From assembly GCA_041568755.1 (NCBI GenBank), contig JBFFZF010000002.1, positions 1 to 63,787 on the forward strand: 63,787 bases of DNA, in the 5' to 3' direction. The notes under the pieces were generated by a model. That model worked only from the letters and a program-made list of their open reading frames with translations. It did not search any database and was not told the origin of the DNA. A program made the translations under genes and the position numbers. This document shows, one piece after another, positions 1-63,787 of the stretch; the first letter of the stretch is position 1, and each line of letters opens with the position of its first letter. Source of the stretch: Longimicrobiales bacterium (GTDB lineage: Bacteria; Gemmatimonadota; Gemmatimonadetes; Longimicrobiales; RSA9).

Positions 1-204
1 GCCGCCGAAGCCGCCGCCGAAGCCGCCCGCGCCGGGCGCGAAGAAGGCTGCGAGCCGTGGTGATGCGCCACCGCCTCCGCCTCCGGGTGGGGGACGTGGC
101 GGGCCGCCGAAGCCGCCGCCGAAGCCGCCCGCGCCGGGCGCGAAGAAGGCTGCGAGCCGTGGTGATGCGCCACCGCCTCCGCCTCCGGGTGGGGGACGTG
201 GCGG
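1..204. repeat. Perfect 102-bp tandem duplication (units 1-102 and 103-204); it may continue upstream of the window
   Basis: Base-by-base comparison shows the two units are identical. A diverged partial third unit starts at 205. The period of 102 is 34 codons. Confidence 0.9.
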
Positions 205-277
205 AGCGCCGAAGCCCCCCCCGCCCGGCGGCATCGGCGGACCCAAGAAGCCGTCGTTCCCGCGGCGAGGCCGCTAG
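2..277 (+). CDS. Partial CDS (3' end): Pro/Lys/Gly-rich low-complexity tail with a duplicated 34-aa unit (PPKPPPKPPAPGAKKAASRGDAPPPPPPGGGRGG), ending ...GGPKKPSFPRRGR*
   Basis: Frame 2 is open from the window edge to TAG at 275-277 and is followed by a hairpin at 332-359. The ORF is absent from the track because it has no start inside the window. A Gly-rich reading on the minus strand from ATG 234 is also open, so strand and frame are uncertain. Confidence 0.35.
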   Translation, partial: PPKPPPKPPAPGAKKAASRGDAPPPPPPGGGRGGPPKPPPKPPAPGAKKAASRGDAPPPPPPGGGRGGAPKPPPPGGIGGPKKPSFPRRGR

Positions 278-331
278 CAATCGAGTCGCGTGGCGCCCGC
301 CCGCGGGCGTCCGCATGACCGCAATTCCGTG

Positions 332-359
332 ACCGCCCGGCCCGACGTGGCCGGGCGGT
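332..359 (+). terminator. Terminator-like hairpin (11-bp perfect GC stem, 6-nt loop)
   Basis: accgcccggcc / cgacgt / ggccgggcggt. It lies 55 nt after the TAG at 275-277. The downstream T-tract is weak. Confidence 0.45.
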
Positions 360-390
360 TCATCGGCCTTCCGCCCTGAAGGAGCCAGCC

Positions 391-3300
391 ATGACACCCA
401 CGGGGGCGCGTACGAAGCGCGCACTTTCCATCGGCATCGACGCCTACGAAAAGATCAGTGTTCTCGACGGTTGCGTGAACGACGTGAAGCTGATGCGTCA
501 GGTCCTGACCGAGGTGTTCGGCTTCGACGAAGCGAACATGACGCTGCTGACGAACGAGCAGGCGAACCGGGTCAACATCCTGGCCGCGCTCGACACGTTG
601 ATCGAGCAGACCGGGGAAGGCGACATCGTGGTCATCCATTACGCGGGCCACGGCTCGCAGATGACGGACCTGGAAGGCGATGAGCCGAGCGGGCTGGACA
701 GCACGATCATGCCGGTGAACAGCGAGGGGTGGAGTGGTGACAACCACGACATCACGGACGATGAGATCCACCTGCGGCTGCTCAAGCTGGGTGAGAAGAC
801 GGACTACATCACGCTGATCTTCGACTGTTGTCACTCGGGCACGATCACGCGCGACGCCTTTGGCGGGAAAGCCCGTTCGGCGCCGGCGGACCGGCGCCCG
901 CCGGAAGAGATCCGCGCGATGCGTCAGAGGCTGGGCATCGCACTGCTCGACCGGAGCAACCCGCGCAGGAACGGGCCGAGCGGCCTGCTGCCGCTGTCCG
1001 GCAAATACGTGCTCATGTCCGGCTGCCGGGACGAGGAGCTGTCCTACGAACACAAGCCGGAAGAGCTGGGCGGCGAGACGGCGCACGGCGCGCTGACCTG
1101 GTTCCTGACCAACGAGTTGCGGCGCGCGACGCCCGGCACGACGTACCGGGATGTGTACGAGCGCGCCGCCGCAAACGTCACGGCCGCGAACCGGCGGCAG
1201 CACCCGCAGATGGAGGGCACGGCGGATCGCGAGATCTTCGGCATCCGGGATTTCGAGCCGATGCGTTTCGTGCGCGTGCTGCGGAGGTCTGGCCAGACGG
1301 TGACGCTCGGCGCGGGCGCGGCGTTCGGCGTGACCGCAGGCTCGAAGTACGACGTACACACCCAGGGCACGAAGCAGACCGAGGGCGTCGAGCGGCTGGG
1401 CGAGATCGAAGTCACGTCGGTCCAGGCGACGACGGCGCAGGCCAAGATCGTCGAGGAGTCGGCGCCCGATGCGATCGCCGCGGATGCGCGCGCGTTCGAG
1501 ACGGAGCACGTGTACGGCGACATGCGCCTGGCCGTCGAGGTCGTCGCGCCGCCGGCGCTCGAAGCCGAGGGCAAGGCGCTGATCGAACGGATCGAGGCTT
1601 CGAAATCGGTGAAGCTGGCCGATGCCGGACAGGGCGCGACGATGCGGGCGTACCTGCTGGCCGCGCGTGCGGAGGTCGGGGCGGATGCGCCGGCGCCGCA
1701 GCTCGGCGCGTTGGCCGGGCCGACGTGGGCCGTGGTGCGCGAAGATGGCGAGCTGGCCATGCCGCCCAAGACGCCCGCACAGCTCAAGGACGTCGTCGCG
1801 AACCTCGAGACGATCGCGCGTTATCGGCTGGCCCTCGGGCTGGTGAACCCGGACCCTGACAGCAGGCTGGCCGCACCCGTCGAGGAGGACGGGCAGCTGC
1901 TGCCGCGCTTCGAGATCCAGCTTTTGCGACCGGGCGACGCAGAAGGCGAGTGGGTGGTCGCGGAGCCGGACCCGGACACGAGCCAGATCGTGTTCGAGGC
2001 GATGGATCCGCCGTCCGAGGAGCAGGAGCGCGAGTGGGAAGAGACCGGCGACTACCCGCCGCCGAATTTCGGCGTGCGCATCATCAGCCGGCACGACAAG
2101 CCGGTCTTCGCGACCATGCTCGACTTCGGCGTGGCGGGCGCGATCTCACTTCTGTATCCGGCGCCCGGCGCGCAGGAGATGCTGCGCGAGAACGGCAACT
2201 TCAGCGTGACCGATCTGTTGCCGCTGTCGTTTCCGACGGTGTTTCCCTTCGCGGAGGACCCCGTCCACGGGGGCGCGGCCGAAGGAACGGAGACGATCAA
2301 GCTGATCATCACGACGAAGAGCGCCGACTTCAGCTTCCTCAGGCAGGAGAGCGTGCGGTCAGCCGCGGTGCGTGCGCCGTCGCCGCTCGAGTCGCTGTGG
2401 GAGTCCGCGGCCAAGGGGAGCGCGACGCGGGACGCGAAGCGGCGGCCCACGAAGCCGAAAACCGAGGCGGAGGACTGGACGACGGTCGTGAAGCCGTTCG
2501 TGCTGCGCCGGCGGACCGGCGCCCCGCTGGACGCGAGCGGCGAGCCGGTGAAGCTGGGCACGGTGGCGCTGAAGACCGACGGGCTCAGCGGCGAGGCGAC
2601 GCTGCACACGGAGCGAGGCCGTGCGGCCGCGGCCGCCCTCCAGGCCGGTGGCCTGCTGGGTGCGCTCGAAGCCGAGAACGTCGAGCTGCGCCAGACCGTG
2701 AGCCTGTCGAACACACGGGAGACCGGGCCGGCCTCGCGGTCGGCACGCGGCGCACCCGCGATCGAGGTGCAGATCGAGGATCCGGGAGCAGGCCGCGGCC
2801 AGATGCTGCTCACGACGGATGAGACCGGCGCCGTGTCCTGGGTGTTCGCGGAGCCGGCGCCGGCCGGCGCGCGCGGCGGACCGCCGGTACCCGGTGGTGC
2901 GCGCACGTACGTGATTCCGCGCGCGAAGGCGACCGCGCCGGCCGGCGAGCCGGGCGCGCGCGGCGTGATCGGTGCGGTCGGCCGCAAGCTGCTCAAGGAG
3001 CTGGTGTTCCCGCTGGTCGATCCGCTGATCGGCGCCGTCACGGAGACGTTCGTCGGCCGCTGGGAGGCGCGCAACCGGCCGTACGGGATCCGCACGTTCA
3101 CGCCGGACGACTACACGCAAGCCGTGGACCACGCGCAGGCCTCCGCCGGGCAGATCGACGGCGAGGGCTGGAAGCGGCTGGGGGCCGGTCGCGCTCTGCT
3201 CCTGGTGCATGGCACGTTCAGCCGCGCGCACAGCGCGTTCGGCGCGTTGCCACGCGAGTCCGTGGAGGCGCTGCACGCGCTTTACGACGGCCGCGTCTTC

Positions 3301-4005
3301 GCGCTGGATCACTTCACGCTGTCGCAGGATCCGAAGCAGAACGTGAACTGGCTGCTCGATCGCCTGCCCGGCGACGCGTCTCTGGATGTCGACATCATCT
3401 GTCACTCGCGCGGCGGTCTGGTCAGCCGGGTCCTGAACGAGAAGCAGAGCGAACTGAGCCTGGGCTCGCGCAGCCTGCGTGTCGGGCGGATCATCTTCGT
3501 AGGATCGCCGAACGCGGGGACGATCCTGGCGGACGGCGACCACGTGGGCGATCTGATCGACACGTACACGAACATCGCGAACTTCATCCCGGACATCGGA
3601 GTGAGCGACGTGATCTCCGGCGTGATCACGGTGGCCAAGCAGATCGCGGTGGGCGCGGTCGGCGGCCTCAAGGGTCTGCAGTCGATGCGACCGGAGGGCG
3701 ACTTCGGCCAGTGGCTGAACGCCGGCGATCGCGCCGGCGACACGCGCTACTTCGCTCTCACGTCCGACTACACACCGGCCGAGCCCGGTCTGGCCAACTT
3801 CGCGAAGAACCGGCTCATGGATCTGATCTTCAAGGGTCCGAACGATCTGGTCGTGCCCACGAACGGCGTGTTCGAGGACAACGGGTCCGGTTTCTTCCCG
3901 ATCGAGGATCGCCACGTCTTCACCGGCACGGACGGCATCGCGCACACGGCGTTCTTCGGGAACCGCGCGGCGCGGGACAAGATGATGAGTTGGCTGCAGG
4001 CGTAG
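391..4005 (+). CDS. Multidomain protein: N-terminal peptidase C14 (orthocaspase/metacaspase-like), central DUF4384-like region, C-terminal alpha/beta-hydrolase (lipase/esterase-like)
   Basis: An AAGGAG Shine-Dalgarno (SD) sequence lies 7 nt upstream of the ATG. The caspase dyad context is IVVIHYAGHGSQ and LIFDCCHSG. The C-terminus has LLLVHGTFS (oxyanion-hole type), the nucleophile elbow ICHSRGG, and later NDLVVP and GIAHTAFF. I see no signal peptide or TM segment. Confidence 0.85.
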   Translation: MTPTGARTKRALSIGIDAYEKISVLDGCVNDVKLMRQVLTEVFGFDEANMTLLTNEQANRVNILAALDTLIEQTGEGDIVVIHYAGHGSQMTDLEGDEPSGLDSTIMPVNSEGWSGDNHDITDDEIHLRLLKLGEKTDYITLIFDCCHSGTITRDAFGGKARSAPADRRPPEEIRAMRQRLGIALLDRSNPRRNGPSGLLPLSGKYVLMSGCRDEELSYEHKPEELGGETAHGALTWFLTNELRRATPGTTYRDVYERAAANVTAANRRQHPQMEGTADREIFGIRDFEPMRFVRVLRRSGQTVTLGAGAAFGVTAGSKYDVHTQGTKQTEGVERLGEIEVTSVQATTAQAKIVEESAPDAIAADARAFETEHVYGDMRLAVEVVAPPALEAEGKALIERIEASKSVKLADAGQGATMRAYLLAARAEVGADAPAPQLGALAGPTWAVVREDGELAMPPKTPAQLKDVVANLETIARYRLALGLVNPDPDSRLAAPVEEDGQLLPRFEIQLLRPGDAEGEWVVAEPDPDTSQIVFEAMDPPSEEQEREWEETGDYPPPNFGVRIISRHDKPVFATMLDFGVAGAISLLYPAPGAQEMLRENGNFSVTDLLPLSFPTVFPFAEDPVHGGAAEGTETIKLIITTKSADFSFLRQESVRSAAVRAPSPLESLWESAAKGSATRDAKRRPTKPKTEAEDWTTVVKPFVLRRRTGAPLDASGEPVKLGTVALKTDGLSGEATLHTERGRAAAAALQAGGLLGALEAENVELRQTVSLSNTRETGPASRSARGAPAIEVQIEDPGAGRGQMLLTTDETGAVSWVFAEPAPAGARGGPPVPGGARTYVIPRAKATAPAGEPGARGVIGAVGRKLLKELVFPLVDPLIGAVTETFVGRWEARNRPYGIRTFTPDDYTQAVDHAQASAGQIDGEGWKRLGAGRALLLVHGTFSRAHSAFGALPRESVEALHALYDGRVFALDHFTLSQDPKQNVNWLLDRLPGDASLDVDIICHSRGGLVSRVLNEKQSELSLGSRSLRVGRIIFVGSPNAGTILADGDHVGDLIDTYTNIANFIPDIGVSDVISGVITVAKQIAVGAVGGLKGLQSMRPEGDFGQWLNAGDRAGDTRYFALTSDYTPAEPGLANFAKNRLMDLIFKGPNDLVVPTNGVFEDNGSGFFPIEDRHVFTGTDGIAHTAFFGNRAARDKMMSWLQA

Positions 4006-4092
4006 CGCCGCGTCCGGGCTGGCTGCAGCGGGAGCCGGCGAGGCGGCCCGGCCGGGATGACGCCCGGCCGGGCCGTACTCATGCCGCGTGAC

Positions 4093-4950
4093 TCAGAAGT
4101 TCACGACGAGCGCGACGGTGAACACGCTGTCCAGTTCGTTCAGTGGCGTCGCCACGTTCTGGCCGGTGGGCGCGCCGCCGCTGGTCTGGAGCGGGACGAG
4201 GACGAGCGACGGCTGATTGTCGAACAGCAGCTGCAGGCTGGTCTTGAGAGCCAGGCTGTTGCTCAGCGCGACCGCGATCGAGTTGGTCCAGTCGGCGCGC
4301 AGGTCCTCCGTCTCGTTCAGATTCTCATCGACGAGCAGATTGCTGGTGAAGCGCGTGGTCGAGGACAAAGCCCGCTGTGCTTCGGCGGAAATGCGCAGCC
4401 CCGCGAACGAGTCCTTCCGGGTCGGATCTTCGACCACATCGTCCTGGAACGTGTACGTGAAGCCGTAGTCCGTCTTGAAGACCGTGTTCTCGGTGTCGAC
4501 CCACGAATTGCCGGCCCCGGCGATGACGCCATACCGGTTCTGCACGCCCGCGAACGTGTTGCGGTTCCAGCCGGCGCCGCCGAACAGGAACATGCGCGGG
4601 CTGAGCGAACGGTCGTAGCGTGCCCGTGCGTAGTAGGACTCCGCGGTCAGCGCACTCGTCTCCGTCTCGTTGACGACGAAGCTGGACGCGGTGCCGCGCG
4701 CCGAGCGGGTGCGCGTCGAGGATTCGGTGCGCAGGCCACCGGCCTCGAAGCGGAAGCGGGCGGACTCCCAGAGCCTGCGCAGGTCGTTCTTGAGGCCGAA
4801 CGTGCTGGCCGCCGAATTGCCACCGGTCCAGACCGAGGTCAGTTCCGTCGTATTGTACCAGCCGGGCGGCGGCGGGTCCTGCGCCATGGCCGCGCCCGGC
4901 AAGAGCATCGAGAGTACACCCGCAAAAACGCAATGAACGACTCGCAGCAT
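4093..4950 (-). CDS. DUF481 (YdiY-like) outer-membrane beta-barrel protein
   Basis: Signal peptide ...LLPGAAMAQD, alternating beta-strand pattern, C-terminal ...ALVVNF. The overall pattern matches DUF481 from memory. Confidence 0.7.
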   Translation of the reverse strand: MLRVVHCVFAGVLSMLLPGAAMAQDPPPPGWYNTTELTSVWTGGNSAASTFGLKNDLRRLWESARFRFEAGGLRTESSTRTRSARGTASSFVVNETETSALTAESYYARARYDRSLSPRMFLFGGAGWNRNTFAGVQNRYGVIAGAGNSWVDTENTVFKTDYGFTYTFQDDVVEDPTRKDSFAGLRISAEAQRALSSTTRFTSNLLVDENLNETEDLRADWTNSIAVALSNSLALKTSLQLLFDNQPSLVLVPLQTSGGAPTGQNVATPLNELDSVFTVALVVNF

Positions 4951-4992
4951 CAGATTCTCCTGGATCGTGTTGCAGGGAACGTCGGTCCGGCT

Positions 4993-5805
4993 CTATTGCC
5001 GAACCACATCGTCGAAGTAGCGGCTGTTGGAAATGCCGATGAGTCTGCCTTCGTGCTCGATGAGCGTCTGCGTGGGCGTGATCGAGTGGAGGATGCCCCG
5101 CTGGCCGCCCAGCTCGATATCCTCGCCGACGCGGAAGCTCTGCCGCACGTAGAAGCCCGCAAGCATGTTGCGGGTGATGTCTCGGGAGCCGAGGCCGAGG
5201 GACAGGCCGAATGCGAGGGCGAGGCCGCCGAGCAGGGCCGTCGAGACGAGGCGCACCATCTCGGTATCAATGCGCAGCTGGCTGACGGCCATCACGCCGA
5301 GAACGAAGAACAGGATCGCGGTCACGAGCCGGCCGAGCGAGCCGGCGAACTCGATGCCGGAGTTGTCGGCGGCCTGGGTCACGGCCCCGCCGGCCCACTG
5401 AGCCGCGGCTCCGCCCAGCACGAGGATGAGCAGGGCGGCAATGATGTTGGGCACGAAGGCCATGAACGTGGCGATCGCGCTGGAGATCGCGACCAGGCCG
5501 AGCGCGTCGGCGGCCGTGCGGGCGAACAGGATGAGCAGCAGGTAGTAGATGACGCGCGGGACGATCTGGTTGATCGATTCGCGCACGCCGAGCCGCTGCA
5601 GTCCCTGTTCGATTCCCACGCGTGCGAGGAGCGCGTCGAAGTGTACGCGCACGAGAATGGCGCGCAGGATCTTCTCGATGAGTCGGGCGACGACGAGCGC
5701 GAGGATGATGAGGCCGATCGCGCCGACCACGCGCGGTGCGGCGCCGACGATCGTCTCGAGCGTGTCCTGCAGCATCGTGGTCCAGATCTGTCGAAGTTCA
5801 GGCAT
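4993..5805 (-). CDS. MscS-like mechanosensitive channel family protein (conserved TM-helix repeat type)
   Basis: Several TM helices are followed by an MscS beta-domain-like segment (VGEDIELGGQRGILHSITPTQTLIEHEGRLIGISNS). The start overlaps the upstream ORF by 8 nt. Confidence 0.7.
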   Translation of the reverse strand: MPELRQIWTTMLQDTLETIVGAAPRVVGAIGLIILALVVARLIEKILRAILVRVHFDALLARVGIEQGLQRLGVRESINQIVPRVIYYLLLILFARTAADALGLVAISSAIATFMAFVPNIIAALLILVLGGAAAQWAGGAVTQAADNSGIEFAGSLGRLVTAILFFVLGVMAVSQLRIDTEMVRLVSTALLGGLALAFGLSLGLGSRDITRNMLAGFYVRQSFRVGEDIELGGQRGILHSITPTQTLIEHEGRLIGISNSRYFDDVVRQ

Positions 5806-6028
5806 GCTCGTCCTCCCGTTGGTTGTTTCTCTGGGCCAGCCACTGGAAGACGAGTCGGACGAACTCCAGCACGACGGTCGCGGGGGCGCTCCACGTGAGC
5901 TCGGTGGCCCGGGCCGAGAGCAGACGCCGATGGATCGACCGGCGCACCGCGGCGGAGAGGCCGGGCTCGGCCTCCCAGGCCAGGTCCTGGAGCTCGGGCG
6001 TCAGGTCGTCCTTTTCGTCTTCAGCCAT
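5798..6028 (-). CDS. Small protein, possible anti-sigma factor
   Basis: 76 aa with an acidic N-terminus and one hydrophobic segment. Its ATG shares one base with the sigma-factor stop (TGATG). The assignment rests on position only. Confidence 0.45.
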   Translation of the reverse strand: MAEDEKDDLTPELQDLAWEAEPGLSAAVRRSIHRRLLSARATELTWSAPATVVLEFVRLVFQWLAQRNNQREDEHA

Positions 6029-6606
6029 CAGTCTTCGAGTTCATCATACTGCTTGCGGAACTCCTCGCGGCCTCTGCGGATGCGCATCTTGACGGCAGAG
6101 AGACCGATGCCGAGTTCGTCGGCGATCTCCTGGTAGGAGAAGCCGTCGAGCTCGCGCATCACGAGGGGCACGCGCAGCGTGTCCGGTATCGCATCCAGAA
6201 CGGCGGCCACGCGGCGTCGGTCGTCGATGGCGTCGGTCCTTGCCTCAGCCCGCGGCGTCACCGCCAGCGCGCGTTCGCCGCCGGTCTCGGCGGTGTCGAG
6301 ATCCACGTACGAGCGCTGCTTGCGGGCGCGCAACCAGTTCAGGCAATGGTTGACCTTGATGCGGTCGAGCCATGTCCGGAACCGTGCACGCTCTTCGAAC
6401 CTGTGCAGCGCGAAGTAGGCCTTGACCAGAACTTCCTGCGTCAGGTCCTGGGCGTCGGCCTCCGAGCCGGACAGGTAGCGGCAGTTGGCCGCGACGCCAT
6501 GCTGGTGGCGCTCGATGAGCATCTCGAACGCGCGCGTGTCGTCACGCGGCGCCGCGCGGGCGCGTGCCACCAGCGCCTCGTCCGGGATCGTCGTATCGTC
6601 GGCCAT
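6028..6606 (-). CDS. ECF-type RNA polymerase sigma-70 family factor
   Basis: Region 2 (DLTQEVLVKAYFALHRFEERARFRTWLDRIKVNHCLNWLR) and region 4 (ELDGFSYQEIADELGIGLSAVKMRIRRG) motifs are present. Confidence 0.9.
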   Translation of the reverse strand: MADDTTIPDEALVARARAAPRDDTRAFEMLIERHQHGVAANCRYLSGSEADAQDLTQEVLVKAYFALHRFEERARFRTWLDRIKVNHCLNWLRARKQRSYVDLDTAETGGERALAVTPRAEARTDAIDDRRRVAAVLDAIPDTLRVPLVMRELDGFSYQEIADELGIGLSAVKMRIRRGREEFRKQYDELED

Positions 6607-6639
6607 GGATCCTCTCCACTGACACCGAGGGCGGGGGAG

Positions 6640-6661
6640 AAGTCACATCGCGATGTGACTT
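6640..6661. promoter_or_regulatory. 22-bp perfect palindrome aagtcacatcgcgatgtgactt (candidate operator or 5'-UTR hairpin)
   Basis: Perfect dyad 34 nt upstream of the sigma-factor ATG, in the divergent region shared with mscL. Confidence 0.5.
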
Positions 6662-6891
6662 TTGGCATGACGCGCGGGTCAATAGGTTCGCAGGCGCGGC
6701 GTCCGGCAAGGGCGAGCGCGGTGGCGGGCCGGCTCCGGGCCTGGGGTTCGAGGCAGGCGCAGGCCCGATGCTCCTCGCGACGGGCCGGCCGGTCCGCACG
6801 GCCGGATCCGTGTCCGGGCGGCAGGATGCCCGGTGGACGGTGCGGCCGGGGCCCCGCCGGAGGGGTCCCGATCAACTCTCAGGGAAAGGAG

Positions 6892-7335
6892 ATGGGCATG
6901 CTGAAGGAGTTCAAGGAGTTCGCCATCAGGGGCAACGTCCTCGACATGGCGGTGGGCATCGTGCTGGGGGCCGCGTTCGGCACGATCGTGACCTCGTTCG
7001 TGAAGGATGTGCTGATGCCGCCGATCGGCCTGCTGCTGGGCGGCGTCGACTTCACGGAGAAGTTCATCCTTCTGAGTGCGGGCGATCCTGGCGCACCTTA
7101 CGCGACGCTTGCCGCCGCGCAGGAGGCCGGAGCCGTCACGCTCAACTGGGGCATCTTCGTGAACGCGATCATCGCCTTCCTGATCATCGCCTTCGCCGTG
7201 TTCATGGTGGTGCGGAGCTTCAACGCCGCGAAGAAGAACGCCGAGAAGGAAGAAGAAGCCGGCCCGCCGCCGCCGCCGCCCGCGCAGGAAGTCCTGCTGG
7301 GCGAGATCCGCGATCTGCTCAAGCAGCGCGCCTAG
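6892..7335 (+). CDS. mscL: Large-conductance mechanosensitive channel MscL
   Basis: MGMLKEFKEFAIRGNVLDMAVGIVLGAAFGTIVTSFVKDVLMPPIG is the canonical MscL N-terminus. An AGGAGA SD lies just upstream. The track ORF (6346-) is an N-terminal over-extension. Confidence 0.93.
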   Translation: MGMLKEFKEFAIRGNVLDMAVGIVLGAAFGTIVTSFVKDVLMPPIGLLLGGVDFTEKFILLSAGDPGAPYATLAAAQEAGAVTLNWGIFVNAIIAFLIIAFAVFMVVRSFNAAKKNAEKEEEAGPPPPPPAQEVLLGEIRDLLKQRA

Positions 7336-7360
7336 TCTCTGACCGGTTCGCAGCATCGGA

Positions 7361-7402
7361 ACGGCCCGATTCCCCGCGGGGGATCGGGCCGTCCGCTTTC
7401 TT
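7361..7402 (+). terminator. Rho-independent-like terminator after mscL
   Basis: GC hairpin acggcccgattcccc...ggggatcgggccgt followed by the T-rich cgctttcttcc. Confidence 0.6.
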
Positions 7403-7498
7403 CCCGTCCCGCCTCCGAGCCGGAACCGCGCAGCCCGGCCGACGCCCGCGGTCCCGCCGTCGGTTGCGGCGAGGGGTTGGCGGCCGCATTCTGGCAGG

Positions 7499-8218
7499 AT
7501 GGGACGGCGTTTCCGTGGCACGGCTGGTCGTGGGTCCGGACGCGCCGGCGATTCGCGCGCCGGCGTCCGCCGCAGTGTTGTCTGCTGGGTCGGCATCCTC
7601 CTTCTCGCGTCGAACGGGTGTGCGCCGTCGGGGGGCGACCGGTCCGATGCGGGCGCGCCGGATGCCGCTGCGGTATCCATCTCAGAACTGCCCCGTTCCG
7701 ATGTCACGAGCCCCGATCGAGAACGCTGGTACGCCGTGCTGCAATGGCCGGAGACGTGCGAGCAGGCGTTCGTCACGACGCACGCCTCTTACGACGGCGG
7801 GCTCACCTTCCACCGGCTGGCCGACGGCGTGACCCTCGTCCAGGTAACCTGCGCCGCCGGCGCGTATCAGGGGTCCAGCGTGTTCGTCCGCCTGGACGAG
7901 ACGACCGAACCCGCCGTTGCACGCACGCTGACCTTCACAACATTCACGTCGGCGGACGGGGCCACACTGGAGCCGGACGAAACGGTCGAGGTGTGGGGCG
8001 AAACGACTGTTCTGGCCGAGACGCAGCAGCTGACGGTACTGACCGTCGCGCGGCAGCTGCGCGACTGCGGAACGTGGGCCCGCTACGCACTCGATGCGCC
8101 GGAGCCGCGGGTGGTGGAGGTGTTCGCGCAGGTCGTGTGTCCCGAGGAGCCGGGACCGCCGGCGCAGCCCGAACCGGGCAGGCCGCCGGACGGATGGGTG
8201 AGGATCCCCACGAACTGA
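7499..8218 (+). CDS. Cys-containing lipoprotein of unknown function
   Basis: Lipobox LLLASNGC and conserved-looking Cys residues. The true start is probably internal (around VRRSVVCWVG...). The gene ends 15 nt before the GH19-like gene. Confidence 0.55.
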   Translation: MGRRFRGTAGRGSGRAGDSRAGVRRSVVCWVGILLLASNGCAPSGGDRSDAGAPDAAAVSISELPRSDVTSPDRERWYAVLQWPETCEQAFVTTHASYDGGLTFHRLADGVTLVQVTCAAGAYQGSSVFVRLDETTEPAVARTLTFTTFTSADGATLEPDETVEVWGETTVLAETQQLTVLTVARQLRDCGTWARYALDAPEPRVVEVFAQVVCPEEPGPPAQPEPGRPPDGWVRIPTN

Positions 8219-8233
8219 GAGAGGAGCACGCAC

Positions 8234-8839
8234 ATGGTGCGCATCGACGCAACGAAGTTCTTCAACGGCTACCGTGACGCCTACGGCCGTCTGAGTCAGA
8301 GCACCGTTGCCGGAATCGAGCTGCTGGGCGGCCACATGACCAGCGATCCGGAGCTGACGAACGTGCAGTGGGCCGCGTACATGCTGGCGACTGTGAAGCA
8401 CGAGTGCGCGAACAAATGGTTGCCCATCACGGAGTACGGAAAGAAGAGTTACTTCGACAAGTACGAGGCGGGCACGTCGATCGGTCGTAACCTGGGCAAC
8501 ACGCAGCCGGGTGACGGCTGGAAGTACCGCGGCCGCGGCTACGTCCAGATCACGGGGCGCGCCAACTACGACCGCATGACGCGGGCCTTGAAGATGCCCG
8601 GTGTGAACCTGGTCGAGGATCCGGAGCAGGCGCTCCGACCCGAGGTCGCGTACGCCATCATGTCCGTCGGGATGCGCAAGGGGATGTTCACGGGCAAGAA
8701 ACTGACCGACTACATCAACGCCAACGGTTGCGATTACTTCAACGCCCGGCGGATCATCAACCTCCTGGACCGGGCCGAACTGATCAAGGGCTACGCCGTC
8801 ACGCTGGAGAAGGTGATCCGCGGCGCCATCATTCGCTGA
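8234..8839 (+). CDS. Glycoside hydrolase family 19-like (COG3179 'putative chitinase', endolysin-type muramidase/chitinase)
   Basis: A GAGGAG SD lies 8 nt upstream. The segment KHECANKW...[18 protein letters not shown] matches the GH19 catalytic core. No signal peptide. The gene is visibly more Lys- and A/T-rich than its neighbours. Confidence 0.75.
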
Positions 8840-8861
8840 GCGCCGGCAAACCGTGAAAGCC

Positions 8862-8895
8862 GGCGGGGCCCCACGCCATTGCGTGGGGCCCCGCC
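8862..8895. terminator. Bidirectional terminator hairpin between convergent genes
   Basis: 15-bp perfect stem ggcggggccccacgc / gcgtggggccccgcc with loop catt. Confidence 0.6.
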
Positions 8896-8920
8896 ATCGA
8901 ATGAGGACTGCGAGGAAGCG

Positions 8921-9748
8921 CTAGTTGAGCGGGCAGCCCTGCTCGTTCAGCGCGACCAGCATGTTCTTCGTGGTCTCGTAATCGCCACTCGCCTCCGCAG
9001 CCTGCACGGCCGCGATGACATCGGCTACGCTCAGGTCGTAGTCGACACCCGGAGTGGCGGCATTCAGCAGCGCCGCGACCGCGTGACGAGCGAGCGCATT
9101 GACGCCGCCGCCGCGCCGCTCCAGTCCGTCGAGCAGTGAGATGTCCGGACTGAACAGATCCGTGCCGAAGACGGTGTCGAAATCGTCATCGGGGTCGTAG
9201 CCGACCCACGAATCGAGGTGGTGCGGCTGCTTCCAGTAACCCGGCGTGCAGCCCTCGCCGCCACCTGGGACTGCCTCGTTGAAGAAATTCACGATGGCGC
9301 CGGCCCGCTCCGTGATCGTGCCGCCGCCGACCGTGACGTGGGCCGTATCCTGGCCCATCAGCGTCCGGTCTCCGGCATTGACCACATCACCCAGCCGCTG
9401 CTTGACCTCGATCTTGGCGAGCTGCGTGCCGGCTGGCGGTGTCAACTCCTCGACGACGGCCATACCGTTGATGCCTCCATTGACCAGCAGTTCACACTCA
9501 CCCGGCATCAGCGAGAATGCGTCGTTCAGGTTGGGATCCGCGCTCGTCACCGTGAAATCGTATGTCCCTGCGGGACTCGAGATGTCCTTGCAGACGAGCA
9601 GGAACTCACCGACTGGATCGTCCGACGGGTCATCAGGCGCGACCTGGAAGATCGGTTCGAAATCTCCTGGTGCGGTCGTCACGGATTCGCTGCAGGCGAT
9701 CGGAACAAGCGCGACCAACAGGAGGGGAAGGAGCCTGGGAAGTTTCAT
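8921..9748 (-). CDS. Secreted lipoprotein of unknown function
   Basis: Internal start MKLPRLLPLLLVALVPIAC (lipobox). The motif GCTPGYWKQPHH is present. The track ORF (to 10729) is over-extended. Confidence 0.6.
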   Translation of the reverse strand: MKLPRLLPLLLVALVPIACSESVTTAPGDFEPIFQVAPDDPSDDPVGEFLLVCKDISSPAGTYDFTVTSADPNLNDAFSLMPGECELLVNGGINGMAVVEELTPPAGTQLAKIEVKQRLGDVVNAGDRTLMGQDTAHVTVGGGTITERAGAIVNFFNEAVPGGGEGCTPGYWKQPHHLDSWVGYDPDDDFDTVFGTDLFSPDISLLDGLERRGGGVNALARHAVAALLNAATPGVDYDLSVADVIAAVQAAEASGDYETTKNMLVALNEQGCPLN

Positions 9749-9957
9749 CGCGGTCTCCCTGCTGGAGGAAAGGAACGGAAGACTCGTGCAGCGGCGCAAA
9801 GCTCGTGCCGGAATGATGCCGACGTAACTCGCGGGTTGTGCGCTGCCAGGTGTTGCACCGATGCCGTGGACGTTGCAGTCGTCAACGGCGGAGCAGCTTA
9901 CGTGCCAGACGCGGATCTCACGGCCCTGCCAGTGTGTTGTCCCGCCGGTTCGTGGAT

Positions 9958-10605
9958 TCAGGCGGACACCTTCTCGAGGAACGCGACGATCTCGCGGATC
10001 TGATCGGCGGTGAACTCCTGTTGAAGGATTCCGCGCGAGTGCTCCGACATCCGTTCGACGACGACGTACCAGTCGAGCGGCGAGTGCTGTCGCGGATCGG
10101 GGAGCGCGTGGCACTTGGCACAGGACTCCTCGAATGTTGCACGACCGGGCAGATCCGGCAGTGTCATGGCCGTGACCTGGAGCCCGTTGTCCATGAGGTA
10201 CCGCAGGAGCACCAGCCGGTCGCCGATCTCGGGCACGGGGACGCCCAGCGCGGGATCGATCAGCCCCATGCGCAGCCACATGCGCCGGAGCACGGCGGGC
10301 CAGTCGGACGGCGAGTGCATGGCCGGACTGGGCAACGCGTGGCATGCGACGCAGAACCGCTGCAGCTCGAGCGCACCCGCGGAGTTCGGATCCGGCAGGG
10401 TTGCCGGGTCCAGGCCGACGGGCGGCAGCGCGACGCGAGCGGAGGCGAGAAGATTGCGATCGACGTCCGCGAGCGGCGCGGCGCTCGACGTCGTGGCATC
10501 CGGCGCGGTCCGGTCCGCACAGCCAGCGGCGACGAACAGCACGAGGCAGAGGAGCACGGCCGATTTCGACCGTAACTTCCGGGGCGGGAAACCGCGGTTC
10601 AGCAT
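9958..10605 (-). CDS. Di-haem c-type cytochrome lipoprotein
   Basis: Two CxxCH motifs (CVACH, CAKCH) and lipobox FVAAGC. Confidence 0.75.
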   Translation of the reverse strand: MLNRGFPPRKLRSKSAVLLCLVLFVAAGCADRTAPDATTSSAAPLADVDRNLLASARVALPPVGLDPATLPDPNSAGALELQRFCVACHALPSPAMHSPSDWPAVLRRMWLRMGLIDPALGVPVPEIGDRLVLLRYLMDNGLQVTAMTLPDLPGRATFEESCAKCHALPDPRQHSPLDWYVVVERMSEHSRGILQQEFTADQIREIVAFLEKVSA

Positions 10606-10852
10606 GGTGACCTCCGGGAGGGCACCTTCGGGGCGGCTGCATGGAGAGCGTGAGGCCTGTTACGGACGCGGCAGGACCGTGCCGCGCACGCCGGTCCGGT
10701 CGGTGCCTGCGGGCCCGGTTCGATGCCACGATGGCCGCCCCTCACACCGACGCTCTGCTCGAATCTGCGGCCTGATGTCGTGAGAGAGTGTCGGGCAACG
10801 GCGGACCGTTTGTCAGGCTTTTGCAGTCCGTGACCTGCCCGGGAAATGCGGA

Positions 10853-10877
10853 GGGCCGGAGCGCATGGCTCCGGCCC
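10853..10877 (-). terminator. Hairpin downstream of the dinB-like gene at the end of the cox operon
   Basis: 10-bp perfect stem gggccggagc / gctccggccc with loop gcatg. Confidence 0.45.
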
Positions 10878-10923
10878 CCGTTCGGTTTCCGGCGCGCCCG
10901 GGGCGCGCGGCGGGACCGCTGGA

Positions 10924-11472
10924 TCAGCGCATGCTGGACGGCGGTGTCAGCCCCTTCATGCGCATGTACGTGACGATGTTGCCGTAGTGCTCGTTGTCGT
11001 GGGACGCGTTCTGGACCAGCGCCCACATGCGCGGCCGTTCGGCGCGCATGATCGTGGCCATTTCCATGGCCTTCATGTCCGGAATCGCGTACGCCCGGTC
11101 ACAATACGTGAACGAGGCCTTGAGCGCTTCGATGAGTGCGGTTCTGGTCGTCGCGGTCTCCTCGATGTTGACGCTGTTCGGGTTGCTCTCGCCGAGGGCG
11201 ATCGCGCAGTAGTTGTAATTGGCATTGGCGATGTGGCCGAGCAGCTGGCCGAAGCTGCGCACTTCGGGCGTGGGCCGGAAGGCGTAGTGTTCCTCGGGCA
11301 TGGCCTCGGCCGCGCGCACGACGTTGTTCTTGACACCGTCGTAGATGCTGCGCACGGCGGTCACGAGGCCGTGGTCCATCTGGTGCTCGCCATGCTGCAT
11401 CTGGTGCTGCTGGGCCGCGAGCGGCGCGGCGAGCGCGAGCAGGGCGATGGGCGCGTAGCGAATCATTTTCAT
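10924..11472 (-). CDS. DinB-superfamily protein (secreted)
   Basis: Signal peptide, then FGQLLGHIANANY ... HDNEHYGNIVTYMR, a DinB-type His-triad pattern. A 4-nt overlap links it to the upstream VWA gene. Confidence 0.7.
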   Translation of the reverse strand: MKMIRYAPIALLALAAPLAAQQHQMQHGEHQMDHGLVTAVRSIYDGVKNNVVRAAEAMPEEHYAFRPTPEVRSFGQLLGHIANANYNYCAIALGESNPNSVNIEETATTRTALIEALKASFTYCDRAYAIPDMKAMEMATIMRAERPRMWALVQNASHDNEHYGNIVTYMRMKGLTPPSSMR

Positions 11473-12680
11473 GGCGTTCTCCGTGTGACGAGTTGGCGGT
11501 TGAGCCGGGCCTCAATGGAACGAAAGACGGGCCGGGAATCAAGCCGGTGGAGCCGGCCGACGATGACATCGGCCAGGGTCTGAAGGGACGCGACGGAATG
11601 GCAGGGCAGCAGCGCGTCGACGTGCGGGAGCGCGGCGCGCAGGCCGGCGACCTCGGGCGCGAAGCCCGGCTGAGCGGCGTGCGGGCTGAGCCAGTAGAGG
11701 CGGTGGCAGGCACGCCGCAACCTCGCCATTTCCCGACCCAGGAGCGCGGATTCGCCGCGCTCCCAGCCGTCGGAGGCGATGATCACGATGGCGCCGCTGC
11801 GCACGGTACGTCGGACCCAGTGCTGATTGAGGGTCCGCACGCTCTCGCCGATGCGCGTGCCGCCGTTCCAGTCGAGGACGGTCCAGCCGACGCGGCGCAG
11901 CGCCTCATCCGTGCTCCGTTCACGGAGCTGCCTTGTAATGCGTGTGAGGCGCGTGCCGAACACGAACGTCTCGACGCGCGCGCCGGTTCTCGTCATGGCG
12001 TGGGCGAAGCGGAGCAGCAGCCGGCTGTAGCGCTCCATCGACCCGCTGATGTCGAGGATGAGCACGATCGGACGGGCTCGCCTGGGGTGCTCGAGGCCGT
12101 ACCATCGTACGGGCTCGCCGAGCGTGGCGAGTGCGCGTCGCATCATGCGGCCCGTCGCCGGTCGCCGTCCACGGCCGCCGCTGGCGATCCAGCGACGCGA
12201 CGGGCGCGACGGCAAGGCGGGCCGCAGCGCATCGACGAGCAGGGCGGCATCCCGCAGTTCGGCGTTCGTGAGCGTCCCGAAATCGGCGTGGCGGAGGCAC
12301 TCGGTCGCGCTGGCCGCAGCCGGCAGCGCGCGGCCCGGTCGCGGATCGGTGACTGCGCCGGCCTGCGCGGCCGCTGGCGCCGGGAACGTCGGCAGCCGTG
12401 CGGCGGACTGGCGGATGCGCGGCAGCAGCGGAGCACCGTCCAGGCGCGTGTGACGCTGCCAGAACAGTTCGAAAGCGTGATCGAACACGGCGCGCTCGTC
12501 GCGCCGGTGCACGAACACGGACCGGCCGGCAGCGCGCGTGACGGACTTGCGCTCGAAGCCGACGAGCGCGAGCGCCTGCGCGAAGGTGCGCGTGTGCTCG
12601 GGCCCGACGCTCAGCCCGGCACGGCGCAGCAGCCGGCCGAAGGCGACAATGTTGACCAGGAGCGGTCGGGGCTCGTTCAC
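11469..12680 (-). CDS. coxE: VWA domain protein, CoxE-like
   Basis: MIDAS motif IVLILDISGSMERY. The size and the position after the MoxR ATPase match cox accessory genes. Confidence 0.8.
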   Translation of the reverse strand: MNEPRPLLVNIVAFGRLLRRAGLSVGPEHTRTFAQALALVGFERKSVTRAAGRSVFVHRRDERAVFDHAFELFWQRHTRLDGAPLLPRIRQSAARLPTFPAPAAAQAGAVTDPRPGRALPAAASATECLRHADFGTLTNAELRDAALLVDALRPALPSRPSRRWIASGGRGRRPATGRMMRRALATLGEPVRWYGLEHPRRARPIVLILDISGSMERYSRLLLRFAHAMTRTGARVETFVFGTRLTRITRQLRERSTDEALRRVGWTVLDWNGGTRIGESVRTLNQHWVRRTVRSGAIVIIASDGWERGESALLGREMARLRRACHRLYWLSPHAAQPGFAPEVAGLRAALPHVDALLPCHSVASLQTLADVIVGRLHRLDSRPVFRSIEARLNRQLVTRRTP

Positions 12681-13579
12681 GATCCGACCTGGATCTCAGC
12701 GAGAAGCGTGCGGACGCCGTCGCCGCGCATCTGCACGACATCCTCCTGATACTTGAGCAGCACGCCGAGCGTGCGATCGATGTGCTCGGCCTGCACGTCC
12801 TGCGCCCCCAGCGCATCGAGGGCGGCGGCCCAGTCGAGCGTCTCCGCGACGCCGGGTACCTTGGACAGGTCGGCCGCACGCAGCCGCTGGACGAAGGCCA
12901 CTGCCTGCGCGGCCAGCTGCTCGCCGATGGCGGGCAGCCGGGTGCGCAGGATCGCCAGTTCGCGGCTGGCGGATGGGTAGTCGATCCAGTGATAGAAGCA
13001 GCGACGCTTGAGCGCGTCATGAACTTCACGGGTGCGGTTGCTGGTGAGGATGACGCGCGGGTTGCGTACGGCGCGGATCGTGCCGATCTCCGGGATCGTG
13101 ATCGCATAATCCGCGAGCAGCTCGAGCAGAAACGCTTCGAATTCCTCGTCGGCCCGGTCGATCTCGTCGATGAGCAGTACGGGCGCGACGTCACCGTGGG
13201 CCTCGATCGCCCGCAGCAGCGGACGCTGGATCAGGAACTCGCGGCTGAAGATGTCGCGGGCGCGGGCGGAGCGGGCCTCATCGCGCGCTTCGAGCAGCCG
13301 GATCTCGAGCATCTGCCGGGCGTAGTCCCACTCGTAGAGCGCGGTCGAGGCGTCGATGCCCTCGTAGCATTGCAGGCGGACCAGCTCGGCACCGGTGACC
13401 TGCGCGAGAGCGCGGCCCACCTCGGTCTTGCCGACGCCGGCCTCGCCCTCGAGAAACAGCGGCCGTTCGAGCGCGAGTGCGAGGTAGAGCGCGGTCGCCA
13501 GATCGTCGTCCGCGAGGTAGCCGACCTGCCGGAACGCTCCGGCCACCGCCGCCGGGCTGTCCAGCGTGCGACCCGGCAT
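12677..13579 (-). CDS. coxD: MoxR-type AAA+ ATPase, CoxD-like
   Basis: Walker A GEAGVGKTEV and Walker B LLIDEIDRADEE. Confidence 0.85.
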   Translation of the reverse strand: MPGRTLDSPAAVAGAFRQVGYLADDDLATALYLALALERPLFLEGEAGVGKTEVGRALAQVTGAELVRLQCYEGIDASTALYEWDYARQMLEIRLLEARDEARSARARDIFSREFLIQRPLLRAIEAHGDVAPVLLIDEIDRADEEFEAFLLELLADYAITIPEIGTIRAVRNPRVILTSNRTREVHDALKRRCFYHWIDYPSASRELAILRTRLPAIGEQLAAQAVAFVQRLRAADLSKVPGVAETLDWAAALDALGAQDVQAEHIDRTLGVLLKYQEDVVQMRGDGVRTLLAEIQVGS

Positions 13580-13599
13580 CGTGATGCGGGTACCCTCGC

Positions 13600-14454
13600 T
13601 CAGCCGGCGCGCGCGTAAGCGGCCGCGAGCGCGCGCCGGGCCACCACGCCCGCGAGGTGCGCCCGGTACTCCGACGACGCGTGGATGTCGCCGTTCACGG
13701 CACGACCGGCCGTGAGCTCCGCCGTGGCCGCCTGCAGCGCCGCGTCGTCGGCGTGGGTCCCGACGATCTTCGACACATCAGCCAGAAAAGCGTGGTCCGA
13801 GACACCCGTCAGGGCGACGACGGCCGTCTTGACTGTCTTGCGGCTGCGTGTCACGACGGCGGCAGCGCCGGCCAGCGCGTAGCCGGAGGCCTGCTGCTCG
13901 ACCGCGACATATGCCGACCCGGCCCGCCGAGGCAGCGACGGTAACACGATGTGCGTCAGCAGCTCATCTTCGCGCTTCGCGGTCGTGAAAGCGCCCTGGA
14001 AAAAATCGGTTGCGGCCACCGTCCGCTTGCGGCCTTTCGCGCGCAGCGTGAAGGACGCGCCCAGCGCGAGCATGACCGCCGGCAGGTCCGACGCGGGGTC
14101 GGCATGCGCGAGCCCGCCGCCGACGGTCGCCAGATTGCGCACCTGCAGGTCGGCGATGCGACGCACGGTCTCGGTCAGGATCGGGAACCGCTCCCCGAGC
14201 TCGGCGTGGTCGAGGACTTCGCGATACGTCACGGCCGCACCGATCGAAGTCTTGCGCGGCCGGACGTCGATGTGACGGAGCGCCTCGAGCCCGCTGATGT
14301 CGAGCAGCTTCCCGGGTCGAGCCAGCCGGAAGCGGAGGATCGGGATGAGGCTGTGGCCGCCAGCCAGAATCGTCGTTTCGCCATCCTTCGCGAGCGCATT
14401 GACCGCGGCCCGGACCGAAGTGGCCCGTTCGTAATCGAATGCGTGCGGAATCAT
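13600..14454 (-). CDS. coxM: FAD-binding medium subunit of a molybdo-hydroxylase (CoxM-like)
   Basis: MIPHAFDYERATSVRAAVNAL...ILAGGHSLIPILRFR. Its ATG overlaps the coxL stop (ATGA). The track ORF start at 14571 is an over-extension. Confidence 0.85.
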   Translation of the reverse strand: MIPHAFDYERATSVRAAVNALAKDGETTILAGGHSLIPILRFRLARPGKLLDISGLEALRHIDVRPRKTSIGAAVTYREVLDHAELGERFPILTETVRRIADLQVRNLATVGGGLAHADPASDLPAVMLALGASFTLRAKGRKRTVAATDFFQGAFTTAKREDELLTHIVLPSLPRRAGSAYVAVEQQASGYALAGAAAVVTRSRKTVKTAVVALTGVSDHAFLADVSKIVGTHADDAALQAATAELTAGRAVNGDIHASSEYRAHLAGVVARRALAAAYARAG

Positions 14455-16802
14455 CGCGCACCTCCCCCGGCCTGCTGGATCGCCGCCCACACCCGAGCGG
14501 GCGTGAGTGGCTTGTCGATGTGACGGATTCCGAACGGCGCGAGCGCGTCGCATACCGCGTTCGCGATGCACGCGACCGAAGCGATCGTTCCGGCCTCACC
14601 GATCCCTTTGACGCCGAGCGGGTTGACGGGCGAGGCCGTGTACGTGAAGTGCGATTCGATGCGTGGCATCTGGCTGGCCTTCGGCACCGCATAGTCCATC
14701 ATCGTGCCCGTCAGCAACTGACCATCGTCCGTGTACACCGCCATCTCCTGCAGCGCCTCACCGATGCCCTGGATGACGCCGCCGTGGACCTGGCCTTCGA
14801 CGATCATCGGGTTGATGTGCGGGCCGCAGTCATCGACACAGACGTAGCGCAGCACGCTGACCGCGCCCGTCTCGATGTCGACCTCGACCGTCGAGATGTG
14901 CGTGCCGTACGGATAGACGAAATTCGATGGATCGAAGAACGCACTGGCCTCCAGGCCCGGTTCCAGGCCGGCGGGCATGTTCCACGCCACGTTGGCCATC
15001 AGCGCGACATCGGCGAATGACTTGGACTGCGCCGGACTGCCCTTCACGCGGAACGCGCCGTCCTGCCATTCCACGTCGTCCTCACCGGCCTCGAGCAGGT
15101 GGGCTGCCAGCTTGCGCGCCTTCTCCTTGACCTTGCGCGCAGCCAGCACGACGGCCGAGCCGCCCACGGCCGTCGTCCGGCTGCCGTACGTGCCCCAGCC
15201 CTGCGGCGTCGATTCGGTGTCACCGGCGACGACCTCGACGTTCTCGATCGGCACGCCGAATTCGTCCGCCACGATCTGCGCGAACGTCGTTTCCTCGCCC
15301 TGCCCGTGCGGGCGGGTGCCGATGTAGACGCGCACGACGCCGGTCGGGTAGACACGTACGATCGCCGACTCGTACAGCCCGCCGCCGAACCCGACCGCTC
15401 CGGCCACCTGCGAGGGTCCCAGGCCGCAGATCTCCGTGTAGGTCGAGAGGCCGATGCCGACGTACCGGCCCTGCTCCCTCGCCTTCGCCTGCTCGGCACG
15501 GAACGCGTCGTAGCCGATCGCGGCCAGCGCCTTGTCGAACGCGGTGTGGTAGTCGCCGGAGTCGTAGGTGATTCCCGTCGCGACGGTGTACGGCATCTCG
15601 TCCTTCGTGATCAGATTCCGGCGGCGCACGTCGGCGGGGTCCAGCCCGACGGCCCGCGCGAACGTGTCGACGAGCCGTTCGACCAGGAACGTGGCCTCCG
15701 GCCGCCCCGCGCCACGGTACGCGTCCACAGGCGTGGTCGTCGTGTACACGCCCTTGACGACGCCGTGGATGTTCGGGATGCGGTACGAGCCCGAGTACAT
15801 CAGGCCATGCAGGATCGTGGGCACGCCGGGCGCCGCCGTCGACGCGTAGGCGCCCAGCCCGGCGAACACACGCGTGCGCAAGCCAGTGATCGTGCCGTCC
15901 CCGTTGCCGCACATCTCGACGTACTCGATGTGATCACGGCCGTGGATCGTCGCCTTGTAGTTCTCCGACCGGTCCTCGGTCCAGCGCACCGGCCGGCCGA
16001 CACGCATGGCGGCGAAGCTGGCCAGCAGCTCGTCGGCGTAGCACGGGATCTTGCTGCCGAAGCCGCCACCCACATCCGGCGAGATCACGCGCACCTTGTG
16101 CTCCGGCACGCCCAGTGTGACCGAGGCGAGGAAGCGGTGGATGTGCGGATTCTGGCTGGTCGTCCACAGCGTCAGCTGGCCCGTTGCCGCGTTGTGGCTG
16201 GCGACGGCCGCGCGCGGCTCCATGGCGGTCGGCAACAGCCGCTGCTGCACGATGCGCAGGTCGACCTTGACCGGTGCCGCCGCGAATGCCGCGTCGGCAT
16301 CGCCGCCGGCCACGGTCCACGTGAATGCGACATTGCCGGGCACGTCCGCGTGCAGCGTCGGCGCGTCCGACCGGGTCGCTTTCTCAGGGTCGACCACGGC
16401 GGGCAGCGGATCGTAGTCGACGTCGACCAGCTCCGCAGCGTCACGGGCTGCCTCGGGGCTGTCCGCGATGACGATTGCGACGCCGTCGCCGACGTAACGG
16501 ACTCTTTCCGCCGCGAGCAGCGGATGCGCGGGGACCTTGAGATCGCTGTCCGGTACGTTCCACGCGCACAGCACGGTGCCGATGCCGGTCAGGTCGGCGC
16601 CGGTGAACACGGCGAGGACGCCGGGCGCGGCGGCGGCGGCGGCCTTGTCGATCCGTCGGACCGTGGCATGCGCGTAGGGGCTGCGCACGACGACCATGTA
16701 CGTCATGCCCGCGAGCTTGAGGTCGTCCGTGAAGAGTCCCGTGCCGGTGAGGAGTCGCGGGTCCTCACGCCGGCGGATGCCGGAGCCGAAGAGGGTCGCC
16801 AT
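14451..16802 (-). CDS. coxL: Molybdopterin-binding large subunit, form II CoxL-like (xanthine dehydrogenase family)
   Basis: 783 aa. The active-site loop is PVDAYRGAGRPE (AYRGAGR is the form II signature, not the form I AYXCSFR). Confidence 0.9.
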   Translation of the reverse strand: MATLFGSGIRRREDPRLLTGTGLFTDDLKLAGMTYMVVVRSPYAHATVRRIDKAAAAAAPGVLAVFTGADLTGIGTVLCAWNVPDSDLKVPAHPLLAAERVRYVGDGVAIVIADSPEAARDAAELVDVDYDPLPAVVDPEKATRSDAPTLHADVPGNVAFTWTVAGGDADAAFAAAPVKVDLRIVQQRLLPTAMEPRAAVASHNAATGQLTLWTTSQNPHIHRFLASVTLGVPEHKVRVISPDVGGGFGSKIPCYADELLASFAAMRVGRPVRWTEDRSENYKATIHGRDHIEYVEMCGNGDGTITGLRTRVFAGLGAYASTAAPGVPTILHGLMYSGSYRIPNIHGVVKGVYTTTTPVDAYRGAGRPEATFLVERLVDTFARAVGLDPADVRRRNLITKDEMPYTVATGITYDSGDYHTAFDKALAAIGYDAFRAEQAKAREQGRYVGIGLSTYTEICGLGPSQVAGAVGFGGGLYESAIVRVYPTGVVRVYIGTRPHGQGEETTFAQIVADEFGVPIENVEVVAGDTESTPQGWGTYGSRTTAVGGSAVVLAARKVKEKARKLAAHLLEAGEDDVEWQDGAFRVKGSPAQSKSFADVALMANVAWNMPAGLEPGLEASAFFDPSNFVYPYGTHISTVEVDIETGAVSVLRYVCVDDCGPHINPMIVEGQVHGGVIQGIGEALQEMAVYTDDGQLLTGTMMDYAVPKASQMPRIESHFTYTASPVNPLGVKGIGEAGTIASVACIANAVCDALAPFGIRHIDKPLTPARVWAAIQQAGGGAR

Positions 16803-16811
16803 GATCGTCTC

Positions 16812-17276
16812 CTAGCGTTGCGCCGCCGCGGCCTGGACAGCCTCGACGATCTTCTGGTAGCCCGTGCAGCGACACAGATTGCCCTGGAAGGCGTGACGGA
16901 TCTCGGCCTCGCTGGGTGCGGGATTGCTCGACAGCAGGTCCGCCGCCGTCATGATCATGCCGGGCGTACAGAAGCCGCACTGCAGCCCGTGCTTCTCCCA
17001 GAACGCGGTCTGCAGCGGGTGCAGGGCGTCCGGCGTGCCGATCCCTTCGATCGTCCTGACGTCGCGGCCCTCCGCCTGCACGGCCAGGACGTTGCAACTC
17101 TTTACGGCCCGGCCATCGAGGTGAACGGTGCACGCGCCGCACTGCGTCGTGTCGCAGCCCACGTGCGTGCCGGTGAGATCGAGCTGCTCGCGCAGCGCGT
17201 GCACCAGCAGCGTGCGCGGCTCGACGTTCAAATCACGGGAGACACCGTTCACGGTGAGCGAGATGGTCCGCCTCAT
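16812..17276 (-). CDS. coxS: [2Fe-2S] small subunit (CoxS-like)
   Basis: Motifs [21 protein letters not shown] and CRCTGY are present. Confidence 0.9.
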
Positions 17277-17361
17277 GGATCCTCCACCGGAGGGGCTGTC
17301 GAAGGCTGAGCCGTGGGAAGGACGATCGAGAAGCTCAGGCTACGGTCGAGCGGCGCGGCGG

Positions 17362-18591
17362 TCAAGACCTTCGTGCGCGAACCAGGTCGATCACGCGGCC
17401 GATGTCCGCCTCGTCGTTGTAGAGCGCTGTGGAAAACCGCAGAACGCCGCGTCGGATCGACAGCCGTACGTTGTGCGCGACGAGGTGCTCGTAGAGCGCG
17501 GTCATGGCGGGGTCATCGGCCGTGTCGTGACGACCGCCGCCGCTCGTGCCGACGGCGACAATGTGCGCGATGTCGGGGTCGTCGGGACGACCGGCGACGG
17601 GAAGGCCGAGCTCCAGCAGCCCGGCGCTCAGTCGGGCGGCGAGCGCGCGCACGTGTGACTCGATCCGATCGATGCCGATGGAACCGATCAGGCGCAGCGC
17701 CGCCGTAGCGGCGGCGGCACCGAGATAGTTGTAGTTGCCCAGATCGAACCGGCGTGCACCGGGCCGGTAGCGCAGTGTGCCGTCGCCCAGGGCCGTCTCG
17801 TGCGCGTCGGTGCCCAGGTCGATGCCGTAGCGGGCGACGTGTGCAGGGACCATTTCTTCTGCGAGCGCGCGCCGGATCCACAGGAACCCGAAGCCGTACA
17901 CGGAAAGCAGGCACTTCTGCGTGGCGACGGCCAGCGCATCGACGCCCAGCGCATGCACATCCGTGCGGATCGCGCCAACCGACTGCGCTGCGTCGAGCAG
18001 CACGAGGGCGCCGCGTGCGCGTGCCTCGCGCGCGAGTCGCGGCACGTCCGTGATGAAGCCCGGCGAGAAGGAGATGTGCGGGACGGTGACGAGGCGGGTG
18101 CGTTCATCGATCGCCTCGATCAGACGATCGACCGGGATCCGGCCACCTGCCGCCGGCACGGTGCGCACTTCGATCCCGTGCCGGGCGCGCAGGTTGTACC
18201 AGAGGTAGACGTTGTTGGGATGCTCGAGGTCCGGACAGAACACGACGTTGTCGCCCCGGCGCCAGGGCAGACTGGCCGCGAAGAGGTTGAGCGCTTCCGA
18301 CACGTTCTTCGTGATGGCGACCTCGTCCGGCTGTGCGCCGATCAGGCCGGCCAGCAGGGTGCGCGCGCTTTCGACCGAGGCGTGCAGCGCCTTCTTGTCG
18401 ACGCGCCCGGAGACGCGCGCATCGAGGTGCCGGTCGATGGCCTCGCGCACGGGGACGGGGATCAGCCCGCACACGGAGACATCGAGGTAGGTATGCGCGG
18501 CCGCACCCGGGAAGAGCGCCCGCGCGTCGCGCAGCGCATGCGGGGCGTCGCCAGGTGGCTCCCGTTGCGGATTCGTGCCGGCGCGCGTCAT
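17362..18591 (-). CDS. Class V aminotransferase / cysteine desulfurase-family PLP enzyme
   Basis: Internal start MTRAGTN... overlaps the upstream stop (ATGA). The PLP-Lys context is LAVATQKCLL. The family pattern runs throughout. Confidence 0.75.
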   Translation of the reverse strand: MTRAGTNPQREPPGDAPHALRDARALFPGAAAHTYLDVSVCGLIPVPVREAIDRHLDARVSGRVDKKALHASVESARTLLAGLIGAQPDEVAITKNVSEALNLFAASLPWRRGDNVVFCPDLEHPNNVYLWYNLRARHGIEVRTVPAAGGRIPVDRLIEAIDERTRLVTVPHISFSPGFITDVPRLAREARARGALVLLDAAQSVGAIRTDVHALGVDALAVATQKCLLSVYGFGFLWIRRALAEEMVPAHVARYGIDLGTDAHETALGDGTLRYRPGARRFDLGNYNYLGAAAATAALRLIGSIGIDRIESHVRALAARLSAGLLELGLPVAGRPDDPDIAHIVAVGTSGGGRHDTADDPAMTALYEHLVAHNVRLSIRRGVLRFSTALYNDEADIGRVIDLVRARRS

Positions 18592-19823
18592 GCGAGCGTC
18601 CCGGCGGCGCGCCTCGCCTCGGCGTGCGCCACGATGGTCGTGCCGACCATGTCGCCCATGACGTTGACGGTCGTGTTGCCCATGTCGACGAGTCGGTAGA
18701 TGCCGCCGATGATCGCGGCGATCTCGAGCGGCAGGTTGAAGGCCTGGACGAAGATGAGCGCGATGACGAGGCCGCCGCCCGGGATCCCGCCGGATCCTTC
18801 GGACAGGATCAGCCCGATCACCAGGATCGTGAGCATCTGGCCGATCGTGAACTCGATACCGGCGGCCTGCGCCGTGAAGAGCAGGATCGCGGACAGCATG
18901 ATCGACGTGCCGTCCTTGTTGATCTGCGCGCCGAGCGGCAGCGTGAACGCGTAGACCGAGCGCGGCAGTCCGTTCCGTTCGGCCAGATCGAGTGCTACGG
19001 ACAGCGATGCCAGGCTCGACGTCGTCGAGACCGTCGTGGCCCAGAGTGTGCCGTTCTCGCGGAGGAAGCGCAGCGGCGCCCGGTCGGTCCAAACGCGCAG
19101 CAGCGTGAGGTAGACGCCGACCATGGCCAGCTGCGCGACCCACACGCCGATCAGGAAACGCGCCAATGGGCCGAACAGCTCGGCCCCGTAGCGGCCGACC
19201 GTGACGGCCATCAGCGCGCCGATACCCCAGGGCGCGACGATCAGGATCACGTCGACCAGCTTGCGCAGAAGCTCGGCCAGCAGTGCGTAGGCGGAGCGCA
19301 GGCGGTCCCGCGGGTCCGCCGGCAGGAGCAGCGTCGTGATGCCGAGCAGCACGGAGAACACGACGATCTGCGCGACTTTGCCCTCGGCGAACGCCTGCAC
19401 GATGTTCGTGGGCACCAGGTCCATGATCACGCCGCCCACGGACGGCACCTCGCCGATCGCCTGATCGACCGTTCCGGTGAGTTGCATGCCGCGACCGGGC
19501 CGGATCAGCGTCATCGCGATGAGCCCGAGTGTGAGTGCGAGCGTCGTCGTGAGCATGTAGTACGCGACGATGCGGACCGCCAGCCGCCCGAACGTGCGCA
19601 CATCGGTGAGTGCGGTCAGGCCGGCGAGCAGGTTGAAGAAGACGAGCGGCACGGCCGCGAGGACGAGCAGCCGGATGAACAGGTCGCCGACCGGTTCGAT
19701 GACTGCGATCGGCTCGCCGATCACGGCGCCGGCCGCGGCGCCCGCGATCATGCCGAGCAGGATGCGCGTGCCGAGGCCGAACCGTCCGGTTGCGGCGGGG
19801 CCGCTGTCCGGCGCCTCGCTCAC
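18588..19823 (-). CDS. Dicarboxylate/amino acid:cation symporter (DAACS, GltP-like)
   Basis: Typical DAACS C-terminal hairpin region (SEGSGGIPGGGLV...VNVMGDMVGTTIV). A GTG start at 19823 overlaps the S41 stop (GTGA). Confidence 0.85.
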   Translation of the reverse strand: MSEAPDSGPAATGRFGLGTRILLGMIAGAAAGAVIGEPIAVIEPVGDLFIRLLVLAAVPLVFFNLLAGLTALTDVRTFGRLAVRIVAYYMLTTTLALTLGLIAMTLIRPGRGMQLTGTVDQAIGEVPSVGGVIMDLVPTNIVQAFAEGKVAQIVVFSVLLGITTLLLPADPRDRLRSAYALLAELLRKLVDVILIVAPWGIGALMAVTVGRYGAELFGPLARFLIGVWVAQLAMVGVYLTLLRVWTDRAPLRFLRENGTLWATTVSTTSSLASLSVALDLAERNGLPRSVYAFTLPLGAQINKDGTSIMLSAILLFTAQAAGIEFTIGQMLTILVIGLILSEGSGGIPGGGLVIALIFVQAFNLPLEIAAIIGGIYRLVDMGNTTVNVMGDMVGTTIVAHAEARRAAGTLA

Positions 19824-21469
19824 CGGCGCACCGGGCCCGTGGTGAGTCCCCGTCCCGCGGGATGGCCCAGCGTCGCGAAGTGCGCGAGTGCGCGCCCGAG
19901 CAGCAGATCGTAGTAGAGCGCGAAGTTCTCGCGCGTCACCGGCAGAAGTTCGTCGACCTGCGCCGGGTTGCCTTCCAGCACCTGTCCGTTCGGCCGGATC
20001 GTGTGTCCGATCGACCACATGAAGCGCACGACCGGCTGCGCGGTGCCGGGGAAGGTCAGGACTTCCTCCCACTCCCACGTGTTCGAGTAGCCGCCCGCCG
20101 GCATGCCGACGACGTGGCCGAGATCGTTGTCGACGATGATCGAGACGAACTGGTCGAGGTGCGAGCCGCCGTGCGGGCCGCTGAGCACGACGAGCGGGCC
20201 GCGAAAATGCACGGGTGCGGGTTGCAGCACGCCGTCTGCGTCGCGCGGCGCGTGCGCGACCTTGAACGGCACGTCGTTCGACCACGCTTCACCGCGCGCG
20301 AGCGCAGGCTCGACGTCGTGCCGCAGCCAGTCGATGAGCCAGGTGCCATCATCGATCGTCTCCGGGACACCGTTGTCCGTGACCTGGCGGCGCTGGAAGG
20401 CGAGGGTGCGCTCCTCGATGAAGGGGGCGATGACGTCACTCAGTCGCAGGTTGCCGAACGTCGTGCGGAACGGCCGCGACTGCAGCCGCTGCAGCGCGTA
20501 AGGCCCGAGCGAGCCACCGCGACTGCGCGTCGCGTCGATGATCAGCGCATGGTCCAGCCGTCCGCTGCGCGCGCCGATCGCGACCAGGCTGTCGACATCG
20601 GGAACGAGCGTTTCCCGGAACCCGTGCCAGCGCAGCAGGACCACGGGCCGGTCCTCGTCCGGCAGGTAGAGATCGTACGTGCCGGTCGAGCGCTCGAGCT
20701 GGAAGCCCGGATAGCGTGGCTCGCCGCCGCCGGTCCACACGAGCTCGCCGGTTTGCTGATAGGCGAGTGCGTGCGCCCTCCGCGTGCCGTCGGGTCGCTC
20801 CGTTTCGAGGCGCAGGACATCGCCCTGCATCGACGACGGGAGCAGCCCGGTCCGCTGCGGCAGGATCTCCGCGATCTTCCAGCGCAGGCCGGCGCGCGAC
20901 GAATGACGCACATGGGGTGCGACGGCCGCCTCCCACGCGTCGATCGCCTGGCCGTTCACGGCCAGGATGCGGTCGCCGGGCGCGGGCGCGCCCGACCCGG
21001 CGCCCGGGGCGACGTCGGCCACGAAGTAGGCGGGCGCATCCGTCGCGAAGTCGGGCAGCACGCGGATCGGCGCCTGCGGCGGTGGCGCCGGGTCTTCGCC
21101 ACCCGCGACAGGCACACCGTACGACGTGGGCAACGTGAGCCCGCCGGGCACGAGTGCGACATCGAGGTGACGGTCGCGGCGCGCGTTGCTCACGCGGCTC
21201 AGCGCGTGAAACAGCTCCTCCTCCGTGCGCGCTGCGATGACCGCGTCGCGCAGGGCGGCCATGTCGCGCAGCGGGTCGAAGCCGAGCGCCTGGTTCTTCG
21301 GCGCGGAGAAGGCCTCGCGGCGGGCCGTGCGGGCGAGGATGGTGTCGAACAGCGCGGCGCGCAGCCCGGGCGTGCCGAGTGCGGCGGAGCGAACGGCCTG
21401 ATCGCCACCGCAGCCGACCACGAGCGAGAGGCACAGCGCGGTGTTGAGCGACCTTCGCATGGTTCGCAC
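19820..21469 (-). CDS. S41-family (tail-specific/C-terminal processing-like) peptidase lipoprotein with a PDZ-like segment
   Basis: Lipobox LVVGC, PDZ-like GDRILAVNGQAID, and LIIDATRSRGGS and VVLSGPHGGSHLDQF resembling S41 core motifs. Confidence 0.65.
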   Translation of the reverse strand: MRTMRRSLNTALCLSLVVGCGGDQAVRSAALGTPGLRAALFDTILARTARREAFSAPKNQALGFDPLRDMAALRDAVIAARTEEELFHALSRVSNARRDRHLDVALVPGGLTLPTSYGVPVAGGEDPAPPPQAPIRVLPDFATDAPAYFVADVAPGAGSGAPAPGDRILAVNGQAIDAWEAAVAPHVRHSSRAGLRWKIAEILPQRTGLLPSSMQGDVLRLETERPDGTRRAHALAYQQTGELVWTGGGEPRYPGFQLERSTGTYDLYLPDEDRPVVLLRWHGFRETLVPDVDSLVAIGARSGRLDHALIIDATRSRGGSLGPYALQRLQSRPFRTTFGNLRLSDVIAPFIEERTLAFQRRQVTDNGVPETIDDGTWLIDWLRHDVEPALARGEAWSNDVPFKVAHAPRDADGVLQPAPVHFRGPLVVLSGPHGGSHLDQFVSIIVDNDLGHVVGMPAGGYSNTWEWEEVLTFPGTAQPVVRFMWSIGHTIRPNGQVLEGNPAQVDELLPVTRENFALYYDLLLGRALAHFATLGHPAGRGLTTGPVRR

Positions 21470-21725
21470 TCCGACCGGGTCGATCGTGCGTTCGCTCCGC
21501 CCGGAGCGCCGCCGTCAGAGGCGCAAGCTTCCGGTCGCGGCCGGGCCGCGCAAGACCGGGACGCGACGTGCGGAAGCCTGTCGGCAGGGCTTGCCCCGCG
21601 CTGGTCCACGTCGCCTATTGACGGAGCCCGTTCCGCATCGCTGGTCGCACCGGGCGTCCAGTCGTCCCGCCCGGTCTCGAAGACGCTGCACCGGCAGTCC
21701 GTACTCCCGCAGCCAGGAGCTCACC

Positions 21726-24700
21726 ATGTCGGCCCCGCACAGCCGCGGCGCAGGTCGCGCCACCGTTGCGATCCTCGCATTCGTTCTTTCCGGTCCGCCG
21801 CTGATCGCGCCGGCCGGACTCGACGCACAGCAGATCACCGCGGACGCGCTCCAGCCGCTCCGGTTCCGCCACATCGGACCGGTCGGCAACCGGATCGCGA
21901 CGGTGTCCGGCGTGGTGAGCGATCGGCTCACCTACTACGTCGGCGCAGCCTCGGGTGGCGTGTGGAAGACGACGGACGGCGGCACGATCTGGACGCCGAT
22001 CTTCGATGACCAGCCGTCGCACGCGATCGGCGCGCTCGCGGTCTCGATGTCGGACCCATCGGTCGTCTGGGTGGGCACGGGCGAACCGCACATCCGCTCG
22101 AACGTGTCGCTCGGGGACGGCGTCTACAAGTCGACCGACGCGGGCCGGACATGGCGCAACATGGGGCTCAATGCCACGGGCCGGATCAGCCGCGTCGTGA
22201 TTCACCCGACGAACCCGGACATCGTCTGGATCGCCGCACTGGGCCACGCGCACGGGCCGCAACGCGAGCGCGGCATCTTCAAGACGACGGACGGTGGCGC
22301 GACGTGGCGGCACGTGCTGTTCGTCGACGAGAACACGGGCGCGTCCAGCCTGGTCATCGATCCCAACAACCCGCGCGTCATGTTCGCGGGCATGTGGCAG
22401 ATTGTCGTGAACACGTGGGGCCGGGAGAGCGGCGGGCCGGGCAGCGGAATGTTCATGTCGCGGGACGGCGGGGACACGTGGACACGAATGCAGGGCAACG
22501 GCCTGCCCGGGCCGCCGATCGGCAAGATCGACGTGTGCATGACGCGGGCCGATTCGGATCGCATCTACGCGCTGATCGAGACGGGCGATGGCGTGCCGTG
22601 GCACGGCCAGCCGACGGGCACGGGCGAGCTTTGGCGCTCCGACAACGGCGGCACCAGCTGGCGGCTCATGACGCACGATCGCGATTTCGGCGGCCGCACG
22701 GCGTACTACAACCAGTGTCGCGTCACACCGGATGACCCGGACGAGGCGTACTTCCTGACCGCCCCGTTCGTGCGTTCGATCGACGGCGGACGGACCCGCG
22801 CATCGGATGAGGGTCGGCAAAGCCCGGGCGGCGACAATCACGACCTGTGGTTCGATCCGCACGACGGCAACCGCATGATCGTCGGCAACGACGGCGGCGT
22901 GTCCATCTCGCAGAACCGCGGCCGCACGTGGCACCGCGTGCAGTTGCCCATCGCGCAGATGTACCACGTCACGGCGGACAACGCGATCCCGTACAACGTC
23001 ATGGGCAATCGCCAGGACGGGCCGTCCACGCGCGGGCCCAGCAACACGCTGCACGGCGGCGGCATCCCGCGCGGCGACTGGCACGGCGTTGGCGGCGGCG
23101 AGAGCGGCTTCGCGACGCCGGACCCGCAGGACCCGACCATCGTCTGGTCGAGTGCGTCGGGCTCGGGCGCGCGCGGCGGGATCGTCGTGCGCTACAACGA
23201 GCGCAACCGCCAGTTCCGCATGGTCGAGGTGTGGCCGGAAAGCACCGGCGGCTGGCCGGCCGAGGAACTGCGCTTCCGCTTCCAGTGGACGTTCCCGCTG
23301 CTCATCTCGCCGCACGACCGGAACACGCTCTTCGTGACCAGCCAGCACGTGCACCGCACCACGAACGGCGGCCAGAGCTGGCAGGTCATCAGCCCGGACC
23401 TGACGACCAACGACAAGAGCCGGCAGGGCATCTCCGGCGGGCTCACGCCCGACAACATCGGCGTCGAGTACTGCTGCGTCATCTACGCGTTCGACGAATC
23501 GCCCGCGCAGGCCGGCGTGTTCTACGCCGGCTCGAACGACGGCAAGGTGCACGTCAGCCGTGACAACGGCGCGAACTGGGTCGACGTCACGCCCAGTCTG
23601 CCCGGCTTCCCGCGCGACGGCGTGGTGCGCGGCATCGACGCCTCGAAGTGGGATGCCGGCAAGGCCTACATGGTCGTCGAGGCCCACCAGGTGGGCGATT
23701 TCCGGACCTACGCCTACAAGACCACCGATTACGGCCGGACCTGGACCGCGATCACGAACGGCGTGCCCGCCAGCCCGCTCAGTTTCACACGCAGCATCCA
23801 GGAGGACCCCGTCCGGCCGGGGCTGCTCTACATGGGCACCGAGAACCGCATCTACGTGTCGTTCAACGATGGCGCGAACTGGCAGCCGCTCATCAACAAC
23901 ATGCCGCCCGCGCCGATGTACGGCATCGTCGTGCAGCCGAACTTCAACGACCTGGTCATCGGCACCTACGGCCGCGGCTTCTGGATCCTCGATGACCTCA
24001 CGCCGCTCCAGCAACTCACTCCCCAGGTCGCTGCCGCAGCCGCGCACCTGTTCGCGCCGCGCGACGCCTGGCGCTTCCAGGGCCGGACGTCGCCCATGTC
24101 GATGTCGAACGACATGACCGCAGGCCAGAATCCGCCATACGGAGCATCGATCAACTACTGGCTGGGTAGCGCACCGCGCGGCAACGTGACGATCCGCATC
24201 GCCAACTCCGAGGGCCGGACCGTGCGCACACTGCGAGGCACGCGCAACACCGGCATCAACCGCGTGTGGTGGGACCTCGAGGACGAGCCGACCGTGCCCG
24301 TCCGCATGCGCACGACGCCGCTGTACGCGGACTGGGTCGACCTCGGGCCCGAACGCGTGCGCGTCGTCGCCAGCGGCCCGACCATCCTGCAGCCGCCCGG
24401 CAGCTACACCGTGACGCTCGAAGTCGACGGACAGACGTTCAGCCAGCCGCTGCGCGTGCTCAAGGACCCGAACTCCGACGGCACGGAGGCGGAGATCCGT
24501 GCGCAGGTCACGCTGCTCGAGCGCGTCCGCGCCGATCACGACCTGGCCGCCGAAGCGATCAACCGCATCGAATGGGTACGGCGTCAGCTGTACGACCTCG
24601 CGGCGATCCTCGAGGACCAGGGCAACGCGCCCGAACTCATCGCTGCCGGCGATTCGCTCGTCGCCCGGCTGATCACCATCGAGGAAGACCTCATCCAGTT

Positions 24701-24971
24701 GCGTGTGACAGGGACCGGCCCGGACGGTGTGCGCTGGCCCGCGAAGGTCTCCGAAAGACTGCGTTATCTGCTGGGCAACATCGCGACGGCCGATTTCCGG
24801 CCCAATGACCAGCAGGGCGAGGTCCACGTCGTGCTGAAGACGCGGCTGGAGGCGGCGCGCGCGGCGCTCGAGCAGGTCATGTCCAACGAGCTGCCCGCGT
24901 TCAACCGGCGGCTGCAGCAGCGCAACCTCCCCGGTATCATCACGGACGGCGAGGATCGCGGAGGGTACTGA
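21726..24971 (+). CDS. Sortilin/VPS10-like BNR-repeat beta-propeller protein (secreted)
   Basis: Repeated S/T-x-D-x-G-x-T-W (BNR) motifs: KTTDGGTIW, KSTDAGRTW, KTTDGGATW, SRDGGDTW, RSDNGGTSW. A signal peptide follows the ATG at 21726. Confidence 0.85.
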   Translation: MSAPHSRGAGRATVAILAFVLSGPPLIAPAGLDAQQITADALQPLRFRHIGPVGNRIATVSGVVSDRLTYYVGAASGGVWKTTDGGTIWTPIFDDQPSHAIGALAVSMSDPSVVWVGTGEPHIRSNVSLGDGVYKSTDAGRTWRNMGLNATGRISRVVIHPTNPDIVWIAALGHAHGPQRERGIFKTTDGGATWRHVLFVDENTGASSLVIDPNNPRVMFAGMWQIVVNTWGRESGGPGSGMFMSRDGGDTWTRMQGNGLPGPPIGKIDVCMTRADSDRIYALIETGDGVPWHGQPTGTGELWRSDNGGTSWRLMTHDRDFGGRTAYYNQCRVTPDDPDEAYFLTAPFVRSIDGGRTRASDEGRQSPGGDNHDLWFDPHDGNRMIVGNDGGVSISQNRGRTWHRVQLPIAQMYHVTADNAIPYNVMGNRQDGPSTRGPSNTLHGGGIPRGDWHGVGGGESGFATPDPQDPTIVWSSASGSGARGGIVVRYNERNRQFRMVEVWPESTGGWPAEELRFRFQWTFPLLISPHDRNTLFVTSQHVHRTTNGGQSWQVISPDLTTNDKSRQGISGGLTPDNIGVEYCCVIYAFDESPAQAGVFYAGSNDGKVHVSRDNGANWVDVTPSLPGFPRDGVVRGIDASKWDAGKAYMVVEAHQVGDFRTYAYKTTDYGRTWTAITNGVPASPLSFTRSIQEDPVRPGLLYMGTENRIYVSFNDGANWQPLINNMPPAPMYGIVVQPNFNDLVIGTYGRGFWILDDLTPLQQLTPQVAAAAAHLFAPRDAWRFQGRTSPMSMSNDMTAGQNPPYGASINYWLGSAPRGNVTIRIANSEGRTVRTLRGTRNTGINRVWWDLEDEPTVPVRMRTTPLYADWVDLGPERVRVVASGPTILQPPGSYTVTLEVDGQTFSQPLRVLKDPNSDGTEAEIRAQVTLLERVRADHDLAAEAINRIEWVRRQLYDLAAILEDQGNAPELIAAGDSLVARLITIEEDLIQLRVTGTGPDGVRWPAKVSERLRYLLGNIATADFRPNDQQGEVHVVLKTRLEAARAALEQVMSNELPAFNRRLQQRNLPGIITDGEDRGGY

Positions 24972-24997
24972 TGAGGGCGTGGAGATGAACAGATTAT

Positions 24998-25157
24998 TCA
25001 ACCGCGGAGAGCGCGGAGAGCGCGGAGGACGGACTGGGATTCCAATTTGAAAGGCGGGAGCCGTGCCCGGTGGCGAGCGGTCACAACAGCGAGCCCGCGG
25101 CCATCGGTCCAGCCCGCAGGCTCCGTTCTCCGCGCCCTCCGCGCTCTCCGCGGTTGA
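24998..25157. repeat. Inverted-repeat element: 30-bp arms (1 mismatch) flanking a 100-nt core, between convergent genes
   Basis: Left arm ttcaaccgcggagagcgcggagagcgcggag pairs with right arm ctccgcgccctccgcgctctccgcggttga. Each arm contains tandem gagagcgcg units. Confidence 0.8.
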
Positions 25158-25267
25158 TGATCTGTTCGAACGCAGCCCACCGCGAACGCACGAAGAAGCG
25201 AGAGGGGCCTCGCCACGATCGCGGCGAAGCCCCTCGACTCCGAAGATGAACCGGCTCAAGTCCAGAA

Positions 25268-26173
25268 CTACATCGCGGCAGGCCGGTTGTTGGTGATCGA
25301 CCGGTGGATCTTCCAGCTGCCGTCCTCGGCGCGGCGCGCGAGCAGCATGTACGCGCCCGTCGTCGTGACGGGACCGGCTTCGGTCGTCATGCTGAGCTCG
25401 TACCACCCACCGTCGAGCGCCCACTCGCCCAGGATCTCGGAACCGACGGCGTGGATGGTCAGCTGCGGGTTGCCCTCCGCCATCTGCTCGGCCATGCGGG
25501 CCTCGATGGCGGCGCGACCCGAGACTGGTGCCTCGTTGGCGAAGGACGCGACCCCGTCTTCCGTGTACAGGTCCGCGACCATCGAAGCGTGGCCGAGGTT
25601 GTAGTGCTGCGCGTAGGCAGCATACAGATCGGTCAACTCGCCTTCCTCGGGCGGCGGCTCCGCGACGCCCTCCGCCCACGGGAATCCTTCGGGCGGCGGC
25701 GCATCGAGGTTCGTCACCACGGCGCCGATCTTCCAGGCGCCGTTCTCGCGAGCGAACATCGTCATGTAGTTGCCCGTGAGCGTCATCGCCTCGCCCTCGG
25801 GCGGCGTGGTCGTCACCGAGTAGGTGCCGCGCGCCACGGCGTAGTCGCCCAGGACCATCGTTTCCGCAGTGTTGATGCTGAGGTTGGGCGTGCCGGCCAT
25901 GTCGGCCTCGAGCCCCGCCATGATGGCGGCCTTGCCCATGTCGACGGCGCCATCGGCGGCGAGGAACACGGCCGAGTCGCTGAACATGTCGGCGACCATC
26001 GAGGCGTGGTGCATGTTGTAGTGCGTGACGTAATCGGCACGGATCTGTTCGATCGCGGCCTCGTCGGCCGCCATGGCCGCCATTTCCGCGGTATCGTCCG
26101 CTGTTTCGCCGGTGTCCCCGGCGCAGGCGAGTGCCAGGCCGGCCATGAGGATCACAGGCAGGCGTAATTTCAT
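25268..26173 (-). CDS. Lipoprotein with two tandem NTF2-like (SnoaL/DUF4440-type) domains
   Basis: Start MKLRLPVILMAGLALAC (lipobox). Two internally similar halves: ...HYNMHHASMVADMFSD... and ...HYNLGHASMVADLYTED... Confidence 0.65.
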   Translation of the reverse strand: MKLRLPVILMAGLALACAGDTGETADDTAEMAAMAADEAAIEQIRADYVTHYNMHHASMVADMFSDSAVFLAADGAVDMGKAAIMAGLEADMAGTPNLSINTAETMVLGDYAVARGTYSVTTTPPEGEAMTLTGNYMTMFARENGAWKIGAVVTNLDAPPPEGFPWAEGVAEPPPEEGELTDLYAAYAQHYNLGHASMVADLYTEDGVASFANEAPVSGRAAIEARMAEQMAEGNPQLTIHAVGSEILGEWALDGGWYELSMTTEAGPVTTTGAYMLLARRAEDGSWKIHRSITNNRPAAM

Positions 26174-26497
26174 GGGATTCCTCCAGATGGAGTCAGGGGT
26201 CGGGGTCCTGAAGTTTTCCGGCTGATCGCTCACGTTAGGACGGCCGCTGCTGCGCTGTCAAGCGTTCGTTCGACCGTGCAAACCCCGAAAACCGGCTTCG
26301 GACCTCGACGGAACGGGCGTCTCAGACCGGTGAAAAGGGGCCCGGCTGAAGGCAAAGGCGGCGGGCGCGGAGGGGGATTGCCGGCGGCTCGCGACGTCGC
26401 GGTAGCGATTGCATGCCCGGGGGTGACCGGACAGTATTCGCGCATCAGTGCGAGCACCGCGATCAGGGCGAGCAGGGCAGGAAACCGACCGGGGAGC

Positions 26498-27688
26498 ATG
26501 ATCGGAAGACGAGGGCAGGGACGGGTTGCGGCCCTTTCGTTGCTGGTCCTTGCGGCAGGGTGCGCGGATGGAGCTCCTGCGGAGGCGACGGCCCCACCGG
26601 GGCAGTCCATTCCCGGCCTGGATGCGACGCAGCGCACGCGCTTCGACGAGGGCGCCGCTCTGCTGCAGTACGAGTTCACCCCTGAGGAAGGGCTGGGGCC
26701 GCTCTTCAACCAGCGGCGCTGCAGTTCATGCCACGATCTGCCCACGCCCGGCGGTATGGGAGACGAGCCGATCGTCCGCGTCGGGGTGTTCACGCCCCCG
26801 TCGACGTGCGATCTGCTGGTCGACGCGGGCGGGGAGAACATCCAACAACGGGCGACGCCCCAGCTCGAGGCCCTGGGCGTGCTCGGCGAGGACGTGCCCC
26901 GCGACCGCAACGCGAGCCTGGCCATCATCGTGCCACCGCCGCTCTACGGGCTGGGTCTGGTGGAAGCGATTGCGGAGTCCGCGCTGACGGCGAAGGCCGA
27001 TCCCGAGGATCGCGACGGCGACGGCATCTCCGGCCGCGTGGGACGCACGGTCGATGGCCGCGTCGGCCGCTTCGGCCGCAAAGCGGAGTTCGCGACGCTG
27101 GCCGACTTCATCGATGGGGCGGCGCGCGCGGAGATGGGGCTCACGACGCCCGCGCATCCCGTCGAGGAGACGCTGAACGGGGCGCCGCTGCCGCCGGGCA
27201 CGGACCCCGCGCCGGATCCCGAGCTGAGCGATGCGCAGCTGGCCCTGCTCGTCGACTTCGTGCGTTTCCTCGCGCCGCCCGAGCGTCCGGCGCTCACGGG
27301 CGCGGTCCGGGACACGGCGCGCCGCGGCGAGCGCGTGTTCCGGCGAGTGGGCTGCGACGCGTGCCACACGCCAGCACTGCGTACGGCGGCGGATGCGCCG
27401 CTGCCGCTGGCCGGTCGGACGCTCCGGCTCTACTCCGACCTGCTGCTCCATGACATGGGCGAGGAAGCGGCAACGGTGTGCGGCATCGGGGCAGAGCCCG
27501 CCGAGTGGCGCACGTCGCCGCTCATGGGGCTGCGGCTCCGTCACCGCTTCATGTACAACGGCCAGGCGGGCGGCGTCGGCACGGCCATCGAGATGCATGG
27601 CGGCGAGGGCGCGAGCGCGCGCAACGGGTACTTCCTTCTCGATGAGAACGACCGCAGGGCGCTCATCCGGTTTCTGCTGACGCTGTGA
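26498..27688 (+). CDS. Di-haem oxidoreductase/peroxidase-like lipoprotein (DUF1111 family)
   Basis: Lipobox LAAGC and two CxxCH motifs (CSSCH, CDACH) at DUF1111-like spacing. Confidence 0.7.
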   Translation: MIGRRGQGRVAALSLLVLAAGCADGAPAEATAPPGQSIPGLDATQRTRFDEGAALLQYEFTPEEGLGPLFNQRRCSSCHDLPTPGGMGDEPIVRVGVFTPPSTCDLLVDAGGENIQQRATPQLEALGVLGEDVPRDRNASLAIIVPPPLYGLGLVEAIAESALTAKADPEDRDGDGISGRVGRTVDGRVGRFGRKAEFATLADFIDGAARAEMGLTTPAHPVEETLNGAPLPPGTDPAPDPELSDAQLALLVDFVRFLAPPERPALTGAVRDTARRGERVFRRVGCDACHTPALRTAADAPLPLAGRTLRLYSDLLLHDMGEEAATVCGIGAEPAEWRTSPLMGLRLRHRFMYNGQAGGVGTAIEMHGGEGASARNGYFLLDENDRRALIRFLLTL

Positions 27689-27712
27689 CGTGCGACCGCT
27701 CCTGAGCGAGGT

Positions 27713-29515
27713 GTGACGATGCGGTGGAAGGCGATCGACGACGCAGTACGGCGCGCGCGGGCCACGCTCGTGCGATTTCCGTTCGTTCTGCTGGCCGGCT
27801 TCGTCTGCGCCACGGCCGCACTGATCGCGATCGAGCAGCAGATGGACGACAGCTGGCTCGAGGTGATGGTCTCTGCCACGCTCGGGCTGCCCCTGCTGTT
27901 CGCGATCACGATGACCGGAGAACGCCGGCGCTGGCCGGCCGCGTGGCGCGTGGCCGCGGGTATGATCGGCCTGGGCGCCGTCGCGCTCTTCTGGTGGGGC
28001 GTGACCGGCTGGAGCGAGGTGCTGACCGCGACGCGCTACGTGCAGCTCAACCTGGCCTGCCACCTGCTCGCCGCCTTCCTGCCGTTCGTGGCCGCCGGCA
28101 CGCTGAACGGGTTCTGGCAGTACAACCGCAGCCTGTTCCTGCGCTTCCTGATCGGCGCGGTATACACAGTCGTGCTCTTCGCCGGGCTGGCCATCGCGCT
28201 GCTCGCGATCGACAACCTGTTCGGGGTGAACGTCTCCGGGCAGTGGTACGTACGCCTGCTCGCCGTCCTGGCCTTCATCTTCAATCCCTGGTTCTTCCTG
28301 GCCGGCGTACCGGCCGATCTTGATGCGCTCGACGGTGTCGAAGACTACCCGATCGGGCTCAAGGTCTTCACGCAGTTCGTGCTGATCCCGCTGGTCAGTG
28401 TGTACATCGTGATCCTCACGCTGTACCTCGTGCGCATCCTGGTGACGCAGACGTGGCCGAGCGGCTGGATCGGCTGGCTGGTGTCGAGCGTTGCCGCCGC
28501 GGGCACGCTCGCGCTGCTCCTGGTCCATCCCATCCGGGAACGCGCCGACAGTCGCTGGGTCGATGTCTACGGTCGCTGGTTCTACGTGGCGCTGCTGCCC
28601 TCGATCGCGATGCTGCTGATGGCGATCTGGCAGCGCATCCAGCAGTACGCGATCACGGAGAACCGCTACTTCCTGCTGGTGGGCTGCGTCTGGCTGGGCG
28701 GCATCGCGCTCTACTACGGGATCACCGGGTCGAAGAACATCCGCGTGATCCCGTTGACCCTGTGTCTGGTCGCGCTGCTCACGTATGCAGGGCCATGGTC
28801 CGCATACAACGTCGCGCGCGACAGTCAGCTGAACCGGTTCCGCACGATCCTGCGCAGCAACGACATGCTTGCGGACGGGCAGCTGCAGCGGCCGCCGGCC
28901 AGCGGCGTTCCGGTGGACGATCGGCGCGAACTGAGCGCGATCCTGCGCTACACGATCGACACGCACGGCCAGGCTGCGCTCGCCGCCATCGATCCCGTGC
29001 TGGCCGACACGGCGGGCATCGCGAGCCTGCAACCGGTCAGCGGGCGCACCGATCATCCGGCTGCGGAGCTGGCCATGCAGCGCATCGGTCTGGAGTACCT
29101 GACGCGGTGGGAGCGGGCGGAGGCCGGACAGTTCTTCTACGGGCAGCAGCCGGCGAGCGCGCCCATCCAGGTGGCCGGCTTCGAAACGATGTACCGCGTC
29201 AATCTGATGGCGAGGTCGGCGCTGGCGGTGGGGTCGGACACCCTGGTGCTGGGCCCGCTGGCCGGCGACAGCCTCCCGTGGTCGTGGCGGGGCCGGCCCG
29301 CGGCGGCGATCGCGCTGCGTACGATGATCGAGGGGCTGATGGTCCGCGGCGTACCGCGCGAGCCGACGGAGGAGGAAGCCATGCGCCTGGTCCACGATGC
29401 TGCCGCGGACGATGTGCGGCTGCGGCTGATCATCACGCAGATCAACGGCCGGAGGACCGACACGGGCAGTGCGATTTCCTCGGCGCAGGCCGACGTGCTC
29501 GTCGGCCGCCAGTGA
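27713..29515 (+). CDS. Polytopic membrane protein (DUF4153-like) with a soluble C-terminal region
   Basis: About 10-12 hydrophobic helices in the first 350 aa. The family call is from memory only. Confidence 0.55.
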   Translation: MTMRWKAIDDAVRRARATLVRFPFVLLAGFVCATAALIAIEQQMDDSWLEVMVSATLGLPLLFAITMTGERRRWPAAWRVAAGMIGLGAVALFWWGVTGWSEVLTATRYVQLNLACHLLAAFLPFVAAGTLNGFWQYNRSLFLRFLIGAVYTVVLFAGLAIALLAIDNLFGVNVSGQWYVRLLAVLAFIFNPWFFLAGVPADLDALDGVEDYPIGLKVFTQFVLIPLVSVYIVILTLYLVRILVTQTWPSGWIGWLVSSVAAAGTLALLLVHPIRERADSRWVDVYGRWFYVALLPSIAMLLMAIWQRIQQYAITENRYFLLVGCVWLGGIALYYGITGSKNIRVIPLTLCLVALLTYAGPWSAYNVARDSQLNRFRTILRSNDMLADGQLQRPPASGVPVDDRRELSAILRYTIDTHGQAALAAIDPVLADTAGIASLQPVSGRTDHPAAELAMQRIGLEYLTRWERAEAGQFFYGQQPASAPIQVAGFETMYRVNLMARSALAVGSDTLVLGPLAGDSLPWSWRGRPAAAIALRTMIEGLMVRGVPREPTEEEAMRLVHDAAADDVRLRLIITQINGRRTDTGSAISSAQADVLVGRQ

Positions 29516-29669
29516 GCGCGCGCAGCCCATGACGCCGGTGCAGAACGCGGCGGCGGGCCACGGCAGGGTCCCTCGGCCGACTCGCGCCGCGGTCGCTGCG
29601 CCCGGCGCATTGCAGTCGCCCCACGAACCGGCATATACTGCAATCCACCCGATCCCAGGATGGCCTCCG

Positions 29670-30251
29670 ATGATCCGCACGCTCACCTGCATGATCGTCA
29701 CGGTGTTCGCCGCGCAGAACCTGTCGGCGCAGGCGCCACCAGCCGACCAGATCGCGGCCGCAGCACTGGCCGCGCCGGCGGACCGGCGCGACGCCGCGAC
29801 CGTGCTGGGCTACGACGCGGGCGGCCGGCTCGTGACGCTGCGCCAGGGCAGCAACGACCTGATCTGTACGGCCGACGATCCGAAGACGGACGGCTTCGAA
29901 ACGTCGTGTTACCATACCTCGCTCGAGCCGTACATGGCGCGCGGCCGTGCGCTGCTCGCGCAGGGCGTCACGGCCGCGGATCAGAGGAACGCGATCCGCT
30001 GGAAGGAAGCGCAGGAAGGGAAGCTGCCGCTGCCTGATGCGAGCGCGATGCAGTACATCCTGTCGGGCCGCTCGTTCGATCCGGCGACCTCGACAGTCGA
30101 CGGCGAGTACCGCCGATCGGTCATCTACATACCCGGCGCGACCGAGGCCTCGACCGGACTGTCCCGCCGCGCTTCGACGACGGACCCGTGGATCATGTAT
30201 CCGGGGACGCCGGGCGCGCACATCATGATCACACCGCCGCGCGCACGCTAG
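29670..30251 (+). CDS. Secreted hypothetical protein
   Basis: Internal start MIRTLTCMIVTVFAAQNLSAQA (signal peptide). Good GC3 codon bias. Confidence 0.55.
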   Translation: MIRTLTCMIVTVFAAQNLSAQAPPADQIAAAALAAPADRRDAATVLGYDAGGRLVTLRQGSNDLICTADDPKTDGFETSCYHTSLEPYMARGRALLAQGVTAADQRNAIRWKEAQEGKLPLPDASAMQYILSGRSFDPATSTVDGEYRRSVIYIPGATEASTGLSRRASTTDPWIMYPGTPGAHIMITPPRAR

Positions 30252-30324
30252 CGCTTCTCTTCCCTCTCCCGCCGCGCGTGCCGTGAGCCCGGAGGAAGGC
30301 GGTGGTCGAGGCGATCGGAGGTTC

Positions 30325-31023
30325 ATGGTGCAGGAAAAGCGCTCGCGCACGTTCAATACGGGCTGTCCGGGTGCCGCGCTCCTGCTGAGTGCGATGATCG
30401 CGTCCGGCGTGAACGCCCAGGTCCGCAACATGCCGGTGTTCTTCGAGCCCGCGTACGCCTGGGACAAGCGCGCCGGGATCGACGCCGCTCACTTCGCCGA
30501 AGCGGACGGGACGACGGTCACGGCGAGCGGGACATGGCAGTTCTGGATCGGCAACTGTCGACGCCTCTCCGTGTCCGGTGCGGCCGGCATCATGAACCCG
30601 GGCGGCCCGGCCGGCGCGCGCTTCACGAGCGCCATCGGCGCACAGGTCCTGCTCAACCCCTGCCCGAGCGTGCTGTCGGTGTCGGCCGTGACATTCCGCT
30701 TCGTCACGGGTGCGGGCGTCGTACACGGCGAGGATGTGACGGCGTGGAATGTGCCGATCGGGGTGGGTGTCGGCTGGAAACTGCCCATCGCCGTCGTACA
30801 GATGGAGCCGTGGTTCGTGCCGCACGCGGTGTACCGCGATCCACTCGGGTCGGGCGATCCGCCCGTCAACGCGCCGGCGTCACGAAGCCGACCCGGCCAC
30901 TGGACGGGCGCGCTGTCCGCCGGCGTGACGGCGGGGCTGGGCGAAGTTGCGGGGTTGCGCATCGGGGCGACGTGCTGCCGGGGCGGGGTCGGCCTGGCGT
31001 ACGGCGTGAGTCTCTGGTTCTGA
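30325..31023 (+). CDS. Hypothetical outer-membrane beta-barrel-like protein
   Basis: Signal peptide ...MIASGVNAQ, Gly/aromatic-rich alternating strands, C-terminal ...GVSLWF. Confidence 0.5.
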   Translation: MVQEKRSRTFNTGCPGAALLLSAMIASGVNAQVRNMPVFFEPAYAWDKRAGIDAAHFAEADGTTVTASGTWQFWIGNCRRLSVSGAAGIMNPGGPAGARFTSAIGAQVLLNPCPSVLSVSAVTFRFVTGAGVVHGEDVTAWNVPIGVGVGWKLPIAVVQMEPWFVPHAVYRDPLGSGDPPVNAPASRSRPGHWTGALSAGVTAGLGEVAGLRIGATCCRGGVGLAYGVSLWF

Positions 31024-31032
31024 CGGGCCGCG

Positions 31033-32499
31033 ATGCACGAGCGCCGGTTCCTGACCGATGTCGCACGGCAGTTCCGCTCGCTGGAGACGCGCGGCGAGCG
31101 CATCGCCGTGCTGCACGGCTTCGGCAAGGAGTTCCGCGACAAACGCTACAGCATCTTCCACGACCGGGGCGGGCTGCACAACCACTTCCAGGGCATCGGC
31201 CGCATCGGCAATCACCTGTTCGTGTCAGGCAGTTACCCGTGGAAGAAGAAGCGGGCCGACATGTTCGTCTTCCACCTGGGGACGCGCGCGGCCGATCCGG
31301 GGCCGTGGGGCTCCAACCTCGTGCGCACGCGCGAGCCGGCGAACGGCGATCGGCTCGTGAGCTACTTCCAGGTCGATGACAATCTGTGGCACGCCGGGTC
31401 CTTCGCGATCCTCGACTCGACGCTGATCGTACCGCTGGAGGGCGATGCGGCCGGCTCACGCGTCACGGCGCTCGACGTCACGAAACCGGACAAGCCTCGC
31501 CGTCTGAGCCGCGACATCGTGCGGGCGGAGCACAAGGCGGGCGTCTGCGCGGCGACGGCGTTGCCCGGCGGGCATCTGCTGCTGGGCGTGTGGACCGACA
31601 GCGACAAGGATGCGGCCGGTCAACCGCTGCCGTATCACCTCGACCTCTACGTGTCGGAGACGCCCGGCTCGATCGATGATTTCCGGCTGGCCGGTACGTT
31701 CGTGGCGCCCGACGACCACGGTTTCCACCGCCAGTTCCAGGGTCTGGACTTCGTCTGGGAACGGAACGCGGACGGTGAGAAACTCTTCCTGATCGGCTTC
31801 GAGAACACGTCGCCGGTCCAGCCGCACCCGACCGACCCGGGTGAGAACCGCGCGTATCTGTTCGATGTGCTGCTGCCCGAGGCATGGCTCGACGAGGACC
31901 CGGTCTTTGCCGACGGCGTTCTGCCGTTTCCTCCCGGCGCGGTCAACTTCGTGACGGCGCGCATCCTGGATCAGGCCGGTGACTGGTACAACATGGATGC
32001 CGGGGCGAGCGCCTACGTCGATTCGAACCAGCAGCTCATCGTCTACGCGGTCTACCATTTCCTGACGCCGTTCCGCGGGAAGAAGACCGGTGACGTGCTG
32101 GTCCTCAAGTGCATGGAGTACCGCGCGCGGAGCTTCGCCGACATCGTCGATCACATCGAAGACGCCTGGGTCGAGCTGTACGAGGAGCCCGCGTGCACGG
32201 GCCGACGCGTCACGCTGCTCGGTCCTCTGGACGCCTCGTTCGAGGACACGAAGCACTGCTTCGCCGAGGACCGGTCCTTCCAGAAGGTCCAGTCCGCGCG
32301 CTGGCAGATACCGGCCGACCGCGCCTTCGTGCTGTATCGCAGAAAGCGGTACGAAGGCGATGGCGCGCTGGTGCTGCGTGGTGATGGCACGGTGCACACG
32401 GTCGAAGTCACCGACACCGGTTTCGAGGGTGGCGTAGGCTCGTTCCGGTTCCTGCCCGTGTCCGTCGCCGAGGCGCTGCCGGGCGCCACCGTGCTCTGA
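31033..32499 (+). CDS. Hypothetical cytoplasmic protein; the C-terminal ~110 aa may be beta/gamma-crystallin-like
   Basis: 488 aa, no signal peptide, strong coding bias. The C-terminal pattern WVELYEEPACTGRRVTLLG...AFVLYRRKRYEGDGALVLRGDG underlies the tentative fold call. Confidence 0.6.
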   Translation: MHERRFLTDVARQFRSLETRGERIAVLHGFGKEFRDKRYSIFHDRGGLHNHFQGIGRIGNHLFVSGSYPWKKKRADMFVFHLGTRAADPGPWGSNLVRTREPANGDRLVSYFQVDDNLWHAGSFAILDSTLIVPLEGDAAGSRVTALDVTKPDKPRRLSRDIVRAEHKAGVCAATALPGGHLLLGVWTDSDKDAAGQPLPYHLDLYVSETPGSIDDFRLAGTFVAPDDHGFHRQFQGLDFVWERNADGEKLFLIGFENTSPVQPHPTDPGENRAYLFDVLLPEAWLDEDPVFADGVLPFPPGAVNFVTARILDQAGDWYNMDAGASAYVDSNQQLIVYAVYHFLTPFRGKKTGDVLVLKCMEYRARSFADIVDHIEDAWVELYEEPACTGRRVTLLGPLDASFEDTKHCFAEDRSFQKVQSARWQIPADRAFVLYRRKRYEGDGALVLRGDGTVHTVEVTDTGFEGGVGSFRFLPVSVAEALPGATVL

Positions 32500-32521
32500 G
32501 GCCGCAGCCGCGACCGGTCTC

Positions 32522-33664
32522 TTGCGCGACGCGATCCTCGTTCTGCACCGCTGGCTCGGCCTCAGCGTCGGCATCGTCTTCGGCATCGCCTCGCTGACGG
32601 GGGCGGTGCTCGTCTTCGAGACGGAACTCGACGCACGGTTGAACCGCGGCCGGTTCGCGGTCTCGCCGGGGATGATCGCGCCTCCCGCGCTGGACGCGGC
32701 GCTGGGTTCGATCGCCGGCGACGCACGGGTCCGCCGCGTGCGCTGGCCGCACGCGCGCGAGCCGGTCTTCGAAGTGGAGCTGGAGGAAGAGGCAGGCCCA
32801 CGGATCCTCTGGCTGGACCCGGGCACCGGCGAGGAGATCCGGCCCGTACGCGGACGCAACCGGCTCGTGCCGGCGATCCGGCGCACGCACACGACGCTCT
32901 TCGCGGGCGTCGTCGGGCACTGGCTGGTGACCGTGTCGTGCGCGCTCGCCCTGATCGGGCTCATCACCGGCCTCATCCTCTGGTGGCCCGGCCTGGCCCG
33001 CTTCGCGCACGGGTTCGCGATCCGGCTGCGACGCGGACTCTGGATCTTCAATTACGATGTCCATCAGGTCCTCGGCACGCTGGCGTTCCCGCTGCTCATC
33101 GCGCTGACCCTGACCGGCGTGCTGATCCCGTTCCCGGCCGCGACCAGCGCGCTGGCGCGCCCGTTCGTCGGCACGGCGGAACCGGAGCCGTCGGGCGCGG
33201 CCGCGGCGCAGCTTCCGTTGCGTGTCGACGCCGAAGCGGGCAGCGAAACGCCGTTCACCGGTGTCGCGGATCTGATCGAGCGGGCGACGGCTGCCGCCGG
33301 CGGCGAAGCCGAACCGGATGTCGTCGTGTTCCCGGCTCAGGCTACGGAACCGGTCGATGTCCGGCTGCGCATTCGACCGCCGGGCCAGGCGGGCGGGACG
33401 GTACGTGTCTGGATCGATCCGGGCAGCGGCGCCGTGCTGCGTGTGCGGGACCCGCGCGTCCTGCCGCCCGCCGAGCGCATCGCCACGATCGACGTGTTCA
33501 ACGTGCACATCGGCGCGTTCGGCGGCGCAGTCGTCCGCTGGTTGTGGTTCGGCACGTGCCTGATCGGGGCGATGTCCCTGCCCACGGGCGTGCTGATCTG
33601 GTGGCTGAAGCGGGCACGCAAGCTGCGTTCGGCCGACGCGAGGGCCGGTCGGCGGGACGTCTGA
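32522..33664 (+). CDS. PepSY-associated TM helix protein (PiuB-like)
   Basis: N-terminus ...ILVLHRWLGLSVGIVFGIASLTGAVLVFETELD and a C-terminal TM helix before a basic tail. TTG start. Confidence 0.8.
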   Translation: MRDAILVLHRWLGLSVGIVFGIASLTGAVLVFETELDARLNRGRFAVSPGMIAPPALDAALGSIAGDARVRRVRWPHAREPVFEVELEEEAGPRILWLDPGTGEEIRPVRGRNRLVPAIRRTHTTLFAGVVGHWLVTVSCALALIGLITGLILWWPGLARFAHGFAIRLRRGLWIFNYDVHQVLGTLAFPLLIALTLTGVLIPFPAATSALARPFVGTAEPEPSGAAAAQLPLRVDAEAGSETPFTGVADLIERATAAAGGEAEPDVVVFPAQATEPVDVRLRIRPPGQAGGTVRVWIDPGSGAVLRVRDPRVLPPAERIATIDVFNVHIGAFGGAVVRWLWFGTCLIGAMSLPTGVLIWWLKRARKLRSADARAGRRDV

Positions 33665-33677
33665 CGCCAGTGCGGAC

Positions 33678-34706
33678 TCAGGTCGGCGGTGCTGCGCGGC
33701 GTGCGGCGAGCTCGTCGCGTCGCCCGGCGGGGAGCCGGCTCAGCACGGCTTCGCGCAGGCCCGGCGTCACGAAGCGGTAGACGGACGTGATGTCACCGTC
33801 CTCCAGGTCGCGCAATCCGATGGATTTCACGATGCCCTGCCGGACCGCGACGGCCAGCAGGTCCTCCGTCTCCAGCTCGTCACGGCCCGTGACGCGCGCG
33901 AGTTCGTTGCCTTCGAATTCCTCGCCGATCACGGCGGCCGCCTCGACCATCGATGCCGCGCCCGGCGCGAGCCCCTCGAGCGCCGAAAGAACCTCGGATG
34001 TACGCGGCGCGACGGCGTGCACGATGCAGCGTTCGGGCGGCAGCGCACCCGCGCCCGCGTGGATCGGGGCGAGCGGATCGCCCTGCCGCGACCGCCGCAC
34101 CGACCCGACCACGAGCAGACGCGCGCCGACGGGCGCGTCCCGGATGAGTCGGCACAGCGCACCGGCACCTGCCCGGTCGGCCTCGTGCAGGTCACGTGCG
34201 ATGATGGCGACCGGCCGGCGCTGCGCGGAGCGCAGGATCTGGCGGACAGCCGGCGGCCGCTCGGGGCCGCTGCTCCTGTTGCGCACGCGACCCACCGTCA
34301 TGATGACGGCGGCCAGGAGATTCCCCAGGCCGGGGATCGCGCCGATCCATTCCGGCAGCACACGCTCGCCGGCCTCTCCGATGCGCACGTTGTACAGCCG
34401 GTCGGACCAGTTGCGGCCGAGATGTTCGGCGGCCAGGGCGACGGGATCATAGGCCGCCTCGGCACCGGGGCCGAGGTCGATGAGTTCGACGTGCGGGTCC
34501 GCGGGGCGTGACACGACCTGAACAGCGCTGGCGGCGTCGGCCGGATCGATCGCCTCGAGGAGGAGCAGCGTGGGCAGGCCGCTGGCCGCGCGGGACAGGG
34601 CGCGCTTGAATGCGGCGGACTCGGCCTCGAGCCCGTCCGGGTCCGGCCAGTCGGGAAGCTCGACGTCGTCGAACGGAGGCGGCGGAACGGTCGCGCGGCG
34701 TTCCAT
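33678..34706 (-). CDS. Truncated, Walker-A-less paralogue of the upstream STAND/AAA ATPase
   Basis: It aligns by eye with the NTPase module of the 34716-37367 product: PEWIGAIPGLGNLLAAV vs PYWLGVVPLVGGLLAAT, IIARDLHEAD vs LFLDDLHWAD, and YRFVTPGLREAVLSRL vs YRFRHPLVRTVLYRQV. At the Walker A position it has EAIDPADAAS. Confidence 0.7.
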   Translation of the reverse strand: MERRATVPPPPFDDVELPDWPDPDGLEAESAAFKRALSRAASGLPTLLLLEAIDPADAASAVQVVSRPADPHVELIDLGPGAEAAYDPVALAAEHLGRNWSDRLYNVRIGEAGERVLPEWIGAIPGLGNLLAAVIMTVGRVRNRSSGPERPPAVRQILRSAQRRPVAIIARDLHEADRAGAGALCRLIRDAPVGARLLVVGSVRRSRQGDPLAPIHAGAGALPPERCIVHAVAPRTSEVLSALEGLAPGAASMVEAAAVIGEEFEGNELARVTGRDELETEDLLAVAVRQGIVKSIGLRDLEDGDITSVYRFVTPGLREAVLSRLPAGRRDELAARRAAPPT

Positions 34707-34715
34707 GACCTCGGG

Positions 34716-37367
34716 CTACGCAGCCAGCGCGCTGCGCAGCGAGGCGAGGCGGGCGTGCAGCGGAGGCGACTGGATCCGTTCGATGGCGTCGGCGGCGCTC
34801 GCGACGATCCCTGCTGCCCGTGTCTCATCCACGCGTCGCGCGAGTTCCGCGCGCTCGATGACGGTGCGCGCCCACAGGTAGACATCGCGCGGCTGCACGG
34901 CGGCGGCGGCGCGCTCGAGCCGCGCGTCCGCCGCACCGACATCGCCGGCGGCAAACTCCCTGCGCGCCAGGAACAGCTCGGCCAGATCGCGGTCCTCGAA
35001 CCACGCACCGCTCTTCTCGAGGAGTGCGAGCAGGGCCGCCGCCTGCTCCGCGGCGTCGGTGTCACGTTCGAGCGCGAGCATACAGAGGCCCAGGCCGCTG
35101 CGCGCGACGGCCTCGGACTGCCACAGTTCGAGGTGGCGGGCGTGTTCGAGCAGGTCCTCGTACCGTTCCGCGGCGGCCGCGTGCTCGTCCTGCAGCCGGG
35201 CGCATTCGGCCAGACCGAAGAGCGACTGCACGATGCTCGCACGGTCGCGCTTCTCGTGGATCGCGCGTGCGCGCAGCAACATGTGTTCGGCGTCGGCGAA
35301 CATACCGACCCGCAGCATGACCATGCCCAGGTTGTGACAGGCCGCGGCGATGCCGTTCGGATCGCCCATCCGCTCGAAGCCGGTGAGCACGTGCCCGAAA
35401 TCGTCGAGCGCGTCGCGGTACCTGCCCATCTTCGCGTTGGCCACACCGGCGATGGCGTGGTACCGGGCCAGCAGAACGGGGTCCTGGATGCTGAACGCGA
35501 CTTCGAGCGCGCGGCGCAGCGGTTCGAACGCGGCCTCGACGCGGCCTTCGATGAAGACGTACCGCACGGCGAGCCGCTCGAGCGCGTCGACCAGCAGCAG
35601 TGGTTCGTCGAGCGACTCCGCTATGCGCACCGCCTCGATGGAGAAGGCCGCATCGTTGCTCGCATCGGGCAGCCGGGTCAGCTCGATCAGGATGTGACAG
35701 CGCTCGACCAGGTCGTCCTGCGCGCGATCCAGCAGTTCGGTCAGCTGTCCGACCAGGACGGGGGCCGGCGCGAGGCCGGCCTTGCGCTGCACGGTCACGC
35801 TCTTGCGCTCGAGTCGTGCGGTCGTCGCGCCGTCCGTTTTGCCGGTTGCAGCCCTGTACTCTTCGACGGCGCGCGCGTACTGGCCCACGCGATCGTGGAG
35901 GTCACCGCACCGTTCGCGCACGTGCGCTTCGCCGTCGGGGTCCGTGTTGCGCAGCGCGATGTCGAACAGATCGAGCGCTTCCCAGTTCGCGAAGATCGCG
36001 GCAGCGGCGTCGGCAGCGGTGAGCGCGTAGCGACAGGCCCGATCGCGCACGCGGCCGTGATCGAAGTGACGCGCGAGCTGCGGCGCAACGCGGTCGACAT
36101 GGTCGGCCCACAGCGATTCGATTGTCTCACCCGCCTTGCGGTGCACCAGGATGCGCCGCTTGCCCACGACCTGACGGTACAGCACCGTACGGACCAGCGG
36201 GTGGCGGAACCGGTATTCCGACGCGGAGTCGCCGTTCGGCAGATCGATCTCGCCCGTCGCCTCGATCAGCCCGTGCTTTCGTTCGAGCGGCTCGAGGAGA
36301 TCGAGCACATCGAGTTCGTCCTTGTCGAGCAGGCGGGCGAGCAGCACCGAATCGAACTGCGCGCCGCCGATGCTGGCGTACTGCAGCAGGTTCAGCTCGT
36401 CGGGTCCGAGGCGCTGGATGCGCCGTTCGATCACGGCCTCCGCAGAGCGCGGCACGTCGGTCGACTCGGCCGCGTCGGTGAGGTGCCATTCGCCGTCGAT
36501 CTCGACCGCGCCGCCGTTCTGACGGAGCAGTTTGGCCAGCTCCGTCACGAACAGCGGATTACCGCCGGCCGTGCGTTCCACCCAGCGGCGCAGAGGCACG
36601 GTGACCTCGCCACCCAGTTCGTGGGCCAGCACGACATCGAGCGACGCGCTGTCCATCTCGGTGAGCCGGACCCGCGTCGCGACATCTTCGCGTTCGAGCT
36701 CGAGGACCAGCTCGATCAGGGCGGGGTCGTCGTGCTCGACCTGCAGTCCGCGCATCGTCGAGATGATGACGACCGGCAGCTCACCGATGCCGCGGCTCAG
36801 GTAGCCGAGCAGTCCGACGGAGGCGTTGTCGGCCCAGTGCAGGTCATCGAGGAAGAGCAGGAGAGGCGCATCCGCGGCCAGCTGCCGCACGACGTCGAGG
36901 TACTGCATGAACAGCGCTTCGCGCGAGGGCGCTGCGGAACGCTTCATGTGGTCCTGCACCTCCGCGGCCGTCGCGAAGGTCGCGGCCAGGAGCCCGCCGA
37001 CGAGCGGTACGACACCCAGCCAGTACGGGGCCAGTTCCTTGACGAGGCCGGAGACCGTGGCGCGCTGGACCGAGCCCGGCGTGGACTCGTCGGCCAGGTC
37101 GCTGAGGGCTTCGATGAACGGGAGGTAGGGCTCGCCGCCGCCGAACGACTGGGTGCACCGGCCGCGGCCGATGGCGTGGCGGCCGTCGCTCGACAGGCGG
37201 GCCAGCAGCTCCATGACCAGCGTGGTCTTGCCCACGCCGGCGGGGCCCTCGACGAATACGGCCCGGCCGCGGGACTGACCCACGGCCGCGGCGATGACCG
37301 CCTCCAGCCTGTCCAGCTCAGCCTGTCTGCCGACGAACGACATCGTACCGTCCGGCCGCCTGCGCAT
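34716..37367 (-). CDS. STAND-type P-loop NTPase (COG3899-like) with a C-terminal TPR array
   Basis: FVGRQAELDRL..., Walker A GPAGVGKTTL, Walker B LLLFLDDLHWAD, then about 450 aa of TPR-like helical repeats. Start at M74 (37367) or M82 (37343) of the track ORF. Confidence 0.8.
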   Translation of the reverse strand: MRRRPDGTMSFVGRQAELDRLEAVIAAAVGQSRGRAVFVEGPAGVGKTTLVMELLARLSSDGRHAIGRGRCTQSFGGGEPYLPFIEALSDLADESTPGSVQRATVSGLVKELAPYWLGVVPLVGGLLAATFATAAEVQDHMKRSAAPSREALFMQYLDVVRQLAADAPLLLFLDDLHWADNASVGLLGYLSRGIGELPVVIISTMRGLQVEHDDPALIELVLELEREDVATRVRLTEMDSASLDVVLAHELGGEVTVPLRRWVERTAGGNPLFVTELAKLLRQNGGAVEIDGEWHLTDAAESTDVPRSAEAVIERRIQRLGPDELNLLQYASIGGAQFDSVLLARLLDKDELDVLDLLEPLERKHGLIEATGEIDLPNGDSASEYRFRHPLVRTVLYRQVVGKRRILVHRKAGETIESLWADHVDRVAPQLARHFDHGRVRDRACRYALTAADAAAAIFANWEALDLFDIALRNTDPDGEAHVRERCGDLHDRVGQYARAVEEYRAATGKTDGATTARLERKSVTVQRKAGLAPAPVLVGQLTELLDRAQDDLVERCHILIELTRLPDASNDAAFSIEAVRIAESLDEPLLLVDALERLAVRYVFIEGRVEAAFEPLRRALEVAFSIQDPVLLARYHAIAGVANAKMGRYRDALDDFGHVLTGFERMGDPNGIAAACHNLGMVMLRVGMFADAEHMLLRARAIHEKRDRASIVQSLFGLAECARLQDEHAAAAERYEDLLEHARHLELWQSEAVARSGLGLCMLALERDTDAAEQAAALLALLEKSGAWFEDRDLAELFLARREFAAGDVGAADARLERAAAAVQPRDVYLWARTVIERAELARRVDETRAAGIVASAADAIERIQSPPLHARLASLRSALAA

Positions 37368-37636
37368 CAGTGTGGCGGGCGCGATCCCCGCCGGTGAACC
37401 CGCGGAACCGCCCGGAAACGCGGCGGCCGTGGGGAACCCCCGAAAATCGTTGCGTCGACGCACATCTTGCAATGTCCCGCCACTTTGTGACATCCTGGTA
37501 CCCACATTTCTCCACATCCCGGCAGGCCCGTGCCGCTGTTGGCACTGCGCCCAGACGCAGGAAGCGTTCATCCCACTCGAGGACACCGGGACGGGAGCCA
37601 GACCGTATCACTCGCACCCGTCGAACCGAGGTAACG

Positions 37637-39019
37637 ATGCACCGTCTCCCCGATTCTTTCCGAAGGCACCGCATGAGGGCCGTTCGTCCCGCTGTCGCGA
37701 TCGCGCTGCTCGCGGCTGCGTGCGACGGGGGCCTCTTCGAAGAGCCCATCGCCGGTCCGCAGGCGCTTCTCCAGGCCACTTTCCACCGCGTGCAGGTCGA
37801 TGTCACGAACCCGAACGCGCAGCCGGCGCCGAACATCGTCGTCACGGCGACGAACGTGGGCACCGGCGACTACACCCTGGCGCTGACGAACGCGTCGGGG
37901 CGCGCGGTGCTCGAGATCCCTGACGGCAGTTACCTGGTGCATGCCCGTAACCTGCAGAGCGCAGGACCGGCCGTTCCCCGGCCATTGTCGATCGCGCCGC
38001 TGCCCAACAGCGCGGGCCTGCTGCCCACATCCGGGACGCAGAGCGTGAACCGGCTGGGGGTGCTCTGGGACCCGAACGCGCCCGGCGGCGTGGTGCCGCT
38101 CGACCCGGCCAACTACTCGAGGCTCACGGTCAGCCCGCCGCTCGTGCTGGGCGGGGCGCCGAGCAGTCCCCTGATCGGGCTGCAGTTCCTGGCCGGCACG
38201 TCCCTGAACTGCACGTTCTTCGACGGCAACGGCCGGCCGATCAACCTGCCGACGACGGAGAACATATTCGTGGTGCTGCCGCACGGGGCCGGCCCGCTGC
38301 CGCCCGTTCCGGCGTTCCTGGCCGGGTTCAATTTCCCGCGCGGCATCCTGCTGGGTGTGGCGACGGTCCCGGCCGGCCAGAGGGCCTGCTCCCTCGCCGG
38401 CTTCAACCAGGGGCCGACGGGCGCTGTCCTGGAGACCAACACCGTGCCGATCGGTGGCCAGTCGAACGTGTTCGTCGGGCTGGTCCCGCCGGCCGGTGGG
38501 CCGACACCGGCGAACATCCCGCTGATCGCGGGCCCGCAGCTGGCTTCGACGAACTACCTGCTCGACCCGACGGGCGACGCACGCGGCCCGGAGGACCTGG
38601 GCCTGATCACGTCCGGCTGGACGCTGCTCGAGGGGGGCGGAGCCACGGACGACTTCCACGTCATGGCGAGGTTCCGCGGCCTGGGCAGCTACATGCTGGA
38701 TCTCCGTTTTCTCCACCCGGAGAACGGGCAGAAACTGCGAATCCGGGCCACTGTGCTCTGCAACATCGAGCGCTGCGCTCTGAGCAACGTGTCGCCATCC
38801 CATCTGGCCGGACTGGTGTCCGCCCGAGGCGTGATCGTGGGTCGGCCGCAGGGCGACGGCGCGGTGTTCTGGACGGTAAGGCTGCCCGGCGTCTCCTTCG
38901 TCGAATTCAACATCCTCGCCGGCGCGAACCCCTTGAGCGACGTCGCGCCGAACACCGGCGCCGTGGCCGTGCACAAGGACGACGGGAGCGGCAACTCCTG
39001 GATCATTCCGGGTGACTGA
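37637..39019 (+). CDS. Lipoprotein with an N-terminal carboxypeptidase-regulatory-like beta-sandwich
   Basis: Lipobox LLAAAC. The segment VDVTNPNAQPAPNIVVTATNVGTGDYTLALTNASGRAVLEIPDGSYLV looks like a CarboxypepD_reg domain. Confidence 0.55.
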   Translation: MHRLPDSFRRHRMRAVRPAVAIALLAAACDGGLFEEPIAGPQALLQATFHRVQVDVTNPNAQPAPNIVVTATNVGTGDYTLALTNASGRAVLEIPDGSYLVHARNLQSAGPAVPRPLSIAPLPNSAGLLPTSGTQSVNRLGVLWDPNAPGGVVPLDPANYSRLTVSPPLVLGGAPSSPLIGLQFLAGTSLNCTFFDGNGRPINLPTTENIFVVLPHGAGPLPPVPAFLAGFNFPRGILLGVATVPAGQRACSLAGFNQGPTGAVLETNTVPIGGQSNVFVGLVPPAGGPTPANIPLIAGPQLASTNYLLDPTGDARGPEDLGLITSGWTLLEGGGATDDFHVMARFRGLGSYMLDLRFLHPENGQKLRIRATVLCNIERCALSNVSPSHLAGLVSARGVIVGRPQGDGAVFWTVRLPGVSFVEFNILAGANPLSDVAPNTGAVAVHKDDGSGNSWIIPGD

Positions 39020-39043
39020 GCCCTTCCGGTCCGGCAGGTCCGG

Positions 39044-39082
39044 ACGCCCCCGGCGCCCACCCGGCGCCGGGGGCGTTCTTTC
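39044..39082 (+). terminator. Rho-independent terminator
   Basis: 14-bp perfect stem acgcccccggcgcc / ggcgccgggggcgt with loop caccc, followed by ttctttc. Confidence 0.7.
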
Positions 39083-39138
39083 GACCCGATGGCCCGACGC
39101 GAGCCGAGCCGCCGCGGGTCCGGTGGCGAGACACGGGG

Positions 39139-41727
39139 TCAGGCCGCAGCGGCATTGAGCCGAACGAGGGCCACGATCTCGACGGTCCGATCGGCAGCGG
39201 GGTTCCCGAATTCGGCCCGATCGAGCTCCGCCTCGAGCCGGGAGAGCAGCACCGCGAGGCGGGCAGGACCGCTGCCGTCGCCGGTCGCGGACGCATCCTG
39301 AAGCAGGATCTCGTCGAGCCGGCGGGCGAGACCGGACCGGGTGCCGTATCGGAGCCGCCCGAGAAGCGCATCGACGCGCAGACAGAGGGCCGGGTCGGGG
39401 CCGCCCGGCAAACGGCTCAGCGAGCGGGTCAGCCCGCGCGCGATGCCGCGCTCCGTCCGCCCGGCCCCGCGAGACTCCGGTCGGGTGTCGGCCGTCAGGA
39501 AGCGGATCGCCGCAGCGTACGCGCGGCGCGCAGCCGCGACGTCCGGGCCAGCGCCAGGAGCCGGCGTCGAGGACGCATCGAGGAGCGCACGCAGCACCGC
39601 GTCGCGATCACGAAGGACCCGTCCGCCCTCATCCACGACCAGCCAGGATACCGCCGCGCCCGAGAGCGCGATTACGCCCCACGGACCCGCGCCCATGGCT
39701 GAGACAGGGACGTGAACGGCGGCGCGATCGGCACCCGGTTCCTCGCCCCCGACCCCGGCTGCGCCCCTGACCAGACCCCAGGCCGCGCGGTCGATGGCGG
39801 TGTGCAGCCCCTCGTCGAGCGGATCCGTGACGGTGGCCGCCTCCTCCAGGTCGGCGAACACGGATCCGTCACCGGCCGCGATCCGGCCGACGACCTCGCG
39901 GAAGGCGACGCGGCGCCCCGCGCCGGACGCCGTGCGCGCCGAGGCGCCGCCCAGGCCGCGCCGGGCCGCGGCGAGCTTGCGCCGGATCCGGGAGACGAGC
40001 CCGAGCACAGCGTCCAGGTCACGGTCCGGAATGAAGTTGCAGGAACGTACCACGCGATGGGGTGAGCCCAGGCGGTCGATGCGCCCCAGCCGCTGGATCA
40101 GCCGTACGGGGTTCCAGGGCAGGTCGTAGCTGATCACGGCCGCCGCGTCCTGCAGGTTGAGTCCTTCCGACAGCACGTCCGTCGCGATGAGCGTATCGAT
40201 CGCCTGGCCCGGCGCGGGCTCGGGCGCTTCATTGGCGACAGGCGCGAACCGTTCGACGACCAGGCGGCGCGGTACCGGGCCCGAGGCGATGCGCGCCTCG
40301 TCACCGTGGATCAGCCCGACGCGGCCCGCCGGCGCGAGCTCCCGGAAAAGGTGGGCGGCCGTCTCACGGAACTCCGAGAAGATGATCACGCGGCCGTCGC
40401 CCCAGTCCCCGGCCAGCAGTGCCCGCAGCGCTGCGATCTTCGGATCTCCTTCCCGGACCGCCTGTTCCGCGAGCTCCGCGACGGCCTGGAGCCGGTCCAG
40501 ATCGGCCGCGACGCCAGCGTCGAGCGCGCCCACGGACAACCCGCGAGGGAGCGGATCCAGCACCAGCTCGAAAAGCGTGAGCTGGCCGGCGTGGAACCGC
40601 CCTGCCCCGCGAAAGTCGGTGGGCCGCAGGAGCAGCCCTCCCGCGAGCGCCGTCCGGAACGCGTGGAGGTAATCCGTGAGCCTGGCGATGCTCGCGGCGA
40701 AGGCCACGAGCCCGGACTCGAGGCGTTTGAGCAGGACGAAGCGCACGAGCTCGATGCGTTCCGTTGCACGGGACCTGATGTTACGGCTTCGGTTACGGGC
40801 GAGGCGGGAGAGGCCGAAGGGCTGGAGGTGGAGGGCGCCAAGATGGTCGAGCATGGCCGGGGCGCCGCGCAGCGACCAGCGCACCGCGAGCGGTGGGGCC
40901 CGGTCCGGAAACCTGGGCCCATCCTCGGCGTACGCCGCCCGGATTTCGCGGCGGCTGCGCCGGACCAGCACCGCGCAAACGGCCCGCACGAACGCAGGCG
41001 GCGCGGCCGCGTCCGGCGGGGCGGTTGCAGCCGACTCGAACGTCTCACGGAGCGACGGCACGCCGAGGTCGGTCAGGCCGCCATCAGGGAGGAAGAGCCG
41101 GATCAGGAAATACAGGTCCTGCAATCGGTTGTTGATCGGTGTCGCGGTCAGCAGCAGCACGCGGCCGGTCCGGCACAGGGCGGCCAGCCCGGCGTATCGG
41201 CGCGTCCGCGCGTTCCGGAACGTGTGCGCCTCATCGACGATGACGAGGTCCGGCGCGCCGATCCAGGCCGGCCACCGCCCCAGTCCGATCATCGAGTGGG
41301 ACAGGACCAGCATCCCGGCAGGACCGGAAGACATTGCTGGACCGGCGGTTCCGCCGCGAGACCGGATCGGCAGTCCGCGGGCCGCGGCCACGGGCGCGAG
41401 GCGCCGGGTCCAGAGGCCGCAGATCGGGGCCGGGGCCGCGACCAGGACGGTGCGCGCGCCGGCGCGGATGCTCTCATCGATCAGTCCCAGTGCGACATAG
41501 GTCTTTCCAATGCCGGCCGGATCCGCGACCAGGACGCCGCCCCGGTGCTGGAGGATTCGCCAGCTGCGCCGGACGGCGTCGGCTTGAAAGCGGGTGAGGT
41601 CGACCGGCGGATCCGGGCGCGGCGGCGGGTCGAGCGCGGCCAGGCGGCCGAAGACGTGGCGTGCGGCCTCCGCGGGTGACGCCGGCAGGAACCGGCCCGG
41701 CCGTGCGACGGGGCGAGCCGCGGTCAC
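39139..41727 (-). CDS. SNF2/RAD54-family helicase (SF2 translocase) with a ~280-aa C-terminal extension of unknown function
   Basis: Motif I DPAGIGKT, motif II VIVDEAHTFRN, motif III LLLTATPINN, and the helicase-C region SEGLNLQDAAAVISYDLPWNPVRLIQRLGRIDRLGS. GTG start. Confidence 0.88.
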   Translation of the reverse strand: MTAARPVARPGRFLPASPAEAARHVFGRLAALDPPPRPDPPVDLTRFQADAVRRSWRILQHRGGVLVADPAGIGKTYVALGLIDESIRAGARTVLVAAPAPICGLWTRRLAPVAAARGLPIRSRGGTAGPAMSSGPAGMLVLSHSMIGLGRWPAWIGAPDLVIVDEAHTFRNARTRRYAGLAALCRTGRVLLLTATPINNRLQDLYFLIRLFLPDGGLTDLGVPSLRETFESAATAPPDAAAPPAFVRAVCAVLVRRSRREIRAAYAEDGPRFPDRAPPLAVRWSLRGAPAMLDHLGALHLQPFGLSRLARNRSRNIRSRATERIELVRFVLLKRLESGLVAFAASIARLTDYLHAFRTALAGGLLLRPTDFRGAGRFHAGQLTLFELVLDPLPRGLSVGALDAGVAADLDRLQAVAELAEQAVREGDPKIAALRALLAGDWGDGRVIIFSEFRETAAHLFRELAPAGRVGLIHGDEARIASGPVPRRLVVERFAPVANEAPEPAPGQAIDTLIATDVLSEGLNLQDAAAVISYDLPWNPVRLIQRLGRIDRLGSPHRVVRSCNFIPDRDLDAVLGLVSRIRRKLAAARRGLGGASARTASGAGRRVAFREVVGRIAAGDGSVFADLEEAATVTDPLDEGLHTAIDRAAWGLVRGAAGVGGEEPGADRAAVHVPVSAMGAGPWGVIALSGAAVSWLVVDEGGRVLRDRDAVLRALLDASSTPAPGAGPDVAAARRAYAAAIRFLTADTRPESRGAGRTERGIARGLTRSLSRLPGGPDPALCLRVDALLGRLRYGTRSGLARRLDEILLQDASATGDGSGPARLAVLLSRLEAELDRAEFGNPAADRTVEIVALVRLNAAAA

Positions 41728-41755
41728 GCTGGACCGGGCGACTCGGGGACCGGCC

Positions 41756-42352
41756 TCATCCGGGGCCGAGGGCGGTGGCGATGACGTCGAGCACGTCCCA
41801 CGCCTGGAGCCAGAGTTCGTCGAAGCGCCGGCCGGCGGATGCGACCGCGGCCGGGGCCGTGATGAGGGAGGTCAGACGGGGCCCGGCCCGGCCGGTGTCG
41901 CCATCCAGCCCGAGCCAGCCGACGAGACAGGCGGCGCCATGAGCGGGCTGACCTGCCGAGCCGGCGAAGACCGCGAAATCCGGGACCCACCGGGTGGTGC
42001 CGGCGGACCTTATCTCGAGGCGTCCTTCGGCGATGAGGCGGCGCAGGGCGTCGAGCGCTGCGCCGCGTTCGGCGTGGGTCCGGCCGGCGGCGGCGGCGTC
42101 GGCCAGCGCATCGACATCCAGCACGCCGAGCAGAACGCGGCAGCGTGTGACGCGCAGTTCGTCAGGCCGGAAATCCAGGGCCGCGAGCCGGACCCGGCGC
42201 ACCGCGAAATCGGCGGTCGCCGAGCGGGCGAGCAGGTGACCCAGCAGATCCCGGACGCGCGGTCTCCGCTCCTGATCGAGAAGCACGCCCCGGTTGGCGG
42301 TGCGCAGGTGGAAGGGGATCCCACCGTCGCCGGTCGCCTCGCGGATGCTCAT
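41756..42352 (-). CDS. Hypothetical 198-aa protein; very tentatively a degenerate (HKD-less) PLD-like fold
   Basis: Its ATG overlaps the methyltransferase stop (ATGA). The protein contains no lysine, so no HxK motif is possible. The segment ...LEIRSAGTTRWVPDFAVFAGSAG weakly recalls the region around the GSxN of PLD nucleases. Confidence 0.5.
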   Translation of the reverse strand: MSIREATGDGGIPFHLRTANRGVLLDQERRPRVRDLLGHLLARSATADFAVRRVRLAALDFRPDELRVTRCRVLLGVLDVDALADAAAAGRTHAERGAALDALRRLIAEGRLEIRSAGTTRWVPDFAVFAGSAGQPAHGAACLVGWLGLDGDTGRAGPRLTSLITAPAAVASAGRRFDELWLQAWDVLDVIATALGPG

Positions 42353-45300
42353 CCCAGCCAGCCCGCGAAGCTCTGAAGTGTGCGAACGGCACGTGCATCG
42401 AGTCCGTACGCCCGCGCGACGATCGAGTCCATCTCTTGTTGCGCAACCGGCGCAGCCGCTCCCGCGGTGTGGGCAGCTTCCGAGAGCGAAGCCAGGCGAT
42501 CCGTCCAGGCTGCCGTCCGCCAGTCGGCAGGCAGCGGCAGCGCGCCGATCGTCCAGGCGAAGAAACGGAAGCGCGCGTCCTTGGCGCGCTCCGCGATGGC
42601 GCGCGCGAAGGTGCGCACGGGCAGCGCATTGAAGAAGGCGGCGAGCAGCAGGGCGTCCCTGCGGTTCCGTACAGGCACGAAGTAGACCGAGTTGAGCGGC
42701 ACGATGGGGAGCCAGCCGAACGGCGTCCGCGTTACCGCGGGTACGGCGACGGCATTGAGCGTCGCGGCCAGGTCGTGCCAGACGACCTTGTGGCCCAGCG
42801 CATCAGGCGTGACGCGGAACAGCCTGCCCGGCGGGTCACTCGAGCGGAGACCGGAACGGCGGTCGAGGCGATCCGCGTGCCGCTGCAGGTACGCGCGCAG
42901 CCGCCGGGGCGGCTGGTGGGCGAGTGCGCCGTCCCCGTGGGTCCAGACGACCCAGAGTTCGCGCGTCCAGGCCCACGGTCCGACGTCGCTGCCGCGCAGG
43001 AGCGGCCGGATGGCCGTCGCCTCGACCAGCGCTTCGTATCGATCGCGCTCGGCCGTCCTCGCCCCGTTGCTCGGGTCTTCGCCCCGCGAGCGATCGTGCG
43101 AGCGATGCCTGTCGCCGCGCGCTGACCAGCCGGTGGCGCGCACGGTGGCGAGGTCGCCGAGCCGGGCCGTCACGCGCTCGAGCACGAGCACGTCGTTGGC
43201 GCCGGTGAAGATGCCGCGCCGGACGCGCAGGCCGGTGTGCAGGCCGAGCAGCGGACCCGCCGCCTGCATCGTGCGGAACACGCGCGTGACACGGCGCGGT
43301 GCGATGAGCCAGGGCGATTCGATGTCGTCGGGGAAGAGCGGCAGCTCGTTCTGCGGGATCCTGAAGGCGCGGGGACGCCGGCCGCGTCGGATCATGCACA
43401 CGCGGACGCGCGTGGCCGGGGCACCGCGCGTCGCGACGATCGCAGCTGCGAACGCGTCGGCGCGGAAGATCGACCGCTGGTCCAGGCTGTGATCTTCGAC
43501 GGACGAGATCGCGGTGTCACGCAGAAGCATGCGGCGCGCCGAGCCGCCGTAAAGCGAGCGGAGGATCTTGGCGGGCATCAGCATGCCGAGTGTGCCATGA
43601 GGCGCGAGCAGCGCGAGCACGCGTTCGAGGAAGAGCAGCGACAGATCGATCTGTGCGGCTGCCGCGCGCGGTGCGCCGGCGAGCCGCGTGCCGGCACGCC
43701 AGCCCGGGCTGCGGCAGACCGCGTATCGCGAGCGGACCGCGCTGGCGAGCGCGGCGGGCCAGCGGTGTGCGCGAATCCACGGCGGGTTGGAAACGACGAG
43801 GTCGAAGCCGTGCAGGGCGGCGTCGGCGAAGTGGACGCCGAAGCTGAAGAAGGGCAGTGCGCGGCCGTCCTCCAGCGCGCGCCGGATCCTGGCCGTGTCG
43901 GCGGTCCGCGTTTCGATCCGACCGATCGCGCTCGCCGCCGCGCGTGCCGCCGTCGACGGCTGCTGCCAGAGGTCCCGCTCGGCGGCGCGCGCCCGCGCTT
44001 CGGCGAGCTGGCCGGCAAGGCGGTGTTCGATCGCATCGATCCACGCGGCGGCGAGTCGGGCCTCACCGTCTGCGAGATCCTTCAGCAGATGGGACCGCTC
44101 GTCGGGGTCGGCCGCGATGTACCGGGTCGACGCGGGTGTGAGCGCCCGCACTGCCGCTCGCACGCGCGCATCGATGGCGGCGCCCCGATCGACGACATGC
44201 GCGCGCGTGCCAGGCATGGCGAGATCGAGCGGGTCGAGCAGGGCGTCACCCTGACGGATGCGGCGGTCCAGGTTGGGCAGCGGATCGACGACCCGGCCGG
44301 CCGCGGGGACGGAGAGCGCCAGCCAGAGTCGCAGCGCGCAGAGCAGGGCCGCATCACCCTGGATGTCGACGCCGTAGATGCCGCGCGTGACGATGTCGCG
44401 GCGGAGCGCGTCCCCGTCGTGCCGTACATCGAGCGTTGCCCGCAGCGCCGCGATGCGCGACAGCGCGCCCAGCAGAAACGCACCGGACCCGCAGGCCGGG
44501 TCGAGCACACGGAGCCCCGCCGCGGCGCGCGCGAGCCGTTGCCTCGCCCGCGCATCCGCCACGTCCCGGGACCGGGTGCGCATCAGCCGATCGAGCATCG
44601 CGTCCGTGAGACCGGTACGGGCGGCGAGGTGCGCGCTCAGCGCGCGCGGCACGAGGCGATCGACGACGGCCGGCGGTGTGAAGAACGTGCCCGTATCACC
44701 GCGCCGATCCTCCGCCATCATGCCTTCGAAGACACGACCCAGCATCTCGGGATCGATGCCGGCGGCGAACGCGCCATCCACGATGTCGTCGGCATGATCG
44801 CGCGCCGTGAACCGATAGCGCTCGAGCAACTCCTCGAAGAGTGCGGCGCTCACCTCGTCGGCCAGGTCCAGTCCGTCGAAACGCTGCTCCAGCCGCGTCC
44901 GCTCGAACAGGCCGCCGTTCAGGTAAGGCAACGGCCCGAGTGCCCGGGCGGCGGCCGTGCGCCGCTCAGGCCGCGTGTTCAGTGCGCCGAAGAAGAGCGG
45001 GACCAGGACGTCGCGATGAAACGTCGTGCCGATGCGCGGCTGACGTTGCCAGCGCCGCAGCAGCCCGGGCAGGAACGCCGGATCGCCGGCCAGGTGACCC
45101 TGACGCTGCAGGAAATACAGGAACATCAATCGGCACAGGTGCAGCAGGGCCAGCTGTTCGCGCTCCGCGCGCAGCCGCCGAGGGATGCTGGTCCACCCGG
45201 TCGCGACGCGGGTGCGGTGTGCCCGGAACTCGAGGAAGAAGCGGCGGCCGACCCGCGCGCGGTCGAGGGCACGCGCGTATCGGATCGCCAGCGCGACGCC

Positions 45301-45762
45301 TCCCTCGCCGGGACGCGCGACCATCTCGGCGAGCGTCTCGAGGTCCGTCGGGCGCGGCTGTTGCCGCTGGAGCACCAGGTCGCGCAGCACGCCGTCGAGA
45401 CCGGATGCGGTCAGGCCGACCGTCCGGTAGCGGGCATCGGCGAAAAGCACGAGGTGCTGCGCGGTCGCGTCGCGGCCGGCGATGCTGCGCGCCCATGCGG
45501 CCGTCGCGCGGGCCGACACCTGGCCGTCGAGCTGTACGAGCGTGAGGCGCATGCCGGCCCGCTCGGCGATCGACCAGGCCCGGCCGTCCGCGCGGCCCTC
45601 GGCCGGGCCCGGGCCGTCGGGCCGGGGGTCCAGGGACGCGAAGCCGAGCGCGGCCGCGAGGGACGCGGCACGGGCCGGTCGATCGAAGCCCGCGAGGGCC
45701 CGTTCCAGTTCAGCGGTCGAGGTCGCCACGCGCGACAAGAAGCGCGCGCTGGCGGGGCACAT
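42349..45762 (-). CDS. Large gamma-class N6-adenine DNA methyltransferase, Eco57I/MmeI/PglX-like
   Basis: YLNGGLFE, TGTFFTPPAVVDRLV, motif I RVLDPACGSGAFLLGAL and motif IV DLVVSNPPWIR. A ~450-aa region after motif IV is the presumed TRD. The N-terminal ~170 aa are unassigned. Confidence 0.85.
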   Translation of the reverse strand: MCPASARFLSRVATSTAELERALAGFDRPARAASLAAALGFASLDPRPDGPGPAEGRADGRAWSIAERAGMRLTLVQLDGQVSARATAAWARSIAGRDATAQHLVLFADARYRTVGLTASGLDGVLRDLVLQRQQPRPTDLETLAEMVARPGEGGVALAIRYARALDRARVGRRFFLEFRAHRTRVATGWTSIPRRLRAEREQLALLHLCRLMFLYFLQRQGHLAGDPAFLPGLLRRWQRQPRIGTTFHRDVLVPLFFGALNTRPERRTAAARALGPLPYLNGGLFERTRLEQRFDGLDLADEVSAALFEELLERYRFTARDHADDIVDGAFAAGIDPEMLGRVFEGMMAEDRRGDTGTFFTPPAVVDRLVPRALSAHLAARTGLTDAMLDRLMRTRSRDVADARARQRLARAAAGLRVLDPACGSGAFLLGALSRIAALRATLDVRHDGDALRRDIVTRGIYGVDIQGDAALLCALRLWLALSVPAAGRVVDPLPNLDRRIRQGDALLDPLDLAMPGTRAHVVDRGAAIDARVRAAVRALTPASTRYIAADPDERSHLLKDLADGEARLAAAWIDAIEHRLAGQLAEARARAAERDLWQQPSTAARAAASAIGRIETRTADTARIRRALEDGRALPFFSFGVHFADAALHGFDLVVSNPPWIRAHRWPAALASAVRSRYAVCRSPGWRAGTRLAGAPRAAAAQIDLSLLFLERVLALLAPHGTLGMLMPAKILRSLYGGSARRMLLRDTAISSVEDHSLDQRSIFRADAFAAAIVATRGAPATRVRVCMIRRGRRPRAFRIPQNELPLFPDDIESPWLIAPRRVTRVFRTMQAAGPLLGLHTGLRVRRGIFTGANDVLVLERVTARLGDLATVRATGWSARGDRHRSHDRSRGEDPSNGARTAERDRYEALVEATAIRPLLRGSDVGPWAWTRELWVVWTHGDGALAHQPPRRLRAYLQRHADRLDRRSGLRSSDPPGRLFRVTPDALGHKVVWHDLAATLNAVAVPAVTRTPFGWLPIVPLNSVYFVPVRNRRDALLLAAFFNALPVRTFARAIAERAKDARFRFFAWTIGALPLPADWRTAAWTDRLASLSEAAHTAGAAAPVAQQEMDSIVARAYGLDARAVRTLQSFAGWLG

Positions 45763-45882
45763 CCATGGACGGATGGGAAGACTTGCGGAAGCGCGAGGCC
45801 CCTCCAGGCCGTAGCCCGGAGGGGCCCCTCCGTTCTTCGTGAAAGGCCCGGCGTTCGACGGGCCAGACCGCTCAGCGCATGC

Positions 45883-47322
45883 CTACTGGATCGCGCGGTA
45901 CGCGTTCACGCGGCCCTTGCCGTAGAACGGATCGGTGCCGGGCTCGCCCAGGTCATCCGCCGTCTGGTGGAGGCGCTGCCGGACGAGGCCGGGCTGCTTC
46001 TTGCCGAGTTTGCCGACGAGGAGCGCGGCGACGCCCGAAGCGTGCGGTGCGGCCATGCTGGTCCCGTTGATGCCCAGGATGAACGTGCCCGTCTGGCAGA
46101 TCGGGATCGGCAAGCTGAAGCGCGAGCAGGCGGCCCACACCAGCCCGCCGGGGCCCGTCAGCCCGCTGCGGCCACCCGGCGCAGCGACGTCGATGGCGGA
46201 GCGGCCGTAGTTGCTGTACGGGGCCCGCATGTCGACGTTCGTCCACGGCCCGTTCACCCCGGCGGCGGCCGTCGGTGCGGTCGCGGAGACGCACGCCGTA
46301 ATGGCCTGGTCGCAGTACGAAGCGTAGAGGCTCGGGTACTGCGTGCCATCCGGCGCAATGTGGTGATCGAGGTCGAAGTTGGCGTTGCCGGCTGCGACGA
46401 CCACGACCGCGCCCTTCCGGTTGGCGTAGTTGAACGATCGATTGATGACGGCGACGAGGCCCGGGTTCGAATCCTTCAGGAAGAGGCCGCCCAGGCTCAT
46501 GTTGATGACGTCGGCACCCGCGTCCGCCGCGTACATGACGCCGGCCAGGACCCCGCTGGTGGGACAGGAGCCGAACCTGTTGCAGACCTTGACGCCTACG
46601 AGCGTCGTCATCGAGGTCACGCCGGCGGCGGCGAGCGCGTTGCTGCTGACGGTGGCGCCCACGTGCGTGCCGTGGAAATGGAGGTCGGCGATCGGGTGCG
46701 CGCCCGGGAACAGGGCCGCGACCACCGCGTCATCGGCGGGAACGAACGAGCGCGAGCGGCCTAGGTCGACCCGGCCGACAAGATCCGGATGTGTGTAATC
46801 AATGCCGGTGTCGAGGATCGCGACGGTCACGCCGGGCGAGCCCAGGTAACCGGCCGCCCAGGCCATGTCGGCCTGGATGGCCCGCAGGTGCCACTGCCGC
46901 GGGTACCGGGTTGCCGTTGTGGGATCGTTCGGGCTCGCGACCTCCGCGGACGAGGCATCGACGACCTCTTCGCCGCCCACCGGGTCGAGCGACAGCACGT
47001 AGTCCGGCGAGATGGCGCGGACCTCGTCCGTTGCGACCAGCGCCTCGACCGCCGCGTCGGAAAGCCCGCGGACCACGGCCACGCCGATGGCGTTGTACGG
47101 CGTCACGACGGTCCCGCCTGCGTTCCGGATGATCTGCGCGAAATTCGGGGGCAGCCGCTGCCCTTCCATCACGACCAGCTGGTCGCCTGTGGACTGGAGC
47201 CCGTTCGGCAACGTGGTGAACGCCGGGGCTTCCTGCTCGACCGGTATCGTCGCGTCGCTGGCGCAGGCGACCAGGGCGAGGACGGCGAGCAGGCACACGG
47301 AACTGCGCACGGCATGGTGCAT
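45883..47322 (-). CDS. S8 (subtilisin-family) serine peptidase, secreted
   Basis: The Asp/His/Ser triad contexts are AILDTGID, HGTHVGATV and GTSMAAPHASG. A GGAGG SD lies 7 nt upstream. Signal/lipobox VLALVAC. Confidence 0.9.
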   Translation of the reverse strand: MHHAVRSSVCLLAVLALVACASDATIPVEQEAPAFTTLPNGLQSTGDQLVVMEGQRLPPNFAQIIRNAGGTVVTPYNAIGVAVVRGLSDAAVEALVATDEVRAISPDYVLSLDPVGGEEVVDASSAEVASPNDPTTATRYPRQWHLRAIQADMAWAAGYLGSPGVTVAILDTGIDYTHPDLVGRVDLGRSRSFVPADDAVVAALFPGAHPIADLHFHGTHVGATVSSNALAAAGVTSMTTLVGVKVCNRFGSCPTSGVLAGVMYAADAGADVINMSLGGLFLKDSNPGLVAVINRSFNYANRKGAVVVVAAGNANFDLDHHIAPDGTQYPSLYASYCDQAITACVSATAPTAAAGVNGPWTNVDMRAPYSNYGRSAIDVAAPGGRSGLTGPGGLVWAACSRFSLPIPICQTGTFILGINGTSMAAPHASGVAALLVGKLGKKQPGLVRQRLHQTADDLGEPGTDPFYGKGRVNAYRAIQ

Positions 47323-47613
47323 GTCAGACCTCCATCATTAGAGGATTCAACACCGGCGCGAGCCGGCCAGCCTTTTTTTCTGGGAGCGGGACGATGTCCC
47401 TGAGCGTGAATCGGGTGCGTCGACGACTCACGCGGATCGGTCGCGGATCGTGACCGCGAAAACGCGATGAGGCGAACGGATCGAGAAACGCGGGGTGACG
47501 AATACGGCGCGCGCCGCCGATTGTCAATCCTCGACGCGACGGCGCAGGATCAGAAGAGGATCGCTGGTGCCGGGTGGTGAGAAGGGTGCGCGCTCAGCGC
47601 ACGGGTGCCGGGT

Positions 47614-48231
47614 TCAGTCGGCGTCGAGCCCGCCAGCCTGGTACACGCGCAGGAAGGCCTCGACCACGGTCGGGTCGAAGCGGCGGCCCGCCTGCGAGCT
47701 GATGTGCTCGACGGCCTCCTCACTGCGCCAGGGCGCGCGGAACGGGCGCGCGTTGACCATGGAGTCGTAGGTGTCGGCGACGCGCAGGATGCGGGCCGAG
47801 ACCGGGATCGACGCACCGGCCAGCCCGGGCCTGTAGCCCGTCCCGTCCCAGTTCTCGTGATGGTAGAGCGCGATCTGCTCCGCCTCCTGCAGGATCCGCG
47901 ACTCGCTGTTGGCGAGCAGCGAGGCGCCCACGGAGGTGTGGGTCTTGATCAGGTCGAGTTCATCGAGCGAGAGCGCCTCTTCCTTGAGCAGGATCGCGTC
48001 CGGGATGGCCAGGTTGCCGATGTCGTGCAGGGGCGCGGCCAGCCGGATGACCTCGACGAGATCGGCTGGCAGGCCCATGGCCTCGGCGATGGCCGCGGAC
48101 AGCACGCCGATGCGATCGACGTGCCCGCTGCCTTCGGAATCCTTGTACGAGATGAGCAGTGCCAGGCGCTGCGCCGTCTCGACCTCGAGTGCGGTGAATC
48201 CCGCGACAGTTGTGTTCATGGTATGGATCAA
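47614..48231 (-). CDS. Stand-alone HD-GYP-type phosphohydrolase domain protein (variant GYP motif)
   Basis: HVDRIG..., [12 protein letters not shown] and [14 protein letters not shown] (GYR-P where the canonical motif is GYP). There is no receiver domain. The ATG overlaps the maeB stop. Confidence 0.75.
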
Positions 48232-50486
48232 CCGGCGTTGGCCAGGACCGTCGTGATCGCGGTGATGTTCGCGATCTCTGGTACGGACGAGTAGTGATTC
48301 AGGACGTTGACCGGCTTCCTGAGGCCGGTCAGGATCGGACCGATGACCTCGGCGCCGGCCAGCTGCTGGACCAGCTTGTACGCGATGTTGCCCGACTGCA
48401 GGTCCGGGAAGATCAGCACGTTGGCATCGCCGCCGATGGTCGAGTGTGGAAACGTGTTGCGCGTGATCTCGGGGACCAGGGCGGTGTCGGCCTGCATCTC
48501 GCCTTCGATGAGCAGCGAGGGCTGGCGCGCGCGCGCCGTGGCGACGGCCTCCTTGACCCTCCGCGCGAGCGGGTGGTCGACGGAACCGAAGTTGCTGAAC
48601 GACAGCATCGCCACACGCGGTGTCATGTCGAAGTGGTACCGTGCCAGATTTGCCGCCATGAGCGCGATCTCCGCCAGCTCGTCCGCGCTCGGTTCGATGT
48701 TCACGGTCGCGTCCGCGAAGAACAGGATCCGGTCCTTCAGCACCATGCAGTACACGCCGGCGGCGCGGGTCACGCCTTTGCGCAGCCCGATGATCTGCAG
48801 CGCGGGCCGCAAGGTGTCCGGATACGAACGGTTGAGTCCGCAGACCAGGCCGTCGGCCAGGTCGGCGTGCACCATCATGATGCCGAAGTGAGCAGGATCG
48901 GCCAGGAGGCGGCGGGCCTTTAACGGGGTCACGCCGGACCGCTGGCGGAGGGCGTACAGCTCGTCGGTGAAACGGTCGAGCATGGCCGGGTCGTACATGT
49001 CCACGATCTCGAGCGCGTCCAGGTCGAGGCCCAGCTCGGCGGCCCGGTGGCGAACCTCGGCGGGCGCGCCGATGAGGACGGGCTCGGCGACGTCCTCGTC
49101 GACGATGACCTGGCAGGCGCGCAGGACCTTCTCTTCCGTGGCCTCGGGGAAGACGATGCGCCGCCGGCGGGCGCGGCGGGCCTTCTGGACGATGCCACGG
49201 ATGACCTGGTGGCTCTTGCCCAGGATGCGCCGCTCGAGCTGGGCCACGTACTCGTCCCAGTCCTCGATCGTGGTGCGGGCGACGCCGGTCTCGATGGCGG
49301 CGCGCGCGACGGCGGGCGCTTCCCAGGTCAGGACGCGCGTGTCGAACGGCTTCGGGATGATGTACTCCGGGCCGAAGGCGAAGCGTTCGCCGCCGTAGGC
49401 GTTGAGCACGGCGTCCGGGACATCCTCCTTGGCGAGCGCAGCGAGGGCACGGGCCGCGGCGATCTTCATCTCGTCGTTGATGGCGCGGGCTCGCACATCG
49501 AGCGCGCCGCGGAAGATGAAGGGGAAGCCGAGCACGTTGTTGACCTGGTTGGGATAGTCGGACCTGCCCGTGGCCATGATGACGTCCGGCCTGGCGCGGC
49601 GGGCCGCGGCGTACGTGATCTCGGGGTCCGGGTTGGCCATGGCGAAGACGATGGGCTGGTCCGCCATCGAGCGGACCATCTCGGGTGTGACCAGGTCCTT
49701 GCTGGAGACGCCGACGAAGACATCGGCGCCCTCGAGCGCGTCGGCGATGGTGCGGCGGTCGGTGCGGCGCACGTACTTCGCCTTGTACGGATTGAACCGG
49801 TCGTCGCGGCCTTCGTAGAGCACGCCCTTGGTGTCGACCATCAGCACGTTGTCCGGGTCGACGCCCAGCGCGAGGTACATGTTGGCACAGGCGATGCCCG
49901 CGGCGCCGGCGCCGGCGAACACGACGCGGATCTTCGCGATGTCCTTGCCGGTCAGTTCGAGGGCGTTGATCAGCGCGGCGCTGCTGATGATCGCCGTGCC
50001 GTGCTGGTCATCGTGGAACACGGGTATGCCCATCTCGCGCTGGAGCGTTTCCTCGATGTAGAAGCACTCGGGTGCCTTGATGTCCTCGAGGTTGATGCCG
50101 CCGAACGTGGGCTCGAGCAGGCGGACGCAGCGGATGAGTTCGTCGGGGTCCTCGGTAGCGATCTCGATATCGAACACGTTGACATCGGCGAAGCGCTTGA
50201 ACAGCACGGCCTTGCCCTCCATGACCGGCTTGCCGGCCAGCGCGCCGATGTTGCCCAGACCGAGGACGGCGGTCCCGTTCGTGACGACGGCCACGAGGTT
50301 GCCGCGCGCGGTGTAGGCATAGGCGTTGTCCGGATCCTCGTGAATGAGCCGGCACGGCAGTGCGACCCCCGGCGTGTAGGCCATGGAAAGGTCACGCTGC
50401 GTGAGACAGGGCTTGGAGGGGACGACTTCCAGCTTGCCGGGCCGGCCGCCGTCGTGATAGGTCAGAACGTCCTTGTCGCGGATCAC
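48228..50486 (-). CDS. maeB: NADP-dependent malic enzyme (malic enzyme domain plus PTA-like domain)
   Basis: ...[33 protein letters not shown]..., Rossmann motif [11 protein letters not shown], and a C-terminal phosphate acetyltransferase-like half. GTG at 50486 is preceded by AGGAAG. The track ORF is over-extended to 51236. Confidence 0.9.
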
Positions 50487-50648
50487 GGTTTCTTCCTGCA
50501 AGAGACTTGCGAACGCCGGGCGAACGTAGGAACTCGCTGATTCCGTCACAAGGCGGCGCCGTGCTTGCGAAACGCGGGGCCGGCGTGCCAATTCGAGACC
50601 GTGGTCGCCGGTCGACCGAGCGGCGGCCGGACGCGGAATCGAAGGAGG

Positions 50649-51155
50649 GTGGTGGCGGACCTCATCGTGACCGGGAGATCGTCGGGCAGCCGGGGCGAGG
50701 AGCGGGGCGGGCACCGGCTGGCGGCGGCGTGGGGTCCGGTGGCGGTGGGCGGCATCGCCTGCGCGGCGGCCGCGGCAGCGGACACGGGATTGCATCTGGT
50801 GCCGATCGGCTTCGGCGATGCCCTGTGGGAGGCCGCGGCCATGATCGCCGCGCTGGACCGGCTGCCGCTGATCGTACTGGGCGTGGCGCTCGTCGCAGGC
50901 GCCGCTGTGGCACAGGCCCGCCGGCGCGTGCTGCTCGCGGTGGCCGTGACGAGCCTCGCGCTGGCGATCGTCGCGGCGTTCGCCGGGATCCTGGCCACCA
51001 CCGCCGTGCCGCGGGTCCTCGCGATGGCCCAGGACACGCCGAATCTGGGAGAACTGCGGCGCGGTGCCACGCGGGCGGCGATGGAAGCAGCAGCGTGTGG
51101 CGCGGCAGCGCTGTGGATCGCGTGGCGCACGTGGCAGCATCACAAGAAGCTGTGA
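50649..51155 (+). CDS. Hypothetical small membrane protein
   Basis: 3-4 hydrophobic helices and good GC3 bias. AAGGAGG lies at 50642-50648 but the exact start is unclear. Confidence 0.4.
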
Positions 51156-51198
51156 CCGGCGTGTCTCACCGGCGGCTACCCTGGACCGTGGAGGGACG

Positions 51199-52710
51199 AT
51201 GAGGTTGGTGGTGTTCGTCGCGCTCGGTCTGTGCACCGGCCTGACCTCCGCTGCGCCTGCTCAGCAGCGGCCGCAGGCCATCGCGATCGTGGGTGCACGC
51301 ATCGTGGACGGCAACGGCGGCCCGCCCCTCGAGGACGGCACGATCGTGATCGAAGGCGCGCGCATCGCGGCGATCGGGGCGCGCGGCGCTGTCGCCGTGC
51401 CGCGTGGCGCGCGCGTCATCGAGGCGAGGGGTCGCGCGGTGACGCCGGGCTTCGTCGACACGAACGTGCACATCTCGCTGTACTCCGGCATCGAATCGCT
51501 GGTCCGGTACGAGGACCGCTTCACGGACCTGGTCATCGAGCACGCACAGCTGCACCTCAAGCACGGCGTGACGACGCTGCGGGACAGCTACGGGATGCTG
51601 GGACCACTGATCGAGGCGCGCGACCGCATCGCACGCGGCGATGTGGTCGGGCCTCGTCTCATGGTCGCCGGCAACATCGTCGGCTGGGGCGGGCCGTGGT
51701 CGTTCACCTGGTCGGGCGTGAAGCCGTCCGGGTTGAGTCTGTTCCAGGAGCAGATGAACGATGCGATCACGCGCGGCTCGGGCGAGGAGCTGCTCGAGAT
51801 GGGTCCGGACTCGCTGCGCGCGGCAATCAACCGCTACCTGGAGCTGGGGCCCGACTTCATCAAGTTCGGGGGGACCGGCCACTACTCGAACCCCGTGATG
51901 ATCTCGTTCTCGGAGCGCGCGCAGGCGGTCCTCGTCGAGGAGACGCACAAGCGTGGTCGATTCGCCGAGACGCACTCGACGACGAGCGAGGGGCTGCGCA
52001 TGTCGCTGGTCGCGGGCGTCGATGTCGTGCAGCACCCGGAGGTCCTGCCGGAGCTCATCTCCGACGAGCTGGTCGCGATGTTCCGAGAGCGCGGCGTGGT
52101 GTGCTCGATGCTCATCAACACGATCACGGGCAAGCCGTGGGCGGACTGGTCGAGGCGCCGGGAGGCGGAGCTGAAGCGGCAGGCCGAGGCGAGGGACACG
52201 GCGCAGCAGCTGCAGCGGGCGAGGACGAGCGCCGAGCTGCGCGCGGAGCAGGGCGAGCGCGGCATGGAGATCCGGCGCGGGAACGCGCGACGGCTCATCG
52301 AAGGCGGTTGCGTGACCACCGTCGGGACCGACAACTATCTTGGCGCGGCGCCGGAGTTCCGCCGCACGGCCAAGCCGGAGCATCAGGACGCGGGCGTGGG
52401 CACGATCCGCGCCATCGAGGGGCTGGTCGAGCTGGGCATGACGCCGGCGCAGGCCATCGTCGCGGCCACGAAGAACGGCGCGCGCGCGGCCAACGGACTG
52501 ACCGAGTTCGGCACACTGGAGGTCGGCAAGCGGGCGGACCTGCTGATGTTCGAGGCGGATCCGCTGGCCGACATCACGAACATCCGCAAGCTGGCGCTGG
52601 TCATGCGTGACGGCGTGACGGTCGACATCGAGCGACTGCCCGAGCGCCCGATCTTCAGCCAGCGGGACGGCGCGCCGGGCGATCCGGCGCGCAGGCCGGG
52701 AGGTCGCTGA
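51199..52710 (+). CDS. Secreted amidohydrolase-superfamily protein (COG1228-like)
   Basis: A GGAGGG SD, a signal peptide, and [12 protein letters not shown]...[13 protein letters not shown]. The usual HxH metal motif reads NVH here. Confidence 0.75.
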
Positions 52711-52712
52711 GC

Positions 52713-52985
52713 ATGCCATGCATCGCCGTCGTGATCGCGCTCATCGCGCCACGCTTCCTGATCGTCGTGCTGTGGTGGTTCAGTGAATTCTTTGCCGGGG
52801 TGTTCCCGTCACTGCTGTGGCCGATCCTCGGCTTCTTCTTCCTGCCCACGACGCTGCTGTGGTACACGGTCGTCGCGCAGTACTACGGCGGCGACTGGAA
52901 CGGCGCGGTGCAGATCATCGGGATCGTCATCGCACTGATGATCGATGGCTCACCGGCCAGCGGGCGGCGCGGCAAGCGCGCATGA
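52713..52985 (+). CDS. Small hydrophobic membrane protein
   Basis: 90 aa with 3 predicted TM helices. It starts 3 nt after the amidohydrolase stop. Confidence 0.5.
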   Translation: MPCIAVVIALIAPRFLIVVLWWFSEFFAGVFPSLLWPILGFFFLPTTLLWYTVVAQYYGGDWNGAVQIIGIVIALMIDGSPASGRRGKRA

Positions 52986-53308
52986 ACGCGGAGCAGCGGG
53001 CGCTGAGGACCCGCATCCGCGCGGTCCTTGCGGGCTACGCGATCGGGCTGGGGGGCGTGGTTGCCGGCGTCGCGATCTGGGACTCGCGCGCCATGGTCGG
53101 GCTGTCGCTGGTCTGGCTGACGCTCGTGGTGGGGTACGCCTGGCTGGGTTTCCGTTGCCCGTTGTGTAACGCGTCGGTCTTCAACGGGCCGGCCCGCGCG
53201 GCCCTGCTCTGGCTGTTCGGCACGCCTCGCCGCTGCCCGCGCTGCCGGACCGACTACGACGTCGCGCTGGCCGAACTGCGCGACAAGGAGCGGCAGGGCC
53301 GCGGCTGA
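52982..53308 (+). CDS. Small membrane protein with a C-terminal CxxC...CxxC zinc-ribbon-like motif
   Basis: Its ATG overlaps the previous stop (ATGA). Two TM helices precede CPLC...CPRC. Confidence 0.5.
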   Translation: MNAEQRALRTRIRAVLAGYAIGLGGVVAGVAIWDSRAMVGLSLVWLTLVVGYAWLGFRCPLCNASVFNGPARAALLWLFGTPRRCPRCRTDYDVALAELRDKERQGRG

Positions 53309-53406
53309 GCTCGTCCGCCGCCCGGGCATCGCGGCGGGCGCGTTGACGGGAGGGCGCCCGGTCCCGAGCTTGTGCCGTCCAATGTTCCCGCCCTGGAGGC
53401 GCCTGC

Positions 53407-55212
53407 ATGCCGTATCCCGAGTTCCGGCCCGCCGCTGACCGCCGCTCCCGCAAGCGGGTGAACGCCCGCGCGCGGCTGGCCGGTCTGCTGCTCGTCCTGA
53501 CGGCCTGCGCGCCGACGGCCTCGCCGTCGCAATCGGCGTTCCGGGCGACGGCGCCGGCGAGGGCCGCCGAGCGGGCCGTCCAGCCCGTGCGCCAGGCGGT
53601 GCGGGCCGAGAAGGGGATGGTCGTGTCGGCCAGCGCGATCGCGAGCGCGGCCGGCGTCGAGGCCCTGAAGGCGGGCGGCAATGCGATCGACGCGGCGATC
53701 GCGACCGGGTTCGCGCTGGCCGTGACGCATCCGACGGCAGGCAACATCGGCGGTGGCGGGTTCATGGTGATCCGCTGGCCGGATGGCCGGACGACGGCGC
53801 TCGATTTCCGCGAGAAGGCGCCGCTCGCCTCGCACGCGCGGATGTTCCTCGACGCGAACGGCGAGTACTCCTCACAGATCCACCACAACAGCCACATCGC
53901 GGTGGGCGTGCCGGGCACCGTGGCGGGTTTCGCGCTGGCGCACGAGAAGTACGGGCGCGCGACGTGGGCGGATCTGGTCACGCCTGCCGTCCGGCTCGCG
54001 GCCGACGGGTTCACCGTGTCGGAGAACCTGGCGCGCTCGCTGGCCGGCGTGCTCCCCTCGATGGAACGGTATGCGGCCAGTGTGGCCGCGTACTCGAAGA
54101 ACGGCTCGCCGTACACCGCCGGCGAGACGCTGCGGCAGCCCGATCTGGCCCGCACGCTCGAGCGCATCCAGCGGCAGGGCCGGGACGGCTTCTACCGGGG
54201 CGAGACGGCGCGGCTCATCGCGGCCGAGATGCGGCGCGGCGGCGGCATCATGACGGAGGAGGATCTGGCGCGCTACGAGGCGAAGGAGCGCACGCCGATC
54301 CGCGGCACGTTCCGCGGCTACGAGATCACGAGCATGCCGCCGCCGTCGAGCGGCGGCATCGCGCTGGTCGAGATGCTGAACATCCTGGAGGGCTACGACC
54401 TGAAGGCGATGGGGCACAACTCCGACCGGTACGTGCACCACCTGGTCGAGGCGATGCGGCGCGCGTACCGCGATCGGGCGCGCTGGGTCGCGGACGCGGA
54501 TTTCGCGGATGTGCCGATCGCCCGGCTGACGAGCAAGGAGTACGCCGCCTCGCTGCGCGCGACGATCGACGCGGCGAAGGCATCGACGTCGGCCGTCGAG
54601 GACATCGTGCAGGGCGGTGAGGAGAGTGCGGAGACGACGCACTACTCGGTGGTCGATGCGGACGGGATCGCGGTGTCCGTCACGTACACGCTGGAGGCCG
54701 GGTACGGCTCGAAGATCGTCGTGCCGGGCGGCGGGTTCCTGCTGAACAACGAGATGGGCGACTTCAATGCGGGCCCGGGCATCACGACGGCGACCGGGCT
54801 GATCGGCACGGAGCCGAACCTGGCGCGGCCGGAGCAGCGCATGCTGTCCAGCATGACGCCCTCGATCGTGTCGCGCGATGGCCGGCTCGTCGCCATCGTG
54901 GGCAGCCCGGGCGGCCGCACGATCATCAACACGGTGATGGAGGTCATCCTGAACATCACCGAGTTCGGGATGGACATCCAGCAGGCCGTGGCAGCGCCCC
55001 GGCTGCACCATCAGTGGCTGCCGGACCGCGTGACGATCGAGGAGAACGGGATCACGGAGGCCGCAGCCGAGCGGCTGCGGCAGATGGGTCACGATGTGCG
55101 CGTGGCCGGCCGCCAGGGCAGTGCGCACTCGATCATGATCGACGCGCGCACCGGCGCACGGCTGGGCGCCGCCGATCCGCGCGACCGCGATGGCGGCGCC
55201 GTGGGCTACTGA
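53407..55212 (+). CDS. ggt: Gamma-glutamyltranspeptidase
   Basis: GNIGGGGFMVI, the autoprocessing/nucleophile site ESAETTHYSVVD, and SSMTPSIV. Confidence 0.92.
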   Translation: MPYPEFRPAADRRSRKRVNARARLAGLLLVLTACAPTASPSQSAFRATAPARAAERAVQPVRQAVRAEKGMVVSASAIASAAGVEALKAGGNAIDAAIATGFALAVTHPTAGNIGGGGFMVIRWPDGRTTALDFREKAPLASHARMFLDANGEYSSQIHHNSHIAVGVPGTVAGFALAHEKYGRATWADLVTPAVRLAADGFTVSENLARSLAGVLPSMERYAASVAAYSKNGSPYTAGETLRQPDLARTLERIQRQGRDGFYRGETARLIAAEMRRGGGIMTEEDLARYEAKERTPIRGTFRGYEITSMPPPSSGGIALVEMLNILEGYDLKAMGHNSDRYVHHLVEAMRRAYRDRARWVADADFADVPIARLTSKEYAASLRATIDAAKASTSAVEDIVQGGEESAETTHYSVVDADGIAVSVTYTLEAGYGSKIVVPGGGFLLNNEMGDFNAGPGITTATGLIGTEPNLARPEQRMLSSMTPSIVSRDGRLVAIVGSPGGRTIINTVMEVILNITEFGMDIQQAVAAPRLHHQWLPDRVTIEENGITEAAAERLRQMGHDVRVAGRQGSAHSIMIDARTGARLGAADPRDRDGGAVGY

Positions 55213-55266
55213 TCCGATGCGATCCCATGCCAACCGCGTGCGTCCGCGTCTGACGATGGCCGTTCC

Positions 55267-56589
55267 GTGACGGGCCAGAGCGGGGCCCGCGAACTGCAGC
55301 GCGCGCTGCGCGTCCGCGATGGACTCGCGGTGGCCGTCGGCATCGTCATTGGCGCCGGCATCCTGCGCACGCCCGGACTGATCGCACAGTACCTGGGCGA
55401 CGCGCGACTGATCCTGGGCGTCTGGGTCCTGGGCGGGATCATCGCGGGGCTCAGCACGCTGCTGCTGGCCGAGATGGCGGCCGCGCTGCCGACGGCGGGC
55501 GGCAAGTACGTGTACGCGCGGGCCGCGTGGGGCCCGATCATGGCGTTCGTCGCCGGCTGGGCCGAGCTGCTCGTCACGCGGGGGTTCTCCGGCGCATCGA
55601 AAGCGGTCGTCATCGCCGAGTACTCGACCGGCCTGGCCGGCGGCGGCAGTGTGCCGATTGTCGCGGCCGCCGTGGTCCTGGCGTTCGCGCTCCTGCACAT
55701 GGGCGGCCTCAAGGTCGGCACGCGCTTCCAGAACATCACGACGGCCATCAAGGTCCTCGTCATCGCCGGCATCGCGGGCGCCGGGCTCTTCGCGGGGGAT
55801 GCGCGCGGGTTCACAGCCACGATGACGGTCGCGCCCGAGTACGCGGGCCTGCTCGGCTTCGCGCTGGCGTACCAGGCCGTCTCGTTCGCGTACTACGGCT
55901 GGGAAGATGCGGCCAAGATGGCGGAGGAAGTGCGCGATCCGGGCAAGGCGCTGCCGCGCATCCTGCTGGGCGGGGCGGCCGCCGTCGCGGCGCTCTACCT
56001 GCTCATGAACGTCGCGTTCGTGTTCGCGCTGACGCCCGAGGAGATGGCAGGTTCGCCGCTGGTGGCCGAGGACGCGATCGCGGGCGTGTTCGGCGATGCG
56101 GCCGGCAAGATCGTCGTCGTGGCCGGTCTCATCATCCTGATCAGCAGTCTGAACGTCAACTTCCTGGGCATGCCGCGCGTGGCGTTCGCCCTGGCCCGGG
56201 ATGGCCTGGCGCCGCGCGCGTTCACGACCGTCGGCCAGCGCGGCACGCCGACCATCGCCCTGCTCTTCGTGACCGCGACGATCTTCGCGCTCGCGGTGAG
56301 CGGCACGTTCGAGTTCCTCATCCGCTTCATGATGCTCGTCGCGATCAGCGTCGATCTGGTCGTGCTGATGGGATTCTTCCGGCTGCGCCAGCTGCAGCCG
56401 GACCTGGTGCGGCCGATGCGCGTGCCGGGTTACCCGTGGCTGCCCGCGCTCGCGATCGTGCTGCAGGTGCTCGTGCTCATCATCATCGTGGCGACGCAGC
56501 CGGCTTTGGCGATCGGCGGCGGGGTCATGATTGGGGGGTTGGTTTTGATTGGGGCGGTTGTCGGGAGGGCGGGACGGCGGGAGACGTAG
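55267..56589 (+). CDS. APC-superfamily amino-acid permease
   Basis: 12 TM pattern and N-terminal GLAVAVGIVIGAGILRTPG. Confidence 0.85.
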   Translation: MTGQSGARELQRALRVRDGLAVAVGIVIGAGILRTPGLIAQYLGDARLILGVWVLGGIIAGLSTLLLAEMAAALPTAGGKYVYARAAWGPIMAFVAGWAELLVTRGFSGASKAVVIAEYSTGLAGGGSVPIVAAAVVLAFALLHMGGLKVGTRFQNITTAIKVLVIAGIAGAGLFAGDARGFTATMTVAPEYAGLLGFALAYQAVSFAYYGWEDAAKMAEEVRDPGKALPRILLGGAAAVAALYLLMNVAFVFALTPEEMAGSPLVAEDAIAGVFGDAAGKIVVVAGLIILISSLNVNFLGMPRVAFALARDGLAPRAFTTVGQRGTPTIALLFVTATIFALAVSGTFEFLIRFMMLVAISVDLVVLMGFFRLRQLQPDLVRPMRVPGYPWLPALAIVLQVLVLIIIVATQPALAIGGGVMIGGLVLIGAVVGRAGRRET

Positions 56590-56688
56590 GGCGGGAGACG
56601 AATGGCGGGGAGACGTGGGGCGGGAACGGCGGGAGACGAACGGCGGGGAGACGTGGGGCGGGAACGGCGGGAGACGAACGGCGGGGAG
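56589..56688. repeat. 38-bp tandem repeat (~2.6 copies; degenerate copies from ~56566), G-run rich on the + strand
   Basis: Unit cggcgggagacgaacggcggggagacgtggggcgggaa at 56627-56664, repeated at 56665-56688. The copy at 56589-56626 has 2 mismatches. Confidence 0.85.
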
Positions 56689-57561
56689 TTATCGGGCGAG
56701 GAGGGTGGCGAGGCGGTCGGGGAAGTCGGTGAACATGCCGTCGACGCGGCGGGCGATGAGGGCCCGCATGACGGCGGTGTCGTTCACGGTGTAGGGGTGG
56801 ATCACGAAACCGCGGCGGTGGGCTTCCTCGACGAGGCGGTCGTCGACATCCTCGTACTGCGGGCCGATGCCGTGGACCAGGCCGACGTAGTCATCGAGCC
56901 GACGGCGGATCGTGCCGCTCGTCTCGCGTGCGCGGAACAGCTGGACGAGCGGCAGGTCGGGGTCGAGGTTGTGGACGCGGCGCAGGCTCGCCGTGCTGAA
57001 CGACTGGATGATGACCCGCATGTCCCCGTTGCCGCGCGGGCGCAGGTCGTGGCGCGTCAGCGCGGCGATCAGCGCCTCCTCCATACCCGGTGCATCTTCC
57101 GGGTTCTTCGTCTCGATGTAGAAGCGGGCCCGCCCGGCGTAGCGGGCGAACACGTCGTCGAGCGTGGGGATGCGCTGCTCCGCGTACGCGGCGCGGGCGC
57201 GGTCCGGGAACGAGTCGTTGAACCAGGTGCCGGCGTCGCACCCGCGGAGCTCGGCGAGCGTCTTCCGGATCACCGGTCCGCGGCACCCCTCGCCGCGCGC
57301 GGTGCGGTCGAGCGTGTCATCGTGCATTACGACGAGGTGCCCGTCCGCGGTCATCTGGAGGTCCTGCTCCAGGTAGTCGGCGCGCATGTCGAGGGCGAGG
57401 TCCCACGACGCGAAGGTGTGCTCGGGCGCGTGCCCGGCCGCGCCGCGGTGCCCGATGATGATCATGTCGGCGATCCGGCTCTGGTGGACGGCCCCGGTGA
57501 GCGCCGCCAGCGCGACGAGCCCGATGCCCGCGGGCGGGACCGGCAGCGGTCGGCCATTCAT
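56689..57561 (-). CDS. Glycerophosphodiester phosphodiesterase (GDPD family), secreted
   Basis: IIGHRGAAGHAPEHTFASWDLAL...YLEQDLQMTADGHLVVMHDDTLDRT is the canonical GDPD core. Start at MNGRPL... (57561). Confidence 0.88.
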   Translation of the reverse strand: MNGRPLPVPPAGIGLVALAALTGAVHQSRIADMIIIGHRGAAGHAPEHTFASWDLALDMRADYLEQDLQMTADGHLVVMHDDTLDRTARGEGCRGPVIRKTLAELRGCDAGTWFNDSFPDRARAAYAEQRIPTLDDVFARYAGRARFYIETKNPEDAPGMEEALIAALTRHDLRPRGNGDMRVIIQSFSTASLRRVHNLDPDLPLVQLFRARETSGTIRRRLDDYVGLVHGIGPQYEDVDDRLVEEAHRRGFVIHPYTVNDTAVMRALIARRVDGMFTDFPDRLATLLAR

Positions 57562-57588
57562 GCCGGTATAATACCGAGCGAACGCACA

Positions 57589-58293
57589 ATGAGCGATTCC
57601 GCGGACCGCTACTACACGACCCTCGCGGCCGACTACGCGACGACGATCCGGCAGCTGGTGCCGGACTACGACGCGCAGCTCGACGCGATCGCGGCGCTGG
57701 TCGACCTGCGTGCGACCCGGATCGCGCCGCAGCCGTGCACGGTGCTGGATCTGGGCGCGGGGACGGGCGAGGCCGCGGCGCTGCTGCTGAGGGGCCGCGG
57801 CGATCTGCATGTGACCGCGGTCGAGCCGGGCGGCGCAATGCTCGAGGTGCTGCGTCACCGGCTGCAGCCGTGGGCGGACCGGACGCGCATCGTCGCGACG
57901 GATGCGCTGGGCTTTCCCGCCGTGCAGCGGTACCATGCGGTCGTGTCCAACCTCGTGATGCACAACCTGGGCAACCGCAACAAGCGGAAGATGCTGCGCA
58001 GGATCCTGGCCCTGCTCGAGCCGGGCGGCGTCTTCGTGTGGGGCGACATGATCCGGCGCGCGGATCAGGCCGTGCAGCGGGCCGTGATCGAGCAGCGCAC
58101 GGCGCACGCGCGCGCGGCCGGCTGCGCGGAGTCGCTCATCACCGAGAATTTCCGCAAGGAAGCCGAGGACGACTCGCCATGGACCGTGCTGGAAACGTTG
58201 ATCGGTGCGCGCCGGATCGGGTTCCGGCGCGTGGACTGCACGTGGAGCGCGGGCGCCTTCGCCGTGTTCGCGCTGTGGCGGGGCGGCCGATGA
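57589..58293 (+). CDS. Class I SAM-dependent methyltransferase
   Basis: Motif I VLDLGAGTGEAA and post-I/II LEPGGVFVWGD. Start at MSDSADRYY (57589). Confidence 0.8.
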   Translation: MSDSADRYYTTLAADYATTIRQLVPDYDAQLDAIAALVDLRATRIAPQPCTVLDLGAGTGEAAALLLRGRGDLHVTAVEPGGAMLEVLRHRLQPWADRTRIVATDALGFPAVQRYHAVVSNLVMHNLGNRNKRKMLRRILALLEPGGVFVWGDMIRRADQAVQRAVIEQRTAHARAAGCAESLITENFRKEAEDDSPWTVLETLIGARRIGFRRVDCTWSAGAFAVFALWRGGR

Positions 58294-59396
58294 GGCCGTG
58301 GATCGGGCGGCGGTCACGTGCCGCGCTGGCAGGACTCGGCCTGCTGGTCGGACCGCTCGCGCTGCAGGCGCAGGCGCCGCCGGACTCGACGGTGCTCCGC
58401 ATCGTGCGCGAGCGCATCGACGCCGGGCGCGGGTTCGGCATGGTTGTCGGCCTCATCGATGCGGACGGCATGGAGCGGGTGATCGCTTTCCAGCAGCAGG
58501 ACACGAGCGAGCCCGTGCCGGACGCGGGGTCGCTGTTCGAGATCGGTTCGATCACGAAGGTCTTCACGACCATCGCGCTGGCGGAGATGGCGGACCGTGG
58601 CGAACTGCGGCTGGAGGACCCGCTCCAATCGTTCCTTCCAGAAGGCGTGCGCGCGCCGGTGCACGAAGGCCGGGCGATCACACTGCTCGATATCGCCACG
58701 CAGTCGAGCGGGCTGCCCCGCCTGCCGGACAACCTGCGCATCTCGAACATGGCGGATCCGTACGCCGACTACACGGTCGAGCAGATGCTCGCGTTCCTGA
58801 GCGGTCACACGCTGCGGCGCGCGCCCGGGGCGCAGTACGAGTACTCGAACTACGCGATGGGCCTGCTCGGTCATGTTCTGGCGGAGCGTGCCGCGATGAG
58901 TTACGAGGCGCTGCTCCGCGATCGCATCCTCACGCCACTGGGCATGCACAGCACGGCGATCGCGCTGACGCCGGCCCTCGAACGGACGTTCGTGCCGGGA
59001 CACAACGCGCTGGATGCCGTCGTGCCCGCGTGGAACATCCCGACGCTGGCAGGTGCGGGTGCACTGCGTTCGACCGTGGCCGACATGATGCGCTTCCTCG
59101 AGGCCAACCTGCGGCCGGATCGCACGACGCCGCTCGGGCGCGCCATCGCCCGTTCGCACGAAGGCCGGTTCCCGACCGGCTCGCCAACGATGCACGTCGC
59201 GCTGGGCTGGCACGTGCTGCGCCTCAGCGGTCGAGACATCATCTGGCACAACGGCGGCACGGGCGGCTACCGCAGCTTTCTGGGCTTCGATCCCATCGCC
59301 GGCCACGGCGTCGTCATCCTGTCCAATGCCAACGTCAGCGTCGACGACCTGGGCTTCCACTTCATCGACCGATCGTTCCCGCTCTCCGAGCGCTGA
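58290..59396 (+). CDS. Serine hydrolase of the beta-lactamase (class C / esterase) family, secreted
   Basis: Its ATG overlaps the upstream stop. Signal peptide. SxxK motif FEIGSITKVF, YSN motif EYSNYA, and a late HNGGTGG. Confidence 0.85.
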   Translation: MRPWIGRRSRAALAGLGLLVGPLALQAQAPPDSTVLRIVRERIDAGRGFGMVVGLIDADGMERVIAFQQQDTSEPVPDAGSLFEIGSITKVFTTIALAEMADRGELRLEDPLQSFLPEGVRAPVHEGRAITLLDIATQSSGLPRLPDNLRISNMADPYADYTVEQMLAFLSGHTLRRAPGAQYEYSNYAMGLLGHVLAERAAMSYEALLRDRILTPLGMHSTAIALTPALERTFVPGHNALDAVVPAWNIPTLAGAGALRSTVADMMRFLEANLRPDRTTPLGRAIARSHEGRFPTGSPTMHVALGWHVLRLSGRDIIWHNGGTGGYRSFLGFDPIAGHGVVILSNANVSVDDLGFHFIDRSFPLSER

Positions 59397-59650
59397 ACCG
59401 CGTCACGATCGTCATCGATCCGTGACAGCGGCGGCGGCACGAGACCGGCCGCTCCGTCCCGTCTGCGTGTCTCGATTCGCAACACCGTGCCCTGAATGAC
59501 GACACGCGCGTGCGCGCGCACCGCGTGCGGCGCCCGTACGCGGGCGGCATTCCGCTTGCCATTCCCAGTGGGGTAGCGGCGGGCAGCGGATGCGCGGCGC
59601 GAACCTGCACGGAGTCCGCGGGTGGCGGGCGGAAAGCGAAGACGAGGGCG

Positions 59651-61384
59651 ATGTCGGAGTGGTTTTCTGGCTGGATGTCGAGGCGGCCGGCGCTGCCGGT
59701 GCTGTTCCTTCTGCTCATGGCGTGTGGTGGCGGTGGCGCGGTCGATTCGCGGCGGACGGTCACGGAGGCGACCGGTCCGGCGTTCGTCCGGCTGGAATTG
59801 CAGCCGATCTCGGTCGTCGTCGGGGTCGGTGGCACGGCGCAACTCACGGCGGTCCCGGTCGACGCTGCGGGCAGGGCGCTGACGGGATTGCCGGCGGCGA
59901 CGTATCGAAGTGACGCGTCGGGCACGGCCACCGTGGATGCGGCCGGGCTCGTGCGGGGTGTCACACCGGGCGAGGCGGTGGTGACGGCATCGCTGACGGC
60001 GGACGGTGTGACGCGCACGGCGAGCGCGGCGGTGACGGTGACCGCGGAGGCGCCGGCGCCGCGGACGGTGCGGACGCCGGGCGTGGCGTTCGATCCGGCC
60101 TCGCTGACCATCGCTGCCGGTGACACGGTCACGTGGCAGTTCTCCGGTGCGATTCACAACGTGACATTCACCGGCGCGGCCCCGCCGGGCGGCAGCATCG
60201 GTGATCAGGCGGTCGGGACCGACGTGAAGCGCGTGTTCCCATCGGCGGGCACGTTCGCGTACGAGTGCACGCGGCATGCGGGGATGACGGGCGAAGTCAT
60301 CGTGCAATCGGGGACGCCGGTGTTCACGTCCGTTGCGATCACTCCGGACAGCCCGTCGATCCTGGAGGGCGATACGATCCGGCTGATCGCGACGGCCCGG
60401 GATCAGCACGGCTCCGTCATGGCCGGGCTCGGGCCGGCCGTTTTCACGACGAGCGATGCGAGCGTGGCGAGTGTCAATGGAGGCGGCGTTGTGACCGGAG
60501 TCGTGGAGGGTACGGCCACGATCCGCGCGAGTGTTACGCAGGCGGGTGTGACGCACACGGCGGCGGCGACGGTCACGGTCGCGGCACGCGCGGCGAACAC
60601 CACCACGGTGACGACGCCGAACCTGCGCTTCTCGCCGCAGAGTGTGACGGTCCCGGTGGGCGGCACGGTGACGTGGCAGTTCTCGGAGTCGGTGCACAAC
60701 GTGAAGTTCAACGGCGCCGCGCCGGCGGGCGGCGACGTTCCGGACCAGAATCCGGGGACGAGCGCTTCGCGCACGTTCGCAACGGCGGGCACGTACACCT
60801 ATGCGTGCACGCGACACAACGGGATGGTGGGCGAGGTCGTTGTCCAGGCGGACGGCGGGCCGGCCCGGTTCAGCGGCGTGACCGTGTCGCCGGTGCAATG
60901 GGCCATGCGCGAGGGCGCGACGAAACCCATTCAGGCCACGCCGGTCGACCAGAGCGGCCTGCCGATGAGCGGGCTGCCGCAGGCGGTCTACACGTCGAGC
61001 GATCCTGCCATCGTGCGTGTCGGTGCGGGGGGCGTGCTGCACGCGGCCGGTCGGGGCACGGCCACGATCACGGCGACCGTGACATCGAACGGCGTGACCC
61101 ACACGGCGTCGACCGGAGTCACGGTCGTGCCGGCGACAGCGGTGATCGTGACCATCGGGACAGGCGGCTACGCCCCGGATCGCGTGGAGATCCCGCCGGG
61201 CGGGTTCGTGATCTGGGAGGTTTCCGGCTCGGCACACAACATGACGTTCGACGTGGCACCGGCGGGTGGTGACATTCCGCAGACCGATCCCGGCAACGCG
61301 GTTGCGCGTGTGTTCGCGACCGCCGGGGACTACGATTACGAGTGCACGCTGCACGGCGAGAAGGGGAGGGTACGGGTACGATGA
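59651..61384 (+). CDS. Lipoprotein with three alternating Big_2 (Ig-like) and cupredoxin domains
   Basis: Lipobox LLMAC. Cupredoxin ligand contexts are IHNVTF...YECTRHAGMTG, VHNVKF...YACTRHNGMVG and AHNMTF...YECTLHGEKG. Big_2-like segments lie between them. Confidence 0.8.
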   Translation: MSEWFSGWMSRRPALPVLFLLLMACGGGGAVDSRRTVTEATGPAFVRLELQPISVVVGVGGTAQLTAVPVDAAGRALTGLPAATYRSDASGTATVDAAGLVRGVTPGEAVVTASLTADGVTRTASAAVTVTAEAPAPRTVRTPGVAFDPASLTIAAGDTVTWQFSGAIHNVTFTGAAPPGGSIGDQAVGTDVKRVFPSAGTFAYECTRHAGMTGEVIVQSGTPVFTSVAITPDSPSILEGDTIRLIATARDQHGSVMAGLGPAVFTTSDASVASVNGGGVVTGVVEGTATIRASVTQAGVTHTAAATVTVAARAANTTTVTTPNLRFSPQSVTVPVGGTVTWQFSESVHNVKFNGAAPAGGDVPDQNPGTSASRTFATAGTYTYACTRHNGMVGEVVVQADGGPARFSGVTVSPVQWAMREGATKPIQATPVDQSGLPMSGLPQAVYTSSDPAIVRVGAGGVLHAAGRGTATITATVTSNGVTHTASTGVTVVPATAVIVTIGTGGYAPDRVEIPPGGFVIWEVSGSAHNMTFDVAPAGGDIPQTDPGNAVARVFATAGDYDYECTLHGEKGRVRVR

Positions 61385-62493
61385 TCGCACTGCGTCCGAG
61401 GATCGCATGCGCTGCAGTCGTTCTGTGCACGGTGCCCAGTTCTCACGTGGCCGCGCAGTCGCTGCTCGATCGGCCGCCCAACGTGTCGGACGGGTGGGTG
61501 GCGAATGCGGGTACGATCCAGTTCAACTTCCTGCACCGGTTCGTGGTCAGTGACGCGCCGGTGCGCAAGGTCACGAACTTCCCGACGTTCACCGTGGGCG
61601 TCGGTCTGCCGGAGCGGCTGATGGTCGGGTTCAACTACGCGACGAACTCGACGCTGGCGCCGCGCTTCCCGAACGAGTGGGAGTTCTTCGGCCGCTACGC
61701 GCTGTTCCGCGCGGACCGGGGCGCTCCGCTCGATGTGACGGGTCAGGTGGGCTACAACCTGTCGGCGGAGGGCGTGGATGGCGAGGTCACGCTGGCCCGT
61801 CGAGTGGGGCCGCTGCGTCTGGTCGGTGCTGTGCGTGCGCTGTCCAACCCGTACGAGGCGGGCGATGTCGATTTCGGCGCGGGCGGAGGGGCGACGGTGC
61901 GGCTCAGCCGCTACGTCGCACTGGCCGGGGACGCGGCGAAGTTGCCGGGCAGAGACAGCGCCGGCGTGAAGAAACTGGCGTGGAGCGCCGGGCTGCACCT
62001 GGCGATCCCGAACACGCCGCACACGCTGTCGTTCCAGGCAACGAACACGAACACGACCACACTGCAGGGACTGTCGCGTGGCGATGACGACGTGCGCTGG
62101 GGCTTCGAGTTCACGGTACCGATCACGCTGGCCCGGTACTTCGGGCGGCGGTCGCCTCCTGTTGCAGCCGCACCGCCGGACGCCGCCGCGGCTGCGCCGG
62201 GCGCCGTGCCCGCCGCCGGCGGTGAGCGGTCCGGTCCGGTCCGGTCGACGGTGATCCGGCAGATGGCGTTCCCGCAGAACCGGCTCGAGGTCGAGCCGGG
62301 CGCGACGATCACGTGGAAGAACGAGGACGTGCTGGCCCACACGGTCACGGCCGTCGACGGCGCGTTCGATTCCGGGATGATCCAGCCGGGCGACAGCTGG
62401 AGCTACACGTTCACGACGCCGGGTACCTACGCGTTCCTGTGCACGCCGCACCCGTTCATGACGGGCGTCGTGGTCGTGCGCGATCGCTCATGA
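61381..62493 (+). CDS. Secreted protein: N-terminal beta-barrel-like region fused to a C-terminal cupredoxin domain
   Basis: Its ATG overlaps the previous stop (ATGA). Signal peptide ...HVAAQS. C-terminus: ITWKNEDVLAHTVT...YAFLCTPHPFMTGVVVV (H, C, H, M ligand set). Confidence 0.7.
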   Translation: MIALRPRIACAAVVLCTVPSSHVAAQSLLDRPPNVSDGWVANAGTIQFNFLHRFVVSDAPVRKVTNFPTFTVGVGLPERLMVGFNYATNSTLAPRFPNEWEFFGRYALFRADRGAPLDVTGQVGYNLSAEGVDGEVTLARRVGPLRLVGAVRALSNPYEAGDVDFGAGGGATVRLSRYVALAGDAAKLPGRDSAGVKKLAWSAGLHLAIPNTPHTLSFQATNTNTTTLQGLSRGDDDVRWGFEFTVPITLARYFGRRSPPVAAAPPDAAAAAPGAVPAAGGERSGPVRSTVIRQMAFPQNRLEVEPGATITWKNEDVLAHTVTAVDGAFDSGMIQPGDSWSYTFTTPGTYAFLCTPHPFMTGVVVVRDRS

Positions 62494-63579
62494 TCCGGTG
62501 GGGAAGAGCATGGCGTGGATGGCCTGACCGATGGCGAAGGCGGCGACACGATGACCGGCGCCGTTCCAGTGCGAGTCATCCGGGAACCAGGGCGGTGCGC
62601 TCGCGTCGAGCGCTTCCTGGAACGCAGGCGTGAGATCGATGAAGCCGATGTCCGGCGAGATCGCATGCACCATGTGCTCGATCCTGGCCGGCAGATCGTT
62701 CGTGGTCCACGTCGCGGTGACGGGACCTGATTCGACGAGCCGGTCGCGGTAGACGCGGTACTTGACGGGAACGTAGGCGACGAGCAGGCCGACGTGGCGC
62801 GGCTCGGCGAGCGCCCACGCATCGGCCAGCATGTCGCGCAGCCGCTCGAGCATCTGCTCTTCGAACGGGCGCAGCCCGGGCGTCGTGTACAGGAAGTACG
62901 TGCGCTCGTCGCCGGTGCCCGCGCGCACGACGCCGGAGCGGTCCGTCGCCGTCGGCCTGCTGCCCACCGAAGTCGTGAGGCGCACGAGCGCGTTGCGGGC
63001 GAAGGAGCGGTCCCGCCACGGCACGCGGCCGTGCTCACGCCGGCGATCCGCGTGCAGTGAGTCGAACGTCGGGATGTCCAGCAGGTCATCGCCTTCGAAG
63101 AACAGCCAGACGATCGTGTGCGGCGCGAGCGGAATCGCGTAGTCGCGCACCAGGACGAGCTGCTGCTGCGGCCCGTAGCCGGTGCTGCCCAGGCTCACGA
63201 CGGTCTCGCCGCGCGCCGCACCCAGGCGGGTGGCGACGTGGTCCTCGACGGCGACCAGCCCGGCCTCGACGAACGCATCGCCCACCAGCACGACGTCCGC
63301 CTGGACGTGGTCGACCGGGTTGCGGAACCCGTTCGCGTCGAAACGCATCTCGAAGTCGTAGGGCTGCGCCCCCGGGACGCGAAACCGCCGGGCGATGTCG
63401 CCGTAGGACGAGCCCGTCACCGTCTCGTGCGCCGGCCGCCGGAAGAGCAGGTCGGCGTCGAAGCGGTACGCCGGGTCCTGCCACGGCGCGCCGATGGGGT
63501 TGCGAAAGACCAGCCGGTAATCGGCCAGCCCGAAGAGCGCGGCGATCTCGAGCGCGGCGGTGACGAGCGCGATCGCCAT
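62488..63579 (-). CDS. AlgX/AlgJ-like SGNH-fold protein (putative polysaccharide O-acetyltransferase/esterase), N-terminally membrane anchored
   Basis: TM anchor MAIALVTAALEIAALFGL, VLVGDAFVE (block I-like), and the DDSHWN motif near the C-terminus. The start could lie upstream, up to 63744. Confidence 0.6.
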   Translation of the reverse strand: MAIALVTAALEIAALFGLADYRLVFRNPIGAPWQDPAYRFDADLLFRRPAHETVTGSSYGDIARRFRVPGAQPYDFEMRFDANGFRNPVDHVQADVVLVGDAFVEAGLVAVEDHVATRLGAARGETVVSLGSTGYGPQQQLVLVRDYAIPLAPHTIVWLFFEGDDLLDIPTFDSLHADRRREHGRVPWRDRSFARNALVRLTTSVGSRPTATDRSGVVRAGTGDERTYFLYTTPGLRPFEEQMLERLRDMLADAWALAEPRHVGLLVAYVPVKYRVYRDRLVESGPVTATWTTNDLPARIEHMVHAISPDIGFIDLTPAFQEALDASAPPWFPDDSHWNGAGHRVAAFAIGQAIHAMLFPTGS

Positions 63580-63787
63580 CGCGAAGCGAAAGCGGCGCCC
63601 GCGGCGCGGCAGCGTTGCGCTCACGGAGCGACGGGGGCCCGAAGCGGCACTGGCAGTGTGCGCATGGCCTACGGTTCGGGTCGCGGGGTCGTGAGCCGGA
63701 CAGCACGAGTCGGCCGCCGGGTCCCGTTTCGTCGGACCGGGCAAGTTGACCGGCCGGCCGTGACCGTGACAAGTCGGATGACGCGAC

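What the first reader, a model, noticed from the sequence alone, without database searches (positions are those of the whole stretch)
391..4005. 1204-aa cytoplasmic orthocaspase fused to an alpha/beta-hydrolase
Seen in sequence: the N-terminal C14 domain has an intact His/Cys dyad context (YAGHGSQ, DCCHSG). A ~600-aa middle region includes a segment resembling DUF4384 (RIISRHDKPVFATMLDFGVAGAISLLYPAPG...IKLIITTKSADFSFL). The C-terminal hydrolase has an HGTFS oxyanion motif and an HSRGG nucleophile elbow. There is no signal peptide or TM helix. Established knowledge: caspase-like proteases act as effectors or activators in several prokaryotic conflict systems (gasdermin-associated proteases, CHAT/Craspase, NTPase-linked conflict systems). 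Lipase/esterase domains are recurrent membrane-targeting effectors. Inference: the protein may be a self-contained zymogen in which proteolysis releases or licenses a lipolytic abortive-infection or cell-death effector. No dedicated sensor gene is adjacent, so it may be a solo effector or be regulated in trans.
Basis: partly seen in the sequence, partly recalled or inferred. Interest (0 to 1): 0.7.

Follow-up and report, generated by a model that had tools for sequence, protein, structure and literature searches.

The report
Caspase-like protease fused to lipase-like hydrolase
This gene encodes a large cytoplasmic protein that joins a caspase-like protease to a lipase-like enzyme module; across many bacteria that module almost always accompanies such a protease, which points to an uncharacterised protease-controlled cell-death or defence device rather than an ordinary housekeeping enzyme.

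Summary
The 1204-aa ORF (391..4005, +) is real. It carries an intact orthocaspase domain (His87/Cys147, acidic S1 pocket), a DUF4384-like beta-sandwich and a C-terminal alpha/beta-hydrolase assigned to Pfam DUF7379, with a conserved Ser1006-Asp1152-His1185 triad and a lipase-like fold. DUF4384 is detectable only through orthologues.

The fusion is not lineage-specific: more than 120 full-length orthologues occur in several phyla. The C-terminal ~490 aa form an independent module with 2,607 representative clusters. It is partnered with a caspase-fold protease in every arrangement seen: C14 at either end, CHAT fused, or CHAT as a translationally coupled upstream gene.

"No adjacent sensor" is a window-edge artefact. 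In the same organism a receptor Ser/Thr kinase lies upstream. Between kinase and target sits a small protein made of Pro-rich repeats that each end in Arg; window 2..277 is its tail. Orthologous loci often add a membrane-anchored CHAT protease.

Best reading (inferred, untested): a signal-controlled proteolytic device whose Arg-specific caspase unmasks a built-in lipase-like executioner. The closest characterised system is the SAVED-CHAT/PCaspase cascade. I rate it a new variant of a known kind. Lipase activity, cleavage and any defence role are all untested.

The parts
2..277 (+). 3' end (last 91 codons plus stop) of a small repeat-protein gene cut by the window edge. It contains units of SRGDAPPPPPPGGGR followed by a Pro/Lys-rich spacer.
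   Evidence: Translation. 102-nt tandem repeat, 2.2 copies in the window. The full 208-aa ORF is seen in L081:2245-2871. Equivalent Arg-terminated Pro-rich repeat ORFs lie 15-115 nt upstream of the orthologue in ~19-20 Gemmatimonadota loci.
334..360 (+). GC-rich hairpin (10-bp stem CCGCCCGGCC/GGCCGGGCGG) between the repeat-protein gene and the target. It has no T-tract.
   Evidence: Read directly from the sequence. The consensus scan does not call it a terminator. Its function is unknown.
378..384 (+). Shine-Dalgarno-like GAAGGAG, 6 nt before the ATG.
   Evidence: Sequence.
391..4005 (+). Complete ORF of 1204 aa: orthocaspase, two small domains, DUF4384-like sandwich, linker, DUF7379 module.
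   Evidence: The full-length AlphaFold2 model has pLDDT 85 and pTM 0.67.
415..1224 (+). Peptidase_C14 (orthocaspase/metacaspase-like) domain, aa 9-278. Catalytic His87 is at nt 649-651 and Cys147 at nt 829-831. S1-pocket residues are C28, D31 and D145.
   Evidence: Pfam E 2.5e-28. PDB sequence hits to metacaspases 1, 4, 9 and TbMCA2. Foldseek hits to metacaspase 4 at E 4e-16 and to GSU0716 at TM 0.72. Residue invariance. S1-pocket residues from PMC4357240 and PMC6426788.
838..1005 (+). p20/p10-type linker, aa 150-205, with low-confidence loops and the invariant motif T153-R154-D155 (also R162 and R169). Candidate maturation site.
   Evidence: pLDDT below 50 at aa ~150-157 and 194-201. R154 and R162 in 114/114 sequences.
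1270..1980 (+). Two small domains of unknown function, aa ~294-530: a beta domain, then an alpha/beta domain.
   Evidence: Secondary structure of the model. No Pfam or PDB sequence match. The MALT1 caspase-Ig3 fold hits suggest an Ig-like domain follows the caspase.
1990..2322 (+). DUF4384-like beta-sandwich, aa 534-644, with a lineage-specific 19-aa insertion at aa ~541-559.
   Evidence: PF14326 hits in orthologues, mapped through the alignment. No direct hit in the window protein.
2359..2463 (+). Flexible inter-module linker, aa 657-691, with the conserved motif T679-R680-D681. It is followed by the DWTTV..FVLRRR strand (R706).
   Evidence: Low pLDDT. R680 in 111/114 and R706 in 108/114 sequences. 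Stand-alone module proteins start at the residue aligned with aa ~710-712.
2476..3030 (+). Beta-rich N-terminal domain of the DUF7379 module, aa ~696-880. It includes the loop aa 849-862 (nt 2935-2976) with the invariant [T/S]-R857-G858.
   Evidence: Models. R857 in 114/114 long forms and in all 15 short forms. A weak DUF7362 hit falls in the equivalent region of a short form (E 0.0019).
3049..4002 (+). Lipase-like alpha/beta-hydrolase, aa ~887-1204. The Pfam DUF7379 core is aa 936-1110 (nt 3196-3720). The oxyanion pair is H940-G941. The nucleophile Ser1006 is at nt 3406-3408, Asp1152 at nt 3844-3846 and His1185 at nt 3943-3945. A helical lid spans aa ~1049-1110.
   Evidence: Pfam E 2.3e-54. 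Conservation. Module model pLDDT 82.6, pTM 0.82. Foldseek best hits are Geobacillus, Proteus and Staphylococcus lipases at E ~1e-7. Viral fold hits are only generic esterase, lipase, LCAT and PGAP1-like proteins.

Best explanation
The gene encodes a cytoplasmic two-enzyme pro-effector. It has an Arg/Lys-specific orthocaspase at the N-terminus. Beta-sandwich domains and a flexible linker tether it to a conserved ~490-aa 'DUF7379 module', which consists of a beta-rich domain followed by a lipase-like Ser-Asp-His hydrolase.

Shown: the module is an evolutionarily mobile unit that nearly always works with a caspase-fold (clan CD) protease.

Inferred mechanism:
1. A signal is sensed outside the cytoplasm by the neighbouring single-pass receptor Ser/Thr kinase. 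In many relatives a membrane-anchored CHAT protease or a caspase-STAND NTPase may also take part.
2. The signal switches on the orthocaspase by phosphorylation or by cleavage in its p20/p10 linker, as SAVED-CHAT does to PCaspase.
3. The active protease cuts after conserved Arg residues in flexible loops (R680 in the linker, R857 inside the module). This releases or unmasks the hydrolase.
4. The hydrolase attacks membrane lipids or another ester substrate, causing growth arrest or death of the cell.
5. The small cytoplasmic protein encoded just upstream is made of Pro-rich units that each end in Gly-Arg. Most simply, it is a multi-site substrate of the same protease: a buffer or threshold-setter comparable in role to PCi, or a reporter substrate.
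For: Domain identity and intact catalytic residues. Acidic S1 pocket (C28, D31, D145), matching metacaspase residues that accommodate a basic P1. Lipase-like fold; a weak 'putative lipase' PDB profile hit.

Coupling of the module with clan-CD proteases:
- C14 N-terminal fusion in more than 120 orthologues across phyla.
- C14 C-terminal fusion (P0217, P0252) and CHAT fusions (P0136, P0175, P0188).
- Ruegeria pomeroyi SPO_RS20450, DUF7379 + CHAT.
- A CHAT gene directly upstream of 12 of 15 stand-alone modules, overlapping or within 17 nt in 11 of them.

The stand-alone module starts exactly after the linker and the RRR motif. Conserved [T/S]-R-[D/G] motifs fall in the three main low-confidence loops.

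Signalling partners: the kinase-TPR gene lies upstream in the same organism and in ~21 other full-length loci. CHAT-Big_2, C11 or caspase-nSTAND1-WD40 genes lie downstream. The kinase and the CHAT-Big_2 protein have single-pass membrane topologies with cytoplasmic catalytic domains.

Precedents: the CHAT to PCaspase cascade, whose cluster also encodes a kinase and a small inhibitor, and an Arg-specific defence caspase. A distant family member lies beside a SIR2 + ABC-ATPase gene and an IS element.
Against: There are no experimental data for any family member, and no paper mentions DUF7379. Cleavage at R680 or R857 is inferred only from conservation and low pLDDT. These residues could instead be structural or substrate-binding. 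I could not inspect model coordinates, so I do not know whether the beta-rich domain occludes the active site.

The direction of control is unresolved. The two enzymes could act in parallel, or the hydrolase could regulate the protease.

The fold similarity to lipases is remote (TM 0.44-0.54, 12-16% identity), so the substrate class is uncertain.

A defence or cell-death role is not demonstrated. PADLOC has no model for the module or its CHAT partner. No phage or viral-contig relatives exist. The window's downstream neighbours look like housekeeping genes. The closest orthologue (75% identity, L084) lacks both the kinase and the repeat ORF upstream. The window locus itself has no adjacent CHAT gene.
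Confidence: 0.45

Rival explanations
1. Parallel dual effector. The protease and the hydrolase are both end effectors that are switched on together, for example by kinase-driven or partner-driven oligomerisation. There is no proteolytic licensing of the hydrolase. The fusion only ensures that both are delivered in equal amounts.
For: Both active sites are conserved. Fusion order is interchangeable, with C14 or CHAT on either side of the module; this fits co-delivery as well as it fits licensing. Known defence caspases are promiscuous degraders in their own right.
Against: It does not explain why an invariant Arg-Gly sits in a flexible loop inside the module in both fused and stand-alone forms. 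It also does not explain why the module carries a conserved ~170-aa beta-rich domain ahead of the hydrolase.
Confidence: 0.2
2. Peptide-maturation machine. In the Gemmatimonadota cassettes the small repeat protein is a multi-copy precursor. The orthocaspase cuts after each Gly-Arg and releases 12-13-residue Pro-rich peptides such as EGAPPPPPPGGGR. The hydrolase trims or tailors them. The products act as signals or antimicrobials. This would be a bacterial analogue of fungal Kex2-processed repeat proteins.
For: Repeat ORFs lie 15-115 nt upstream of the target, on the same strand, in ~19-20 loci. They share conserved Met-leaders (MTDxSMKDD...), 3-10 units that each end in Arg with essentially no internal Arg, and basic tails. 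The protease is predicted to be Arg/Lys-specific.
Against: The repeat ORF is confined to one phylum. It is absent from Rhodothermales, Acidobacteriota and Actinomycetota full-length loci, from all stand-alone-module loci and from the closest orthologue L084. It therefore cannot explain the family-wide pairing of protease and hydrolase. Neither protein has a signal peptide or an adjacent exporter. The DUF7379 fold resembles lipases and esterases, not peptidases.
Confidence: 0.12
3. Non-conflict signalling or housekeeping. The cassette is an envelope-signal transduction pathway: a receptor kinase feeds regulatory proteolysis and lipid or acyl-protein remodelling. It would serve development, stress adaptation or membrane homeostasis, not cell death or defence.
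For: The gene sits among housekeeping-type chromosomal neighbours: DUF481, an MscS-like protein, an ECF sigma factor and MscL. Downstream synteny is partly conserved with the 75% orthologue, which shares MscL. There are no mobile-element or phage links for the full-length form. There are no defence-model hits. The weak similarities to PGAP1, LCAT and palmitoyl-thioesterase are also compatible with deacylation of proteins or lipids.
Against: The recurrent partners are those of described bacterial conflict or apoptosis-like networks: CHAT, C11, caspase-nSTAND1-WD40, and SIR2 + ABC ATPase. The distribution is patchy across phyla, with paralogues in one genome and variable neighbourhoods between close relatives.
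Confidence: 0.15

Closest known systems
SAVED-CHAT / PCaspase proteolytic cascade of the Haliangium ochraceum type III-B CRISPR-associated cluster (Steens et al., bioRxiv 10.1101/2023.06.23.546230)
   Same: One cluster combines a CHAT protease, a C14 'prokaryotic caspase', a Ser/Thr kinase and a small protein that the caspase cleaves. CHAT cleaves and activates the caspase, and activation gives an abortive phenotype. Orthologous loci of the present gene carry kinase, small ORF, C14 protein and CHAT in one strand-consistent cassette.
   Different: I saw no SAVED domain and no CRISPR or CBASS linkage. The CHAT partner here is membrane-anchored with Big_2 domains, and the kinase is a receptor type with a large extracytoplasmic domain. 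The small protein is an Arg-punctuated Pro-rich repeat, not a CI-2-like inhibitor. Above all, the caspase carries a ~900-aa extension ending in a lipase-like hydrolase. The window locus itself lacks the CHAT gene.
Bacterial gasdermin systems (a caspase-like, CHAT or trypsin-like protease activates a membrane-attacking effector by cleavage). Recalled from my own knowledge (Johnson et al. 2022, Science); I did not read the paper here.
   Same: The logic is the same: a clan-CD protease encoded next to, or fused with, a latent membrane-directed effector that is licensed by site-specific cleavage.
   Different: The effector here is an enzyme of the alpha/beta-hydrolase fold, not a pore-forming gasdermin. 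No gasdermin gene is present. Cleavage-dependent activation is only inferred.
Type IV Thoeris TIR-caspase (Rousset et al., bioRxiv 10.1101/2024.10.24.620036)
   Same: A bacterial C14-type protease that is Arg-specific and acts as a cell-killing immune effector once activated.
   Different: That protease is activated by a TIR-made nucleotide signal. I saw no TIR gene here, and that protein has no hydrolase fusion.
Orthocaspases and metacaspases (MaOC1, Yca1, AtMC4/9, TbMCA2)
   Same: The catalytic domain has the same fold, the His-Cys dyad, the acidic S1 pocket, and a linker after the catalytic Cys with conserved basic residues, as in type II metacaspases.
   Different: None of the characterised members has the DUF4384 + DUF7379 extension. 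Ca2+ dependence and autoprocessing are untested here.
Effector-rich NTPase/EAD conflict systems of multicellular-type bacteria (Kaur et al., eLife 2021, PMC8195603)
   Same: That work lists the same vocabulary of parts as interchangeable effectors and sensors: caspase, CHAT, S/T kinase, STAND NTPase, WD40/TPR and an alpha/beta-hydrolase 'membrane-lipid' effector. Related loci here contain caspase-nSTAND1-WD40 proteins.
   Different: I detected no effector-associated or Death-like adaptor domain. The NCBIfam 'caspase_w_EACC1' model scores 46.8 bits against a cut-off of 140. The obligate DUF7379-protease pairing is not described in the papers I could search.
Bacterial true lipases, families I.1, I.5 and I.6 (Proteus mirabilis, Geobacillus T1/L1/T6, Staphylococcus hyicus)
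   Same: These are the best structural matches to the hydrolase domain. It shares the Sm-x-Ser-x-Sm elbow, the HG oxyanion dipeptide, the Ser-Asp-His order and a helical lid insertion.
   Different: Identity is only 12-16% and TM only 0.44-0.54. There is no sequence-level hit to any solved structure at E <= 1. Unlike secreted lipases, this protein is cytoplasmic and is preceded by a dedicated beta-rich domain.

Membership tests
Peptidase C14 (orthocaspase / metacaspase-like) | Profile match above the curated threshold | tested here: met
   PF00656, 99.8 bits against a cut-off of 21.4, aa 9-278. PADLOC 'caspase' model at 2.4e-25.
Peptidase C14 (orthocaspase / metacaspase-like) | Catalytic His-Cys dyad | tested here: met
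   H87 and C147 are present and invariant in 37 and in 114 homologues.
Peptidase C14 (orthocaspase / metacaspase-like) | Acidic S1 pocket (TbMCA2 Cys92, Asp95, Asp211) that specifies Arg/Lys at P1 | tested here: met
   GCVND (C28, D31) and DCCHSG (D145) align with the Yca1 and AtMC4 motifs and are invariant. The pocket residues come from PMC4357240 and PMC6426788. The equivalence to TbMCA2 numbering is by motif, not by a printed alignment.
Peptidase C14 (orthocaspase / metacaspase-like) | Arg/Lys-specific proteolysis and autoprocessing | not testable with these tools
   This needs enzyme assays and mass spectrometry.
Pfam DUF7379 (PF24096) | Profile match above the curated threshold over the whole model | tested here: met
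   184.7 bits against a cut-off of 33; profile positions 1-191 of 191; aa 936-1110.
Alpha/beta-hydrolase, lipase-like | Alpha/beta-hydrolase fold | tested here: met
   Module model with pLDDT 82.6. 159 PDB matches at E <= 1e-3, led by lipases and esterases.
Alpha/beta-hydrolase, lipase-like | Nucleophile elbow plus a Ser-Asp-His triad in canonical order, and an HG oxyanion dipeptide | tested here: met
   C-H-S1006-R-G-G lies between a strand and a helix. D1152 follows a short strand in NDLVVP. H1185 lies in the loop before the last helix. Conservation: S 36/37, D 37/37, H 36/37, H940-G941 37/37.
Alpha/beta-hydrolase, lipase-like | Hydrolysis of lipid or ester substrates | not testable with these tools
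   This needs biochemical assays.
   PGAP1 scores 13.8 bits against a cut-off of 24.3 (E 0.049). Palm_thioest scores 11.5 against 26.8. The resemblance is remote only.
Pfam DUF4384 (PF14326) | Profile match above the curated threshold | tested here: inconclusive
   The window protein has no hit at E <= 10. Orthologues score 24-28.6 bits against a cut-off of 27, and three of them pass. The homologous region is window aa 534-644.
SAVED-CHAT / PCaspase cascade | A CHAT protease gene in the same cluster as the C14 protease | tested here: not met
   It is absent from the window locus, where the downstream gene is a convergent DUF481 gene. It is present immediately downstream in 11 orthologous loci on the same strand, including the paralogous cassette L026 of the same MAG.
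SAVED-CHAT / PCaspase cascade | A cyclic-oligonucleotide sensor (SAVED) and linkage to CRISPR type III or CBASS | tested here: not met
   Pfam finds only CHAT + Big_2 in the partner protein. The PADLOC SAVED_CHAT hit covers only the CHAT part. I saw no cas or CBASS genes in the surveyed flanks.
SAVED-CHAT / PCaspase cascade | A Ser/Thr kinase and a small caspase-cleaved protein encoded in the cluster | tested here: inconclusive
   The kinase-TPR gene and a small ORF lie directly upstream. However, the small protein has no similarity to the CI-2-like PCi, and its cleavage is untested.
EACC1-associated caspase (NCBIfam NF047832) | Profile match above the curated threshold | tested here: not met
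   46.8 bits against a cut-off of 140.
Known anti-phage defence systems (PADLOC-DB v2) | System-specific models for the component proteins | tested here: not met
   Only the generic 'caspase' model hits the target. The kinase matches generic PD-T4-6, mad6 and PglW kinase-domain models. There is nothing for the DUF7379 module or its CHAT partner.

The most novel reading that the evidence does not exclude
The small ORF immediately upstream (tail at window 2..277) is a bacterial multi-copy peptide precursor. The Arg-specific orthocaspase of this protein would cut after every Gly-Arg and release a set of near-identical 12-13-residue polyproline peptides such as EGAPPPPPPGGGR. The receptor kinase would control this. 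It would be a ribosomal 'repeat-precursor plus caspase' peptide factory, analogous to fungal Kex2-processed repeat proteins or insect apidaecin precursors, and previously unknown in bacteria. Alternatively, the same repeats could act as a consumable multi-site decoy that sets the firing threshold of a caspase-lipase death switch.
Probability: 0.15. Interest if true: 0.85.

Novelty: new variant of a known kind. Interest (0 to 1): 0.66.

Why it matters
Caspase-family proteases are emerging as central executioners of bacterial immunity and regulated cell death, but few of their downstream effectors are known (gasdermins, Csx30, bulk proteolysis).

This analysis indicates that an uncharacterised ~490-aa module, DUF7379, is a dedicated partner of such proteases. 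It has about 2,600 representative clusters. Its partners are C14 or CHAT proteases, either fused or translationally coupled. The module looks like a latent lipase.

If the protease does license the hydrolase, this would be a new and widespread class of protease-gated enzymatic executioner.

The Gemmatimonadota cassettes would connect it to transmembrane receptor-kinase signalling. That would give an experimentally tractable bacterial counterpart of the receptor, caspase, executioner logic.

Carriers exist in culture: Rubrivirga marina, Solirubrobacter phytolaccae and Ruegeria pomeroyi DSS-3.

The Arg-punctuated polyproline repeat proteins are an unexplained new feature in their own right.

Tried and rejected
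1. Direct Pfam detection of DUF4384 in the window protein, as a whole, as aa 281-935 and as aa 561-710, at E up to 10: no hit. I resolved this through orthologues.

2. The 613-aa + strand ORF at 4057..5898, at first sight a downstream operon partner: rejected as a shadow ORF. It has no family hit. The codon-position GC bias favours two minus-strand genes, DUF481 and an MscS-like gene, and public gene calls agree.

3. PGAP1, palmitoyl-thioesterase and EACC1-caspase memberships: all below their thresholds.

4. Sequence search of the hydrolase (aa 884-1204) and of the middle region (aa 285-700) against the PDB: no hits. The family profile found only metacaspases and one weak 'putative lipase'.

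5. The full-length Foldseek search was swamped by caspase hits, so I needed a second model of the C-terminal module.

6. PADLOC for the module, its CHAT partner and the C11 neighbour: nothing specific.

7. Phage genomes, IMG/VR viral contigs and BFVD folds: no relatives beyond generic esterases.

8. My first frame choice for the small upstream ORFs, by GC3, picked Arg/His-rich shadow frames. I corrected this by composition and repeat analysis.

9. The upstream gene of the closest orthologue (L084) is unrelated to the kinase, and no repeat ORF is present there. The cassette is therefore not universal even among close relatives.

10. The hairpin at 334-360 is not called a terminator, and no sigma-70-like promoter was found.

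11. The ECF sigma factor 2 kb downstream recalls PCc-sigma of the Haliangium cluster. It is convergent and not conserved next to orthologues, so I treat it as coincidental.

I could not measure the triad geometry, or test whether the beta-rich domain occludes the active site.

Full report

Yes. ORF 391..4005 (+) starts with ATG, is 1204 aa long and has the strong third-position GC bias of real genes in this 70% GC sequence (GC1/2/3 = 0.69/0.49/0.90). A GGAG ribosome-binding site lies 6 nt upstream.

Pfam places Peptidase_C14 at aa 9-278 (E 2.5e-28). It places a full-length match to DUF7379 (PF24096) at aa 936-1110 (E 2.3e-54). PGAP1 and palmitoyl-thioesterase hits are far below their thresholds, so 'alpha/beta-hydrolase' is right but 'PGAP1/DUF676/lipase family' is not a membership.

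DUF4384 gives no hit in this protein, even at E <= 10. Orthologues have borderline PF14326 hits of 24-28.6 bits against a cut-off of 27. A 19-aa insertion explains the miss.

There is no signal peptide or TM helix.

**2. Catalytic competence**

In alignments of 37 and of 114 full-length homologues, His87 and Cys147 are invariant.

The motifs GCVND (C28, D31) and DCCHSG (D145) are also invariant. They align with those of yeast metacaspase-1 and Arabidopsis metacaspase-4. They correspond to the residues that form the acidic S1 pocket of TbMCA2 (Cys92, Asp95, Asp211; PMC4357240 and PMC6426788). Cleavage after Arg/Lys is therefore expected. This is an inference from homology.

In the hydrolase, H940-G941 (oxyanion) is conserved in 37/37 sequences, S1006 in 36/37, D1152 in 37/37 and H1185 in 36/37. 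In the models these residues occupy the canonical positions: strand-Ser-helix, Asp after a short strand, and His before the last helix.

**3. Structure**

A full-length AlphaFold2 model (aa 5-1204; pLDDT 85; pTM 0.67) shows these parts, in window aa numbering:
- caspase domain, to aa ~290
- a beta domain (aa ~294-374) and an alpha/beta domain (aa ~380-484)
- the DUF4384-like sandwich (aa ~497-644)
- a low-confidence linker (aa ~657-691)
- a beta-rich domain with two helices (aa ~696-874)
- the alpha/beta-hydrolase with a helical lid (aa ~887-1204)

Foldseek matches for the whole model are metacaspases 4 and 9, GSU0716 and MALT1 caspase-Ig3.

A separate model of aa 692-1204 (pLDDT 82.6; pTM 0.82) matches bacterial true lipases best: Geobacillus T6/T1/L1, Proteus mirabilis and Staphylococcus hyicus (E ~1e-7; TM 0.44-0.54; 12-16% identity). 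Viral folds give only generic esterase, lipase, LCAT and PGAP1-like matches.

No solved structure matches the hydrolase or the middle region by sequence.

**4. Distribution: not a one-off fusion**

More than 120 full-length homologues (44-75% identity; ~1140-1220 aa; same C14 + DUF7379 content) occur in Gemmatimonadota, Rhodothermales (Rubrivirga), Acidobacteriota (Vicinamibacterales) and Planctomycetota. A scan of one genome per species adds Actinomycetota (Solirubrobacter phytolaccae).

That scan found 352 relatives. It also identified the window as a Longimicrobiales MAG (L001, 100% identity), which carries a 44%-identical paralogue as well (L026).

**5. The C-terminal ~490 aa are an independent module that travels with caspase-fold proteases**

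Many loci match only aa ~713-1204. The stand-alone proteins (486-508 aa) begin at the residue aligned with window aa ~710-712, right after the conserved strand DWTTV..FVLRRR.

An exhaustive search with aa 709-1204 found 2,607 representative clusters at E <= 1e-3, and 510 at E <= 1e-30. Most are stand-alone ~490-510-aa proteins.

The arrangements seen are:
- **CHAT gene upstream.** In 12 of 15 complete stand-alone cases with readable upstream sequence, the gene directly upstream encodes a CHAT protease. In 11 of these the genes overlap or are separated by at most 17 nt, typically by the 4-nt ATGA overlap.
- **Module at the N-terminus of a fusion.** Other family members have the module fused to CHAT (P0136, P0175, P0188), to C14 (P0217, P0252) or to a second LCAT/PGAP1-like hydrolase (P0203).
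- **Distant relatives on megaplasmids.** These lie inside 'CHAT domain-containing proteins'. Ruegeria pomeroyi DSS-3 SPO_RS20450 is DUF7379 + CHAT. It sits next to a SIR2-like + ABC-type ATPase gene and an IS5 element.

This set of permutations is the strongest evidence that hydrolase and protease function together.

**6. Neighbourhood of the full-length form, and the window-edge artefact**

The window begins 390 nt upstream of the gene. Another assembly with the identical protein (L081) extends 2.9 kb further. It shows two upstream genes:
- A Ser/Thr kinase-TPR gene, cut by the contig end. It is 51% identical over 747 aa to the kinase found upstream of other orthologues, with a TM helix at the equivalent position.
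- A 208-aa Lys/Ala/Pro-rich ORF whose last 91 codons are window 2..277.

Across the 50 full-length loci:
- The kinase-TPR gene lies within two genes upstream, on the same strand, in ~21 loci, all Gemmatimonadota.
- A CHAT-type gene lies immediately downstream in 11 loci on the same strand (10 CHAT-Big_2; L041 is CHAT + nSTAND). The intergenic distance is -23 to +39 nt in most.
- A C11 (clostripain-like) gene lies downstream in 4 loci.
- A caspase-nSTAND1-WD40 gene lies downstream in 3 loci.

Hydropathy indicates that the kinase has a cytoplasmic kinase domain, one TM helix and a ~640-aa outside domain. The CHAT-Big_2 protein has a cytoplasmic CHAT domain, a TM helix and Ig-like domains outside. 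Both can therefore relay extracytoplasmic information to the cytoplasmic target. This is an inference.

In the window locus the downstream genes are convergent and look like housekeeping genes: DUF481, an MscS-like protein and an ECF sigma factor. This copy has kinase + repeat ORF + target but no CHAT gene. The paralogous cassette L026 has kinase + target + CHAT. The closest orthologue (L084, 75% identity) has neither the kinase nor the repeat ORF upstream, so the cassette is modular.

**7. The small repeat protein**

In ~19-20 Gemmatimonadota loci, the 190-510-nt gap between kinase and target holds a small ORF on the same strand. It ends 15-115 nt before the target's start codon. It has three parts:
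- a short leader, often MTDxSMKDD...
- 3-10 tandem units of 12-13 aa that each end in Arg and have essentially no internal Arg, for example EGAPPPPPPGGGR, GDITPPPPPEEGR, TGDSPPPAAKGR, EGATAPPPAGGR, DPVAKPTSGGDR and EDSVAPVTGKGR
- a basic tail

The window organism has a larger variant: AKKAA repeats followed by three 34-aa units containing GDAPPPPPPGGGR.

The repeats differ in DNA and in detail between loci but keep the pattern. The non-repetitive leaders are also conserved. Both points argue that the ORF is a real coding gene.

It is absent from non-Gemmatimonadota full-length loci and from all stand-alone-module loci.

Given the predicted Arg specificity of the adjacent protease, it is most simply a multi-site substrate of that protease. 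Whether it is a buffer or inhibitor (as PCi is for PCaspase) or a peptide precursor cannot be decided here.

**8. Candidate processing sites**

Three conserved [T/S]-R-[D/G] motifs coincide with the three main low-confidence loops of the models:
- T153-R154-D155, after the catalytic Cys (R in 114/114 sequences)
- T679-R680-D681, in the inter-module linker (R in 111/114)
- [T/S]856-R857-G858, inside the module (R in 114/114, and in all 15 stand-alone forms)

R857 is the only one of the three that is present in both the fused and the stand-alone forms examined, so it is the best candidate for a licensing cut. This is inference. Low pLDDT is not proof of accessibility, and I could not inspect coordinates.

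**9. Mechanism and rivals**

- **Best explanation (confidence ~0.45).** A signal-controlled caspase-type protease licenses a built-in lipase-like executioner, under a receptor kinase and, in relatives, under CHAT or STAND partners.
- **Rival 1 (0.20).** Protease and hydrolase are parallel effectors, with no licensing step.
- **Rival 2 (0.12).** A peptide-maturation system acts on the repeat precursor.
- **Rival 3 (0.15).** A non-conflict envelope-signalling or lipid-remodelling function.

What is shown: the domain identities, the conserved catalytic residues, the fold class, the evolutionary coupling of module and protease, and the partner genes with their predicted topologies. What is inferred: the substrate class, the cleavage sites, the direction of control and the biological role.

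**10. Comparison with what is known**

The closest characterised system is the SAVED-CHAT to PCaspase cascade of Haliangium ochraceum. Its cluster also encodes a Ser/Thr kinase, a sigma factor and a small protein that PCaspase cleaves. The present cassette differs in several ways:
- It has no SAVED domain and no CRISPR or CBASS link.
- Its partner proteins are membrane-anchored.
- Its small protein is of a different kind.
- Its caspase carries the DUF7379 module.

Type IV Thoeris shows that bacterial C14 proteases can be Arg-specific immune executioners. Gasdermin systems provide the logical precedent of a protease-licensed membrane effector; I cite this from my own knowledge, not from a paper read here. 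Kaur et al. list caspase, kinase and alpha/beta-hydrolase among the effector domains of bacterial conflict systems (PMC8195603).

No paper in the searchable library mentions DUF7379. Surveys of prokaryotic caspase architectures do not list this fusion. PADLOC has no model for the module.

I therefore rate it a new variant of a known kind: a caspase-centred conflict or cell-death system with a new, widespread effector module. Interest is about 0.66.

Noticed in passing
window 2..277 (+); full gene at L081:2245-2871; equivalents at L003:9663-9887, L004:9538-9774, L005:9625-9858, L025:4094-4420, L010 ~9560-9895 and others: A small ORF between the receptor-kinase gene and the target encodes tandem 12-13-aa Pro-rich units that each end in Gly-Arg (for example EGAPPPPPPGGGR x5). 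It has a conserved leader and a basic tail. It occurs in ~19-20 Gemmatimonadota loci. It may be a multi-site protease substrate, a decoy or a peptide precursor.
   Followed up: partly
L081:3-2264 (same organism, just beyond the window's left edge); L004:6658-9507 and others: A receptor-type Ser/Thr kinase is conserved upstream of the target in about half of the full-length loci. It has a cytoplasmic kinase domain, one TM helix and a ~640-aa extracytoplasmic TPR-like domain. The window edge hides it.
   Followed up: yes
L026 (contig JBFJPA010000163.1, same MAG as the window): A 44%-identical paralogue of the target lies in a second cassette: kinase-TPR, target, CHAT-Big_2, with no repeat ORF. 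This genome therefore carries two versions of the system.
   Followed up: partly
window 334..360 (+): A perfect 10-bp GC hairpin (CCGCCCGGCC...GGCCGGGCGG) lies between the repeat-protein gene and the target's ribosome-binding site. It has no T-tract. It could be an RNA-processing or stability element, or a weak terminator.
   Followed up: no
window 34716..37586 (-), 39139..41727 (-), 41756..42352 (-), 42349..45762 (-): A block encoding an AAA_16 + TPR (STAND-like) protein, an SNF2-family helicase and a large Eco57I/MmeI-type N6-methyltransferase. It may be a restriction-modification, BREX-like or DISARM-like defence island, ~30-40 kb from the finding.
   Followed up: no
window 6028..6606 (-), plus a 76-aa ORF immediately upstream of it on the minus strand (L081:8392-8622): An ECF sigma factor with a small co-transcribed ORF (possibly an anti-sigma factor) lies 2 kb downstream of the target. 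It recalls the PCaspase-controlled sigma factor of Haliangium, but it is convergent and not conserved next to orthologues.
   Followed up: partly
window 4057..5898 (+): A 613-aa open frame overlaps two real minus-strand genes (DUF481 at 4093..4950 and an MscS-like gene at 4993..5805). It is a shadow ORF typical of high-GC DNA, not a gene.
   Followed up: yes
L085 (Ruegeria pomeroyi DSS-3 megaplasmid NC_006569.1, 129335-136139): SPO_RS20450 (DUF7379 + CHAT) is followed by SPO_RS20455 (SIR2-like + AAA_21/AAA_15 ATPase) and a 297-aa hypothetical protein, beside an IS5 transposase. This is a defence-like three-gene locus in a genetically tractable model bacterium.
   Followed up: partly
L044:~T genes (689 aa + 441 aa); L033 and L037: In a few loci the full-length gene appears split into a caspase + middle part and a module part, or has frameshift-like breaks. 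These could be assembly errors, or natural splits at the module boundary.
   Followed up: no
window 11469..13579 (-) and 14451..16802 (-): VWA (CoxE-like) and AAA_5 (MoxR/CoxD-like) genes lie next to a molybdopterin (xanthine-dehydrogenase/CO-dehydrogenase family) large subunit. This is an ordinary metabolic cluster, unrelated to the finding.
   Followed up: no

What the first reader, a model, noticed from the sequence alone, without database searches (positions are those of the whole stretch)
39139..45762. Methyltransferase / lysine-free small protein / SNF2 helicase cassette that fits no described defence family
Seen in sequence: three co-directional minus-strand genes. The first is a 1137-aa gamma-class N6-adenine methyltransferase (MTase) with Eco57I/MmeI/PglX-type motifs (YLNGGLFE, TFFTPP, DPACGSGAFL, NPPW). 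Its stop overlaps (ATGA) the start of a 198-aa ORF. After a 28-nt gap comes an 862-aa SNF2 helicase carrying all SF2 motifs and a ~280-aa unassigned tail. Established knowledge: a large adenine MTase plus an SNF2 helicase (plus a PLD protein) occur in class 1 DISARM (DrmMI, DrmD, DrmC). PglX-type MTases define BREX. Helicase-MTase fusions define type ISP restriction-modification (R-M) systems. The obligatory partners of those systems are absent from the flanks: DrmA/DrmB (DUF1998), PglZ/BrxC, or an Mrr/PD-(D/E)xK nuclease. The flanks instead hold a terminator-bounded lipoprotein gene and an S8 protease. Inference: this could be a minimal methylation-dependent self/non-self module in which an ATP-driven translocase, rather than a classical nuclease, is the effector. 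Alternatively a nuclease may be hidden in the unassigned MTase N-terminus (aa 1-170), the helicase tail or the small ORF.
Basis: partly seen in the sequence, partly recalled or inferred. Interest (0 to 1): 0.8.

Follow-up and report, generated by a model that had tools for sequence, protein, structure and literature searches.

The report
Methyltransferase–SNF2 module without nuclease residues
The three genes are real and form a conserved unit in Gemmatimonadota bacteria (an adenine DNA methyltransferase, a catalytically degenerate PLD-fold protein that is really the helicase's detached front end, and an SNF2 motor), making a derived, apparently nuclease-less, vertically inherited version of a known restriction-like module.

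Summary
In detail: coordinates, motifs, the ATGA overlap and the 28-nt gap are all as described. The small ORF is not an orphan. AlphaFold2 plus Foldseek place it in the phospholipase D (PLD) nuclease fold (R.NgoAVII, SauUSI). In about 7% of relatives it is fused to the N-terminus of the SNF2 protein. In one lineage it is absent.

The cassette is therefore a split form of a known two-part architecture: a large Eco57I/MmeI-type m6A methyltransferase plus a PLD–SNF2 helicase. HKD-intact relatives sit on Deinococcus and cyanobacterial plasmids. MANTIS MtsD and SauUSI are the characterised analogues of the effector.

Three things differ here:
- The PLD catalytic His/Lys are replaced family-wide by an invariant W-x-P-D-F motif.
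- No conserved nuclease constellation exists in the methyltransferase N-terminus or the SNF2 tail.
- DUF499, DrmA/B and PglZ partners are absent from the window and from all related loci.

The methyltransferase and ATPase motifs are invariant. The specificity region is not hypervariable. The module sits at a fixed chromosomal site next to proline dehydrogenase across a large Gemmatimonadota clade.

It is most likely a disarmed, methylation-coupled translocase. Whether it still defends or has been domesticated is open. It is a new variant of a known kind, of moderate interest.

The parts
42349..45762 (-). 1137-aa Eco57I/MmeI-type gamma-class N6-adenine DNA methyltransferase (type IIG-like layout: N-terminal domain, helical spacer, methyltransferase core, C-terminal specificity region)
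   Evidence: Pfam Eco57I 4e-15, N6_Mtase and MmeI_Mtase. PADLOC REase_MTase_IIG models cover aa 159-1116. It is 28% identical over aa 119-865 to the methyltransferase of Deinococcus radiophilus plasmid pRadio5. The nearest solved relatives by profile are M.BseCI, BrxX/PglX, CamA and MmeI, over the core only.
44473..44502 (-). Methyltransferase motif I (AdoMet binding), DPACGSGAFL
   Evidence: Coordinates verified. Invariant or nearly so in 112 family members.
43777..43788 (-). Methyltransferase motif IV (catalytic), NPPW
   Evidence: Coordinates verified. N659, P660, P661 and W662 are invariant.
45313..45762 (-). Methyltransferase N-terminal domain (aa 1-150): a confidently folded alpha/beta domain with no conserved nuclease triad. 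The window copy has Gln at two positions (77 and 132) that are acidic in most relatives.
   Evidence: AlphaFold2 pLDDT 87.7. No significant Foldseek match in PDB or BFVD. Only G40 is at least 95% conserved within aa 1-165. E77 is acidic in 74% and position 132 in 93% of relatives, while the window has Q/Q.
42352..43365 (-). Methyltransferase C-terminal region (aa 800-1137), the position of the target-recognition domain. It is conserved, not hypervariable.
   Evidence: Top-residue frequency is 0.57-0.83, similar to the catalytic core, except for a variable loop at aa 881-920. PADLOC type IIG model PDLC03630 aligns to aa 645-1116.
41756..42352 (-). 198-aa PLD-superfamily-fold protein lacking the HKD catalytic residues; the detached N-terminal domain of the SNF2 helicase
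   Evidence: AlphaFold2 pLDDT 85.5, pTM 0.82. Foldseek: R.NgoAVII 4e-6, SauUSI 7e-6, FAM83, TrmBL2, Zucchini, Nuc. Fused to SNF2 in L017 and in about 10 of 147 representatives. No Pfam, PADLOC or NCBIfam hit.
41975..41989 (-). Family signature W-V-P-D-F (aa 122-126) in the region where PLD enzymes carry HxK
   Evidence: W in 194/195, P 193, D 190, F 191; no conserved His or Lys at the site. hhalign against true HKD domains places the catalytic His opposite V128 and the Lys opposite variable position 130, with G145 on the G of the GSxN motif.
39139..41727 (-). 862-aa SNF2-family ATPase/translocase (core aa 44-595) with a poorly conserved C-terminal tail
   Evidence: Pfam SNF2-rel_dom and Helicase_C. 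The best solved relative by profile is RapA at 6e-25, over the core only. About 30% identical over aa 42-578 to plasmid PLDc_2-SNF2 proteins.
41500..41514 (-). SNF2 Walker A motif, GIGKT
   Evidence: Coordinates verified. G72, G74, K75 and T76 are invariant.
41224..41235 (-). SNF2 Walker B motif, DEAH
   Evidence: Coordinates verified. D165, E166 and H168 are invariant.
39142..39930 (-). SNF2 C-terminal tail (aa 600-862): low conservation, Ala/Gly/Arg-rich, no catalytic signature
   Evidence: Top-residue frequency 0.36-0.53 and only R784 and L792 invariant. tblastn rarely aligns it between loci. No solved-structure match beyond the helicase core.
45763..45882 (-). 120-nt intergenic region upstream of the methyltransferase, holding a GC-rich palindromic hairpin (45817-45832). 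It probably contains the S8 gene's terminator and the cassette's promoter.
   Evidence: Sequence read directly. The terminator-like scan flags 45817-45832. No sigma-70 consensus was found.

Best explanation
The cassette is a Gemmatimonadota-specific descendant of a known ATP-dependent restriction-like module made of a large Eco57I/MmeI-type m6A DNA methyltransferase and a PLD(HKD)-SNF2 helicase-nuclease.

Shown by the analysis:
- The PLD domain has been split off as its own gene. It is still fused in some relatives and lost in one.
- Family-wide, the catalytic His/Lys of the PLD domain are replaced by an invariant W-x-P-D-F motif.
- No other conserved nuclease site exists in the three proteins.
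- The methyltransferase AdoMet-binding and catalytic motifs and all SNF2 ATPase motifs are invariant.
- The methyltransferase stop/start overlap with the next gene is conserved, which implies co-translation.
- The module occupies a fixed chromosomal site across a large clade.

Inferred mechanism:
- The methyltransferase marks one fixed sequence motif on the chromosome with m6A.
- The pseudo-PLD domain keeps the structural role its fold has in MtsD and SauUSI, namely dimerisation and forming a DNA channel on top of the motor.
- The SNF2 motor translocates on DNA in a way gated by methylation state.
- The output is non-nucleolytic: ATP-driven interference with, or remodelling of, unmethylated DNA (BREX-like in outcome) rather than cleavage.

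I regard it as a 'disarmed' self/non-self module that has become a stable resident of the lineage.
For: Identity and architecture. PLD fold of the small protein. Fusion proteins such as L017 (small domain at aa 15-188 at 44% identity, SNF2 at aa 306-866 at 45%), plus about 10 long fusions among 147 representatives. The closest annotated relatives are PLDc_2+SNF2 proteins of 1082-1094 aa lying beside Eco57I-type methyltransferases of 1061-1124 aa on plasmids. Both proteins are homologous to ours. These plasmid helicases match PADLOC 'HKD+Snf2' full length at about 200 bits.

Loss of nuclease chemistry. W122 in 194/195, P124 in 193, and no conserved His/Lys. Register from hhalign. Only G40 conserved in methyltransferase aa 1-165 and no Lys there in 69/112 sequences. 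No fold match for the N-terminus. Only two invariant residues in the SNF2 tail. One lineage lacks the PLD-like gene altogether.

Retained activities. Motifs I and IV invariant. GxGKT, DExH, TPxNN and QRxGRxDR invariant.

Coupling. The 4-nt stop/start overlap is conserved in 8 of 9 gene-called loci.

No partners..

Structural role of PLD dimers in motor nucleases. MtsD and SauUSI (bioRxiv 10.64898/2026.09.23.753747, read).

Precedent for a dispensable PLD component. DrmC is not required for DISARM protection (bioRxiv 10.1101/2021.12.28.474362).
Against: No experiment or methylome supports any function.

The absence of a nuclease is inferred from missing canonical residues, so a non-canonical site cannot be excluded. 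E77 (74%) and E/D132 (93%) are conserved acids in the methyltransferase N-terminal domain of most relatives, though both are Gln in the window. A His at position 147 is present in 79% of small proteins, but it is Leu in the window.

The PLD assignment rests on Foldseek TM scores of 0.5-0.6 and a weak hhalign result (E = 0.003, probability 10-18%). No sequence profile detects it.

Fixed synteny, co-divergence with proline dehydrogenase, a non-variable specificity region, and the absence of any plasmid or viral copy fit a housekeeping role at least as well as defence.

All relatives come from metagenome assemblies, so taxonomic labels and completeness are uncertain.
Confidence: 0.5

Rival explanations
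1. Domesticated epigenetic or chromosome-maintenance module with no defence role. A former restriction-like system lost its nuclease chemistry, and the lineage now uses it as an m6A 'writer' coupled to an SNF2 remodeller for transcription, replication or repair. It would be analogous to orphan methyltransferases such as Dam or CcrM, but with a dedicated motor.
For: The module sits beside proline dehydrogenase and a gyrA-like/FeS-assembly/SpoIIE housekeeping block in 13 loci. That includes 5 of 5 informative loci sampled by proline dehydrogenase homology alone (58-71% identity). Methyltransferase identity tracks proline dehydrogenase identity, r = 0.89. The specificity region is as conserved as the catalytic core. 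There are no mobile-element hallmarks, tRNAs or flanking repeats. There is no viral or plasmid copy. The nuclease residues are lost. The best solved relative of the motor is RapA, an RNA-polymerase-associated SNF2 protein.
Against: The module is not universal. The window lineage and several others carry it in different contexts. The pattern scan found it in only 12 GTDB species, corrected to roughly 50-150. Its nearest relatives outside the phylum sit in defence-type neighbourhoods on plasmids, next to DUF262, SLATT/nucleotidyltransferase and Abi genes. The three proteins evolve faster than the housekeeping neighbour, by about 10-15 identity points. No regulatory target is known.
Confidence: 0.3
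2. Conventional ATP-dependent restriction enzyme with a cryptic nuclease. The candidate sites are a non-canonical metal site in the methyltransferase N-terminal alpha/beta domain (E77, E/D132, D140/E142/E146) or a re-invented active site in the PLD-like protein (R55, R72, R115, D125, D186, with His147 in most members). The window's own copy may be a recently inactivated version.
For: The N-terminal domain occupies the position of the PD-ExK nuclease domain of type IIG enzymes, since PADLOC type IIG profiles align only from aa ~159 onwards. Its predicted topology includes an alpha-beta-beta-beta-alpha-beta unit. 75 of 112 relatives keep acids at both positions 77 and 132, and D140, E142 and E146 are ~100% acidic. 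PD-(D/E)xK proteins appear among the non-significant Foldseek hits. The PLD-like protein has about 10 nearly invariant polar residues.
Against: There is no D...(D/E)xK geometry. The hairpin partner positions are not conserved, and Lys is absent from aa 1-165 in most members. Aa 1-120 is the least conserved part of the protein. No fold match reaches significance. The window protein has Q77/Q132 and L147. One lineage has dropped the PLD-like gene entirely. The covalent phospho-histidine mechanism of PLD nucleases is impossible without the His.
Confidence: 0.15
3. Fragment of an already named multi-gene system (class 1 DISARM, BREX, or BR type-2/MANTIS/Hma) whose remaining genes lie elsewhere in the genome.
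For: DrmD, DrmMI, PglX and HmaA models give partial hits. DISARM class 1 contains an SNF2 protein, an N6-methyltransferase and a PLD protein. The BR type-2 effector is an HKD-SF2 helicase.
Against: All scores are far below the curated cut-offs. No DrmA/DrmB(DUF1998), PglZ/BrxC, DUF499 or DUF3780 gene occurs in the 64-kb window or within +/-10 kb in any of about 25 loci, including contigs of 0.1-5.4 Mb. BR methyltransferases are of the DUF1156/PglXI type, not the Eco57I type. Only the trio or duo itself is conserved.
Confidence: 0.03

Closest known systems
Plasmid-borne 'Eco57I/MmeI-type N6 methyltransferase + PLDc_2(HKD)-SNF2 helicase' modules (for example Deinococcus radiophilus pRadio5 and Microcystis aeruginosa NIES-2481 p1). 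The helicase matches the PADLOC candidate model C3a139 'HKD+Snf2'.
   Same: Both the methyltransferase (28% identity over about 800 aa, E = 5e-68) and the helicase core (about 30% over aa 42-578) are homologous. The gene order is the same (methyltransferase upstream, same strand), and there is an N-terminal PLD-fold domain ahead of the SNF2 core.
   Different: In the plasmid versions the PLD domain is fused and keeps the HxK...GSxN motif. They are plasmid-borne, and variable defence-type genes are inserted between the methyltransferase and the helicase. Here the PLD domain is a separate gene with W-x-P-D-F in place of HKD, the genes are tightly coupled, and the module is chromosomal and syntenic. 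As far as I could find, these plasmid modules are only a bioinformatic candidate and have not been validated as a system.
MANTIS / Gao_RL / BREX-related (BR) type-2 system; effector MtsD
   Same: An N6-adenine methyltransferase works with a PLD + SF2-helicase effector. In MtsD the PLD domains dimerise above the motors to build one active site, which gives a structural role that a dead PLD domain could retain.
   Different: MANTIS requires a DUF499 AAA+ ATPase (MtsA) and a small co-regulator (MtsB, written DUF3780 and DUF3870). Its methyltransferase is of the DUF1156/PglXI type, and its PLD has a catalytic His122. None of these is present here.
SauUSI (type IV) and NgoAVII/CglI ATP-dependent restriction enzymes
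   Same: They are the top structural matches of the small protein: 4rct R.NgoAVII and 7clg SauUSI. NgoAVII/CglI are three-gene systems of a methyltransferase, a PLD nuclease subunit and a separate SF2 ATPase subunit (abstracts listed), so a split PLD/motor arrangement has precedent.
   Different: Those PLD domains are catalytically active. R.NgoAVII carries a C-terminal DNA-binding domain (abstract) and SauUSI its own target-recognition domain. Their motors are DEAD-type rather than SNF2 (abstracts). From my own knowledge, the CglI/NgoAVII methyltransferase is a C5-cytosine enzyme.
Class 1 DISARM (DrmD SNF2 helicase, DrmMI N6-methyltransferase, DrmC PLD, plus DrmA/DrmB)
   Same: It contains the same three domain types, and DrmD is the best-scoring named model for the helicase. 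DrmC is dispensable for protection, which parallels a non-catalytic and losable PLD part here.
   Different: The core DrmA helicase and the DrmB DUF1998 protein are absent everywhere. The DrmD score is 143 bits against a cut-off of 610. DrmMI is defined by pfam13659, not by the Eco57I family.
BREX PglX/BrxX and type IIG/IIL enzymes (MmeI)
   Same: The methyltransferase has the same overall layout and motifs. Profile hits reach BrxX (9ewz, 8c45) and MmeI (5hr4). Like PglX, it lacks nuclease residues.
   Different: The matches are weak (E about 1e-7) and restricted to the methyltransferase core. There is no PglZ or BrxC. There is no MmeI-type D-X9-E-X-K nuclease motif.
RapA (RNA-polymerase-associated SNF2 ATPase)
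   Same: It is the best solved-structure relative of the motor by profile, at E = 6e-25.
   Different: The match covers only the helicase core. No RapA N-terminal or C-terminal domains were detected.

Membership tests
Class 1 DISARM | Core triplet DrmA (helicase), DrmB (DUF1998) and DrmC (PLD) in the locus (definition read) | tested here: not met
   No DUF1998 or DrmA-type gene in the window or in any related locus.
Class 1 DISARM | The SNF2 helicase passes the DrmD equivalog model | tested here: not met
   NF038317 scores 143.3 bits against a cut-off of 610. NF038318 scores 89 against 950.
Class 1 DISARM | PLD protein with an HKD motif (DrmC, pfam13091) | tested here: not met
   The small protein has a PLD fold but gives no PLDc_2 hit even at E = 10, and HKD is replaced by W-x-P-D-F.
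BREX (types 1-6) | PglZ phosphatase and BrxC/PglY ATPase in the locus | tested here: not met
   Absent from the window and from related loci.
BREX (types 1-6) | The methyltransferase passes a PglX model | tested here: not met
   The best is NF033451 at 35.2 bits against a cut-off of 400.
BREX-related (BR)/Hma/MANTIS systems | DUF499 AAA+ ATPase (HmaC/MtsA) in the locus | tested here: not met
   No DUF499 gene. The nearby AAA_16-TPR protein at 34716-37586 has no PADLOC hit and is not conserved in other loci.
BREX-related (BR)/Hma/MANTIS systems | Type-2: a standalone small co-regulator gene (DUF3780, DUF3870) and an HKD-active helicase-nuclease | tested here: not met
   The only small gene in the locus is the PLD-fold protein. 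The catalytic His is absent.
BREX-related (BR)/Hma/MANTIS systems | DUF1156/PglXI-type N6-methyltransferase | tested here: not met
   The methyltransferase is of the Eco57I/MmeI type. PglXI-type models are not among its strong hits.
Type ISP restriction-modification | A single polypeptide combining an Mrr-type nuclease, an SF2 motor, a methyltransferase and a target-recognition domain (my own knowledge of LlaGI/LlaBIII) | tested here: not met
   The methyltransferase and motor are separate genes. No Mrr or PD-(D/E)xK domain was detected.
Type IIG/IIL restriction-methyltransferase (MmeI-like) | N-terminal PD-ExK nuclease with conserved D...E-x-K | tested here: not met
   Acid at 67, acid at 77 and a basic residue at 79 co-occur in only 12 of 112 sequences. 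The window has E67, Q77 and D79. Lys is absent from aa 1-165 in 69 of 112.
Type IIG/IIL restriction-methyltransferase (MmeI-like) | Gamma-class methyltransferase core plus helical spacer plus C-terminal specificity domain | tested here: met
   PADLOC REase_MTase_IIG models align to aa 159-1116. Pfam MmeI_Mtase, plus weak MmeI_hel and DUF7814 hits.
PLD(HKD)-SNF2 helicase + large N6-methyltransferase modules (PADLOC candidate 'HKD+Snf2') | An N-terminal PLD-fold domain physically or genetically joined to an SNF2 core, adjacent to an Eco57I-type methyltransferase | tested here: met
   PLD fold. Fusions exist within the family. Homology to plasmid members for both proteins.
PLD(HKD)-SNF2 helicase + large N6-methyltransferase modules (PADLOC candidate 'HKD+Snf2') | Intact HxK(x)4D...GSxN catalytic motif | tested here: not met
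   W-x-P-D-F is invariant and no register places a His or Lys at the site. The PADLOC C3a139 model matches only the helicase part of the window protein, at 97 bits.
Any methylation-based defence system | A methyltransferase-dependent m6A motif on host DNA and protection against phage or plasmids | not testable with these tools
   This needs methylome data and genetics. None was available.

The most novel reading that the evidence does not exclude
A restriction-like system was domesticated early in a Gemmatimonadota lineage into a nuclease-free 'writer plus remodeller' pair. A sequence-specific m6A methyltransferase is translationally coupled to an SNF2 motor through a pseudo-nuclease adaptor, inherited vertically at a fixed chromosomal site, and used for the cell's own chromosome biology. 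That would make it a bacterial counterpart of the eukaryotic coupling between DNA methylation and SNF2 remodellers such as DDM1/LSH.
Probability: 0.25. Interest if true: 0.8.

Novelty: new variant of a known kind. Interest (0 to 1): 0.5.

Why it matters
If the reading is right, this family is a natural experiment in what a methyltransferase-plus-motor restriction module does once its nuclease chemistry is gone. All three proteins remain under strong purifying selection in about 250 sequence clusters. The pseudo-PLD keeps an invariant new motif. The module is held at one chromosomal site across orders.

That bears on two open questions. The first is how nuclease-less, methylation-based systems such as BREX, and DISARM without DrmC, stop foreign DNA. 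The second is how restriction systems become domesticated into epigenetic machinery.

The family also offers natural split, fused and PLD-less variants for dissecting the non-catalytic role of PLD domains in MtsD/SauUSI-type motor nucleases. If the module is simply a quiet restriction system with a cryptic nuclease, the finding is a routine addition to the restriction-modification catalogue.

Tried and rejected
(1) Sequence-profile identification of the small ORF failed everywhere: Pfam, PADLOC and NCBIfam on the window protein, Pfam on all 36 aligned members at E = 10, and a family profile against PDB sequences at E = 10. Only structure prediction plus Foldseek identified the fold.

A reduced alignment worked, but its two peptide patterns catch only 8-27% of the family, so its count of 12 species is a lower bound.

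(3) Hidden nuclease in methyltransferase aa 1-170. Tested by conservation and by AlphaFold2 plus Foldseek against PDB and BFVD. There was no significant match and no canonical triad, so I rejected it as the main reading but kept it as a rival because of E77 and E/D132.

(4) Hidden nuclease in the SNF2 tail. Rejected on conservation and on the lack of any match to a solved structure.

(5) Mobile-island hypothesis. No tRNAs, only chance-level repeats, no viral contig or plasmid homologue of the small protein, and no Rfam element.

(6) 'Lysine-free' as a functional clue. Rejected as special to this ORF, because the whole cassette and the whole family are Lys-poor.

(7) The AAA_16-TPR gene pair next to the cassette as a fourth component. 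Rejected because it has no PADLOC hit and is not conserved in any other locus.

(8) A regex motif count on the representatives was unreliable and was replaced by an HMM-anchored alignment.

Full report
1. OBSERVATION. The three minus-strand ORFs are exactly as described. They are a 1137-aa gene at 42349-45762, a 198-aa gene at 41756-42352 and an 862-aa gene at 39139-41727. The first two overlap as ATGA, and a 28-nt gap precedes the third. The window is about 70% G+C and the cassette about 73%. All three ORFs have GC3 near 0.85, as real genes here do. Pfam gives Eco57I/N6_Mtase/MmeI_Mtase for the first protein and SNF2-rel_dom/Helicase_C for the third. The small protein hits nothing in Pfam, PADLOC or NCBIfam. 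Curated system models all fail. DrmD scores 143 bits against 610, PglX 35 against 400, and the PLD anti-phage helicase model 95 against 1100. The methyltransferase's best PADLOC hits are generic type IIG models covering aa 159-1116.

2. THE SMALL ORF IS A PLD-FOLD DOMAIN THAT BELONGS TO THE HELICASE. It has 46 word-indexed homologues and 251 clusters at 50% identity in an exhaustive profile search. The named ones are all from Gemmatimonadota metagenome-assembled genomes. AlphaFold2 with the family alignment gives a confident model (pLDDT 85.5, pTM 0.82). Foldseek places it in the phospholipase D superfamily. The top hits are the PLD nuclease domains of R.NgoAVII (4e-6) and SauUSI (7e-6), followed by the non-catalytic PLD-like domains of FAM83 and TrmBL2, then Zucchini, Nuc, NucT and PLD3, at TM 0.5-0.6. 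In locus L017, from a 5.4-Mb contig, the methyltransferase is followed by a single 1241-aa protein. Its aa 15-188 match the small protein (44% identity) and its aa 306-866 match the SNF2 protein (45%). About ten of 147 family representatives are such N-terminal fusions of 1000-1300 aa. In L031 the PLD-like gene is missing altogether, and the methyltransferase stop overlaps the SNF2 start as GTGA; an HMM search of the six-frame translation finds nothing. The constant core is therefore methyltransferase + SNF2, and the PLD-like part can be split, fused or lost.

3. THE PLD CATALYTIC RESIDUES ARE GONE. In an HMM-anchored alignment of 195 members, W122, P124, D125 and F126 are present in 194, 193, 190 and 191 sequences. 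R55, R72 and R115 are nearly invariant. No His or Lys is conserved near the motif. A His at position 147 occurs in 79% of members but is Leu in the window protein. I aligned the family profile to genuine HKD domains taken from plasmid relatives (A4). The result is weak but colinear over 148 columns (E = 0.003). G145 falls on the G of the GSxN motif, the catalytic His falls opposite V128, and the Lys falls opposite the variable position 130. An alternative register from a single-sequence comparison deletes the HxK loop. No register supplies the phospho-histidine nucleophile.

4. NO OTHER NUCLEASE IS EVIDENT. The methyltransferase family has more than 120 full-length clusters at 46-70% identity. 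In 112 aligned sequences, motifs I and IV are invariant. The N-terminal 120 aa are the least conserved part, and only G40 reaches 95% conservation within aa 1-165. AlphaFold2 folds aa 1-330 confidently (pLDDT 87.7), with an alpha-beta-beta-beta-alpha-beta unit. Foldseek finds nothing significant in PDB (best E = 0.05) or BFVD (best 7e-3). There is no D...(D/E)xK constellation, and most members have no Lys at all in this region.

One nuance remains. E77 (74%) and E/D132 (93%) are conserved acids in the family, and the window protein alone has Gln at both, while its closest relatives (70% and 68% identical) have E/E and E/D. If these residues form a cryptic metal site, the window copy would be a natural double E-to-Q mutant. 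I could not resolve this.

The SNF2 core motifs (GxGKT, DExH, TPxNN, QRxGRxDR) are invariant. The tail at aa 600-862 is poorly conserved, with two invariant residues, and matches no solved structure. The best relative of the core is RapA at 6e-25.

5. CONTEXT AND INHERITANCE. The trio, in the same order, is present in every related locus that is long enough. The methyltransferase stop/start overlap is conserved in 8 of 9 gene-called loci. No fourth gene is universally conserved. The window holds no DUF499, PglZ, DUF1998 or other PADLOC-recognised partner. There are no tRNAs, flanking repeats or Rfam elements, and no viral-contig or plasmid homologue of the small protein.

Instead there is conserved synteny. 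Proline dehydrogenase lies upstream in 8 loci and a tRNA_bind-domain gene in 8, spanning contigs labelled Longimicrobiales and Gemmatimonadales. Methyltransferase identity tracks proline dehydrogenase identity, with Pearson r = 0.89 over 28 non-independent pairs.

As an independent test, I sampled proline dehydrogenase homologues on long contigs without reference to the trio. All five informative loci at 58-71% identity carry the module next to proline dehydrogenase, opposite a gyrA-like/FeS-assembly/SpoIIE block. A 53%-identical homologue does not, and one contig was cut at the critical side.

The window's own lineage has different flanks: an S8 protease upstream, with malic enzyme, amidohydrolase and GGT genes shared with L018, and orf488 shared with L005. 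It has no proline dehydrogenase gene. The methyltransferase's C-terminal specificity region is as conserved as its catalytic core, unlike the rapidly switching specificity domains of arms-race restriction-modification systems. The GTDB scan found 12 species, but its patterns detect only 8-27% of the family, so roughly 50-150 species is more realistic.

6. WHAT IT DESCENDS FROM. The closest annotated relatives of the SNF2 protein are plasmid proteins of 1082-1094 aa aligning over aa 42-578 at about 30% identity. They have a bona fide PLDc_2 domain and PLD active-site motif at the N-terminus. They lie downstream of Eco57I/MmeI-type N6-methyltransferases of 1061-1124 aa in Deinococcus radiophilus pRadio5 and Microcystis p1, with DUF262 or nucleotidyltransferase/SLATT genes in between. 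The window methyltransferase is 28% identical to the Deinococcus one over about 800 aa (E = 5e-68). These helicases match PADLOC's candidate model 'HKD+Snf2' full length (about 200 bits) but no curated NCBIfam system.

In the literature, the HKD + Swi2/Snf2 effector defines BR type-2 systems (PMC12839542). These are now characterised as MANTIS/Gao_RL, whose MtsD dimer forms one PLD active site (catalytic H122) above two motors and resembles SauUSI (bioRxiv 10.64898/2026.09.23.753747). Those systems need a DUF499 ATPase, a small co-regulator and a DUF1156-type methyltransferase, none of which is present here. Class 1 DISARM shares the three domain types but is defined by DrmA, DrmB and DrmC. 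DrmC is dispensable for protection there (bioRxiv 10.1101/2021.12.28.474362).

7. INTERPRETATION. The following are shown:
- The architecture is methyltransferase + [PLD-like] + SNF2.
- It is homologous to HKD-intact plasmid modules.
- Canonical nuclease residues have been lost.
- The methyltransferase and ATPase motifs are retained.
- The genes are tightly coupled.
- The module is fixed and syntenic in a large Gemmatimonadota clade.

The following are inferred. The methyltransferase writes m6A at one fixed motif. The pseudo-PLD keeps a scaffold, dimerisation or DNA-channel role. The SNF2 motor acts on DNA according to methylation state without cutting it.

Whether the outcome is still exclusion of foreign DNA (confidence about 0.5 for a disarmed self/non-self translocase) or a domesticated chromosomal function (about 0.3) cannot be decided computationally. 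A cryptic nuclease remains possible (about 0.15). Membership of DISARM, BREX or BR with distant partners is unlikely (about 0.03).

8. VERDICT. The cassette does not fit a named system and seems to lack a nuclease. But it is a variant of a described architecture, the small ORF is explained, 'lysine-free' is a compositional trait, and the locus is not a variable island. Novelty: a new variant of a known kind. Interest is moderate (0.5), and would be higher if the domestication reading proves true.

Noticed in passing
window 45532-45534 and 45367-45369 (methyltransferase codons 77 and 132): The window methyltransferase has Gln at two N-terminal-domain positions that are acidic in most of the family (E77 in 74%, E/D132 in 93%). 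It is the only one of 112 sequences with Q/Q, and its nearest relatives have E/E and E/D. This looks like neutralisation of a possible metal site, or it may be drift.
   Followed up: partly
L031:3626-9999 (GCA_007120925.1 contig SKMS01000186.1): A natural variant of the module with only the methyltransferase and SNF2 genes. The stop and start overlap as GTGA, and no PLD-like domain is detectable by HMM on the six-frame translation.
   Followed up: yes
L017:13531-17256 (5.4-Mb contig, sample ERZ25039483), plus about 10 representatives of 1000-1300 aa: Natural fusions of the PLD-like domain to the N-terminus of the SNF2 protein. This is Rosetta-stone evidence that the two window proteins work together.
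   Followed up: yes
L003:6193-6546, and the equivalent genes in L004, L006, L007, L008, L009, L010 and L012: A small tRNA_bind-domain (PF01588) gene lies immediately upstream of the methyltransferase on the same strand in 8 loci. It is not present next to the window cassette. Whether it is functionally linked is unknown.
   Followed up: no
window 39139-45762 compared with its flanks: All three cassette proteins are extremely Lys-poor (0-0.46%) and Arg-rich (12.6-14.3%). Neighbouring genes have 0.5-3.3% Lys. Half of the small-protein family has no Lys. The few conserved Lys residues include the SNF2 Walker A K75; the others are SNF2 K334, K430, K584 and methyltransferase K732, K1061. The cassette G+C is about 73%, against 68-70% in the flanks.
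   Followed up: partly
window 41912-41914 (small protein codon 147): A 'GAHYF' His is conserved in 79% of the small-protein family at the position of the PLD GSxN motif, but it is Leu in the window protein and its clade (GWLGL).
   Followed up: partly
window 33678-37586 (-): Two adjacent AAA_16-domain genes, the larger (956 aa) with TPR repeats (STAND-like), lie between the cassette and orf488 together with a PepSY_TM gene and a CarboxypepD_reg-domain gene. In L005 the orf488 homologue abuts the SNF2 gene directly, so this ~6.6-kb block is an insertion or deletion difference. It has no PADLOC match.
   Followed up: partly
window 319-4005 (+): A 1228-aa protein with an N-terminal caspase domain (Peptidase_C14) and a C-terminal DUF7379 domain.
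   Followed up: no
L021:139-9562 (Deinococcus radiophilus pRadio5) and L023:1259-9589 (Microcystis p1): In the HKD-intact plasmid relatives, variable genes are inserted between the methyltransferase and the PLD-SNF2 gene: DUF262 in one, nucleotidyltransferase plus SLATT in the other. The Microcystis locus is followed by MotA/TolQ-like, DUF559, NUDIX, HNH and GIY-YIG genes and an integrase, which is a defence-island-like context.
   Followed up: no
L022:6305-15478 (Paraburkholderia pOLGA2) and L024:3495-9457 (Acetobacter plasmid): A more distant set of relatives of the helicase sits in a different module: SNF2-type helicase + DUF4391 + site-specific methyltransferase, plus a DEAD/DEAH helicase gene in L022. 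Pfam detects no PLD domain in the L022 helicase.
   Followed up: no
window 45817-45832: A perfect GC-rich palindrome (CGGAGGGGCCCCTCCG) lies in the 120-nt spacer between the S8 protease gene and the methyltransferase. It is probably a terminator hairpin.
   Followed up: no
window 10924-16811 (-): A molybdopterin dehydrogenase large subunit (Ald_Xan_dh_C, MoCoBD_1 and MoCoBD_2 domains) with CoxE-like VWA and AAA_5 ATPase genes. This is a CO/xanthine-dehydrogenase-type cluster unrelated to the finding.
   Followed up: no
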